Under the pieces are notes generated by a model. That model saw nothing but the letters and a program-made list of their open reading frames with translations, searched no databases and was not told where the DNA came from. Of a stretch of 64,000 nt of DNA, positions 1 through 64,000 are shown piece after piece. Both the position numbers and the translations under genes were made by a program. This DNA comes from Balanoglossus misakiensis (Eukaryota > Animalia > Hemichordata). How positions within the stretch are numbered: the first letter of the stretch is position 1; every line of letters begins with the position of its first letter. The stretch covers positions 7,677,625 to 7,741,624 of the forward strand of contig CM082579.2 of NCBI GenBank assembly GCA_040954595.2. Direction: 5' to 3'.

Positions 1-1715
1 TGTATAAAATCTCATGTTTTACTTGCCTGTCACGAAATATTATACATCAGATAAATTTTAATGTACATAAAACTTCCACACACTGTTTCAGCACACATTG
101 ATGTTAGATGATGAGTATACATATCTTTATGTTCACACCTATATACAAGTACGTTCAGTGGTTTGACCCACCATGTGATAAATATATAAGGTTATTCCAA
201 ACACATGTTTGTGGGGGTGTGTGGGTGGCTTGACTTGCCAGTTTTTAGTAAAGAGGTATTAGTATGTAGTGTGTTGGGATTTGCAGGGTTTTTTTCTGCC
301 AAGAAACATGATTGCATGGGTTTGGCCAAACAGTGACGTTTGTGACTGAGGGCACTTTGTGAAATTGTTGCTGTTTGTTTGGTGACGTGTTACTTGTTGA
401 AAACCTAAATACCACTCAGTGAATCATCTTAACAGGGGCCATCTTCTGCAAGGACTATGGTGATTGGTCCAAATCCCGGGGTCCAAATTCCATCTTGTGA
501 TGTTCATATCACGAAATGTTACATGCTGATCTCATCTGAAGGTACAGGATGTTGTGTAGCAGTCATTATCAAAATTAAGACATTTCAGAATGACCAAAAC
601 CAGTGTATTTGTTGTGCAAAAAGGGGGAAAACACTATAAAATCTCGCTAAGATTTTATGACTAAAGGAAAAGACATACATGATAATTTTCACATCTACAC
701 ATTACATTTTATTTTTAAAAACATCTTCACATTACATCAGTATTTGCACCTGATATATTTGGGTTTCAGGACCACAATCTTCTAATTGCTGAAAACTATC
801 TGTCAAACATATGGCTCACAGTGAGTACATTTCAAGTGTGACCAAAACATTGAAAGTGTCTCGAAAACTTGTACAGATTATTGAAACTTAATTTGAGAGT
901 ATCAATTTTTATTTTCAGTGTATCTGAATAAAATTACTAAGGATTTGTTTGGCATTATCAATAAAGTGTAAGGTATACTGGCATCTAGTATACTATGTAA
1001 GTTTACACGTTTTGAATCTGTAGAGAAGTCTTGTATTTGTATTTGTACTGTACTATATGATTCATGAACATGTATTTGATGGATTACACACCTCTTTGAT
1101 CTAATTGGCCACTTGAGAGTGATGTATTTATTCAGCGCATGCTATTGGCCAGTTGTTTTGTGATGTCAGAGATTTCCTGCATTTCCATTGGCCGTCTGGC
1201 AATATCTTGAAGAATTCAAATATGTGTACAGGACTCAATGAATGTGCACATGTTGACTGTATTTTCGGAGATTAAAAAATATTAAAGTTGGGGGGAGTGG
1301 TCTGTGAATTCCATAGATAGTATTACCACAGTCTGTATTGTAATCTCACATTGTATAAACTTTAAATTTTAATGTTTTCTTTTCTATTACATGACAGATC
1401 TTGAAACATTAGTGTAAACTTAAGAAATTTCTCCTGTTTTAATTTTTTGTACAAAGTAGTTGTGTAGTGTAGCATAATTTTATGATTATCAATTTTTTGT
1501 TTCACCGACTCATTCTTGATTATTTTGGAAGGATATAAATTTTTACTCCAGCCCCACCTTCTGTATTCAGTGTAACAATAACCATCTTGCATGTACAAAT
1601 AAAGTCTAGCGCACATCACTGACTTCCTTGTGGCTTGTGTTGTCTGTCTTTGATTGGCTAGGGTTCCAGAATTGAGCCTTTGTCAACCAATGAGATTTTG
1701 TTTTACATTTACATT

Positions 1716-1740
1716 ATCTATCTATCTATCTATCTATCTA
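1716..1740. repeat. (TCTA)n microsatellite
   Basis: tatctatctatctatctatctatcta, seen directly. Confidence 0.9.
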
Positions 1741-2051
1741 AAAAACACACTGTTTGTGGTTTTTTAGATATATAGATATTCAATGTGTGAATATCTATCT
1801 ATCTAAAAAAAACACTGGTATGGCGACCAGGCTACGCAATCACAGAGTAAGAAACCATTCAACTTGTCTCAAAATGAATCTGAAATCGACTCTGAGGGCG
1901 CTTGCACCAGGTCAGAGGTCAGCAATATTCAATATGTCTGCCACCATCTCGTAAAACGTGGGATTTGTAACGACGTTTAGGAAGAGCGGAATATTGCGGA
2001 TATAGTTGATAGTGACATTCCCAAACAAGAGAGGACTGTGCTGTGTGTAGT

Positions 2052-3065
2052 ATGGTGTACACAATGAGTGCTAGACTGTTTAGTAGGAGACTAGTTTTGG
2101 AAAGATGCGACGTGTTTTCACGGACGCAAGTTTTCGTTGGACGATTGAATCCGTTTTCGTCAATGTCAAGGCGTCCGCTCGCATCACTTGCTACAAGTAC
2201 AACTTGCTGCAATAACACAGTTAATTTGGTACGTGTCAGTTTTTTTTCTTGTTACTGAAATCGTGCCTACAGAATTTCCCCCAAGTTAAGCATCTATCCT
2301 CCTTAGGTGACTGAGTGGTCATGCTGGTGACCTTTCTTGCAGATGCTACAATAAAATCTGCACTAGGCAAGTTAACATTTCCATGTCTTCCTTCCCGACA
2401 GGAGTTAAATATTGATTGAATTCTGTTGTGTATGTTTTTTTTTCTGGCAGAGGTCCTCCCAAGTCATGGGTCATAGCATTCACCACAGAATCTCGTGTAG
2501 TCAACCGAACCAGTTCATCAGGCACGCATCGGGGGTCGGCCAGGACGTCTCGGGTCAAAGTTCACCAGAAGGTCGCCTGGTCTACCAGGGGCCGGCAACG
2601 TCGATCGTGAAAGTCGTCAAGTTCTTCTCTCTTTCGACGAGCGTCATTACGTTATCCATACTGCCCTGGTTCGTTCGGGAGTCCGGCGATCACTTCATGA
2701 AAGTGTTCGGTGGCGCCCTCAGCGCGGTGGTCTTCATAACGCCGGTGTTGCTGCACACCATATCGCGATCGTACGTGACGAAAATGTACTTCAACCCCTT
2801 GACAGACACCTACACAGCCGTGACATTCACGCTCTTCCTGAGGAGGAGACTCACTCAGTTCACAGCGAAGGACGTAGAGGTACCCGGGGTGACCAACCTT
2901 CTGACGACCTTCAAGGCCAAGGGCAAATCCTTCCTGGTGGATCCCATCGCTTTCCCGAATCCCGACGACTATAACCATCTGATGGGGTACGACAAGTACG
3001 ACAAAATCAATCTTGATGATATTATAAAGAAAGCCAATGCTGACAGTTCATCCAAAGACATTTGA
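2052..3065 (+). CDS. TMEM70: Transmembrane protein 70, mitochondrial ATP synthase assembly factor (2 exons, ~263 aa)
   Basis: Exons 2052-2228 and 2451-3065 are joined in phase 0 (TTG|gtacgt ... ggcag|AGG). The N-terminus is Arg/Ser-rich, like a mitochondrial presequence. Motifs GRLVYQG..VKFFSLSTS, FITPVLLH..YV..MYF...TDTY and FPNPDDYNHLMGYDK match TMEM70. The start could be 2052 or 2064. Confidence 0.9.
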
Positions 3066-4114
3066 TTATTTCATTTTTTGTTTTAAAATAAAAACGATTT
3101 TTATTATAATACATGCACCTGTAATGTAAGTTTTCACTCTTGAAGGACTGGTGTTAACTCATGCATTGAACTTGAAGCAAAGGGGAAATGCATGGAATTC
3201 AAAGCTGTCAATACAAGAAGTAACTGTTATTATTTACATGCTCTTTCAATTGGTTACCTTTGCTACATGTCATGAGTTGTTGGCTTTGATATCCTGGGTT
3301 GTCACATATTCTGTAAGTAATAAAAAATAAGAAATACCTACTTTGGTTTACACTCATTGTATTTAATTATATTGCTATGTGCTGTGGTGTTGTTTGGCTG
3401 CCAATGCCAATACAGTGAACAAAAAGTCATAATTTCTATGGTCCCTCCATATGTCACCTTCCTATTTTCATTTGACTCTCTTTGTCTATCTTTGTATTCA
3501 TGCTGAACCAGCAATTCTTAGAAATGTTTGCAAATGTGTCTCGGAGGTCGGGTAAACATATTGGTGGACACCATCTGTCTGAGCGTAAATCTACAACCAA
3601 ACCGTAATTTTTGCATACATTCATGCCCAATTTGAATTTCTGAGACAACGTACGACACTTGCAGCGGTTTGTGTGTACCATCTGTGGTCATTTGACAACA
3701 AAACCCAAGTTCACTGCCTAAAAATAGCGACGTTTGGAGATTGACCCCCGTTTTTGTGACTTTACGTAAGTGTACAACTTGACATCAAACGGTATTTGAG
3801 TTGACAGGAAGGTGTCCAGACCCGACATTTATCTCACATAATTTCCTCTACCTGAACAGGAGAAATCTAAAGAAGAGTACCTCGATTCTTTTGGCGCTGC
3901 ATAACAATTCAGCATACTGTTTTATTATTGCTGTGGTAAGTCAATCTTTTTGTTTTACGTTCGTAACCGCAACACGTTCACTTGTTGATGTGTTTCCTAT
4001 AAACTACCGAGTGTTTTGTACGAAAGACCAAAACATACCACTTACTCGAAAGCCATTGTTAGCAATAGACCATGCATTTTCCGAACTCCGCGAAACCCTC
4101 AGATATCTCGCGAG

Positions 4115-5620
4115 TACGGTGGACGATACCGACACTCCTCTGCTATGCTAAGTCGGCCTCCTCTGCTATGCTAAGTCCTCCTCTGCTATGCTAATTCCTG
4201 CGATGCTATGCTAATTCCTGCGATGCTAACTGAATCTGATCTGCTGTCGACCTCCTCTGCTATGCTATGTCGATCTGCGATGCTATGCTAAGTCCTGCGA
4301 TGCTATGCTAATTCCTGCGATGCTAACTGAATCTGATCAGCTGTCGACCTCCTCTGCTATGCTATGTCGATCTGCGATGCTATGCTAAGTCCTGCGATGC
4401 TAACTTAACCGGAAGTACTGTAGTACATTTTTACGAACAAACATACGCTCGTCTCACATGCGGCCGGACTTGCTGTTTGGCGACTGATTTGGGCGAGCGG
4501 AGAAAGCATTAAGTGATAATAGAAATAATATATGAATATCTTATCCATAAAATTTGTTTCGAAGATACGGATTTTGTAGCCGGCGACAACGTCTGCAATT
4601 AGAGGCGATCGTTTCCCCATAGCATATTTGGCGGGAAATAATCACCGAGCGAAGTGTTATAGAATTTCTAAAGTCGCACGACTTTATCCATGTTATCCCA
4701 CATCCAGTAACTTGAATAAAGTGTGTTCTCTTGTATGTGTTCCATTTCTAAATTATTCACTGTTCTTGGTCCATTTTTTTGCGAGAATATAAACCCTGGC
4801 TCTTGCCAATCAGCAAGCAGGATTCACACCAAGCATATTATAATAAAGTCATGAAACTAATGGATCCCTCTGTTTCTGTGACTTGTAAGCTGTCTTTTGT
4901 CTTTATTCATCTCCCAACAGTAAAATGTATGCTAATTTTCACATGAGAGGTCCTGCACCCAAATACCCTCTGGCAGCCGTTTAACCTCTAAATATAACGT
5001 TTAGCCAATAGTCAGTCTAAGAAAAAAGACTCCTTGAAAAATCATTCACGATATTTATTACATCATATTGGGCTAAACTGATCAGCCAATTTCCACAGAA
5101 AATGACGGGCAGCTACAGGCAGTAATTAGTAGGACCGCAAATGAAGTCTTGATTTCTAGGATTGGAAAGTGGGGAAACGATCGCCTCTAATTGCAGACGT
5201 TGTCGCCGCCTACAAAATCCGTATCTTCGAAACAAATTTTATGGATAAGATATTCATATATTATTTCTATTATCACTTAATGCTTTCTCCGCTCGCCCAA
5301 ATCAGTCGCCAAACAGCAAGTCCGGCCGCATGTGAGACGAGCGTATGTTTGTTCGTAAAAATGTACTACAGTACTTCCGGTTAAGTTAGCATCGCAGGAC
5401 TTAGCATAGCATCGCAGATCGACATAGCATAGCAGAGGAGGTCGACAGCAGATCGGATTCAGTTAGCATCGCAGGAATTAGCATAGCATCGCAGGACTTA
5501 GCATAGCAGAGGAGGAATTAGCATAGCAGAGGAGGACTTAGCATAGCAGAGGAGGCCGACTTAGCATAGCAGAGGAGGCCGACTTAGCATAGCAGAGGAG
5601 TGTCGGTTTCGGCTACCGTA
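4115..5620. mobile_element. Non-autonomous foldback DNA transposon with ~450-500 bp inverted arms
   Basis: Arms 4115-4619 and 5170-5620 are near-identical reverse complements around a 550-bp spacer. Termini are TACGGT...ACCGTA, flanked by direct repeat CGCGAG (4109-4114, 5621-5626). The outer arms are tandem ctgctatgctaagtc / cgatgctatgctaa subrepeats. Confidence 0.88.
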
Positions 5621-5910
5621 CGCGAGGCTATAGGCATTGCATATATACGTGTAAATTGTCCTGGCAATGTTCCCTTTAAATGTAATAACAACAACAGCGT
5701 AATGTTTAGATGTTTATGATTAGAACTGTCATTTTCGATATCCGTTCCCAGACTCAGAGGGAACTTAACACAATTGATTGCCAAATGTACGCCCTGGGTC
5801 AAAAAATGTTCTCTTATTTTCTTGAAATCTGCTCATTTTTACTTATATGTTTGATTCTCCCCAATTGTAACCATTTATCTAAAATTTGCACTTTTAGATA
5901 AAAAAAGAGT

Positions 5911-8900
5911 ATGGGTGCCGCTCTGACTTCCCTCCTGCCAGATTACGTCATCTACATCCAGACAGGTGACGTCAAAGGCGGAGGTACCGACGCCGCCGTG
6001 CACCTGCGGCTCTTCAACGACCAAGGGAGGCGGTCACGTGAGATCCACCTGACCGACCCCTTCGGGTGGAACTTCGAGCGGAACCAAACGGACAAGTTCT
6101 ACATCAGAGACCTCGGCAACTTCGGAGAGATCGTCAAGATCGAGATCTGGAGGGACGTGTGGTTCGGAGACGACTGGTACGTGGACAGCGTCATTTTGGA
6201 GGACTTTCGCCGGAAGGACCGCTTCCCGTTCCCGGTTCATCGCTGGGTGACCGACGATCACGTCTTCATTCACAAATACGACTGCATCTTGCCGATGGAT
6301 GAGCCGAACCCGACACAGCGAAGCGACGAGTTGGCTTTCAATAAACGCCAATACAATTTCGGCCCATCCGAACAGGGAATACCGATAATGGTGCGCATTT
6401 TTACACTCAGAGTCAGAGCGGAGAATAATCGTGAAATCTTCTCGATCATTTATGTCACTCTGCAAAACTGTGATTATCTCCATGTAATTTTTACTCGATA
6501 TAAATGCTAGTTTTACCCATTCCACATTACTTGTATTTATACATCGGGGAAATATTTTCCTTATCCACTTTTGTCGTTCTGTATAACATTTTGCTTTTCT
6601 TTTTGTTACAGGTTGAACGTCTGCCAAAGCACGAAGAATTTTCGTTTTCCCACCAAGTAAGCAGATAACGTCCACTTAGTCCCGACTTTAGTCTAGCCTT
6701 TAACTCCCACATCCCCATTTCCCTGTTTATGGTGCACAACTCTTGGAATCATTTTGTAATCTTCAATGATTTTTTTTATCAAACGAGAAAAGTGCATTCA
6801 CAAATTTGCTACGGTCCCCACCAAATGTAAAACGGACACCTGCAAAAATCTAGATACAGATACCGTGGACATTTACACTTACTATAATTCTTTACCCCAC
6901 TCGACAGATGGATCTCAACAAACAGCTTATGCAAAGTATTCTGACGACAAAAGTGAACTTCATGATGTCGCCTCCCTGGACAACTCTGGACAGCATCACC
7001 AACGTCTACAGTAAATACTTTGTCTTACCAGAGGTAAATAATCCCCACAGGAATCATAAAATCTTTTGTGGACCTATTTCTTTCCATCTTCGCCTGCTAG
7101 AGCCTCCTTGCTCTCGGAAAGTTAGCTCGTTAGTGGGAGACTGGTCGCGCTAACGACCCGTGCGAGCGGATGATGTTAAAGGTTTCTATATCAATTTGCA
7201 GTGCTATCCGACGTGGCGGGAAGATTGGCATTTTGGATCCCAGAGGTTACAAGGTTGCAACCCGTGCGCCATAAGACTTTGCACGGAAGTACCAACCAAG
7301 TAAGGCAAATTCAAATCTTAGAACTATACTGTTAAAATCACAGTACATGTACTTGTTTTAGTCAGGGAGATATTCAATAACTAGTATTGGAGAGGGTCAA
7401 GTCGGTAGATTGTGTTATCAATAAGTGCGACATCCCTAGTTAATATCCTGCTTCCATGCAGTAATTACATAAGGTTATCTTCACTTGACATTTCCATCCT
7501 TAATTCTGATTGAATTAATTATATTGATCTATCGCCATAACTTCTGATAAACTCATAATGTGTATAAATGTTTTCGTCTCTGGAAATGCTGATATTCAGC
7601 GGGCGGCGTCTTCTATTTTTGTGGTTATCATTTTGTTGAAATCCTTATTCACAGCCTGGCAGTCACAAACGCCATGGTGAAACCAGTCATGGAAGGCATG
7701 ACCCTTCAAGAGTGTATGGCACAGAAACGTCTCTTCGTCATCGACTACAGCATGCTGAAGGATATCCCAAAGACCTTCGCCAAACTGGTAAGGGGAAACA
7801 AATTTATACAAACGGTTCTCAGAGATACAGAGCCAGAGGGTTTTATCTCGTATTATCACCGAGCTTTCAATATTCTTAAATTGGAACTATAGGGCCTATA
7901 TGTTTTATATCCACACTCAGGTTGTTTGTGCGCCAATTGCGCTATTCTTCATGAATAAGGACAAAGTGTTGATGCCAGTGGCGATTCAGTTGTTTCAAGA
8001 TCCTGGACCAGACAACCCGGTAGGTTCCCGAAAATAGAAGTTTGCATTTAATTGGTATCATGGTGTCACTACCAACAAAATGAACGTTTCCCCTGAAGTT
8101 AAGATTACGCAGTGTAATAGCGTTTGATAAATGATTTATGTGGCGTTTTTATTTGCAGGTTTTTCTTCCGACCGACCCCGAGTACACCTGGTTGCTCGCC
8201 AAGATGTTCTTCAACAATGCCGACGCTTCTGTGCACGAGTCGGCCGTTCACCTGGCGTTCTCACATTTGCTGGTGGAGTCCTTTTCTATGGCCGTCAATC
8301 GAAACCTGTCGCCATCACACCCAATCTACAGGTTGCTGGCGCCTCACCTGAAGTATGTCATGGCGATAAACCAGTAAGTATAAGAGGTTTTGGTTTAAAC
8401 GGTGCAGACCGTATTTCCTATACCCCTGTGTGAATTCACATTAATAATTGCATTCTGGGTAAAATGTCGATAACTCACTGCACTGTAGCAAAAATCGGCC
8501 ATCTTGAAATTGTATCGACAATATATGTATAAGATTTTCATCACTCACCTACGTACCAAATCCCTATTTAAAGTATTAAGAATTGGGCGGGAAGGGAACG
8601 TTGGCAATTTCATCGGGAAAAATCACTATTGTATAGAGGGTGCGTATAGCACTGTACGTCTCCGTGTGTGTTCTAACTGAGTGTTTTTGGTGTTTTTGCT
8701 CAAAAGTTCAGCCGTAGAGACGTTGATTTCACCAAATGGTTGGGTGGATAAAGCAATGAGCGTCGGTCGAGTTGGTATGCTGGAGATCATTCGCCGAGAA
8801 TGGAAGAACTGGAGGTTCGATGTCGACGGTGACCTACCGAGCAGTCTGAAGGCCCGTGGTGTCGACGACCCGGGAGTAATCCCAGAGTTCCCCTTCAGAG

Positions 8901-9013
8901 ACGATGCAATACTTTTGTACAACGCTGTGAAGAACTACGTTGCCTCCATTGTAAAGGGGCATTATGGTATGTTTGTAAACTAATTGGTTATCATGATTCA
9001 CGAAAGAGGACAG

Positions 9014-9052
<39 letters not shown>

Positions 9053-10532
9053 TACACACATACACAACCGAATACATATTCATGATAGCACCGAAAGAAA
9101 AATTGTTTTGTTACAATCATAGAGTGGCGACAGTAGATTCGAAAAGAGTGGACAAGCCCTGTTCCAAAATTTAAGAAAGCCCCAACAGTTCGATACGCCT
9201 AACGCAGCTCGAATATGCATGATTCATGTAAAGTGTTCATTTACAGTACATTATCCAAGTGATCTCACGAAACCACTTTTTGAATCACAGAAACATGTGA
9301 GAAGGTGGTCGAAGATAACGAATTGCAAAACATGGCACGAGAGATATCTGCACCACCCCCAGAGGGACTCGGAGTGAAGGTTGGAGTTTATATTTACTTA
9401 TTTATTATTGCTTATTTATATGGTTTAAAACTATACCTAGGCCACCTAACACATTTTGGTTTACATGTTCTAGGGGGTCCCGGGCAACGGCAGTTTCAGG
9501 TCAAAGGACGATCTGATTGTAGTTTTGACGTGGATCATATTCAATTGCACCGTTGGACATTCAGCAACAAACTACGCCCAATACAACGAGTATGCCTTCC
9601 CGCCGAACTATCCTTCATATTTGCGCGGCAAACCACCAACAAGTAAGGCAAGTATGCAAGAACGTTTTTCATCACACCGACCGTTTGGTGGTGGCCTGTT
9701 TATACCTTCATCTATTCGGTTTGGTGTCTAAAGTCGTAGAATCGAGTCCGAGTTCCTCTGCCCATTACAATTTTCCTGCCCCCGGGTAATTTGCATATTC
9801 AAAAATGGCTATGTATATGGCAGTATAACAATGGTGGGTACTTGAATTCTTCCGTGAGAAATGCATGTGCTTGTTTTGCATTTTGTTAGTCTTCTTCATC
9901 TTACACTCATGTGATAAGTCTTATGTGACACTCTCATCACTTTTCCTTGTCATTCTTGACACTCAACAGGCGCCGCTGACAGAGGATGACGTCATGCAAC
10001 GTATTCCGGTGAAAGAGATGATGTTGAACATCATGGCGATGACGTATTGTTTGAGTGCTCCTAGCAACGACACGCTGAAACGAAGCGCTGTCATCACGCA
10101 GTATGACCCAATCGGCGCCAATGCGTACCAGGAGTAAGTTACATGCATGTGTTCATGGATTAAAGCCCCATAAGCTGCCACTTTGGGCATATTTTAATGA
10201 TAAAATACCAGTACTTCAATCTTCTCCTTCAATGGCTGACAGATGACGCCATTTTGAATTTGTGAACATTTGCACTGGCAAATGTGTCTTCAAGTTAACA
10301 AAATGCCCCAAACCAAATGTGTTGGATATGTGAAAACGCAATTGCTGGCTACAACGCTGTACAAATCTCTTTTGACTTTGACAGTTTTATTGATATTATT
10401 TATACGTTGATCACTAGCTTCCAGGAAGAGTTGGAGGGAGTCGGGCGAATCATCGACGAACGCAATGAGAGGAGGAAGAGAAAATACCCGTACCTACACC
10501 CAGACAGGGTTGCTAATTCCATCAATATCTGA
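5911..10532 (+). CDS. Lipoxygenase A (PLAT + catalytic domain; 12 exons, ~665 aa)
   Basis: Exons 5911-6390, 6612-6656, 6908-7033, 7202-7299, 7655-7787, 7921-8019, 8159-8373, 8707-8966, 9291-9379, 9474-9647, 9970-10133, 10418-10532 total 1998 nt in frame. It has the PLAT motif [16 protein letters not shown], iron ligands [11 protein letters not shown] and GHSATN, and C-terminal NSINI. Confidence 0.93.
9009..9066. repeat. (GACA)n / (CA)n microsatellite in a lipoxygenase A intron
   Basis: gacagacagacggacagacagacag...catacacacatacaca, seen directly. Confidence 0.85.
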
Positions 10533-12236
10533 AGATGCCTGTTCACGATTCGACGTCCCAGAAGTGACCGGAGTGGAAATGAAAGCGCTGTTGTGATTGG
10601 CTTGTGTCGCCTGAATTGAACAGCTATTTTCGACTCAATTTATGCAATTTCAGAACAGACTTGGTAAAGCGAAATTATGAAAAATAGTATCTCACGCCAA
10701 GCCAATGAACAAAAATATTAAGCATAATTTGTTTCAAAATTTATCTAAAAGAGATTGCCTACTTGTTTTATGTGTGATTTTCTCGCGAATATCACAATCT
10801 CTCTCTTTTCGAGAGACAGGAACAATTCTCTCTGTATCGAGATGATTAATGCACGTTCACATTAACACATGCATGGGTAGACCATATTGCCGAAGTAAAA
10901 AATAACAAGTTATAGCATGCCATAAGGTTACGCTTGTCAACGAGCCATCTGTGGGCGATTATGTATGGCTAATTCAGGCATTGACATCTTTTTTTGTTGA
11001 ACCCTTGCAGTTGACTTCCGTATTCATCTAGCCGACCAAATCCTGTAATTTTGTTCAACTGCATTTATTCCTTAGTTATACTCTAGAAGCGCGTTTCCTT
11101 ATTATGCTGAGTGCGTCAAAGACGTGGTCTTATCACGTCTGTGCTTGAAAAGAAGACACATCTAAAATGAAGGCTCATTTTCAGATGAAATAAAAAAATA
11201 AATAAAAATATGTTAGGCCAAGAACAAATGATGTTACGGGACCATATGAGCAGAGAGGGACCTGGAGCTAAATAAAACATACTTTTACACCATTGGTGGT
11301 CACGTGGTTCGTTGTAATTAGATTTGCGTATTCATAGACCCAGGGATTGGTAAAACGTGTAGGGTGGTTTATTACACTTAGATCAGACGAGAGCGAAGAC
11401 GTCGGGACGGAACGTTGTCCAGGTTTGTGGCCATTCTGCTATTTCTCATGTAATTTTTATTCCCCCAAAATCTATTTTCTTTTGCGAGATTATTTGACAA
11501 AAAGGGCAATGCTGGTTGTCCGTCAAATTTTGTGCCATCTTATACATGCAGTGGTAAATGTAATGGCAAAGTGCCGGGCCGCCCGGCGGGTTAACCCCAT
11601 CGCTTCCCGCCGCCCGGCGCGTGCAACAGTTTCTCTGGTTTGGGGGTCAGTGCCTCGATGAACTTCGCAGAGGTCGGGTCAGTTTTGAGAAAACGTAAAA
11701 TGTTCCCTTTTAAGCTTGACTTCAGCGAAACTATGTCAGATACACCACCTTGATAGCGCCAGTAGACCAGAAGAGAGATTTACGATTTCGTGCAAACGTG
11801 TTTTTTGTGTGGTTTTCGAGCGACTGTGCGGTATTTATGCTACCATATTGTTCCTATGAAACCGGCCTCGATATATGCATACCGGCGAATACTGGTTGTT
11901 TTGTGTTTTGTGTTATAGGTAATCTTGCAACTATCCCAAAATAGTTCAAATCGTGTTAATTTATCCCTTTTCGATTCGCTTCATGATTTATGATTGTCAC
12001 CTATGTGGAGCGACCAACCCCAACAGGGGCCACTCTTCAACCGTGTACTGAACCTCTTTTAAAGTAATTTACTAGATATGTTGTGTGTTTCTCTGTAGAG
12101 GCGATATTCCAAATATGTAATGTTGGTATATATTGCTTTATTTTCAATATTGCAAATAACCATCACGTTCAGACGTCATTGCTCTTAGTGATTCGCACCG
12201 TGTCATCACGTATTCCGAATATTAATTCTACCATGG

Positions 12237-12425
12237 ATTGGAACTATATTTTTGGGATAATTGCATGGTAATAAACTCTGTAAAACTCTCAGCGCACTGC
12301 ATGTAGCCTATACACTCGACATATTAATCATTTTGTTTTGTTTTGTTCAAACAATGACAGAAATAGCACATTCTCCCCAAGTACAACATTTTAGCGGTAT
12401 GCAATTATCCCAAAATAGTTCCAAT
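12237..12425. mobile_element. Small MITE-like inverted-repeat element upstream of lipoxygenase B
   Basis: attggaactatatttttgggataattgcat (12237-12266) is the inverse of atgcaattatcccaaaatagttccaat (12399-12425). A third partial copy lies at ~11926-11951. Confidence 0.6.
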
Positions 12426-12620
12426 TGTGTTCATTTTGAACAGCCGATGAAAATTGAAGACTCGACATATTTCGGTAGGATCGGTTGACAGGCGCAGAAT
12501 ATATCTTGGTGCAAAATGTTGTTGTTCCCGGTGTACCTCGTGTATGTAACACCTGTTTTTTCTCATTGCAGGTTATATTGTGTGCACAAGATTTGCCTCC
12601 TTATAAGAGAAGCGTGAGAG

Positions 12621-15600
12621 ATGGGTGCCGCCTTGACCTCCCTGTTGCCCGACTACGTCATTCGTGTCCACACCGGAGACATTAAGGGCGGTGGCACGGA
12701 CGCCTCGGTGCATCTGAAGCTGTACAACGAGGAAGGGCAGCAGTCGCGCGAGATCGTGCTGAAAGATCCGCTGGGGCTGAACTTCGAGAGCAACCAGACG
12801 GACACGTTCTACATCCGCAACCTGAGCGACTTCGGGGCGATCGCCAAGATAGAGATCTGGCGAGATGTCTGGATGGGCGACGACTGGTATGTGGACAGCG
12901 TCATCGTCGACGACTGGCACAAGCGCGAGTCGTACCCCTTCCCGATCCACCGCTGGGTCACCAACGACCACTTCGTCGTCACGAAGTACGACTGCGTCTT
13001 GCCGTGGAACGAACCGCATCCCGCGCAGCGACAGAAAGAGCTGGAGTACAACAGAACCGAATACGTGCTCGGTCCCCACGAACATGGACTGCCCATCAGG
13101 GTAAGTCAAACAATAATTGTCCGTGCATGGGTGCAGCGCATTGCTAATAGTGATAACTGTATTACATACAGCGCGAGAACTCGTGTAATTTCTTTCCTTC
13201 CCATCTAAAAATTGCCACAGGATTTTCCAACTGATAAAAAATAACACTGATGTAAGAATATACAGGGTAAAAAACTATAGTAGGCCTAAACAAATGCTGC
13301 TTGAGTATCGATGTCGTTTGTTTGAAGAGGAGACAACCAGTGCGATAAGTCATTCTCAGCATATACATATACCTCCCTTTTCCCGTCAAAGTAACTTTTA
13401 TTGACGTTTGTCATGTACTATTGCAGAAAATTATTTTTTTACCATTCTCAAAATACCACGCGCATACCGACAGGGTGTAATTATATATCCGTGTTCTTTC
13501 CCATTCGCAATAAACATATGTTGACTTTTTTTACAGGTTGCAGAGTTACCAAAGCACGAAGACTTTTCATATGGCCATAAGGTAAACCAACAGATGTGTT
13601 GAAATTGACCATCATGGCAGCTTGCGTGTGCTGTCAGTATAGACACGTCTGTGCGCCACGTTTCCAAAGCTTGAACTTGTCAGTGTGTTTGTTGGTTTGT
13701 GAACTCAATCAGTGTTATCTCTAGTTTGGCATCCAAAAACATTTTGGTTGCTCAGACTATTTAAAAAAAGACAGTCACAATAAAAGAGCAATGGCTCGTG
13801 CCTATTGTTTTTATAGGTTTCTAAAAATCGCTTATGTATTCGTAAAGTGTTGTTGTTATTAACACGTGATCGATATTGCTAAAAGTGTGAATTTCGCCAT
13901 CTAATTATCCTCAATTACGTAACCCCCCCCCCCAACAGATGGATGTCAAAACGTACTTGTTGAAGACTTTTGTCCGCACCAAATTCACCAAGATGTTTAC
14001 AAGTGACTGGACTGGACTAGACAGCATCCAGAATGTCTATGGTGGCGTCTTTCCTAGGCCTCAGGTAATGAAAGCTTTTAATAGCATCACAATTACCCCC
14101 GTGCAACCATGTATTGATAATTCACATAAAACAAATCTATTGAAACGGGGGTGTTGCAACACCCACAGGTATTCCAGGAAGGCTGATATTTTTGGAAAAC
14201 CCATCTGCGCACCCTTTGCTGCCATTTTCATATTGTGCTAACTTCTGGTGCTGCAGATATCAACTGTAATATTACAGCGTTTTCCACATGGGACGAGATA
14301 CATATTGACTTCTTATTAAAGGGACATTAGCTGTTACTTTTTACTTTATTTTCAGTATTTTGTTCCGAGTTCAAATGCAATTCCTCGCTCTTCTCCAAAC
14401 AGCAGGCTAATATACCCAGTACTCCGCTTGTCAACATACGAGACCAAATATAATTTGGTGAAGTATATGACACACTTGAATTTACCAAATTGACTGTGAC
14501 CAAATGGGAGCACGGTGCCCTCGACGCTATTTTTTCCTACACTGTGTAGTGATGGAAACCGTTGTTTGTTTCTCTGAGCGCTTATATGTTTAACCTTGCA
14601 GGCCTTTTTAACCTGGAAGGAAGACTGGCACTTTGCGTCACAGCGTCTAGAAGGCTGTAACCCGTACGCCATCCGGCTCTGCAGAGAAGTACCAGCCAAG
14701 TAAGTCAATATACAGTGCACCGTAATTCACTAAAGGGGAACTAGATCCCACAAATCGAAGGAATGAACTGATAATAATAAGGTCTGAACAGAATTAAGGA
14801 TATGAAAAATGATATCTGAAGAATTGGTCATATTTTGGAAATAAGTTGCTGGTTTCTCTGAACAAGCTGCCACCAAGTTTACCGTTATGTGAAATTTTGC
14901 AGTTTGCCTGTAACAAACGAGATGGTGGCGCCCTTTCTGGAAGACATGACTCTGGAAGAATGCATCGACGCAAGGCGGTTATTCATCGTAGACTATCACG
15001 TTTTGGTGGACGTACCAAGGGTTAAGGATGAACTAGTAAGTCGAGATATCAGTCTTTGCAAGCCCTTCTGAGTCTGACATATAGCGAACGTTTGATTAGA
15101 TGTAACTTTTTGGTGTAGGTTGTAACCGTACATTTTATTGGTGAGTTTATTGTCTTTCATTCCCATAGGTTGTTTGTGCTCCCATTGCGCTATTCTTCAT
15201 GAACAAAGACAAGGAGTTGATGCCAGTGGCGATTCAGCTGTTTCAAGACCCTGGGCCAGAAAACCCGGTGAGTAATTGTCTTTCTAGGAATGATATCGTT
15301 CAAGATTACTACCCTTTTTATATCGTGCAAAAATATTCCTACACGCGCGTTGGCAGTTCTTTCCGGTGTCGCGTGGACACACCTGCAACTCAAGCTCATC
15401 AACATAATCTATGCACATACTGATACGTGCGTTTTCTCAAATACGTGTACATAAAGACAGGGTCACACAATGTAGTACACATGAATCATGGTGACACCCT
15501 AACGTCACGTCTCTTGACCATTGCAGGTGTTTCTTCCTAACGACCCCTACTACACATGGATGATGGCCAAGCTGTTCTTCAACCACGCAGACGCATCCTA

Positions 15601-17608
15601 CCACCAAGCTGCCACCCATCTGGGATTCACTCACATGATAGTCGAGACAATGTCGTTATCCGTCAACCGCAATCTGTCGCCCTCACACCCTCTATACCGA
15701 CTCGTTGGGCCCCATTTGAAATACGTCATGGCTATTAACAAGTAAGTATTAGCGCTTTTGAATCGTGTAGCCCATCAGTATTGGTGGTGTCTAAATGTAC
15801 ATGGTATCTCGTAAAGTTAAGAAATGGGATGTTGTGCTCTACGTCAAATGGTGAAATCACAGACAAATAGAAAATTATTGTCTGTGGTGAAATCAATAGA
15901 CCATTTTCCGAACTCCACGAGACCCAGCGAGATCTCGCGTGGCTAGCCAATTTATATTGGAAGGATATTCTGATGTGATACAGGACAAACGATGGATGCC
16001 CCGTCGTGTTAAACTACACAAAAATTCGCTTTTTGTTAAATTTTGCCACCTATTTGAGTTTCATTCAAACTGTGACTTGTATCTTGGCTAGAATTCCGTT
16101 GCTACGTTAATTGAGTCTCACAAGATCTCGCTTTGTAACAACATCTACGTGTTTGTTCTTTCTCTCCTCCCACCCCCTCCCCGAAAAAAAGCTCCGCAGT
16201 AAACATCTTGATTGCGCCGAACGGCTGGGTAGACAGCGTGATGAGCATCGGCAGAGTTGGTATGCTGGAGATCATCAAACGAGGCTGGAAAGCGTGGAGA
16301 CTGGACGTGGACGGAAGCTTGCCGAACGACATGAAGGAACGCGGGGTCGATGACCCGGATGTGATACCGGAGTACCCGTTCAGGGACGACGCCTTGCTCA
16401 TCTACAAAGCTATCCAGAACTACGTCAGTGAAGTCGTTCGAAGTCACTATGGTAGGTGTACAGCCTCGAACCCGCCATAAGCCCTGTCTGTTCCTCAGTG
16501 CAGTCTCCTGGCAATGTGACTTCGGATTATTAATGATCAACTATCATATTTTTTCAAACTACAGAAACTGCTGCGGATTTAGCTGAAGACAATGAATTGC
16601 AAAATATGGCCAGAGATCTGACAACACTGCCACCAGAGGGACTTGGAGTCAAGGTACGCCAACTAGATTTGCAAAAGAAAAAATCACTCACTGTTTATAG
16701 TTTTCTTACTTATTATTCGGTCTATACCTCCTGCCTGCCTTTTTGTCGTGACGTGTATCTTTGCACCGTTCGTTCGTTTGCAGGGTGTTCCCGGAAATGG
16801 CAGTTTCACCACCTACGAAGACGTCATCCAGGTGTTCACGTCCATTATATTCATGAGCACAATCGGACACACTGCGGCTAACTACAACCAGTACGCGGAG
16901 TACGCCTACCCGCCAAATTATCCCATGCTTTTGCGAGGTACACCACCCAGAAACAAGGCAAGTACTTCGACATAGGATAAGGAAATTTGGAGTATCTTAT
17001 CAGGGACGGCGGCCATTTTGAATTTCAAATTTGAGGCAATTTCGCTCTCTCAATCAAAATTTTTATTCACAAATTTAAGAGAGAATAGTATAAAGTTGCC
17101 ATGAGCAAAATATGAGAAAAAGTTTATGACTGATTTTCGGTGCGCATTCTGACTTGATAGGAGCCGCTCACGGAGGGTGACGTCATGAAACAAGTCGTGG
17201 ACAAACCCCTGATGTTGAAGGTAGTGGCCATGGTTCACGTGCTGAGCCGTCAGAGTGACGACATATTGGGGAACAGCGTTGTGACATATCAGTACGACGA
17301 TATCGGCGTCAATGCCTACAAAAAGTAAGTCAAATGTCACTCCAGTACAAGTCTTATGATAATTGTTTACATGACCTAAAAAGAAAATGCACATTTTCGA
17401 GACTAAAGGACTGCAAAAAGGCAAGTGAACAGCGTTGGTGGGCAATATGCTATTAAAGGTAACATTTTCCTTGGCCCCTTCATCAATTTCCAGGTTCACC
17501 CACGAATTGCAAGAAATTGGCCGCATCATTGACGAGCGTAATAAGACCAGGAAGAGAAAATACACTTATCTCCATCCGGCGTGGGTTGCAAACTCAATCA
17601 ACGTGTGA
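12621..17608 (+). CDS. Lipoxygenase B, tandem paralog of A (12 exons, ~665 aa)
   Basis: Exons 12621-13100, 13537-13581, 13939-14064, 14602-14699, 14903-15035, 15169-15267, 15527-15741, 16192-16451, 16565-16653, 16784-16957, 17161-17324, 17494-17608 all match paralog A in size. Motifs: WMMAK, HQAATHLGFTH, GHTAAN and C-terminal NSINV. Confidence 0.93.
15895..15945 (+). repeat. Short dispersed repeat, related to 4064-4114 joined to 5627-5630
   Basis: aatagaccattttccgaactccacgagacccagcgagatctcgcgtggcta resembles aatagaccatgcattttccgaactccgcgaaaccctcagatatctcgcgag[foldback]gcta. Confidence 0.6.
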
Positions 17609-18293
17609 GGATCGCTGGTTTGAATCCGAGATGCCCAAGAATGGGGGTCATGAACAAAGACGTGCTTTGTCACTTCCATATTTTCACTCACGACAGCCAT
17701 ATACAGCATGTGTCGCAGGACATGTGTACATATAGAGATTACAAGGGTTTGAGCAAGAATTACAGACACCTGCCACGTATATTTGGTTGGGTGAAAAAGT
17801 CTATTATGCCAGTGCCCAGGCTTTTGCCATGACGTAAAATCATAATATTCTAACTCAAAAACACCAGTCTGGTAAAATGTACATAACAGCACCACTTGAT
17901 ATGTAAAACCTAAAAAAGAGAGACTATAATTAATATAAAGTTGCCTCAAGCAAAATTAAGAATAGGTGGTCGGTGCACGTAATGTTATTTATGTAAGTTT
18001 TTTGCGAGTTTAGAGGTATAAAATGGTCAAAATAAATGAATTAAATTTATCGTAGTGTTTGCTTTCTAGTACAGTATAATTGTAACTGTATTGAGAGTCT
18101 GCCTGTTGCTATGACTCGAAGGACGCTAGAACTTGAAAATGGCGGTAAATTCAACAAAAGCTATGCAGAAGGCTGAGAGACAAGCACAGTTTTAATTCCC
18201 TTCCAAAGCTGGTATGGGCCGGGATTTTTCCGCCTAAGCTACACATAATTAAGCTTGTCAAATTCAAAAAGGGTCGAACCAAAACCGACATTT

Positions 18294-20928
<2,635 letters not shown>

Positions 20929-21273
20929 CGTGTCAGGGTGTAGGCCTAGCTAGATGATGCGCTTTCAAAAATCATGGAAAGTTGGGTGGTCCAAAGCGAA
21001 AATCACGACGCAGTAATTTGCATTGCGCGTGAAATAAACGTTGAAGACAACGGATGCAACAAGCCTTTTCATTCGCATTCGACTCCGCCTCCTCATTTGA
21101 ATACACAAGTCGATTTGAATATTCATATACAAGTCGATTATAAAATTTGCATAAAAGCTAGCTAACTGTGATGTTAATCAATGATGCTTGGCACATGCTC
21201 AGTATAGCCTATTAATAGACCCACCTTGCTGCATCGGCTGGAGCTTTTGTCTTTCATGACCGTACGGCTGACT

Positions 21274-21395
21274 TATAAATACTGATAAGGAAAAATACAA
21301 CAGTGTTTCAGTTCAGATCTGCTGCTCGACCCACGAAATCCATTCGTCAGTGGACACCCCTCCAAGGGATATGGGGCGATGAAAATATACTGAAG
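21274..21395 (+). promoter_or_regulatory. Possible TATA box, initiator and non-coding first exon of the VioB-like gene
   Basis: TATAAATA at 21274, TCAGTT at 21308 and donor-like gaag|gtttgt at 21395/6. Acceptor-like sites lie at ~22175 and 22216, before the ATG at 22231. Inference only. Confidence 0.3.
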
Positions 21396-22230
21396 GTTTG
21401 TAAAATTTAATGTTAAATGGGAACTTCGGTTGATGTCATTTGGTATGATATTTGTGTTTGAACCTTTTTTAGACTCAAGCGTTGGAGATGGGGAACTACC
21501 TTATGTGATAGTACAGCATGCCTTCTGGATCCTAAAATATTTATGACGTGGTGCCCATCCACCGTACCCTGTCTCATAATTGTCTCCCTAGGAGATTTTC
21601 TGGAAGGACAAGATTAAGATTATCTGTATTGTCTGTTACTAAGCCAGCAAACTTATGAGCGTGTTAGAGATATTCGTAAGCATTTCTGACGAACAGACGA
21701 TGACCATTATTGTTCGAAGCGCGACCGGGGCGGTTTCGGTTTACCTCGCCATGTCTTGTCATTTCAGTGACGTAGCTGGAAACTTCTCACTTCTCCACAC
21801 GTATAGACTGCGTTATATCTTCGTCGTATTTGTTAAATTTTGGCTAGTTTTCTGTTCACGTGTTATAATGCATTACTGTGTCTGTCTCATGAATATGCAT
21901 CACCGGATGGCCACTCTAGAGGCATATGGTCAACCACAATTTTTTAGCACCTCCTCCAATTAAACACAGCAATATTTTCCGAAAATACGTGCATTGAACA
22001 TGTTGTAGTCGTCGCTGACTCAATGTACTGTAACAAAGTACTTCGCTCTTTAATCATGGACCCTTAAAGGGGGAGGTTCGTCTCAACTGCGCATGTGACG
22101 TTTGGAGAAATGGTACTACATTGTATTACGTAAATGCGAAGTATGAATTATTAGTGCCACTTTTTTCCTTTGTAGAAATGGTACTGTTTTCGAGAAGAAA
22201 CTAGGAATCCTTACAGTGGACAAAATCAAT

Positions 22231-25200
22231 ATGGCGTCGTTCAAATCGCTGGGAATTGTTCTGTTATCTCTGCTTGTCATTCCGTATTGTGATGGCTTTG
22301 ACAAGGCTGAGTGGGTCCGCACCGCTTCAGTCAATACACCTGGTAAGTAAGTAAGTAAGTGAGTGAGTGAGTGAGTGAGTGAGTGAGTGAGTGAGTGAGT
22401 GAGTGAGTGAGTGAGTGAGTGAGTGAGTGAGTGAGTGAGTAGGTAGGTACTCTTCCACCCTAATATCATTTCCCCGTCGACTCCACAGAAAACAGCCATT
22501 CGTACTTAGACTGGCCGCGACTGCATTTCTCTGGCACTTTCTGGTTTGACTCCCCGACTGGCAACAACCTGTGCGAGAACTACGACATCAACACCTTCGA
22601 TGAGCGAATCAGGGCGGATCCACACATTCTTGGCTGGAACCCTGAGGGTTCGGCCTGTTTTCAGTTATTGGACTGTCAAGTGAGATCTGCCTGCTACACA
22701 GATGGTCTGTGTACGACCAATCGAAAAACAGATGCTGTCGTTGAAAAGCCTATTTATAGTAAGTCAGATGAACATTTTATTTTCAGTGTTAGCATTCAAA
22801 GAGCGTTCTTCTCTTTCGAGCTATAATATTATCTCAGAGATTTCCAAACAAGCTTTATTGGTTTCATTATCCGAGCTGTACATGTAAATGTGCACTGGCT
22901 AGTACCACTTACTTGTGTGCAAATTGCAGTTTATGTCATATACTAGTATACGACGTACCAAGTCATGTAGGTGTGTATTTCTAAACAGAAGCATCCGGGT
23001 AACCGTATCAATTTCTTTTACTCCATTAATAGGTAACGTCAACCGTCCCGATGCAAAGATGGCGGACATAGATCCAATATACATATCCGTGCCGACGATA
23101 TTCGGGTTGTCGTTGCACATACCTGGCGCCTTTTCGGGCAAACTTGTGGAGGCGCCGATGTCAAATTCCTACAACAAACTGTCGAAACGTGAGCGCAGTG
23201 GTCATATTGGCGCCGATTTCTATTCCTTGCTCGTTGATGTGGAATGGGAGATCGGTCAAGAGGGAAAGCACTCGAGAATTGTGAAAGAGCTCAAGGAACA
23301 AAGCCTGCGGAGCAAGACACCTAATGTTTTGTCGGTTAAATTCAATTTGGACATGTTCGAAGCCTTTTCCAAAAGCGGTACATTTGGAACAGGTCGTGTC
23401 GTTGGCAGCATCGGCGTCGCTGGACCTGCAGAGCCGCTGCACGACATACGTCACCGGAAGTTGCGCCCTCCAACATCCAGTAGGAAGTACGGGATTGCCA
23501 ATTTCCGCGTTTTCCAAAATCGCGGGAAGATTTTGATAGACCTCGGGAACAGTCTACCCTATAACGGAGAGGGACCCGATTCTGACGTCATCAAGGTGCT
23601 ACAGGTTGCCTATCCATCGGAGCAGGAGTCCGAGATCTTGACCTGTGACACACAAGTAGAAGTCGTTGGAAATATTGACTATGCAAGTAATGGATGGTAC
23701 GAGATCACGGCGGGTGTCGTCACTGTGCCATCGACGTCAGTGTTGACAAGGAGGCAGCGCAGTGAACTAGCTGATAGGCCCCTGCTCATAAGACAACTGA
23801 ACAACGACACCAATGCCTGCGAAGGGGTCGTGCTGGCAGAGCGAGTTGACGGCATGGCGGTCGGCATCATGGGAGAAAGGGTATTCCGACAAGACCCCGG
23901 TGATTCGTGGACGCTTCACGCATTCTCGACCAAATTTGGACGCCGAGCAGACGACCTCTTACTGGAGATCAAACCGCACGCATTGGTCGAAAACAAACGC
24001 ATGTTTTCTCGCTGTGGCGCGGGAAACCACGTGTCGTTCAACGAGCCACCCTCCGCTGTCGGCTTCGAAGAGCCGAAGAAAACGGATGAAAACGGGCAGG
24101 CAGATTTTGAATTCACTGGGTATGATCCCAAAAATCCCAGAAAAATCAAAGACGGTCAACTATACCTTTATGACATCCTGGTGAATAAATCCTTCACTTC
24201 TGATCTTCCTATAGTTATCTACATGTACGACGATTTTGTGGTATCAGAAGGCGGGCCGACCTGGCACCAGGACATTTATCCAATATTCAAAATGTATTCG
24301 AACATGTTCCCAAGCATGAACAATATCATCAACATGGCGTCGTACGATGACGTGTGTCGCAAGAAGTGGATGTTGGCAACGACCATGACGTTGCCCGCGG
24401 CGGACCCGCAGTACATGCCCGTCACCAGAGACCTGTCCAAGCGAAAGCAGCGGGCCATTCTGCAGTGGCTGGACGACCCCAAGCCGGGCGAAGTCCCGCG
24501 GCCCAGTCTGGAAGACCTGAAAAGGGACCTGCAGACTGCGCTGGAAATGGAGCTGTCCACGATCCCGCCGTACCTGACCGCCTGGCTGTCCATCAAGAGG
24601 GGGCACAACGTGGACATCTCCAACATCCTGCGCAGCATTGCCACCGAAGAGATGCTGCACATGACGCTGGTGGCAAACATCTTGAAGAGCATATGCGGCA
24701 GGCCAGTTCTGAACGAGAGGCGGCGGGTGCCGACGTACCCTACCAAGCTCCCCGGGGGTGTCCACCCACACCTCACCGTCTCCCTCGGGCGGCTCACCAA
24801 GGGACTCATAGAGGACGTGTTCTTGAAAATCGAGGAGCCGGACGACACCCTGCCGATACGGTTGCGCCAGAGGGTGCTGGCCGTCTCTCCAGAAATCGAG
24901 TCGGATTTGGAATCCGAAGTTCCCCTGCGACACCACAATCGCACAATTGGCCAGTTCTACTACAACAGGATATGGAAGTCACTGAGCTACCACGCCAGCA
25001 TCAACTCGAGTTTGTTTATGTGTGGAGACAAGGACACGCAGGTTACTGAGGGCGACTGGTACAGTCAGGCCTTGGAGAAGCCATTTGCAATCACCAACAT
25101 CGAAGAAGCAAGGCGAGCCATCGAGATCATTACAGAACAGGGGGAGGGAAGTTCCCCAACGCAGCCGTACGATTCCGATGGTAACCTCTCGCATTATTTC

Positions 25201-25737
25201 AAATTCATGGAGATTGTGATGGGCTACCGACTCGTGGTGGATTCGAACTTGCTGCGTTCGACGCATGAGGAGGAAACGCCCGACGAAGGCAGCTGCGACA
25301 TCGCTTATTCGGAGAGGTTCGCGCGTAGCTTCTGTGGAGACGGCGGGAAACCGTGCGACTTCATGCGTGTGCACCGCAGATGCAACGTACCGTTCCACTT
25401 CACCGGGGAGCGGGTGTCCTTTCACGATGACGGCATCTGGCCGATAGTGGACAACCCGAGCAGCGAGCGATACCCGAAGGACTCCAAAGTGGAGCTTCTA
25501 TCGCGCCTCTTCAACAGAGAATACTCGAACTTGCTGCGCTGCATCCACGACACCTTCAACGACAAACCGCGAGGTATGCAACGGTGCATGTCGATCATGG
25601 CCAGGATGGAGTCACTCGGTCGCCAGTTGGTCAGTACGCCGATCGCGTTTGGCGGGGATCCGAGCGTGGGCCCGAATGGGGCACCGACTTTTGAGTTTGA
25701 TGAGATAGCCTTGCACCCAGAAGAGAAAAAGACGTGA
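22231..25737 (+). CDS. Secreted VioB/RebD/StaD-like protein with a C-terminal ferritin-like domain (3 exons, ~1028 aa)
   Basis: Exons 22231-22342 (signal peptide MASFKSLGIVLLSLLVIPYCDG), 22489-22758 (SYLDWPRLHFSG..PTGNN) and 23033-25737 are joined by phase-1 GT-AG introns; 3087 nt in frame. Motifs AKMADIDP, YMPVTRDLS, ELSTIPPYL..A, EEMLHM..VANIL, EQGEG, SHY..F and APTFE follow the order I recall for the VioB family. Confidence 0.82.
22343..22448. repeat. (GTAA)n(GTGA)n tetranucleotide repeat filling intron 1 of the VioB-like gene
   Basis: The repeat starts at the splice donor (gtaagtaagtaagtaagtgagtgag...) and runs for about 100 bp. Confidence 0.92.
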
Positions 25738-26318
25738 AAAGACGAACTTTGATAAGGAAACAAACCAGATAATGACGATGACACTTAATTACCACGACTA
25801 GAACTGGAATAGTCAGTGGTCATGCAGTGGACAATTCAGATTATATATAATGGACGGGATATCCTGATTGCATTTCTACTGATGCCAATAATAGTGAGTT
25901 ATAACAGTTTTGTTTTCTATAGCTGTGGCATAATTCTTCCTTCGTGACATTTAGACTGTAGTTTTACGCCAGATTGTCTATTTTTCTGCTGCATGGCTGT
26001 TCATGGTCATTTACATAAATTATTAAATTTCATTTTTTTCTGTGTGGTTTAAGTAATCATACATTTATGTCATGGTTTTCTACTCGACAAGATATGTGTG
26101 CCCGCTTGATGTGGCACATGTGAAAGCAACGAGTGGGTAAATTTTAGTGTGTAAACAAGTAGATTTGGGGAACATCCTCAAAATATGGTCGCCGATAAAA
26201 AGCGTCTAAGAAATCTGGGAATTATAAACACACAAAGCGAAATTTATTACATGTATAAGCCAAAAGCAATATGATTAAAGGAATATAATAGTACAAATGT
26301 CCATATAAGGCAACTTAA

Positions 26319-26822
26319 AGGCACGTAAGCTGCAACTTTTGGGATAATTTTCATAATTTTTGTTTCAAACTGCACTACCATTAGTCCATGCAGATGAAGG
26401 CAGTGAACTATACACAAGCATTATAAACACTAAATATGAGTGCATATGCAAGTTTTAACCAGATAAATAATAAAGCTTTGCCGCAAGCGATTATGGCCGC
26501 CACCGTGGGAAAATGCAAGAAACAATGAAAATGTTACATTTCCGGTTATGAAACTTCATAAACAAAACATCATCTCATCCACTTGAGCTCATGGAAGTAA
26601 ATGTACACCACTGAGACATCAGATTTTCATTTTTCATTGCAATATTGCACTTTTTTTAAAATTGCAGGAATTTTCGTTTTTCTTTAATTTTTGGCCATTT
26701 TGTCCTAAATAAGTGTTGAGCTTGATATATTATCATGAAATGTCATTTAATAGACAAAATTAAAACCATATATGAGATTATTTAATACTTAATTTTTTTA
26801 TCCAGTTGCAGCTCATGTGCCT
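26319..26822. mobile_element. Non-autonomous TTAA-targeting MITE (Kolobok-like RR termini)
   Basis: TTAA|aggcacgtaagctgcaact ... agttgcagctcatgtgcct|TTAA: an imperfect ~19-bp TIR flanked by TTAA on both sides, with no coding capacity. Confidence 0.65.
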
Positions 26823-28055
26823 TTAAAGTAGCAACTTAAAATGGCGAGTCTCAAACTTCTAATGACCATGCTATTGGCCAGATCTCATCTTTCCATGGAT
26901 AAATTTTTACAGGTGACCTTATACTTTAACTACAGTCCCCCTGGCCGATACAGTGGAAGCTGTTTCAGGAAGTGAACATAAAGAACACCAGTATAGAATG
27001 TGGTTCCCTGGCCGGGCCTCGGAAGCAGCTGTTATAATTTGAATTTGCCTGATGGTGCTCCATTGTGTCCTTAATAAATGGCGGGAGCGTATCAGTAAGG
27101 GCATAGACAGTAGTTCTGCAGCTACGTTATGACAGAACATAGGTTTAACTCTACTGGTAGTTGTCATGAATTCAATGCATATTCATAGTTTCGTTTGTCG
27201 CATTGCGCTTTATTTGACCTGGCGTGTGCGGTCAGTGCGCAGGCGTCCGTGTAATTGTTTTTTTTCCGTATAAAATTTGGAAGTCCACGCGTATGCGTCC
27301 CCGTGGTGTTTTTTTACCCAAGCAGTTGCTGGAAGGAAGGTGGATACGACGCCCAAGTACATGTAAGTTTTGAACGTGTCAATGCGTTAGTGAAAGTTGG
27401 TAGTGCGAATTTGAGGGGATATTATGATGGATTTTGATGGTAGCCGCCGTCGTGGATGAATACCGTTCCCTTTGAACCGGTTGTTCGGGAACTCTCTGTT
27501 GAGTCGCGGCTTCTCGTGACACGCAGCTTTGAATGAATATACAAACATCACTGTTTCTTCCCTGTCATTAAAATTATCGAACGGAATTGTCATTGCAAAT
27601 ATTTCACAGATGGTATTCTGTCGTTTCGTTAATTACTGACAAACGATACCAGAGCTTTCTTTTCTGACAATAAAATATCTTGAAGATCCAAAGTGTCTCT
27701 TGGTGGCAAGCAAATTTTCCTCACGCCGTGACACATAAATTGTCTTAGAGAAAAAAAAAATGCAAAGACAAATTACAACAGAAAATATACAACTACAAAT
27801 GACATTATCAAGAAACTTATTGTTTTTGCACATTCAAAGGACGGATTAAATATATAGTTAACTGAGTTGAGCTGAGCAAGTATAATTGTCGCCTTGCACA
27901 ATAACGATAAACGTTTAAATTAAGCAAATTTCAGACGTTATTTCATATAACCATTACTTTTTGGAGACAGTTTTATCGTTATTTTCAAATAGTTGTATAT
28001 GTCCCTCTATCCCGCCCTTTAATAGACAATGCAACCCAATCTTGCATTATTGTGG

Positions 28056-28735
28056 CGTTCTCACTGGCACGTTTACACCGGTGCTACAACGGTGTAGATT
28101 TGACACCGACGGAAAAAAACAAGTGAGAACGCTTTACGCCGGTGTTACGCCGGTGTTGATTTGCGACGGCGATGGGTGGCGGGTCAGGGCCAGTGCTGGG
28201 CCAGCGCTCCGACGCAAATAGTCAGTGAGAACGCAAAGATAAACAAACGCCATTCAAAAGCGCCACCCTGCAGTGACTTTTGGGTATGTTTATTAGGTAT
28301 AGCCCATTGTCTTTGGTCAGTTTCCATTGTTAAGTCAATCACACTGGACGCGAGTGGTTTTCAAACCATTCGCAGTTTGCCAGGTCTGCAACACTTCTGT
28401 CTGCTACCAACTTTCGGAAGGTTCTCTCCATCACCGAAAAGCTGAGGCATTTTCCATTTATGGATTAACATTCATTTACTTCTAAACATTATCAAAACTG
28501 TCACAAAGTCGTCTAGAACGCATATGCAGGTATAGAAACTGAAACATGTTGCTGTAATGTCCTCGACGTCCTCAATTTTGTTAGTTGCCGTGTTGCTAAA
28601 CATGGCCATTTAGACGGTGTTTATTTCAAAACAGTGTCCAAAAGTTTAGTGTGTGGACGCACTGTGGGCTAATCCCCTGTGTTTGCAAAGAGTAAACACT
28701 GGCATAACACTGGTGTCGAAACTTTTAGTGAGAAC
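28056..28735. mobile_element. Degenerate MITE-like element
   Basis: Left end gttctcactggcacgtttacaccggtg is loosely inverse to right end cactggtgtcgaaacttttagtgagaac. Internal gtgagaacgc copies occur at ~28123 and ~28226. Confidence 0.35.
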
Positions 28736-28898
28736 AAGACTTATGAAACGTCAGTAACTAATTCTACCACGTGATTCTACTTACTATTCGTGAAAAACTG
28801 GAATAAAACTAGGAATAAACTTTAACAAACTAATTCCAACTGCTAAATATCGTGACAGCGGAAACTGAACCGTAACCGATAGTTAACGAGGATGATAT

Positions 28899-31800
28899 TC
28901 ATGACGTTACTACTGTCGCGCGGTGCCGCTGTAACTGTTTAGAAAACTCTCTCAACTTCTCCTTCAGGTCAACACGTCCCACTTTCTCCAGTTTGTCTTC
29001 AAGAATTCTTGTATCGTACACTAATAATAAAGCATACTCTTGCATCACCGAGAAGAGTGTAAAGGGATGGGTTATTGCTTCTTGACGTCCCTTTGGTATA
29101 TCCACTTTTAACAGAAATTTTATTTGTTCAAATTCATCTGGTAATGGCAGAAACAGAATGGAGAGAAAGATAGATGATATATAAATGACATACGTTTAAA
29201 GTCTCATTAGTGCCTTATCGCTAACCTCTACAAGGGTTACAAAATATCAATCCGCATATATTTTAATACGATCCGTCTTCAGAAACAATTAATTAAACTA
29301 TCTCCCAGAAGCGCCTGACTTCATACGAGAAAAAAAATGACTTTGATTTTCGAGTATTCTAAGAAAGTGTCTGCCTGCCTGCCCGCATTCCAAAAATATC
29401 ATTTTTAAATAGCATAGTATAGCATCATCATCTATCATATTAACTCACGATTGTAAAAACACAGTGTCGCACATTGCATGCCTACCTTGCGAAAGTTCCT
29501 GTGAAATTTCATGTAGTATATCCTGCAGCATTTGTTTCCTTGTGTCTTCAGCAGTCTTCATCTTGGGCGTATTACAGGGGTTAGTCAGTGAAAAGATAAC
29601 GAAAAATAGTTCACTGTGTAATAAACATTCGTTAGTTCTAAATGTGTACGTAACGAAGTAACGTTTACGTACTAGTATCTTGCTAAATTAAAAATATAAC
29701 TTAGAGTTACCTGCTCTATCGGTGGTGAGATCGGGGCATTTTCTGCAGGAACAGTTACTCCCAGCTGAAAGTTATAATATTGTAATTGCATTAACATTGA
29801 GGAAATATTGCTTTTGGAGTTACAAGGGCTCATTGGTGTCAATGATCGCTCACGCCGCTTTCTTTATTTCCTAGGCATGTGTAATCTCTTAGAAACGCCA
29901 TGTATATTTTTCTCACCCAGTCTCTCTTCATCTGATTCATGTTCTTTCTTGCTTCACCCTATTGGTGTAAAATGACACGTGGTTAACACAGTCATGTCAT
30001 GATCACAAACGTAGTGGCGAAGGCTGAATATCTCATTCACGGACCCTAATGTCTTCGGAGACACCAAGAAGGCCAGTAGGGTACACGTGGATTGAAAAAT
30101 AATAACTAAAATTCCGTTTTATGTATTAATAAACAATAATACTTACTGGTTCCACCTGTGGAGGCACAGAGACAGCGACATCAGTTCCACCGGGTTCACT
30201 TGTATGAACCTGCAAAATCACCATAATAGGGGAAAAGTTGAGAAGGCCAATAGGGTACACGTGGATTGAAAAATAATAACTAAAATTCCGTTTTATGTAT
30301 TAATAAACAATAATACTTACTGGTTCCACCTGTGGAGGCACAGAGACAGCGACATCAGTTCCACCGGGTTCACTTGTATGAACCTGCAAAATCACCATAA
30401 TAGGGGAAAAGTTGAGAAGGCCAATAGGGTACACGTGGATTGAAAAATAATAACTAAAATTCCGTTTTATGTATTAATAAACAATAATACTTACTGGTTC
30501 CACCTGTGGAGGCACAGAGACAGCGACATCAGTTCCACCGGGTCCACTTGTATGAACCTGCAAAATCACCATAATAGGGGAAAAGTTGACAACAGAAATG
30601 GTATCATGAATTCCTTTGGGGGTTTATAAAACAATAGCTCTAGACGCCAGTGCTTCACTTAACTTCATGAGCACCTGCTGGCTTGGCAATGTTGTGAAGT
30701 TTACGGAATACAGAATACTGACTTGTTTGAAAGGTATTAGTTAGATGGAATGGCGAAAAGTCACTAAAGGTCACTTTCACATGCCCCTGCAAGATTTGGA
30801 GGAAGGGGTTGTACTAAGTCATGTTCGTTTACACGCAATTATAGTTCGAAAAGTCCTTTTTGTCGACGCTCTAATGGATTGCACTGAATAGTTACCGTCT
30901 CTTCATCTGAGGGTGCTTCGTGTATCATTTCAATTTCTTCTTCCTGATTTAAAAAAAAAAATTTGAACACATCATCATCGACATTGTTCCCGAAGAATGT
31001 TTGTCGTGGTGTACATGTATAGTGTTATACAAGATAACAAAAAACACATTATTTGAGAAGATGATGATGCACAGAACAAATCTAATCCATTTTGCGCTTA
31101 CCTGGACCTTTCGGAGCTTTTTGTCTCTCACATTTGTTTTCTTTCTGTTCTTGGATCGTCGCTTCGATCCACAGAATATGAATATAGCTATTAATACGAC
31201 AATGACTATTCCACCGAGAATGCATACAATAATGATGACCGCCCAGTTATTTCCATCACTCCCCGCATCCGCTACATGTGAAGGAAAGCAACAAAATAGG
31301 TGAACATCTATGTTAGAAAATCGCAAATTTCACCGGTTTATCCTAAATAACAATCAGGATTTTTTATTCAATTATTTTACTATGAAAATGATGTAAAGCG
31401 AACACTGACCAATGGATTAGGCCTATGTCATTGTAGGTCATTGTAAATTGATGTGAGATTGGCTTTTTTTGCCTACCATGGGCAAGATTGCTCTGCAAAA
31501 TGTAGGTCACATTAGCTCTGTCCTAAAAGTTAATGTCGATTGTTAAATTGGCTATACACGTACCTCCGTATACAATCTTCACGTAAAGAACAGAACTATT
31601 GTCATTGGTATACGTAGTTTGCAGACGATGGTTTCCTTGAAGTTTGTCCGACATCACAAACATCAATGACTGGTAACTAGCATTAGCTGTGAGAAACACT
31701 ATGTCTTCAAAATCGTCCTGGATGTCACAATTGAAAGCAAGCCCATCTTCCAACCAAGCGTCGGCTATAGGCCAATTCGCTAACGTCTTATTATATAAGG

Positions 31801-33242
31801 CGACATATTTTGCATCAGATCCGAATGGTTGGATAACCGATGCTAATCTGCCTTTCAGGCTTGATACGGTCAACACACCAGACTTAAATGCTTGAGAAAC
31901 AAAGAATCAAAAGTCAACATTGACGGTAGTGAACATTTAACTTTTCAGATCCTCTGAACTCAGAACACAAAAAAACCTTATAAGCAGTGCGAAGAAACGG
32001 GCTTTGAAGTGAGAGGGCGCTCAGCTCTGAGCTTAGGCTATACCTTGATGTAAATTGAGGGGTAAAATAGTTTGCGTGCTTTTTCCATTGCAAGTTATGA
32101 CAACACGTAACTTGGCATGTGTCATTTTCAAGTGAAAATATACAATGTATTTTCACTGAATAATTAAATCAGGGACTCACATGCGTTTCTCATGACGGTT
32201 TCTGCAACTTTCTTTTTGCCTTTGACCCACCATGTGTAGTGTACGTCGAAGGGGTCCGAGCGATAGTTTTCAACCAACAGCATCTTATATCCCAGGATAT
32301 CCAGTAATTTGTACCCAGATGTCATCGCGCTGGAGTCGTCACATGCTAGATACCCCGTTTTCTCTATACACGTGAACCGAAATGAGTGATTGATTACAAA
32401 AGTGAATGCGTGAGTCAACGAACGAGTAAGCCGAGAGGCACCCCCCTTCCATTTCGTGGCGTGAAACATTTCTGGACTTCCGATAATTCGTTTTTGAGTC
32501 AAGAATTTAGTGTCATAATGACAAACAGAAAACATCGCAAACAACCATAAGCAGGTAGATAAGATACAAGAACTAGATGTATATAATACTTACCTGTATC
32601 ATTCCTGCTCACGCACAGGGTTGTGGTAGCGTTAACCGACACACTGCTGTTGAACAAAAGCTGGCCATGACCAATGAAGTAAACATCTTGATGTGGTTGA
32701 ACGATTACTACATCTTGCCCATCGACCTTGTAAACTGTAAGCGTGTGAAACACACGAAAATTGAGATGTTTTACAAGAAATAGATCACGCTCACGCTCTA
32801 AGACACGGCAAAAAGATTTTCATAACGGAAAGAGGTCAGTAGTTCAAGAAAGTGTGATGACATTAAGCTGAGGGGTTTCGATTGAGATATGGGATTTCGT
32901 TACAAGTATCAAAAGTACATGTATAAGTAAAATCATAGGCGATCACAAATTTTAACATTGTGGTAATAACCATCTTCTAATTCATGACACCTGTCGACAC
33001 AAGCTTTAGAATCCAGAAAATGCCTTTGCCCACAGTGACCTAGTTTGACGTTTACATTGTATAGTCTATCTGCGAAATCACCATAAAATTATACGAATCA
33101 CCACTGAAGTATATGAGCACTCAGGGTGTGTTTAGGGTTTGTACTTACCCATGAGATTTGGACAAGGATAATATGCACACATTCTTTCCATAAGAAGGGT
33201 GACAACAAGTGCCAATCGAAGTACATGTCCGTGTCGACTCAT
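28899..33242 (-). CDS. Type I transmembrane protein with a C-terminal death effector domain (12 exons, ~506 aa)
   Basis: Exons 33242-33149, 32734-32594, 32363-32181, 31890-31564, 31271-31102 (TM WAVIIIVCILGGIVIVVLIAIFIFC followed by KRRSKNRKK), 30943-30896, 30557-30495, 30383-30321, 30209-30147, 29764-29711, 29561-29486, 29137-28899 total 1521 nt with all phases compatible. The C-terminus LHEISQELSQDEFEQIKFLL..LFSVMQE..VGRVDLKEKL has the DED pattern. Confidence 0.75.
30067..30588. repeat. Three near-identical 174-bp tandem units, each holding a 63-nt exon
   Basis: Units start at 30067, 30241 and 30415. On the minus strand each reads ttgcag|VHTS(E/G)PGGTDVAVSVPPQVEP|gtaagt. Confidence 0.92.
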
Positions 33243-35519
33243 GTTTATCCGAGTTTCGTCTGTATTTTTTAGAAATAAATTAGCGGAGTTACCAGAAATT
33301 GAAAAAAAACACCGGTTTTTAGCAAGCGGGGTGAAAGGTGACATGGATGAGACTAAGAATGAGATATTTATTCTGAGAATTTTAAATAAAGAATAAATTT
33401 TGATGGCAGAAATAAAACTAAGCCTCTTTAGTAAATGTATTTATGAGCATTGTATTTTCTCGTTATAGTGAAATCAACTTCTTAAATGTTTCTCATAGTA
33501 TTTGTGGTAAGTGCATGGTTGACGCCAAATTCGGAAAATGGAAAGTGACGGAGAAACAAGACAACGCGAACAAATAAACCAACGTACATTTTTGTTAATC
33601 TATGTCAGTTGATAAAGGTCCTGAAACTAATATCAACTCTGGGTCCAGAATTTATTTTGGAGGGGCATACCTATCCCAGCACGAGCAAGAGCTCCTTTGA
33701 ATATAACATTTCCATGGTTTTCGTGACCAGCCCCAAACATGGTTTCAACTTTTCCTCCCGGTAATTTAGATTAGCACTGACACATGCCAGTGGAAAATGT
33801 AATGCTTGATACATAAACGCAACTGGATGTCTCTGGAAAAACATTATTTCATCTTAATATTAAAGAATGGAACTTGATATTGTGTTGTCAATCATCTAAT
33901 TCTAAAATGTGGTCCTCCATTATTCCCACGGTCCAATCCCCTCATTATAAGTGAAATCTCTGCAATTGCACAGAAAGAAGACGGAGACGACGCATTTCTG
34001 ATATGCACGATTCAATCTTGAATATAAAATCACGCGAGAAGACCAGTAAAAGCGTTTTTATCTTGCCTTTTTCGCTGATTGATGAAATCCGCTATTCCTT
34101 GTGAAAATGTTTCAAAATAATAACATTATTTATTTTCTTTTGTATTCTGTGATTTTGATGTAAATGCTTCCTATCATTTTTGGCATTTTTTGGCCAAAAC
34201 AACTCATTGTTTTTTTTAGCTAAATTCGCATATTTAAAATAAAGGGAATGTGGCCCAACTTCAAAAAAGTGAAATTAAATCCCACAGAAAATAATGTCTG
34301 TTTTTACAGTATAACTGGTCAAAATAGTCTACGAGATCTTTCCCAATGTAATATATTTCCAAGTAGCAAATGAATAAAGTTTTATTGTACATAACGAGCG
34401 GACGATGATATGGGGTTTTCACTCACTGATACATGCCACACTAGACCAGTGTAGTCACCCACCAAGTAACCAAAGCTAAAAATAGTACACTATCTCAGAC
34501 AGAATTTCTCATCATTTCCCTGTTGCTATCCGATAAACCCAAACTCCCAAAATTTGATCCATATATGGCGCTTACAAGACCAGAAGCTGAAACTGACTGA
34601 GAGATAACTAATGTGACATGATAAGCGGCTGTAACTTACTTTAAACCCGCATAGGATCTCCCTCCGGTCTATCGTACGGCAGGGGTAACTCTGGGCAGCA
34701 ACCGTTGGTCTGCAGGCGACGAATTAACAGCCGTCACAAACCAATCTGGTTTACGCGTACATACGAGAACATAAATAGCAACATTCGTTTCGGTTGTTAC
34801 GAAAACTGGATTAAATTCCACACTAAATATTGTATACACATTAAAGGCGAATGCCTTCGTTCTTACAACCAGACTACGCCATACTTTATTTGAACGCGCA
34901 TGTCATGACCCTTTTGCGGTGTCACGAGGTGGTTTCGGTGCACAAAGTCAACTTAGCTGGGTAGCTACAGAGGTATGCCCACCAGATAAGCCTATAGCTG
35001 ACAATGTATGCGTGGTGCAAAATGAAACAATATACACATACACACATCTGAAAATGGCAACTGACGAAATCAGGAAAGAATTAATCAATTATGTCTTCCC
35101 AGAAAAGAATCCTCATTATCATTTGAATTCACAGCTTCCTCTAAATTCCACATGACGTCACGATGTTCGAAAGTCAGAGTTTCACCTGGTGGTAAAATGA
35201 AAATCCCCTAAGTTACCTGCGACAATTATAGAAATGTGGACTTTGAAACCTCATCCAGATTTCTAGAAAACCAACCATCCAACCAACCCACTGATATAGT
35301 CCGTCTGAATTCTCCTCAGCCCAAGACGGTGTTAACCTGCTCTGAAAAATAGAATGGTGAAGTACCTATTGATCACCATTGGTATACTAGTAGTCGGTAG
35401 GTACAATCAACCATATTATACTGATGCAAGCTGCAGTTGTTTTTAAAATTATTATATGTTGTAAGATCCGTTATCTTGGCTGTGTAAACGTTAGCTGTTT
35501 CCGCGTTCAGAATTACTCT

Positions 35520-37682
35520 ATGAAATTTGGAACCTTTTCCGCCATTTGCATGGTTTGCGGCGAAATCATCGTTCACTCACATTCAGTGATACGTAAAGTC
35601 TCTGCCACTGAAAATTTTACAACCCCCGAAAAAACAACAACTTCGTCTAACATGTCTGAAGTAGGTCGTTCCAGAAATAAATATTTGTGTACGTTTGACC
35701 ATTTTGGTACTCGTTACACATGCACGTACTACTTACACGGTAGAAAATAATTCGAATCCCGACTCGGGAGTTTCGTATGTCAAACCACCATATCGTTACA
35801 ACCTCTATCATAAAGAGAATCTTAAAGTATGCATAACTGGGAACAATATATAGGTAGGCGTTTTGAATGTAGACTTTTACAAATAAATCAACTATAAAAT
35901 TTAACTAACTTCAAATCTGTATAGTGACGCTGAAAGAACGTAACCATGGTACTGTTAAGGACATAAGCCATTTTTGGAAGCAAAGTTTTTGGCTTAATAA
36001 AAATCTGTAGTATATCTATTGTTGGGTTAAATTGTGGTAGAGGGCGCTATGTGGGAGATCCTTGCTCTACCACCTCAAGACAAATGGACTTCGGTTAGCA
36101 GACGTTCTAAATTTAGACGTTTTGAGAAAACTTAAGAAATAAGTTTGGGTTGACTACCTAGATCAAGATTTAGACATGCTGTGACATTTATAGTTGAGAA
36201 TCCTTTCAGTTCCCAGCGAATTTGTGGCGGCGGAATCCATTCTTGTCAACGAGGGAAGCAGAGCGCAGCTGACTTGCGTCAAGCAGCCGCCGCTAGAGGG
36301 CAGACTGGTGACGGTGAGATGGGGGAAAGATGGCGGCATATTCATCGCTCAGAAGTTTGAATCAGGGGTGGAGCACTACGTCGAGGTTGGCAAATATTCC
36401 ATCGACGACAGCATGAGCCATCTGCTGATATACAATGTCGAGGCCTCAGACGAAGGGGACTACACATGCTCGGCTGAATTCGACAGCGGTCAAGCGGACG
36501 AGAGCGATACAATTACACACCATACCATTACGTTACAAGTTAACACGAGTGAGTACATTGCCAAGTCATGTGATTCACACTAGTAATACACTGCACTCTT
36601 ACCGTATGCAATAATTTATTAAACATGTTTTATTCACTGCCTTTAAACCTTTATTCTCAAAATATAAACGAAAAAAAATATATTTCTTAAATCCAACACT
36701 ACTCATCAATAATGCTTATTAAAGCTCCAGTAACTCTAGGCTAAAATTTGGGCATGGGAGAAAAATATCCCAAAATAGCTAGAGAATTTATCATGAAATT
36801 ATAACATAAATCTTGACCTCATCCAATCGTGTAATGACCTTTTATTTCATAAAGGTTCGGAATTCCCTCTCAAGGATTTAATGACGACATTGAAACTAAC
36901 GTAATCTATTCATTTATCGCATATACACCACAGGTAATCCAGTTTCTGGAAACGCAACAAACGGTATGCTATATATTTATATTATTGCAATTTACGTTTT
37001 ACGTCAGAGTGCGTATATAATGATCATGTGAAATACTCGTGAACAGTGATATCTTGGAAAATCCAGAGTTACTGCATCAAGATGGATCAAACTTGATGTT
37101 ACCAACGTATGAATGTACTAAATGCCACTTGACGGTTTCTTTTCAGAAGATGGTAACTTTTTGTCATTCTTATGATTTGTTCGTTATTCTTCATGAAAAA
37201 AAATCATTTTAGACATGCAACAACTGTCCAGTTCCACCTCAAGACTCTACATTTATATTTTGATCGGCGTTTGCGGAGCCCTTCTTCTGATTGTCATTGT
37301 TCTCTTTTCTTGGTTCTTAATCATTCGCAGAAGGAAGGTATGTAGCTGTGCAAACTTTATCCTATTGTTGATTTATTGATATTTGGATAAAAAATGGCGA
37401 CTGAATTTACATTTGTCAAATCGACGTCTCCAATAAACCAATAGATCAATAAAACCGACCAACCAACCAACCAACCAACCAGTCAGTCTATCTGTCCCAC
37501 TTTTCACATTTGTCCCTTTCTCTTTCTCTGCATCTATTACTTCCTCGACGATGAAGATGCGGGCACGTCAGACATCTCAGAATACCCGCACTACAGGTAT
37601 ATACAAACCTGTGACGCAAAATCGGCGGCAAAACAAACGGAAGAACAGGACAGCAGGCGACCGGAAAGGTTACACAGTTTAA
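35520..37682 (+). CDS. Single V-type immunoglobulin-domain membrane protein
   Basis: Ig exon ~36210-36548 (LTC..VRWGK..LLIYNVEASDEGDYTC), stalk exon 36934-36963, TM exon 37213-37337 (YIYILIGVCGALLLIVIVLFSWFLII-RRRK) and a probable tail exon ~37557-37682 (..GIYKPV..GYTV*). The leader exon from ATG 35520 is tentative. Confidence 0.7.
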
Positions 37683-40600
37683 CCCGGGAAAATGCAGGAA
37701 TTTCAACACATACATGTGGTGCAGAAACGACTAGGATTATAAAACTATATTTTAATACAAAGCCAATACTTTAGCAGTTCTATTGAGTACATGTATTTTA
37801 GAATCACTTGATTTTAATGAGCTCTCGTCTAATCAGAATGCCGGATGGTAGCATGATTTAATATGGTATAGGTGTTATCTCTTTAATGTTAACAATAGAA
37901 TTTGGTTTCATAACCAATAGTTACTACTATTTTCTGGTGACTACCATTTTACAAGCACAATGTATATACATTTGTACATTATAAAATCAAAGCTACCAGA
38001 GCAGCGCCCCCACCACGTGTAAGGTTCGGATAGCATTGAGACATGTATGATCTGTCAACATTGCCTTCAGTATTGTTGATATCCTGAATAGTTCGTTGTC
38101 AGCATTTTAAAGTTCAACCGGGTTTTGGCAAATAGTATCTGAAATACGTACATACTACCATCAATTGTTACTGTGCAGAAAGCGCCCCGAATGGGTCGTT
38201 TTTTTTTAAACAAACAAATTACTTGCTGTTGCTATGACATCGATATCACAATTGTGGCGATCGCGTTGCCATCAACAGTGTGGGAAATGAGAAACCCCTC
38301 CCACCACAAAGCTTTGGCGTCATACCAATTAACTGTTTGATTAGTCAGGCCTTCGGCGAAAACAGCGGGGTGGGTATGTTAATTTTGAGACATGTGTGTC
38401 TATTGAGCGATTGGGAGATATATACATGTACCTGAGTAAAGATTTACAATGCAATCCGTGAAGAGATTAAGTAAGACCGAAAATGCACTATTGCGCCTTT
38501 CATGAAAACAGGTGGGAATTAATTATCTCTGACAGGCGGTACTAGTTATTTTAGTGATCCAAAAATACATACCTGCTGTGTTATCATTCTGAGGGTCCAA
38601 AAGACGTCGTACTTTGGCAGGGCAGATACAGTACATGCTACAGTTATATACCAATTAAAAAAGATAATCGAATTATACATGGACATTTTGAACTAACACT
38701 CGGGTCAATTTACCCTCGTTGATAAGCAATTGGACATCCGCTTACTGGGTAAAAATCGTGACTGTCGGATCGGACAAGTGCTTGTCCACTTGCCCGACTC
38801 TTGTGGACTATAAATTCAAAATTGACATTTCGACGTACTCCAATTCACTGCTCGTCAGTTTATTTCGCCATAGGCTCCAAGATTAAATCTGTTTATCGAA
38901 AACGAACTTTGGTCGTAAAAACAAAACGCACTCTTTGGGACGAAGTTAAAACAGGCACAGTACATATACGCAAGTAGGACAATATAAACGGCAGCCGGTT
39001 GCATACATTTTAGCCCGTGTTTCGTAGTTGTGTCTGCTTACCATGTTTTCTCTTTGTCTTATCATATATTGTAAATCCTTCATTTGTTGCAGTAGCGTTC
39101 AAACACCGGCATGCTAGTTGAGGGGCCCCTTTTATCAGTGGTATCGGTGTTTTTTGGCATCACTGGATTGAGCTCTCGTCCAATCAGAATGGGTCGGGGT
39201 AGCATGCATGTCATCATATTAATTGCCGTTTTTGGCAGCGCAGGTACATCGCTAGGGCTGTCACTGTCCATACACACGGCTCTGTTTTTACTGGTACCAG
39301 CGTTTGGGTGTCTGTGCAGAGAAAAAGTGGGACAAACCGTAAGTCTTTGAATTTCTCAAATAACCTCTCCCTGGGCATCTTAAATTTAAGTATTCATTTG
39401 TTTTAAACTTCCGCATTATACGCCGAAGTCGTGCACTTTTCTAGAATGACTTGCAAACAAGTTCCGGCCGAACTTCCGTCCCTTCGTGCTGGGATCCGTT
39501 GCTAGGTGGTATATGGACTCAAAGGCTGGTAATAACCACGGCGTCGTTTTGAACTTTGCCCACAAAACTATGTCGAACATTGCCCACAAAAAGTGTTTTT
39601 CGTGTCTGATCACTGTTGGTTGCTAACTGAATATGGCGTTGGCATAAGTTTTGACAAATCTCATAAACACTTGTTTGGTGTATAAGCGAGCTCTGACTGA
39701 GTTAACTTCTGGTTTCGTGGGCGAGATACAAAAGTTGCCAAAACAATTTTCGCGATATCAAAAGTAAAAACTGTTACGCGAGGATTAATTTTCGCGTTCT
39801 CTTATTTCATTCACTGCATCGTTATCTCCGAATATCGTTTTACGCGATTTTTTTATTTATACGTGTTTTGGGCTCTCGCATATTTCGCGAAATTTTATTG
39901 CTGGCGAAAATACTATATAAGTATTGTGTGTGTTTGCGAATGGGGTGGAGTAGGTGGGGTGCGACGGGCATATGTTTCGTGACCAACTAGCGCCGCTTGT
40001 TATGACAATCTCTCGGTCCAGTTCACTCAAACGAGAAATAAACGAGTATATACGGTATGCACAAATGTGGTGGCGCCGGGGTCAGTCGTGACAATAGCCA
40101 CGCAGCACACACACGAAAGCAGCGGCGGCTGCCAAGAAGGAAGTACACGTTGGCTTCCATGTTGCATGCGGTACCAGCTTGCGAGCGACGGACCTATCCC
40201 CGCGTTAGCTTTACCAGATATAATTATCATGGCGCAGGGAGATTATCGTGTATCTGGAGGTATGTTTTGTTGACGAAACACCTACATGTATATACGGTAG
40301 TGCTAAAATAGATGTTGAACATTGCACCGTTTACCTGTCGCTGAATCACTCTGTTAGTCGATTTGATTAAAACAGTCCAACTCGAAGCGAACACTCAAAC
40401 TCTGCACTGTCGTGCACGTTCGAGGACGCAACTACATTCTCAAAATCTGTATTAGCCTGGCCTGCTCGTCGAGGGCTTATGATAAACATAGTACACGTAC
40501 TTTGCTTCCTATTACTGTATAGTACAGCGCTTCCTTACTGCAGCATTTGCATATGCACATCCGGGGACTTTATCGTTCGGACGGCCTGGGGGATCCAAGA

Positions 40601-41750
40601 CCGCTTTCGATTGCTGTCGAATAAATGTTTGTTTTCACGGATTCAACTTCAAGAGATCGGCAATCCAAATGGATAGTCTTTAATTGCAACATGTGAACAT
40701 TGTGTTAACAACTCGGTGTGTTAATTAAACCTATTGCTAACCAGCGCGATCAACAGGTTGCTGGAATTTACTTCCGCATTCGCCGTCGTGTGGTCGCTGA
40801 GCGCGGCCTTGAATTGAGGGCGGTGACCAGAAACAGTTCTTTTTGGCCTAATCAGGTCGTTCGCACAAATCTACCAATATTCTGTCGAGAAGATTTAGGC
40901 CAACATCTTAATTGTTTAATTGTGTGCAGGTCCTAACAACTTGAATGCCTACTTGACACATAATATACACGGGGCTATATATTATACATATCTGCCATGA
41001 ATATCTTTCTGCAAGTGTGATATGCATGTTTGTTCACGTATTGCATATTTCGGATGCCAAATTTTCATGTACCTGAAATATGGCGCGGTCTCAAACCCGA
41101 GTGGCTAATCCTAGCCTGACCTAAATTAAAGCCGTCGTAGTTGTGACGGTGATAAATATAATTCTCTTTTACCATGGAGACGACTGCAGTGACAATTCGA
41201 AAGAAAAACACAGACACAGTACATGTACTCAAATTTGAAAAGACAGTTTGTCACTGGAGACAAAAAAAGTCAGAAACCATGCATTAACAGCATGCATCAC
41301 AGCCCTAGTTACTCTTGTTGAACTTTGGTACTTTCGTCTAACCAAGTAGAGTTATGAATTCTGTGGGTGTAGTTTTTACATTTTTAATCGGAAAATGTTT
41401 CCTACCATTAATTTGTCAGTTTACTTGTCATGTAACTGTTCATAGCCACTTTTTGCGGGGATTTGCCGATCGGGATAGCAAGGAAAGAGGACGAAAACTT
41501 GTTCGGCGTCGTTCATGAACCCGGATAGATTTTAGCGTATTAAAGCTATATATTTTATTTTGACAGTTATGGTTTTCAGATATATGCGATCTAAATGCCT
41601 TGGTTGATTACAGAATAGTATAGTTACCATGTACAAACACGCCATCTCTCCAAGGCGTACAACAAAGAAATCCATCGGGAAAGTTAGGCGCGTGTTGAAT
41701 AACTGAAATATTTCAGTAGGATGCTTATGGGTGCATTGATACGTTCACAT

Positions 41751-41977
41751 TAGACTAGCCCACTAGTCGCTTGGCGATTTTTAAATCTCATTACTTTTTG
41801 TGTTTTCGGTGTTTTTTTTTGTCTTAATAAATAATTGCAATACTTTTTGCGTGCATGCTTGCCTTGAGCGTGTTTTTGGTAATGAGGTGAGTTTCGAATT
41901 TGGGACTGAGCTTGTGGTTTCGGTGGGCCTACGCGTTCCCTACACATAATGAAGCCCATAGACTTGGAGCAAGTCTA
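41751..41977. mobile_element. ~230-bp non-autonomous element with TAGACT...AGTCTA ends and a 9-bp TSD (copy 1)
   Basis: Flanked by cgttcacat at 41742-41750 and 41978-41986. A near-identical inverted copy lies at 62934-63164. Confidence 0.85.
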
Positions 41978-42171
41978 CGTTCACATTTGAGAGAGAGAGA
42001 ACAGCAATGGAATTTTGTCTTATTTCCCTCGGCTCTGTCTCTCACCCTAATATTCTGTTGTCCATATTTTAAATAACAGGGCTTGCCGATAAAATCTTCG
42101 CGGCAGAGTTGCCCCAAACTGCGCCAACGGAAAAATCTGCTCCGAGAAAACGTGGTGAGAAAACGAGCGGA

Positions 42172-45100
42172 ATGGGTAACGGGCAGGGAATGGTCCGAGA
42201 CCAACAGCCGACGAAGGTAGACGATTTCTTCCGCGCCAGTTCGGCGCCGCGTACCCGGAGCCTCGCCAGTGCCATCATACACGCGATCAGAGACTCCCAA
42301 GACGACGATGATGATGGCGACGTCGTGTTCGCCGACGGCCGAACAACACTGAGCCAGCTGGACCACGGCTGGGATCCCAGCGACTCGTCACCCGGCGTGC
42401 GGATCCTGGACGACGGCATCACCGCGGTGCGGGCGCAGGCGGCGGGCACCACCGACGCCTCGCGGGGCAAGAAGGCCTACCAGTCCGGTTGTCACGTCTT
42501 CCGCTTCCACTGGCCCAGAGAAGAGCGGGGCTCGCACGCCACCGTCGGCTGCGGGACCTCTCAGGTGCCGCTCACCTGCGCAGGGTACTCGGCCCTGGTG
42601 GGAAGCACCCCAGACTCGTGGGGCCTGGACATCTCCGAAAATAAACTGCACCATGCGGGTAAAGAATGCGGGGTGTACCCTACAGGAAATAACCACTTAC
42701 CGGACACGTTTTACATGGTTTTAAATCTCGACGCCGGTACGCTTAGGTAAGTTACAGTCTCAAGTTAAAAACCCACTAAGTGGCGATCTCTTCAGGAATT
42801 TCTGATGTAGTACCGGTTAATGCATGGTTACTGTGTTAATGAGTTTCTATCGGATAGAATGATAGTGGCCATATCACTTACAAAATGCACTTACTTTGGA
42901 GAACCATTTACGGCCGTAGATCGCAAGTAAACTGGAACTAACTATGTTCAATTGGTTTGAAATGGAGTTGAAATGTAACTTAAAGACACCACGATCCTCT
43001 TTCAATCGTGCGTTCAGTTTCAGATCAACAAACAGCGGAGGGTTGGGGATAGCCTTCAACAATTTGCCGAAAGGCGATAAAGCGCTCTGTGTGATGGCCA
43101 GTGCAACAGCTGGAGACAGTCACGTCCAGATGAAGTACAGAGGGAGTGAAGGTAAGAGCGTGTTTTAGAATGATAATATGTGCTGTTCCGATTACATGGT
43201 TTTCAAAAATAGGGTAGGTAGGCAGGGAATTTTTTTTATTTTGCATTTTTTAATTTCTCTGGCCGCCGTAGTGTAAAAGAATGACGTCATATATACGTAT
43301 TGGTTTATCTTTTTCCAGCATATTTATATAAAACAAATATTCACCAATAAAGTCCAATACGTATATCTAACATGGGAAAAGGGCCTCGGAATTAATTCAT
43401 TGACGCACTAAGAAAAAGACGTCGAGTAGTCATATAAAACGTGTGATTCCGCCACACAACGGAGATAAATGAAGTCTTGGTTTCCTTAATATTGGCAGGG
43501 ACGCATGTTGGGTTGCTCCAGAGACAAGATCCAAGATCGTTTCCAGAACCAGCGGATCCGACGTTTTATACGTTCCACTCGAGGTGTGGCGAAAATGCTG
43601 AGGTGTTGTTCGGCGGTAAAATGGCCAGGCGTGTTGAGTGAGTTTCAATACTGTGCAACCTTATATACATGTACACTCTTCTCGCAAACCCACGAAGCCC
43701 TAGTCTCGGTTACATACACATACATGTACGTGGACAACTGTGAAACAAGGTGACATTAATCACATTCCCTTTAATTTTTCCCCCCTCGGCAGTGCCGACG
43801 ACAACCTCGACAAGGCAGTTGTGGTCACGTCGCAGCCCCTGGAAGACGGGGAGCTGTTCCAAGTTCGACTGGAGTCCAAGGCTTCCAAGGGTCACGGCTC
43901 CCTCGAAATTGGCGTCACCACCATTCCGGCCAACCAGCTATCCTTCCCGTCCTCCATGACAGACGTGAAGATCGGGGTCACTTTCATGTGGAGCGGCCAG
44001 GTTATTTTCAGGAACGGCAAAGAATTTCTGGATCTTGGTCATGATTACAGTAATATTACGGTTGGTTGCTTACTTGTGACATTATATCGGTTATTTTACT
44101 TAATTTTTCCAACGCCATAACTGTGGCGTGGCCCTGATTTTCCATGGTATATTTTTTGTTAGCTTGCACGGCCGATTGTTGCAACTCAACTCATACCCTG
44201 TATATGGGCATAACGTGTGACTATACGAACGACATAATTTTTGGTACTGACCGAAATGGTGGAAGGATTTTCTGTGTAGAGGGTGTGAGTTGCCTGTTAC
44301 AACAAACAATTTGTACTTTGTCACGCGCTGAAAATGCATGTCAATGAGAATATTCTAACCACGCCTTGGTTTATGACAGAGACCCCAATATATATGACAG
44401 ACACTGGGGTTTTTATGAACTGCCGTCTGTACCGCCTGGTAAATGCAGAAATTGACTCTCCCGAGAACTTTCTACATTTTGTCGTCTGTAAACTATCGAT
44501 CCCAATGAACGGGGACATTTGCAATTCGTTGTCCAGCGTGTATCTATTCTCGGCTTGTCAAATCTTGTCCGTTACTATGGCAATTACAAGTGTGAAAACT
44601 AGATGACATTCCACGGATGTCTTTTCTATGGCGCGCTTCCCCGATGAAGTTCCCCGGGAAAACAAAGATTTCTTTTATGCACGGACCCACGATGCGCAGA
44701 TACAGAGGAATTATACCTGACACGGATAAACCTTTGTTTCACCTTAGTGGTCGAGCGAACACTTGAGATAACAGTGCTGCTGTGTGCCGAAGTAAACAGA
44801 TTACAGAAGACTGCGCTCATGATATTCAAAAACAACATGCAAGTCTGTTAACAATATGACGTGGTGATCTAGGTCGCATTGGTCATGTGGCTAGCACATT
44901 TGAATTTCGTGCGACGATGTAACATCGCTCGATTGATGAACCCGAGCATGTGTGCACGTTTGAGGGCAGAGTCACCATGATGTGGATTTGTACATTGATG
45001 CAGGCGCGGGGGGGGGGGGGGTGTGATATTTTGGATTCAAAACCAGGTGGACATTCAGCAACGCCAGAACACGTAATTTATAATGTGCCAAAACCGACCT

Positions 45101-48100
45101 TGGCTCTCTACTCGTGATCGTCAACCTTTGATTACTTGCGGTCCGCCTTAGCATAGACAGTAGACTGTCTATGGCCTTAGGTAAAAGTTGACAATGGTAT
45201 GTGTGCGCGCGCATTTCTCAATCAGGGTCAGGCGGAGGTATATAGCCCTGTAAAGTTGTAGGTTATGGTAGATATTTATAGATACGCCCTATATTGAATA
45301 ACATTACTTTAAAGCTATATATGGAATTAACCTATAATTGTTTGTGTAGGTTGGCGACAGAATTGGTTTGAAGATTGATGCAGGAAAATTTCGTTTTTAT
45401 TTCAACGATCGTTGCCTTCCTCAAGAGATCAGTTTATCGGAAGTGCCATCCAGGGTCTATGGTGTTGTAGATATATGTGGTCAGGCGGAGAGAATCACTA
45501 TACTCGGTGAGGACTGGTGTATCCATCGATATGTAAATGTAATTCCCAAGGATTCATCCTTGATCACAAAAAGCACAATGAGTTGTTTGGAGAACACAAG
45601 ACAAGATGCAATACAATTTATAGCAACACAATGTGACGCAATGCGATGCAGTGAAGTTGTATCTTTATTAGCCTAGGCTATACTACTTCAGAGCAGATTT
45701 TTCAGATCTATTTTTCTCTTGAATATAAATACAGTACATTCTGGCCTTTTGGCGATTCTCTTTCTTTCACCATGATTACGCTGTTATCACCGACTCCATA
45801 CTGTAATGAGACGTTCACCATGACAATTTTCTGTAAATTTTCGAGCTATATTAATTCCGCTTGGACCATCTCCGTCAACAGGGTCGGACCGACCTGTCAG
45901 CAGGTTGTCCGTCGCGCCTCGGCGAAAAGAGGTGGTGCACTCTGCAACTCCGCTGTCGATCATGATGGGAATGAGATCCACCATCGACGCACTCAGAGAC
46001 ACGGCATTGGACGTTGCCATGGTTGCGCATGAGATCGACATCACCATACTGAAGCCCTACTATGCCAGTGACGGTGACGCGGCTCTGCGGACGCAGTACG
46101 GCGACCATTTGGCGGATCTCGCCGCCGCCGAAGAATTCGCCAAAGTGCTGAAGCGACTGTCAGAGGGCGCTGCGACGACCGACGAGGGAAGATGGAGGGC
46201 CGAACAAAACATTCGGCTGGCGTGCTGGAATTACTCTAATGTCAGTGTCAAGATGGCGGTTCAAATCGGTCAGGCCGGACTGCTTTCCGTTTTCCTGGAT
46301 GACTTGGATAAGTACGGGATCCCTCGAACAAAAAATGAGGTAAATTCCATAAACTGTACCACAGGCAAATCTATCTATCTGTCTGTCTGTCTGTCTGTCT
46401 CCGGGGTAATTTAGATCCCAATCTGTAGATGAGTTGGTCCTGGTTTCTCCATTGTCAGCAATGATTTTTATTAAGTTCTTTCTTTACCCAGAAACGCAGA
46501 TTCAACGTTCTGTCAGCGCTCAACATTTTACACAACTGCGCGAAGGCAATAGAGAACGGTCGGATCTATCGTGATCTCAAGGCCCTCGGAAGAATTGCCA
46601 AGTTTTTGAAATCCGACGACAAAGAGTACGTGATGGTTGCCGCGCTGACGGTGTCGTACATCTGCGAGGACGACCAGATGGATTCGGTGGAGATGGACAC
46701 TAGGGCAGCCAAGCATATTTTGAGCGTGCTGAAACGGGCGCTGGACTCCCCGGACTTGTACGGGCGGGCCGACGAAAGCGGCTACTCCGTGTTGGAGTTG
46801 ACGCAGGGACTGAGTCAACTGGCCATCAACGACCAGAACAAAGCTACCTTGATGGAATGCGGAGCGCTGCCGATGATGACCAAAGCCGCCACCCGAGGAG
46901 GGCCGATGGAACAAGAGCACGCCGCCGACGTCATGTGGAGGCTGGCGCAAAGCGGAGAGGGTGCGCGCAAGAAAGTGGAGAGAGATGCCGCGGAGACGCT
47001 GACCAGGCTGAAAAGGAGTAACAGCGCCCCTGTACAAGAAGCAGCACAGCGAGTTTTGTTTACGATTCAACCTAGGCAGAATTTTGTCGGTGGAGGTGAG
47101 TTTACGTTATTCTTGGATGTGTTTATTTGTTTGTTTGGGATGGCCTGTCTGTCTGTTTTTCTTGTCGTTGTGTGTGTGTCTATGTGTGTGCATGTGCGTG
47201 CATAGGCCTATATACAAACGCTGCTCACATGTCCTGTGTTCGAGTTTTGGTATCATTCTCGTTGCGCGACGCTGCACCTGCTCGAGAATATGCTAATGTC
47301 TTTCTACAGCCATTGGTGACAAAGCGTGAACAGTTCAAGCCTTGGCATCACCAAAGCAAAAAGGGTGATTGACTGTTTTTCTTACAGGAAGGGCAGCAGA
47401 GAAGAGAGAACCTACTGACTGTGAATATAGATCACTGTGCAAACGTTTCTTGAATACCATTGATTTGGAAGGTAGGAATATTTAGTCAAAGTTTCTCATC
47501 GACGGCGTTAAAATTGCCACCCCACCGAGAGTAACTGACAGCGTGAATCCCTATTTTCATTGGCATTTTCTCTCATTTTCCGCTTACGCCTTCTCTCTTT
47601 TAAAACCAAAAATTCTGTAACACCCTCTTCCCATACAGCGGATTTTTTCAACCCTAAGTACGACTCGTGCTACTGTGAATCGTGTCGCATGACGAGAGAA
47701 GATTTCTTCTATTACTACCGAGGAGAGCCCGCCATGATTTATGGTCTTCCGGTTGGGTGGTGTCGCTTCGGTTTGCAGTAAGTTGTATTTTCTTGTTGCC
47801 TCCTGCGGTCCGAGAAATTTTGAAAATCGTTTTCCATCACCCCATTTGAAAGTAGTGATTACGAACAGAGACCCTGGACGCCCCCGATATCATTACTTTG
47901 CGGCCATCGAAGGACTGTGAACGGATGTAATACGATTCGAACTGTTGATTGTTTTCAACACCGTAACAAACAGGTGACACCATTCGTGGCATTTATGTTC
48001 TTTCAGCATACACAGGCGCCGAGCTGGCGCTCTCCGGGTCTTCCAGGACTGGCACATTGCCTATCACGGCACGACCGTGGGCTCCATCAAACCAATTCTG

Positions 48101-48845
48101 CAAACAGGTGAACTACTGTTGCCAGGTGTGTACACATAAAATGTAAAGTTATGTTCCGTTCGTGTATACACTTTGCATTGAACAGGTTTCTGAAGGCGGC
48201 CATACCTTGTCTTCTACATGAAGGACGTGTAACACTAACATAATGGTTCCCTGCCTTGACCAGTTTTTAAAAATAAATTTATTGCTGTTTGTGTAGGTGA
48301 CGTCGCTTACGGGGGAATGCAAGTGAGCGAAGGAGAAGGACATTTCAACGACAGTTGGAAACCTACAGGCTTTGATACTAAAAACATATTCATGTCTCCG
48401 TCTATTCGCTACGCGGGTATCGACTGTTACTCCAAACCCCATACGTAAGTTCTCGTATATTAGAAAAACATAGAGGGTAGAAATATTATCCTGGGTGTAC
48501 CTTAAAATATTAACCCCATTGTGAGAAAAGTGTTACATACCCTCTTTGAAGATTTTTCAATCGCGTTCGTGTAGTAAAATCTGCATCGCCGAATTCGCTT
48601 GTTCACTTAGTGTGTCACTGTTTTCTCCTCCTTTATTTAGATTCACAGACAGCCAAACCGGCAGAACTTACCAAGCCCAAGTGGCTTTCCAGATGTGCGT
48701 ACGCCCCGCCAGCTACAAAGTGGGTAAAGACACGGTCGGGGTGACCTATCCGTTAGATCCAAGAATTGACAACCAGAACATCGAGTGGTACACCAAGGAA
48801 CGTGGCGCCATATTCCTGTACGGACTTCTGGTTAGACTGGTATAA
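42172..48845 (+). CDS. SPRY - NHR - ARM-repeat protein with a NEURL4-type ADP-ribosyltransferase-like C-terminus (12 exons, ~1009 aa)
   Basis: Exons 42172-42746, 43018-43151, 43499-43637, 43793-44060, 45350-45506, 45882-46339, 46492-47095, 47388-47471, 47639-47777, 48007-48125, 48297-48444, 48641-48845 total 3030 nt in frame. SPSB-like SPRY (HGWDP..TDASRGK..RGSHATVG..SWGLD), NHR (FHSRCGEN..GSLEIGVT..VYGVVDICG), ARM-like helices, then CYCESC..LPVGWCRFG..AYHGT..SPSIRYA..VRPASY..IEW. The frame is open back to an acceptor at 42080, so an upstream exon is possible. Confidence 0.8.
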
Positions 48846-48999
48846 ACCGCCATTTTGTGTCATTATTTACCATTATTTTTAATCGGTCAAGCACTGAATG
48901 ACTTTTAGCCGAATTCCCTTTCTGTCGTATATCTTTTTTCCGTCCAATCATCCATCCAATCCACATATTATTATTGTGTGTGTGTGTTAGTGTTACTGT

Positions 49000-49000
49000 A

Positions 49001-49035
<35 letters not shown>

Positions 49036-49047
49036 GAGAGAGAGAGA
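49000..49047. repeat. (GA)n microsatellite
   Basis: agagagag... run, seen directly. Confidence 0.9.
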
Positions 49048-49363
49048 ATGCCAATGGATTAATTCTCTACGTCATGCTATAGGGTTTTATTTGATAGCCA
49101 TTATTATATACAATTTAGCCTTTGAATAGCTTCAGGTGTTTACTTATTTTGAGTTGAAGGAGAGTGGTTACCAGGATTTTGAGTATCTCCTTGAAGCCAA
49201 GACATTGAATAAAGATATGCTGTGCATAGCATTACTCCACTATCAGTTACACTTATGTCAAAGAGAAACTTTGTTGACTGGACACATTTATTAACGCTGC
49301 TTGCGGGAGACAATGTACATCCAGATCGACACAAGGTGATTTCCGGCCTCTGCGGCATCCGTA

Positions 49364-51349
49364 TTATGGTTGTAGCGCCCTCAATGTGATTGCGATGCTG
49401 ACAGACAGGAATGGCCGAATATGCATACTAGTATAACTATGAGGAGCCGATGCGGAGTTGACATCATCCAAGTCTTTAGCGTATTGTTGGCAAACCTGTG
49501 GGTTAAAGTCAATCGCAGATATATGTAAATATGTATGAAACAATTTTCTTGATAAAATCATAGATAGATATGGGTTGACGCCGTGGATCAGTTGCAAGAT
49601 AATCTTTTGTGCGCCTTTGGTAGCAATGCCCAGTGAGCTATGTATACAACAACACACACACACACACACAATCAAAAAAAGAAAATTCACAGGCGTTGAA
49701 CGCGATATCACAAAGACTTCCATAAGCATTCTGAACATATGTGTTAGAAACTTACTTGATCGTTCGGATTTTCTGGACCAGCAAACGATAACGTCATGCA
49801 GTTTTCGTCGTCCGGTGTATACGTCCACGCGCCAAATATATTCTCGCACATTCTCCGGGCACTGCCGAAGTATTCCAGAAACGTTCTGCACTGTTTGTCT
49901 TCTGGGCATTTATTGGTGCCTGTTGACGAGTAGTCACAAATGAGTGTTTTAATTGTAAAAAAAAAAAGCTGTGTAAAACTAGAAGACAACGCAATACCGT
50001 CTTCAATTGTGCAGGGAAAGCGTTTGACCAGTAGTAAAAAGTTAGAAGTTCAAACATCTCCACTTGAAACATCTCCAAACACACACAATTCATTTTCATA
50101 CATCATTCGTAATTGAAATTCAAATGACACAGGTGTTGTTCCTGTAAAGTACAAACTTTAACACTCTCGAATAGGAATTCTTTCACAATACAAATAACAC
50201 CGGCCCGGCCCGTCATCCCCACCTGTTGACCAATCCCAACCGGAACTCCAGTCATCTGAGCACGTGTAGTCGTCGCGACAGGCTTCCCACCATGCATCAC
50301 ACTCACTTGCACATATAGGTATGTCCACAAATCGTTGGTTTCGAATGTTTTTGTCCTCCTGACGAAGAAAAGTAGCAGGAACTTCAAGTTATTGGCCGCA
50401 TTACTATTTTATATCACGCAATCAAAAATACATGCACACGTTTATTATGTTGAAAGTTTTCATTCCGCGCGTGGTTGTCGCGCGCGCCTTTGAACAACGC
50501 ATGTCAAATGATCAATAAACTCGATGGAGTGGATTTGATTTTTCCAAGTAAAATGATTTAGTTTCAGAAGTGTTATTGGTAACTCGTTAGTCAGCTGTAT
50601 GACTCACGTAGACCAGCCAGGGTCCTGTGTTTGGTGAACATTCATAGAAACACAGATCCTTCATCATCCACTGCCAACACCCAAGTGATATGTTGCCGCA
50701 GTGGTTCCAGTCAAAGCCATGCCAAACATCCGAATAATGCATGTCAGTTGTGGTCTCCGAATCGCAACACGCTCTCCCGCTCCACGGTTGACACTGAAAT
50801 TACAAACAAACAAACAAATTTATCCCATATGTAAAGCTGAACTGTTCTATGCACTATTAGTATGGGAATCCGGAAGGGACATGTAAATCAAAAGCAATGA
50901 ACAGATACAAAACTTTTCATATGAGAAGTTCATTGGTTTGTACTAGGCCGTGTATGTAACACGATTCTCTGCAAGTATATCTACAGTGTGTTTGCCCTGA
51001 TATCATTGTAGACTTCATCACGTGAAACTCTTTGATAAGGCGATATTTTCACGAACTGAGCACAAGACACTTATATCTCACATATTATAAAAAAACAATG
51101 ACTCCTTGAAACTAAAGCTAGGGAGGACGGCTTCTGTGATGAAAAAAAAATCACTCAACTTACAATTCCGTGTAGGTCTGGTTCGGCTTCCGGGGCCGCT
51201 TTGTGATATGTGCCCTCCAGACACGTGTTTATATTCTCTTCATAAGTGCGATTTTTCGCGACACTGATGTACGCGAAGGAGGAGGACAGACAGATCAAGC
51301 AGAGCGCTGAGATCATCAGTGTGTGTCGGCAGGCGTTGACAGCTGCCAT
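49364..51349 (-). CDS. Folate receptor / riboflavin-binding protein family, probably GPI-anchored (5 exons, ~267 aa)
   Basis: Exons 51349-51164, 50793-50608, 50358-50223, 49919-49756, 49495-49364 total 804 nt in frame. It has a signal peptide, HKAAPEAE, CQPWSGRACC, DLCFYECSPNTGPW, CDAWWEAC..YTC..W..GWDW, NPN and a hydrophobic tail. Confidence 0.9.
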
Positions 51350-52000
51350 TATGGTTTGTGTAAAGACGTAGGCTATGGGTCGCTTGGTTCTCTCCTACTA
51401 CCAGAAAGCTTATGTCATTCAGAATACTTGTGATGAGTATGTCCTCGGTGATGATGATCTGTCCATTTCTCTTATCTGCCTTCTGTCAGGTGATCGTTAC
51501 GTAATCGTTTTAATCAAAGGTCGAAGACACGAAAAGACCATGGCTTTACCTCATGATAAGTCCCATTGTGCTTGAAGTTTCTTTTCGGTGAGGGATTTTA
51601 TGCTGAAGAAAATAATTCATGGTTCATTTAGTAATACATGTAGTATACTATGTGTATGTTTATCCTCTGCCACATGTTGAACATTTCAAAAACATGGTGC
51701 CCCCCCCTGCAAAAATAACTAGGGTGACCCCCCTCCCCCCGCCGGAGACACTGGCCAGTCCCTGGACGTGGTGGTAAGGGTATACAGGCAGAGATTATTT
51801 AGCATATTTGCGTGGCATTCTCTGTTTTCACAGACACCAGTGAGCGCCAGCTGCATTTTACTATCATTTTATAGCTCGACAGTACAAAAATGAATGGGCA
51901 TCCGCATGATTTTGAGGTTGGCGGGGGATTATGCATGGTAGAACACGGAGCTCAGTAGAATAAGCGGGATCATCTTGTCTAATTAGCTATGCATTATCGG

Positions 52001-52570
<570 letters not shown>

Positions 52571-52601
52571 ATCCGTGTGCTTTAGCATACACATAACAAA
52601 C

Positions 52602-52637
52602 GGCCCTTTTCAGGGCCACCACTCCCTCCAAAAAGAG
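52602..52637 (+). terminator. Histone mRNA 3' stem-loop and purine-rich downstream element (U7 site)
   Basis: GGCCCT-TTTC-AGGGCC followed by ACCA (52602-52621), then AAAAAGAG at ~52630-52637. Confidence 0.93.
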
Positions 52638-53189
52638 AACTACTGATATGAGCAATTTCTTTTCAATGTTACACAACCCCAACTGAATTCAGTAGGTGCC
52701 ATCAATAATTGCAAAAAGTTACCTTTGTAGGCGACGAAGGCAGCTTTTGGCGCCAGCCCATTGAATCTTTGTCACAGCTATGAAAAGTGGGGAATTGAAG
52801 AAGACAGCTAACAATAAAAATCCCACATAAAATTTTTTAAGAAGCATTTCCTCAGTGGATGTGACATTGTTAGCTAAATATTTTCAGTGAAAAGTAGTTC
52901 CAGGGAGCGATAAATTTCTGCCCCTGTGACCATTAGTTGCCATTACGGCGGTCCACCATGTTTTTGCTGTCAACTGCGATTCTTGTGAAGTTTTTTGTAG
53001 TGCGCTTTCATACCCACCCCTGACTGTTGTAACTGAAAGCTCTATGAAAAGGCATCAATCTCTAAGTCAAAACAGACATTGATTTGCTGTCTTTTGAAAC
53101 ATGCACAAAACATTTGAACTAAACAATATTGTAAATAGAATTTTATTTTCTAAAAATAATGAAATTTCATAAACACGACGGCAGTTCAT

Positions 53190-58040
<4,851 letters not shown>

Positions 58041-58449
58041 TTTAAGCTGATCCGAGGTTGCGAAATCAAAACAACATGCGAGTCGCCATTTTCTTTACCT
58101 TTGACCTTGTTTTGAACCTCGCCCGAGCTTCATAGACATATTTTATTTTCATTTCCAAGATTATTTGTCTACACACCGGTAACCTGCATTCAATGTACTT
58201 ACATTAAACTTACAGTTTCTCATGATTTCATTCATTATATATATTGAAGAGAATTTGCAATCAAATTCATTCTGGATAAATCTCGTATTAATCAATGTGA
58301 ACGAGGGCTTGTTCAGACATGCGCAATATGAACTTTTCGCTTTCCGAGTATTCAGCACTTTGCGTATTGTGTTGTGGTGGATGTTGTCATTCCAGCGTTA
58401 CAGGTGACAATATTACAGCGTTACAGGTTAGTGCCGATAAATCGCAAAC

Positions 58450-60234
58450 ATGTCGAAGGGGGGTAAAACTACCAAGGACATCGGACCCGAACGACGAGCC
58501 GAAATGAGGGCTAAAGTAGTGAAACAGGTCGAGTGTGAAAAGAACGCACACAGAATCGTTGAGCGGTTGCTTGACAATCCAGTGTCGTCGGAGTACTTGA
58601 TCGACTGTGCCGTTTACATAACACCCCAGCACTATTCAGACATTGTTGAAGAAAGGGCGCTTGTTTCTCAGTGCGGTTACCCTGTGTGTAACGGCACACT
58701 GAGAAACGTCCCGAACCAAAAGTACCACATATCCACCAAAGCCAACAACGTGTATGACATCACGGAAAGGAAGCGTTTCTGCCGCAACCACTGCTACAAA
58801 GCCTCGAAGTTCTTCGAGAGGCAGCTGAGCTCGTCACCTGTGTGGGTCAGAGAGGAAGAAAAGCCCCAGAGGGTTACCTTGTTGTCCGAAGAGGAGGGTA
58901 AAAACAATGACAGGGGATGCGGAGAGGAAATGCTCCACGTTGCCAGAGTTCAAGAGAGGGATGTCGAAGGTATTGACGAAGAGGAAGTCACTGTCGGGCA
59001 AGTCGCTGAACATTTGTCTTCGCTGATGTTTGAGGGCGATTCACGTGCAGATGGTGGTTCCCCAGACAAAAGTCCACGAACAGAGACGGCGACCGATGCC
59101 AACAGTGGGCATCATGATGTGGAGACAAGTGAACACGGTGCGCCTGTGCACGTCAAGAGCAATGGTACATCATTGTCAAAAAATGCTGCAACCAGAAGAG
59201 ATGTGGCCAGTAATAGCCAAGAAGGTGAAAAAGATGTGACCAGTAAATTCGAATCAAGAGTGGTGGATGCTGTAGGCGAAGTGAGAGTACAGGCAAAAGC
59301 CGTTACCATTAAAGGTGATCAAGATTGTGTCAAAGGGAAGAAAGCAAAGAAAGATAGGCAAAGGAAGAAATCGAAAAATAAGTTGACTGCACTAGATGTT
59401 GTATATAGTACGTTGCATGACTGGAAAACCGTTGAAACTGTCAGATTTCTCTTCGGTGATACAGCAGCGTCTGAATACGAACAGTTGAAGCCGACTGAAC
59501 AGCAAGCGAGCCTTGCCACAGCTCAGGGACAAGCTCCCAATCAAGGAACGGCAGACAACTTTTCTCAGGAGTTTCATCAGCCCAATACAAGCCAACCGCT
59601 CACGGGCGGAGAGACCACTGGAGCAGACGAAGAACACCTCCCAGAGACAGTTGTTGCAGAAAAGCCCGACTCGGGGAAATCAGCGGAAGGATATCAACCA
59701 TCAGGGCCACTCCCAGACTGGCCGAGGATCGAGAAAGAACAGGAGCTGTACGAGCTCAAAGTCAAGGAATTCTTCACCCCGGGAGTGTTGAGGAAAGAGC
59801 AGGCGGCACAGAAGAGCGACACGGAAAGCAGAGAAGACGACGCCAGACCGGCCGTACTCCCACCGGTAGACTCTAAATCCCAAAAGGGAATCCGCCGAAA
59901 GATAGTCTCTGATAAAGTGAAGCAAGCGTTCTCTGGTGTACTCGGACCGCTCGGCTTGATGCAAAGGGATGTCTCCGTCAGCCTAAATGATTTACTGAAA
60001 ACGTTTAATCTCCAGAGCACAAACATCACGCTGAGGTCACCTGAGTGGATGATCGCGGCCATTGCTCTGCTCTATCTTCTGTCCAAAAAACACCGCCACT
60101 TACGAGATGCTCTAGACAAAACTACTTCAGCGACGCGTCTGTCAGTTCTGCTTGAACGAGCAGGCACTCGATTGGAGGATATTCACAGGCTAGTGGAAAA
60201 GTTGACTGACCAACACAAAAATGCTGAACAATGA
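58450..60234 (+). CDS. RPAP2: RNA polymerase II-associated protein 2 (Rtr1-type CTD phosphatase), single exon
   Basis: Y.DIVEER..CGYPVC..KYHISTK.N.VYDITERK.FC..CYKAS zinc motif; C-terminal LPPVDS.SQ..IRRKIV and TFNL...NI. Confidence 0.93.
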   Translation: MSKGGKTTKDIGPERRAEMRAKVVKQVECEKNAHRIVERLLDNPVSSEYLIDCAVYITPQHYSDIVEERALVSQCGYPVCNGTLRNVPNQKYHISTKANNVYDITERKRFCRNHCYKASKFFERQLSSSPVWVREEEKPQRVTLLSEEEGKNNDRGCGEEMLHVARVQERDVEGIDEEEVTVGQVAEHLSSLMFEGDSRADGGSPDKSPRTETATDANSGHHDVETSEHGAPVHVKSNGTSLSKNAATRRDVASNSQEGEKDVTSKFESRVVDAVGEVRVQAKAVTIKGDQDCVKGKKAKKDRQRKKSKNKLTALDVVYSTLHDWKTVETVRFLFGDTAASEYEQLKPTEQQASLATAQGQAPNQGTADNFSQEFHQPNTSQPLTGGETTGADEEHLPETVVAEKPDSGKSAEGYQPSGPLPDWPRIEKEQELYELKVKEFFTPGVLRKEQAAQKSDTESREDDARPAVLPPVDSKSQKGIRRKIVSDKVKQAFSGVLGPLGLMQRDVSVSLNDLLKTFNLQSTNITLRSPEWMIAAIALLYLLSKKHRHLRDALDKTTSATRLSVLLERAGTRLEDIHRLVEKLTDQHKNAEQ

Positions 60235-60499
60235 AATGTAAGCAGTGAACAGAAGTAAAATGAATGAACGTACCAGTCTATTTATTGCATTTATATGCCC
60301 CCAGCCCCATTGCAAGGAGTTACATTTCAAAATCATCTACAATATTAATAATTTATGCACTAAAATACAGATTATATAATTATTCAGACAGACATTGCCT
60401 TATAAAGAAATACTAGTATGCACAGTCTTCGCAAAACGACACCACTCGTAGACGGTAGCAAGTTGTTCAATTTACATTGATTCGGATAGAGAGAATATT

Positions 60500-60700
60500 C
60501 ATTTGGGTGTATTAAATGACCCAGCAGGGCATTCTAACAGGAAGTTGAACTCGTCCCCAACTTTGTTTAAATTCCAAACGTGACAATATCATTCAGTAGA
60601 AATAATACCCGTGCGTCTACTGTCTTCAATGATCAATGGAAGACAGCCACACCAACATGCCGATATTTGAAAGAACACTAAGATTGGTTCGTAAATACTT
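60500..60700 (-). mobile_element. Decayed 3' fragment of a non-LTR retrotransposon ORF2
   Basis: The minus strand reads LPLIIEDSRRTGIISTE*YCHVWNLNKVGDEFNFLLECP, resembling the IE.GR..C..C..DE.HFL..CP C-terminal motif of LINE ORF2. It contains a stop codon. Confidence 0.45.
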
Positions 60701-61453
60701 CTCTCAGTGGTTCCAGTGCACTTTTTTAATTGATATAACCATAGACCCTAGAGTCTATGATATAACTATGCATTTTTGGATGAATGCATGAACGAATGAA
60801 TTGTTCGTATCATAACAAAAGGCATGCACGATTTGCGCCTTTTTTCAATAGAGCCAGGAAGTACGCTTTCAAACAATACGAATACCTAATAAGTGTACTT
60901 GTTCATGGTACAATCAATAATAACGTGAATTCCACACTTCAGTGCATGTATTCTCTTGTGCAAGCCACGGAGACCAACATACCACTATCTGTACAAAAAA
61001 TCAGCCTTGAGTCAATCGGTCTTCTAGATTTCGCATCAAAAAAAGTTAAATCATAATTGCTTTATATAAAACAACAATCAGTCGCAGTGGGGAAATATTT
61101 TTCACATGCCACTTTGACTACAGAAAAAACTGGCTCTGTTTAACGTGTTTGTACACGAGTCAGTTTAATACGTGGTCATGTTATAATCGCATTTCTTGCA
61201 ATGGAAACTCTTGCCGGGAAGCTAAAAATTTGCTTACACACAAGAATATGGCAATCGTGTAAGAGCAGTTCGCATTACAGACAGGACACTACCTTGTGCA
61301 AATTCAACCCATTGTGTTTTTCTTCTCTACATATTCAATTTTTCGCATTGGGGACACATAGTATAATTGTTTTGTGCTGTGCCATATATGTAGTGTATAG
61401 AAAACATAATGAACCACCAACACGAATCTTTTGGAAACGTCCGCTCTGAAATG

Positions 61454-62473
61454 TCACGAATCACCGCTGATGGAATCTGGCTTTCTGTACCTGTCCCACA
61501 CGGCCTTCGCGGATGACATACAGGATCCTATTATTATGACCGCGCCTCCTATCAAATCCAGAGTAACTGGTTTGACGCCAGCGACAGCATACTGCAATAG
61601 AAATGCCGCCACCAGTTCCAGAACACTCAGTATACCCGCCACACCAACTCGTTCGAAGTGCGCACTGCCAATTTGAGAATATGCTGCAATCATACCAAAG
61701 GTACAGAATCCGAAAATGTACAGTGCAGTGGCAGACGGCATATCCCAGATTGGTCTCTCCGTGCTAAGTGTAAGGATCAAACTAATGAGAAGCGCAAGTG
61801 AATTTGCATACAACAGTTTAGGGACAACTCCAACTTCTTCGCCCAATGCCCTTGTGATAATTAGGAGCAGAGATAAGCCGACCGAAAAAACAACTGTGTA
61901 AACATATCCCAGTAATTCGTATGTGTTCTCCGTCGAATGTTGTTCCTCGCCTAACCACGGACGAGTAATTAGTAGGACTCCAGTAATATTGAGCACAGCT
62001 GCTGCTATGTCGACGAATTGGCAAGGATCTCCAAGAAATATCACACCTGCACCGACTGTTGATATGACCATGATTGCCTTTGAGACGGCTGTAAAATCGC
62101 CCAGACTGATATACTTCAAGGCATGGTAAATCGTGAGAGAACTCCCACACAATGATACTGCCAGGAGCACGAGGAGTGTAGTTTGTTTGCAATTTCTATA
62201 AATCAGCTTCGGTCGTTGGAAAGCAGCTATTCCCACAACTGGGAGAAGAGTAGACAGCGTCATTAAGAATGACTGTTGCGCTGGGGGTACCTCACTTGCA
62301 AGGCCGGCAAACAAATTAGATACCGCATACAAGGGTCCGTTTATCAATGCCAATGTCACTCCCAACCATGGCTTGAATTGTCGACGACACGATCTGTCCG
62401 TTTCCGTAGAACCGCTGTTCACATTGCGGCCATTGGTTGGATTTTCAGCTGATAAGAGAAACGTCTTTTCCAT
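61454..62473 (-). CDS. SLC35G/EamA (DMT superfamily) transporter, intronless
   Basis: 339 aa with about 10 hydrophobic segments, YHALKYISLGD, IFLGD..AAVLNITGVLLITRP and LIGGAVIIIG. Confidence 0.85.
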   Translation of the reverse strand: MEKTFLLSAENPTNGRNVNSGSTETDRSCRRQFKPWLGVTLALINGPLYAVSNLFAGLASEVPPAQQSFLMTLSTLLPVVGIAAFQRPKLIYRNCKQTTLLVLLAVSLCGSSLTIYHALKYISLGDFTAVSKAIMVISTVGAGVIFLGDPCQFVDIAAAVLNITGVLLITRPWLGEEQHSTENTYELLGYVYTVVFSVGLSLLLIITRALGEEVGVVPKLLYANSLALLISLILTLSTERPIWDMPSATALYIFGFCTFGMIAAYSQIGSAHFERVGVAGILSVLELVAAFLLQYAVAGVKPVTLDLIGGAVIIIGSCMSSAKAVWDRYRKPDSISGDS

Positions 62474-62933
62474 CGTAGACTCTTTGTAATTATGTGCGCT
62501 GAGTCTTTATGAACCTATACTTATATAAGTACGGATATGGCAGCGGTTCATGTCTGTGACTATTGTTCATTCATACCAAACGCATATATATGTGAGATAC
62601 GTAACCATGCATTGTTCTCAGCAGCGCCCAGGTTCCGAAGCATGTTTTTTTTTCCAAGCGTTGGGGTGGGTGGTTTCTAGGCCTACTGCTCTGGGATCGA
62701 GAAAATGGCATTTAAAACCGCAGCTACCACAACATGCACATCCCTCACCCAATCATTTATTCATCAACCTGGTTTGACTGATACAGCAAACTGAAAATTT
62801 CATATTTGCCATCTCTCTCTTATCTCTTACGTATACCGTTTAGATAAAGGGGGCAATAAACACACCTCAACTGCATATGTGCGACTTTTTGACTCCCACC
62901 CTTTAACCTTTTGGAGGCAGACAAGACCATAGT

Positions 62934-63164
62934 TAGACTTGCTCCAAGTCTATGGGCTTCATTATGTGTAGGGAACGCGTAGGCCGACGCTACCCGAAAC
63001 CACAAGCTCAGTCGCAAATTCGAAACTCGCCTCACTACCAAAAAACACGCTCAAGGCAAGTATGCACGCAAAAAGTATTGAAATTATTTATTAAGACAAA
63101 AAACAACGAAAACACAAAAAGTATTGAGATTTAAAAATCACCAAGCGACTAGTGGGTTAGTCTA
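62934..63164. mobile_element. ~230-bp non-autonomous element with a 9-bp TSD (copy 2, inverted relative to copy 1)
   Basis: TAGACT...AGTCTA ends, flanked by gaccatagt / ggccatagt (1 mismatch). Reverse complement of 41751-41977. Confidence 0.85.
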
Positions 63165-63288
63165 GGCCATAGTGTTCAAAGCACATTTAATAGAGCGACC
63201 GTTGGTCAAATATAACTTATTTTGACGTCTTTGACTATAGTCCCATCTCGCGACGCAGTCTAGTAAATGTCCATGTAGAGTGACGTCT

Positions 63289-64000
63289 CTAATTCGTTCT
63301 GTCACCCGCCTCCAATGTCATCTTCGACTTATTTTCCCAGCATGCATAGCAGGCGACTATTGCTGAACTCGTTACTATAAGAACGCTTCCGACAATTTCC
63401 AAAACTTCCAAAGTTTGGCTGAATATGGCGACATCGCCGATGTAGGCCACCACAATCTGCGCGTTCGCTAAAAGTACAATTGTGGCCGCGTTTTCCTTGT
63501 GAAGGGCGAACATGATAGCGAGTGAAGCCAACATGTAGCACAGAGACTGCGCAAGAACGTAGACCCATGCGATCGTAGGGAGATGCCACGTTGCGGTGGC
63601 TTCGATGAAAAGCAAGGGAAAGGTCACCACAATGCCGCAGACTCCAACATACAACAAAATAACCACAACGTGCACATCTGGCACGCCACGAATAGCCACC
63701 GCTGAAATCGCAAAGCAAATGGCGGTAACTATACTGAGAAAAATCGACACGCCTTGGTAGAGTTCATGTCCTTCGTCGACGGGGTCACTTTTGAAACTGA
63801 ACGACGGTCCAGCTACGAGTATGATGCCGACGATGTTGAAAATACTGCTGATTGCGTCGGTCCTCTTCCATCGGTCACGTAAGAACAGACAGGCAATGAG
63901 TGGAGTGAAGATTGGCAATGCGCCAAAGGTGATGGACGACACGTTCCCAGCAAGGCCAAAGGTGAACGCATAATACATGGCGATTCGTCCAGCGTTTTCG
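63289..64000 (-). CDS. Second SLC35G/EamA transporter, 5' end beyond the window
   Basis: PIFTPLIACLFLRD..GIILVAGP, ALHKENAA, QIVVAY and EIVGSVLI; the gene appears to continue past the window edge. Confidence 0.85.
   Translation of the reverse strand, partial: ENAGRIAMYYAFTFGLAGNVSSITFGALPIFTPLIACLFLRDRWKRTDAISSIFNIVGIILVAGPSFSFKSDPVDEGHELYQGVSIFLSIVTAICFAISAVAIRGVPDVHVVVILLYVGVCGIVVTFPLLFIEATATWHLPTIAWVYVLAQSLCYMLASLAIMFALHKENAATIVLLANAQIVVAYIGDVAIFSQTLEVLEIVGSVLIVTSSAIVACYACWENKSKMTLEAGDRTN

What the first reader, a model, noticed from the sequence alone, without database searches (positions are those of the whole stretch)
22231..25737. Animal gene encoding a secreted, full-length VioB/RebD/StaD-like indole-imine coupling enzyme
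Seen: the ORF track misses two upstream exons. Splicing them gives ~1028 aa, with a signal peptide followed almost at once by SYLDWPRLHFSG..PTGNN, and the protein ends in a ferritin-like domain (ELSTIPPYL, EEMLH, EQGEG, SHY, APTFE). Known: bacterial VioB (violacein) and RebD/StaD (indolocarbazoles) are ~1000-aa heme enzymes that couple two indole-3-pyruvate imines made by an L-Trp oxidase; by my recall they start S(I/V)xDxPR(I/L)HFxG and share YMPxTRxLS. Inference: a gene of bacterial ancestry was domesticated with a leader exon and two spliceosomal introns. It may act outside the cell with a secreted L-amino-acid oxidase to make bis-indole pigments or defence compounds, or to consume peroxide. 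No oxidase partner is in this window.
Basis: partly seen in the sequence, partly recalled or inferred. Interest (0 to 1): 0.92.

Follow-up and report, generated by a model that had tools for sequence, protein, structure and literature searches.

The report
Ancient animal secreted VioB-like enzyme family
This is a real three-exon marine-animal gene for a likely secreted, full-length distant relative of the bacterial pigment enzyme VioB, shared by sponges, corals, acorn worms, lancelets and sea squirts, and predicted to use haem and metal ions for peroxide-driven chemistry on a substrate that has not been identified.

Summary
The gene model holds. Three GT-AG exons give 1028 aa, aligning without gaps across both junctions to a Ptychodera flava RefSeq protein at 72% identity. 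Homology to VioB/StaD is full-length (hhalign probability 100, 856 columns, 17% identity), with the same predicted domain order and six conserved candidate metal ligands. It is not a VioB orthologue: exon 3 scores 11.8 bits on TIGR04492 against a cut-off of 1250. Its closest bacterial relatives are an uncharacterised ~900-aa family (26-36% identity in the best segment) with no VioA neighbour in 79 loci; 11 of 79 lie in ebo operons and 2 of 79 directly beside lodA/lodB amino-acid oxidases. Relatives with signal-like N-termini occur in sponges, cnidarians, amphioxus and tunicates, and form one clade (SH-aLRT 98-99). The gene is therefore ancient in animals, not a recent domestication, and nesting within bacteria is not shown. 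Best reading: an extracellular haem/dimetal peroxide-using oxidoreductase of unknown substrate. Indole-imine coupling is possible but unsupported. This scan earlier noted a bacterial half-VioB module on other DNA, but not this animal family.

The parts
22231..22342 (+). Exon 1: ATG, likely signal peptide (about residues 1-22) and a short linker
   Evidence: hydrophobic N-terminus, GT donor; same N-terminal layout in P. flava proteins
22343..22488 (+). Intron 1, phase 1, GT-AG, containing a (TGAG)n microsatellite
   Evidence: gap-free alignment across the junction
22489..22758 (+). Exon 2: start of the VioB-superfamily beta-rich N-terminal region (SYLxxPRxHFxG...T.NN motif)
   Evidence: family profile E 4.6e-30
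22759..23032 (+). Intron 2, phase 1, GT-AG
23033..25737 (+). Exon 3: rest of the beta-rich region, Ig-like domain, small helical domain, ferritin-like domain, stop codon
23845..24234 (+). Predicted Ig-like beta-sandwich (about residues 399-528), also seen at the same place in the VioB model
24253..24480 (+). Small helical domain (about residues 535-610) with near-invariant W538, Y549, M556, M589-P590 and R593; candidate haem site; weak resemblance to a class I cytochrome c lacking CxxCH
   Evidence: conservation; weak profile match (lead only)
24490..25700 (+). Ferritin-like domain (PF12902 core 24529-25218) with candidate dimetal ligands E634, E667, H670, E728, E832, H848

Best explanation
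This is an intact three-exon gene, likely from an acorn worm, for a likely secreted full-length member of an uncharacterised branch of the VioB superfamily, predicted to bind haem and two metal ions and likely to use hydrogen peroxide to oxidise or couple small aromatic or imine molecules outside the cell. Shown: the gene model, the full-length homology to VioB/StaD, the 3HL1-type ferritin-like fold of the model, conservation of six Glu/His residues and two Met residues across the whole superfamily, and an animal clade spanning sponges to tunicates. Inferred: secretion; a dimetal site in the ferritin-like bundle; a haem in the small helical domain held by M589 (with M556 or Y549); and function downstream of a peroxide- and imine-producing oxidase, as VioB works after VioA and as some bacterial relatives sit beside lodA/lodB. 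The substrate is not determined and need not be a tryptophan product. The gene was most likely present in the last common ancestor of sponges, cnidarians and deuterostomes, with an older bacterial origin plausible but not shown.
For: Full-length profile homology to VioB/StaD-like proteins (probability 100, E 4.5e-49, 856 columns). A confident model of the 72%-identical P. flava protein (pLDDT 88, pTM 0.81) has the same domain order as a VioB model. E634, E667, H670, E728, E832, H848, M556, M589, P590 and R593 are kept in 97-100% of about 130 family rows, 3 of 3 VioB and 7 of 7 StaD-like rows. VioB is described as a haem-iron protein with intrinsic peroxidase activity (bioRxiv 10.64898/2026.02.15.704820, passages). 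[quoted passage not shown] 11 of 79 loci lie in ebo operons, a cluster tied to export of an indole-phenol monomer before its oxidative dimerisation (PMC6282210, abstract). Animal members carry hydrophobic N-termini, and some carry extracellular modules: TSP1, LDLa, EGF/FN3.
Against: No activity, cofactor or expression data exist for any member of this branch. Most bacterial loci have none of the informative neighbours (ebo 11, lodA/B or lodB 3, multicopper oxidase 2 of 79), and 7 of the 11 ebo loci are Undibacterium or near-identical arrangements, so independent cases are few. The cytochrome-c-like reading of the helical domain is weak: hhalign probability is 1-15%, an unrelated window scores similarly over 11-14 columns, no PDB or Pfam cytochrome hit appears, and no family member keeps CxxCH. 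The jellyfish member P0150 has lost all six candidate metal ligands, so some members may be inactive. Three trees disagree on the root.
Confidence: 0.5

Rival explanations
1. It is a functional VioB/StaD equivalent that couples two indole-3-pyruvate imines (possibly brominated), made by an unlinked secreted L-amino-acid oxidase, into bis-indole or diarylpyrrole compounds.
For: Full-length homology and shared invariant residues. Acorn worms contain bromo- and chloroindoles of unresolved origin (PMC6315191, passages). A tree holding hemichordates with VioB/StaD was not rejected (AU p=0.20). Sponges and tunicates, which also carry the family, are known sources of bis-indole and diarylpyrrole alkaloids (recalled, not from a call).
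Against: TIGR04492 gives 11.8 bits against a cut-off of 1250. BLASTP to true VioB covers only about 200 aa at 27% identity (best E 5e-11 in a small database), against 26-36% identity (best segment) with matches mostly spanning the whole protein for the uncharacterised bacterial family. VioB/StaD-like rows form their own clade at 100 support on a long branch. No VioA-like gene was found in 79 bacterial loci or in the window.
Confidence: 0.15
2. It is purely protective: a secreted catalase-like or Dps/ferroxidase-like protein that removes peroxide or sequesters iron in mucus or matrix, with no small-molecule coupling.
Confidence: 0.22
3. It is a mainly non-enzymatic extracellular or immune protein, in which the beta-rich and Ig-like domains bind ligands and the catalytic residues are relics.
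For: An Ig-like domain; fusions to TSP1, LDLa and EGF/FN3 in animal members; one animal member has lost the candidate ligands.
Against: Candidate metal and haem ligands are 97-100% conserved across bacteria and animals, and all are present in this gene.
Confidence: 0.08
4. It works with the two neighbouring lipoxygenases as a fatty-acid hydroperoxide-converting enzyme, in the manner of the coral allene oxide synthase-lipoxygenase pair.
For: Two lipoxygenase genes lie within about 17 kb upstream on the same strand; their PLAT region is closest to coral 11R-LOX and AOS-LOX structures.
Against: The lipoxygenases start with a myristoylation-like MG motif and have no signal peptide (by eye), whereas this protein is likely secreted. 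A divergent sulfotransferase gene lies between them. No lipoxygenase was seen among the bacterial neighbours scanned. Synteny in other animals could not be tested.
Confidence: 0.05

Closest known systems
VioB / RebD / StaD (iminophenyl-pyruvate dimer synthase, NCBIfam TIGR04492)
   Same: About 1000 aa; homologous end to end; same predicted order of beta region, Ig-like, small helical and ferritin-like domains; shared N-terminal motif, MPxTRxLS motif and six candidate metal ligands.
   Different: 17% identity at profile level; far below the family cut-off; separate clade; lacks the VioB/StaD insert in the first ferritin hairpin; has a likely signal peptide and introns; no Trp oxidase next to it or to its nearest bacterial relatives.
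Uncharacterised bacterial ~900-aa 'ferritin-like protein' family (fused, or split into a hypothetical gene plus a PF12902 gene)
   Same: 26-36% identity in the best segment, with matches mostly spanning the whole protein (E down to 1e-144 among candidates); same conserved residues; sister or parent group in all trees.
   Different: Bacterial members start directly at MSYL with no signal peptide, often occur as two genes, and sit in ebo, lodAB or unrelated contexts.
Caulobacter ferritin-like protein CC_0557 (PDB 3HL1, Pfam PF12902)
   Different: A stand-alone ~300-aa protein without the 570-residue N-terminal part.
Database-annotated animal orthologues (P. flava XP_070548599.1 and XP_070550418.1; Clavelina entries auto-named 'Iminophenyl-pyruvate dimer synthase domain-containing protein')
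   Same: Same family; 72% identical in P. flava.
   Different: They carry only 'uncharacterized' or automatic domain labels; no study of them was found in the searches run.

Membership tests
VioB equivalog (TIGR04492) | Score above the curated cut-off of 1250 bits | tested here: not met
   Exon 3 product 11.8 bits; full-length P. flava proxy no match at E<=0.01; true VioB control 1908 bits
VioB/RebD/StaD (IPA-imine coupling enzymes) | Groups with VioB/StaD rather than with other superfamily branches | tested here: inconclusive
   Three trees separate VioB/StaD-like rows at 100 support, but a tree holding hemichordates with them was not rejected (AU p=0.20) because the long outgroup branch cannot be placed
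VioB/RebD/StaD (IPA-imine coupling enzymes) | Encoded with a flavin L-Trp oxidase (VioA/RebO/StaO) | tested here: not met
   No VioA-like hit in the window or in 79 loci of the nearest bacterial relatives; GxGxxG-motif neighbours scanned were not amine oxidases. An unlinked animal oxidase is not excluded.
VioB/RebD/StaD (IPA-imine coupling enzymes) | Haem binding and coupling of two IPA imines | not testable with these tools
   Needs purified protein
VioB superfamily (broad) | End-to-end homology, including the N-terminal 600 residues | tested here: met
   hhalign probability 100, 856 columns; the family HMM hits the VioB N-terminus at E about 1e-8 to 1e-9 in a small database
VioB superfamily (broad) | MPxTRxLS motif and conserved Glu/His set | tested here: met
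Ferritin-like PF12902 | Pfam gathering score and 3HL1-type fold | tested here: met
Ferritin-like PF12902 | Occupied dimetal centre | not testable with these tools
   Residues are conserved; geometry and metal were not measured
Class I cytochrome c / PSCyt1 (PF07635), for residues 535-610 | CxxCH haem-attachment motif | tested here: not met
   0 of 332 segments carry CxxCH
Class I cytochrome c / PSCyt1 (PF07635), for residues 535-610 | Homologous fold with a distal Met before the C-terminal helix | tested here: inconclusive
   Collinear global alignment scoring above 100 of 100 column shuffles, but probability 1-15% and one unrelated window scores alike; the domain was not folded alone
Horizontally acquired animal gene | Animal sequences nested within bacterial diversity | tested here: inconclusive
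   Nested in the LG+G4 quick tree, unresolved in FastTree and LG+C20; non-nested tree not rejected, p=0.80
Horizontally acquired animal gene | Recent, lineage-restricted transfer into hemichordates | tested here: not met
   Named orthologues from sponges to tunicates; animal clade SH-aLRT 98-99; separate transfer marginally rejected, p=0.042

The most novel reading that the evidence does not exclude
Animals have kept, since before sponges split, their own secreted VioB-type oxidative coupling enzyme, with a haem held in a cytochrome-c-like domain that lost CxxCH and wired to a dimetal centre; it lets sponges, corals, acorn worms and tunicates build bis-indole and diarylpyrrole alkaloids themselves, in a step usually credited to symbionts.
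Probability: 0.15. Interest if true: 0.9.

Novelty: new variant of a known kind. Interest (0 to 1): 0.62.

Why it matters
VioB, RebD and StaD are known as bacterial natural-product enzymes, and no solved structure of them appeared in the PDB searches here. This locus shows a conserved, multi-copy, likely secreted animal branch of the same superfamily in several marine phyla whose halogenated and indolic chemistry has an unresolved origin. It supplies testable candidates for host-encoded oxidative chemistry. Comparing three distant branches also points to a short list of residues (M556, M589, R593, Y549, E634, E667, H670, E728, E832, H848) for locating the cofactor sites of VioB itself. The interest is lower than first scored because the family is ancient and already auto-labelled in databases, and its function is untested.

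Tried and rejected
RNA support: no RNA holder was listed, which is not evidence either way. No whole genome is held for the window, so paralogues, unlinked oxidases and synteny could not be examined. No second copy of the family lies in the window. Recent hemichordate-specific transfer was rejected on distribution and marginally by the AU test. The bootstrap ('careful') tree did not finish in two runs, so only SH-type supports are quoted. Fold searches gave no clear match for residues 40-400; the lists were dominated by the ferritin and Ig domains and the part was not folded alone, so this does not show a new fold. The ESM Atlas gave only hypothetical-protein clusters for the N-half and nothing useful for the helical domain. 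PDB-sequence and Pfam searches with the helical domain gave no cytochrome hit. Literature searches that found no description of the animal family: (listings only, unless a paper is cited as read). The hemichordate genome paper PMC4729200 had no occurrence of 'ferritin' or 'VioB' in its main text, or of those terms, PF12902 or 'violacein' in two supplementary files. PMC5133447 on ebo had no 'ferritin' or 'violacein'. Subscription papers, including the primary VioB/RebD/StaD enzymology, were not searchable. No complex prediction was run, as the report makes no binding claim.

Full report
Observation. Exons 22231-22342, 22489-22758 and 23033-25737 have GT donors and AG acceptors, both introns are phase 1, and the frame gives 1028 aa with one stop. 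The only strong hydrophobic stretch is at residues 5-20. The spliced protein aligns to Ptychodera flava XP_070548599.1 at 738 of 1026 identities with 5 gaps, none at a junction. The eight best hits among 21 were hemichordate proteins, so the window is likely from an acorn worm. Neighbouring genes are ordinary animal genes: 200 of 220 ORFs of at least 75 aa were scanned, and the other 20 overlap the gene itself. No RNA run was listed and no genome is held.

Nearest bacterial relatives. A genome scan found 251 stretches encoding relatives, of which 79 loci were kept. They are 26-36% identical in the best segment, mostly match over the whole length, and come from many phyla, fused or split in two; among their ORFs, 51 were full-length, 19 N-half and 20 ferritin-half. 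None had a VioA- or VioC-like neighbour by tblastn or by a narrow five-sequence VioA profile. Ten GxGxxG-motif neighbours scanned by Pfam included no amine oxidase; 49 of the 79 loci had at least 15 kb of DNA. Eleven of 79 lie in ebo operons, seven of them near-identical Undibacterium-type arrangements. Two have lodA and lodB directly adjacent and a third has lodB-like. Two have a multicopper oxidase. One of the 79 loci (L050) is from a genome marked unpublished; it belongs to none of these three sets, and it was one of 87 rows in the alignment used for folding and profile comparison. LodA-type enzymes release H2O2, and a PF12902 gene beside fungal lodA/lodB has been noted (PMC4417212, passages). 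ebo is tied to export of the scytonemin monomer before its oxidative dimerisation (PMC6282210, abstract).

Distribution and origin. The profile search found 6553 representatives at E<=0.001 and listed 150. Of 30 clusters looked up, chosen mostly for animal-like features, 14 carried names and all 14 were animals: Ptychodera, Glandiceps, Saccoglossus, Dendronephthya, Sanderia, Branchiostoma, Styela, Clavelina, Oscarella and Corticium. No named protostome, echinoderm or vertebrate member turned up, but this was not a test of absence. Named animal members have hydrophobic N-termini, whereas bacterial ones start at MSYL. In 45-row trees, the 23 animal-associated rows (15 named, 8 counting the window protein's unnamed companions placed by tree only) form a clade at SH-aLRT 99 (LG+G4) and 98 (LG+C20); deuterostomes are at 98 and cnidarians at 94-96. 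The 140-row FastTree left the homoscleromorph sponge clade unjoined and gave 89 for the rest. The 45 rows were a hand-picked subset of the 140 plus three named sponge proteins; near-duplicates were dropped, and split bacterial pairs were concatenated for alignment. AU tests: non-nested animals not rejected (p=0.80); separate transfer into hemichordates marginally rejected (p=0.042); hemichordates with VioB/StaD not rejected (p=0.20). Bootstraps did not finish. The gene is thus old in animals. Bacterial ancestry is plausible from the wide bacterial range but is not shown.

Mechanism. E634, E667, H670, E728, E832 and H848 are kept in 97-98% of about 130 family rows and in all 10 VioB/StaD-like rows. 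By established ferritin-superfamily knowledge these suit a dimetal site; geometry was not measured. In the small helical domain M556, M589, P590 and R593 are invariant in all groups, and Y549 nearly so. I noticed by eye a likeness to planctomycete cytochrome c domains. Against 23 such domains the alignment is collinear end to end, puts M589 on the distal Met, and beats 100 of 100 column shuffles. But probability is 1-15%, an unrelated window scores alike over 11-14 columns, none of 332 segments has CxxCH, and PDB and Pfam searches gave no cytochrome. It is a lead for the haem site, not a result. VioB is described as a haem-iron protein with peroxidase activity (bioRxiv 10.64898/2026.02.15.704820, passages; supplements not seen), RebD as a catalase and CPA synthase (PMC10076799, passages), and the three as haem oxidases dimerising IPA imine (PMC10847564, passages). 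The primary papers were not read. I infer an extracellular haem/dimetal oxidoreductase acting downstream of a peroxide-producing oxidase, with substrate open (0.5). True IPA-imine coupling (0.15), pure detoxification (0.22), a non-enzymatic role (0.08) and partnership with the adjacent lipoxygenases (0.05) are the rivals. Acorn worms hold haloindoles and bromoquinones of unresolved origin (PMC6315191 and PMC4208949, passages), which makes the test worthwhile but is not evidence for this protein.

Novelty. UniRef already auto-labels Clavelina members as iminophenyl-pyruvate dimer synthase domain proteins. Ten literature searches (listings) and term searches of the hemichordate genome paper and two of its supplements found no description of the animal family; the library lacks most subscription papers. 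Earlier scan notes had nothing by sequence or place and one note on a bacterial stand-alone VioB front half (e1-9780476), consistent with the split forms seen here. Verdict: a real gene and a new variant of a known kind, an ancient, likely secreted animal branch of the VioB superfamily with untested chemistry. Interest 0.62.

Noticed in passing
window 5902-10529 and 12618-17605 (+): Two tandem multi-exon lipoxygenase genes (PLAT plus lipoxygenase domains), closest in the PDB to coral 11R-LOX and AOS-LOX; both start with a myristoylation-like MG motif.
   Followed up: partly
window about 18297-20928 (-): A sulfotransferase gene (PF00685) with an N-terminal transmembrane-like stretch, transcribed head-to-head about 1.3 kb from the gene; its motif looks WSCD-type (label recalled, not from a call).
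   Followed up: partly
window 2409-3062, 28902-29195, 30952-31329, 36194-36580, 43704-47202, 49747-50388, 52064-52567, 53781-56330, 58441-60231, 61457-63999: Ordinary animal neighbours: TMEM70-family, death effector domain, receptor-type transmembrane segment, Ig domain, Neuralized/SPRY/Arm, folate receptor, core histone, AAA ATPase, RPAP2 and two EamA-type transporter ORFs. They show that the locus is on an animal chromosome.
   Followed up: no
L007, L012, L016, L022, L024, L031, L034, L036, L066, L076, L077: The bacterial family gene, fused or split, is embedded in ebo operons in Betaproteobacteria, Bacteroidota and Cyanobacteria (11 of 79 loci). No mention of this link was found or in PMC5133447.
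   Followed up: partly
L004:296-11213, L023:29-4654, L015:6-3694: The family gene lies directly beside lodA/lodB-type quinoprotein amino-acid oxidase genes (L015: lodB-like only, at the contig end); L004 has two family copies around a VTT/DedA gene.
   Followed up: partly
L014:4979-7738, L030:5023-7767: A 915-920 aa multicopper-oxidase-like gene lies immediately upstream of the family gene in two Acidobacteria.
   Followed up: no
P0150; P0134; P0110 and P0124 clade; 31-row unnamed clade: The jellyfish member has lost all six candidate metal ligands. One unnamed member is fused to an OTU protease domain. An unnamed clade with atypical N-termini nests among bacteria and may be a separate eukaryotic acquisition. 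A large unnamed clade groups with animals.
   Followed up: no
window 4114-5621, 30067-30589, 41751-41977 and 62934-63164: An inverted repeat of about 370 bp at 97% identity just upstream of the first lipoxygenase, a 174-bp tandem repeat of three copies, and a dispersed inverted 230-bp repeat.
   Followed up: no
window 22161-22205: A pyrimidine tract plus AG at about 22176, followed by a short upstream ATG frame ending at 22205, suggests a further non-coding 5' exon (read).
   Followed up: no

Follow-up and report, generated by a model that had tools for sequence, protein, structure and literature searches.

Gene structure and genomic context

The window, the whole 64,000-nucleotide stretch of Balanoglossus misakiensis DNA that was analyzed, carries on its minus strand a gene whose predicted product is a type I membrane receptor with one death effector domain (DED) at its C-terminal end. 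The gene runs from an ATG at 33242 to a stop codon that ends at 28899. When the model was rebuilt from coordinates, it comprised 12 exons with GT-AG boundaries at all 11 introns and matching phases, and the resulting frame of 506 amino acids was interrupted by no internal stop, the sole stop being terminal. The original prediction had proposed a phase-consistent 12-exon gene here, and its strand, start, stop and transmembrane (TM) exon at 31271-31102 proved exact. The introns measure 111-414 nt, and the region reads as a compact-intron animal genome. The predicted protein consists, in order, of an N-terminal signal peptide, an ectodomain, a TM helix, a Lys/Arg cluster, a Pro/Glu-rich linker and a terminal helical domain (Table 1). 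Third-position GC is 0.42 in the receptor gene, versus 0.63-0.85 in six of the eight neighbours measured.

Table 1. Features of the receptor gene and its surroundings. Positions are those of the window. Scores are for the alignment to Ptychodera flava XP_070548542.1 with the exon in question dropped; the full model scores 508.
Feature	Position	Strand	Description
Exon 1	33149..33242	-	ATG, predicted signal peptide (about aa 1-23), first ectodomain residues; phase 1 out
Exon 2	32594..32734	-	Ectodomain half 1, part one (aa 32-78); phase 1-1; score 418 without it
Exon 3	32181..32363	-	Ectodomain half 1, part two (aa 79-139); phase 1-1; score 398 without it
Exon 4	31564..31890	-	Ectodomain half 2 (aa 140-248), single 327-nt exon; phase 1-1
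Exon 5	31102..31271	-	TM helix (about aa 258-282) and basic stop-transfer; phase 1 in, 0 out
Exon 6	30896..30943	-	Acidic linker; phase 0-0; placed by GT-AG and frame; homology neutral (score 507 without it)
Exon 7	30495..30557	-	63-nt Pro-rich linker exon, first copy of 174-bp tandem repeat
Exon 8	30321..30383	-	Linker exon, second copy of 174-bp repeat
Exon 9	30147..30209	-	Linker exon, third copy of 174-bp repeat
Exon 10	29711..29764	-	Pro-rich linker; phase 0-0; short match to XP_070548542.1; score 498 without it
Exon 11	29486..29561	-	End of linker and DED helix 1; ATG directly at acceptor
Exon 12	28899..29137	-	Remaining DED, 11-residue tail, stop
AATAAA hexamers	28625 and 28294 (28289..28625)	-	Candidate poly(A) signals downstream of the stop
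Rejected exon candidate in intron 1	33069-32930	-	Open stretch, four Cys, good acceptor, ends in a stop; no homology support as an exon
Tandem repeat	30067-30589		174-bp unit, 3.0 copies, 99% identical, intron sequence included
Inverted-repeat element	28040-28230		Short; downstream of the receptor gene (read by eye)
Ferritin-like gene	22464-25737	+	Nearly intronless, convergent with the receptor gene; PF12902 at 185 bits
Ig gene	36194-37774	+	Single-pass, divergent, ~3 kb upstream; V-set exon at 32.8 bits, above the Pfam cut-off; reading by eye adds a TM exon near 37216-37337 and a tail containing Tyr
Tandem PLAT genes	5902-10137 and 12618-17500	+	Two genes, near-identical PLAT exons (Pfam match for the first); exons after PLAT read by eye as lipoxygenase
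Neuralized gene(s)	42073-48845	+	Multi-exon; Neuralized, weak armadillo matches, further exons
Tandem array	4152-4402 and 5387-5600		97-bp/20-bp array; recurs reverse-complemented about 1 kb away

Neighbouring genes encode PLAT-domain, sulfotransferase, ferritin-like (PF12902), Neuralized and RPAP2 proteins. The ferritin-like gene resembles bacterial VioB-type enzymes and is a candidate for horizontal origin. The tandem array and the inverted-repeat element are possible miniature transposon ends.

The N-terminus is moderately hydrophobic (best 19-residue Kyte-Doolittle window 1.35), and the signal peptide called originally is kept as predicted; exon 1 aligns with the hydrophobic N-termini and the YxCP motif common to two Ptychodera flava proteins described below. 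The TM helix reaches 3.58 in its best 19-residue window and is followed by the Lys/Arg cluster, in agreement with the basic stop-transfer proposed for it. Roughly 125 poorly conserved residues separate the TM helix from the DED. All five linker exons (6-10) are phase 0-0 and any subset of them keeps the DED in frame; skipping all five leaves 409 aa, with the DED in frame and no stop. Each copy of the 174-bp repeat bears one 63-nt in-frame linker exon, with one codon differing in the first, and the repeat lengthens the tether by 42 aa. It may have arisen by duplication very recently, may be polymorphic in length or may be an artefact of assembly.

Homologs in Ptychodera flava

An HMMER scan of 1.84 billion representative sequences with exon 4 alone, which contains no DED sequence, yielded seven hits, none of them a lancelet protein and none an oyster protein by name (three of the seven clusters are unnamed). 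The top two were XP_070548542.1 (498 aa, E = 2.5e-11) and its paralogue XP_070548568.1 (418 aa, E = 1.1e-09), both RefSeq "uncharacterized" proteins of the acorn worm P. flava, whose genes are likely neighbours. XP_070548542.1 is colinear with the model end to end (29% identity over 495 aa, E = 4e-53). Like the window protein it has this ectodomain, a TM helix in the same position and a terminal single DED (59.7 bits), and it ends nine residues past that domain; no other cytoplasmic domain was found in it in Pfam at E<=10. The linkers of the two proteins cannot be aligned.

Identity to XP_070548542.1 is 34% in ectodomain half 1, 39% in half 2 and 40% in the DED, with z scores, against 500 shuffles each, of 27, 30 and 27; the linker, at 0.7, is not significant. 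The DED matches the ectodomain in conservation and the linker does not, a pattern that fits selection on the DED. No alignment gap lies within four residues of eight of the 11 exon junctions, one of these being the junction inside the DED; the other three, among them the TM-to-linker junction, adjoin a gap.

The search for paralogues that had been suggested thus turned up a DED-less one in P. flava. XP_070548568.1 shares the ectodomain and the TM helix, and has a Ser/Pro/Thr stalk before the TM helix and a duplicated cytoplasmic segment. It may be a decoy or a truncated gene model. Its lack of a DED suggests that the ectodomain can work without one.

The terminal domain

Exon 12 alone matches the Pfam DED profile (PF01335) at 44.3 bits (E = 2.2e-11, profile positions 16-82 of 82), above the gathering cut-off of 35.9 bits that we used as the threshold for membership. 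The other Pfam family matched at E<=1 was ApoB100_C, at 13 bits only. Models for Death, CARD and PYRIN matched neither exon 12 at E<=1 nor XP_070548542.1 at E<=10. The domain that the original prediction had called a terminal DED, and had proposed to set against the DED, death-domain and CARD profiles, therefore scores as a DED. As also proposed, it is split over two exons: the junction of exons 11 and 12, in phase 1, falls after helix 1, and the helix missing from the exon 12 profile match is supplied in the alignment by exon 11.

Comparison with solved structures gave the same assignment. All 14 matches of exon 12 to PDB sequences at E<=1 are DEDs (nine from caspase-8 and five from PEA-15), though individually they are weak, the best having an E value of 0.066. 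With a family profile the best nine matches were all caspase-8 prodomain entries (E = 1.2e-05 to 9.6e-04), and cFLIP (0.15) and FADD (0.53) ranked behind them. In an AlphaFold model of XP_070548542.1, residues 398-485 form six helices, but at a pLDDT of 39-47.

The window protein has the expected DED motifs: Glu429 in SQDEF, KFLL (Phe435) and RVDL at 482-485 (Arg482). The KFL and RxDL segments align to caspase-8 DED1; Glu429 is presumably the triad acid, as placed by the FADD spacing that we assume. The motifs singled out in the original prediction are thus present here, but two are altered in XP_070548542.1, which has KHFL for KFL (His for the FL-patch Phe) and RADM for RxDL (Met for the last Leu). 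Both species retain the triad acid and Arg-x-Asp. To judge from these residues, the binding surface of the DED has drifted between the two copies and is conserved only in part.

The ectodomain

The ectodomain spans ~235 aa, with four Cys and seven N-x-S/T sites. It had been described as ~230 aa without assignment, and this description stands: searches with XP_070548542.1, XP_070548568.1 and the three ectodomain exons found no Pfam family at E<=10, Ig families included, and there was no PDB sequence match. Divergent Ig domains can, however, escape profiles. Half 1 is encoded by two exons (324 nt) and is not a repeat of half 2. Ig domains are often encoded by one phase 1-1 exon, as half 2 is; its single Cys means that it would lack the usual Ig disulfide.

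Structural comparison, which the original prediction had suggested for the ectodomain, gave a partial answer. For residues 20-248 of the Atlas model of XP_070548542.1, eight of the ten structure matches listed were Ig Pfam clusters (TM-score 0.36-0.43). For residues 137-248 all ten were (V-set, SLAM family and nephrin-like), with TM-scores by query of 0.61-0.70 over 98-111 residues, but every one of these fell below the bar for naming a fold, and the feature scores for the same residues were at most 0.84, a level often reached by shuffled proteins. Two AlphaFold models of our own, built from 3-4 sequences, had pLDDT values of 40 and 37, and structure searches with these low-confidence models were empty. 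The models suggest that the membrane-proximal half 2 is likely an Ig V-like beta sandwich, and that the whole ectodomain is probably Ig-like; we lean modestly toward an Ig-like fold that binds ligand for half 2. The Ig gene ~3 kb upstream has no detectable likeness to this ectodomain.

One gene or two

We estimate the probability that the DED and the TM helix are encoded on a single fused mRNA at about 0.9, judging from the structure of the locus and its P. flava counterpart. The strongest line of evidence is that the DED-free exon 4 query retrieves XP_070548542.1, which itself ends in a DED; this protein is a gene model, so the fused architecture in P. flava is model-based. Phases point the same way, since phase 0 marks the end of exon 5, the start of exon 11 and both ends of every exon between them. 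So does the exon 11 acceptor: a branch-point-like CTGAC lies 27 nt upstream of it, and there is no AG to compete with it within 45 nt.

Alternatively, the locus could hold two genes, one for a short-tailed Ig-like receptor resembling XP_070548568.1 and one for a separate 104-aa DED-only protein starting at the exon 11 ATG, the fusion being a modelling artefact in both genomes. Exon 11 does open with an ATG (29561), a Met also stands just before the DED in XP_070548542.1, the ectodomain and TM helix occur without a DED in XP_070548568.1, and the linker is not significantly conserved. However, exon 5 runs without a stop into a GTAAG donor, and the interval from there to exon 11 is only 1.5 kb and is taken up by five phase 0-0 exons with GT-AG boundaries. 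The exon 11 acceptor is well formed, and a protein that is only 29% identical was independently annotated with this fusion. We regard the two-gene arrangement as very improbable. The original claim of TM helix and DED in one gene is thus supported by the domain order kept in P. flava and by a frame that holds with any set of linker exons. To splicing into one mRNA and location at the cell surface, taken jointly, we give about the same probability as to the fusion.

Proposed function

We propose that the single-gene product would act as a receptor and FADD in one chain, with the DED function of FADD built in. Clustering by ligand would gather DEDs under the membrane, and the gathered DEDs would likely seed a chain of DED-bearing initiator caspases without an adaptor. 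The cytoplasmic stretch of ~125 residues would serve as a flexible tether, giving the DEDs the freedom to pack into a helical array, and the DED-less P. flava paralogue would be a natural decoy or co-receptor. There are precedents for the central step in the available portions of two papers: a single DED, that of FADD, recruits procaspase-8 via a hydrophobic patch oriented by the E/D-RxDL triad (PMC4558505), and in amphioxus caspase-8 and FADD1 bind each other through their DEDs, the caspase being able to kill HeLa cells (PMC3196919).

Signalling through DED-DED contact seems to us quite probable. For the more specific reading, in which a caspase-8-like protein is the direct partner and the outcome is activating, we consider the odds even; adaptor-free recruitment of caspase-8 is plausible. 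The retention of the acid, KFLL and RVDL argues for direct recruitment, as does the place of caspase-8 prodomains at the top of the family-profile ranking. The substitutions of the patch Phe by His and of RxDL by RADM in P. flava argue against it, as do the five PEA-15 entries among the 14 PDB matches. PEA-15 is a single-DED protein known as an inhibitor.

The change in the FL patch between the two orthologues bears on two other readings. The DED might recruit a DED-bearing adaptor or scaffold (FADD via its DED, DED-ASC, DED-NLR or DED-TRADD-N), leading to inflammatory or NF-kB-type signalling with death only downstream. As far as the accessible text of PMC3196919 goes, the DED partners of amphioxus extend beyond caspase-8 and FLIP to DED-bearing ASC, NLRs and other caspases; the ASCs and NLRs have DEDs where pyrin domains would otherwise stand, and they bind caspase-1/2 by its DED-DD prodomain but do not bind the caspase-8 prodomain. 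Hemichordates and cephalochordates have expanded sets of DED-TRADD-N proteins (PMC8195603, in part). With so many other DED proteins in invertebrate chordates, the choice of partners is wider than caspase-8. The closest solved DEDs are nonetheless those of caspase-8, though sequence likeness names no partner, and we consider this route unlikely. The altered patch would also suit a membrane-tethered inhibitor, a lone DED that, like PEA-15 or short cFLIP, caps or sequesters FADD/caspase-8 DED chains and shields the cells expressing it. Such a protein would be expected to have a single DED without an enzyme domain, as this one has; PEA-15 is among its PDB matches, and short FLIP forms and viral FLIP block the DISC via DED surfaces (PMC4558505, in part). 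However, a conserved, folded ectodomain of 235 aa (z 27-30) exceeds what an anchor needs, and a DED-less paralogue seems to fit a signalling receptor and its decoy better than a decoy and a second decoy. We rate tethered inhibition marginally lower than recruitment of an adaptor.

If direct recruitment were correct, the family might represent an old invertebrate-deuterostome class of adaptor-free death receptors, in which an Ig-like ectodomain reads a cell-surface ligand, the DED nucleates caspase-8 filaments and a tandem DED-less paralogue is a decoy. Death receptor and decoy would then form a pair with no relation to the TNF receptor family; at present we consider this reading doubtful.

Comparison with known systems

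Mammalian surface receptors reach caspase-8 by way of a death domain and FADD. The contrast drawn originally with Fas and TNFR1, which carry a death domain and need FADD, is right. Like the TNFR-family death receptors (Fas, TNFR1, DR4/5), the window protein is type I, has a terminal death-fold domain and presumably assembles when clustered, but it has built in the DED that FADD supplies to them. It is not itself a TNF-family death receptor: Pfam finds neither TNFR Cys-rich repeats nor a death domain. FADD, PEA-15 and the caspase-8 prodomain share with it a DED bearing the acid/RxDL triad and the KFL segment; those proteins are cytosolic with an N-terminal DED, whereas here the DED is C-terminal.

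The uniqueness implied by the original prediction was too strong, since TM+DED architectures are described for oysters and a sponge (PMC8195603, available portion). Crassostrea virginica has about 50 Cys-rich ectodomain-TM-DED-TRADD-N proteins (Kaur et al. 2021, PMC8195603), and supplement file 4 of that paper has 18 "TM+DED" places, of which the two considered here are both Amphimedon TM+DED+TRADD-N models. As in the window protein, the DED of the oyster and sponge proteins is cytoplasmic on a single-pass protein, with no death domain between TM and DED. The oyster proteins, for which that paper's evidence, so far as available, is computational, differ in their Cys-rich ectodomain and in following the DED with TRADD-N and then variable effector domains. 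In the window protein the DED stands alone and terminal, with no TRADD-N or effector domain after it (the stop lies 11 residues past the Pfam match), and the four ectodomain Cys, shared with the P. flava family, do not make it Cys-rich.

A second parallel is the amphioxus "shortcut receptor" idea, based on cDNA-backed TNFR-TM-caspase fusions (Zhang et al. 2008). There, as here, domain shuffling has fused a receptor to a downstream apoptosis module, and an adaptor is bypassed; the amphioxus proteins carry the caspase itself, and the architectures covered in the available part of that paper include no TM-DED protein (PMC2575513). Neither a lone terminal DED behind such an ectodomain nor this family appears in the accessible parts of the literature searched (including PMC8662601, PMC11463336, PMC12052993 and PMC6321704, and few subscription papers). 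The receptor family with a single terminal DED is real and conserved, and it appears to be undescribed. On its sequence, the receptor is a variant of the known death-fold shortcut receptors, with a function that we infer throughout.

Such a protein would give extrinsic death in invertebrate deuterostomes a further entry point, one outside the TNFR family. A natural single-DED receptor also poses the question of whether a clustered, membrane-held single DED can nucleate the caspase-8 DED chain and set its polarity, and the acorn-worm pair with and without a DED offers built-in controls. Consisting only of an ectodomain, a TM helix, a tether and a DED, the receptor makes for a cleaner test than do the oyster proteins with their many domains.
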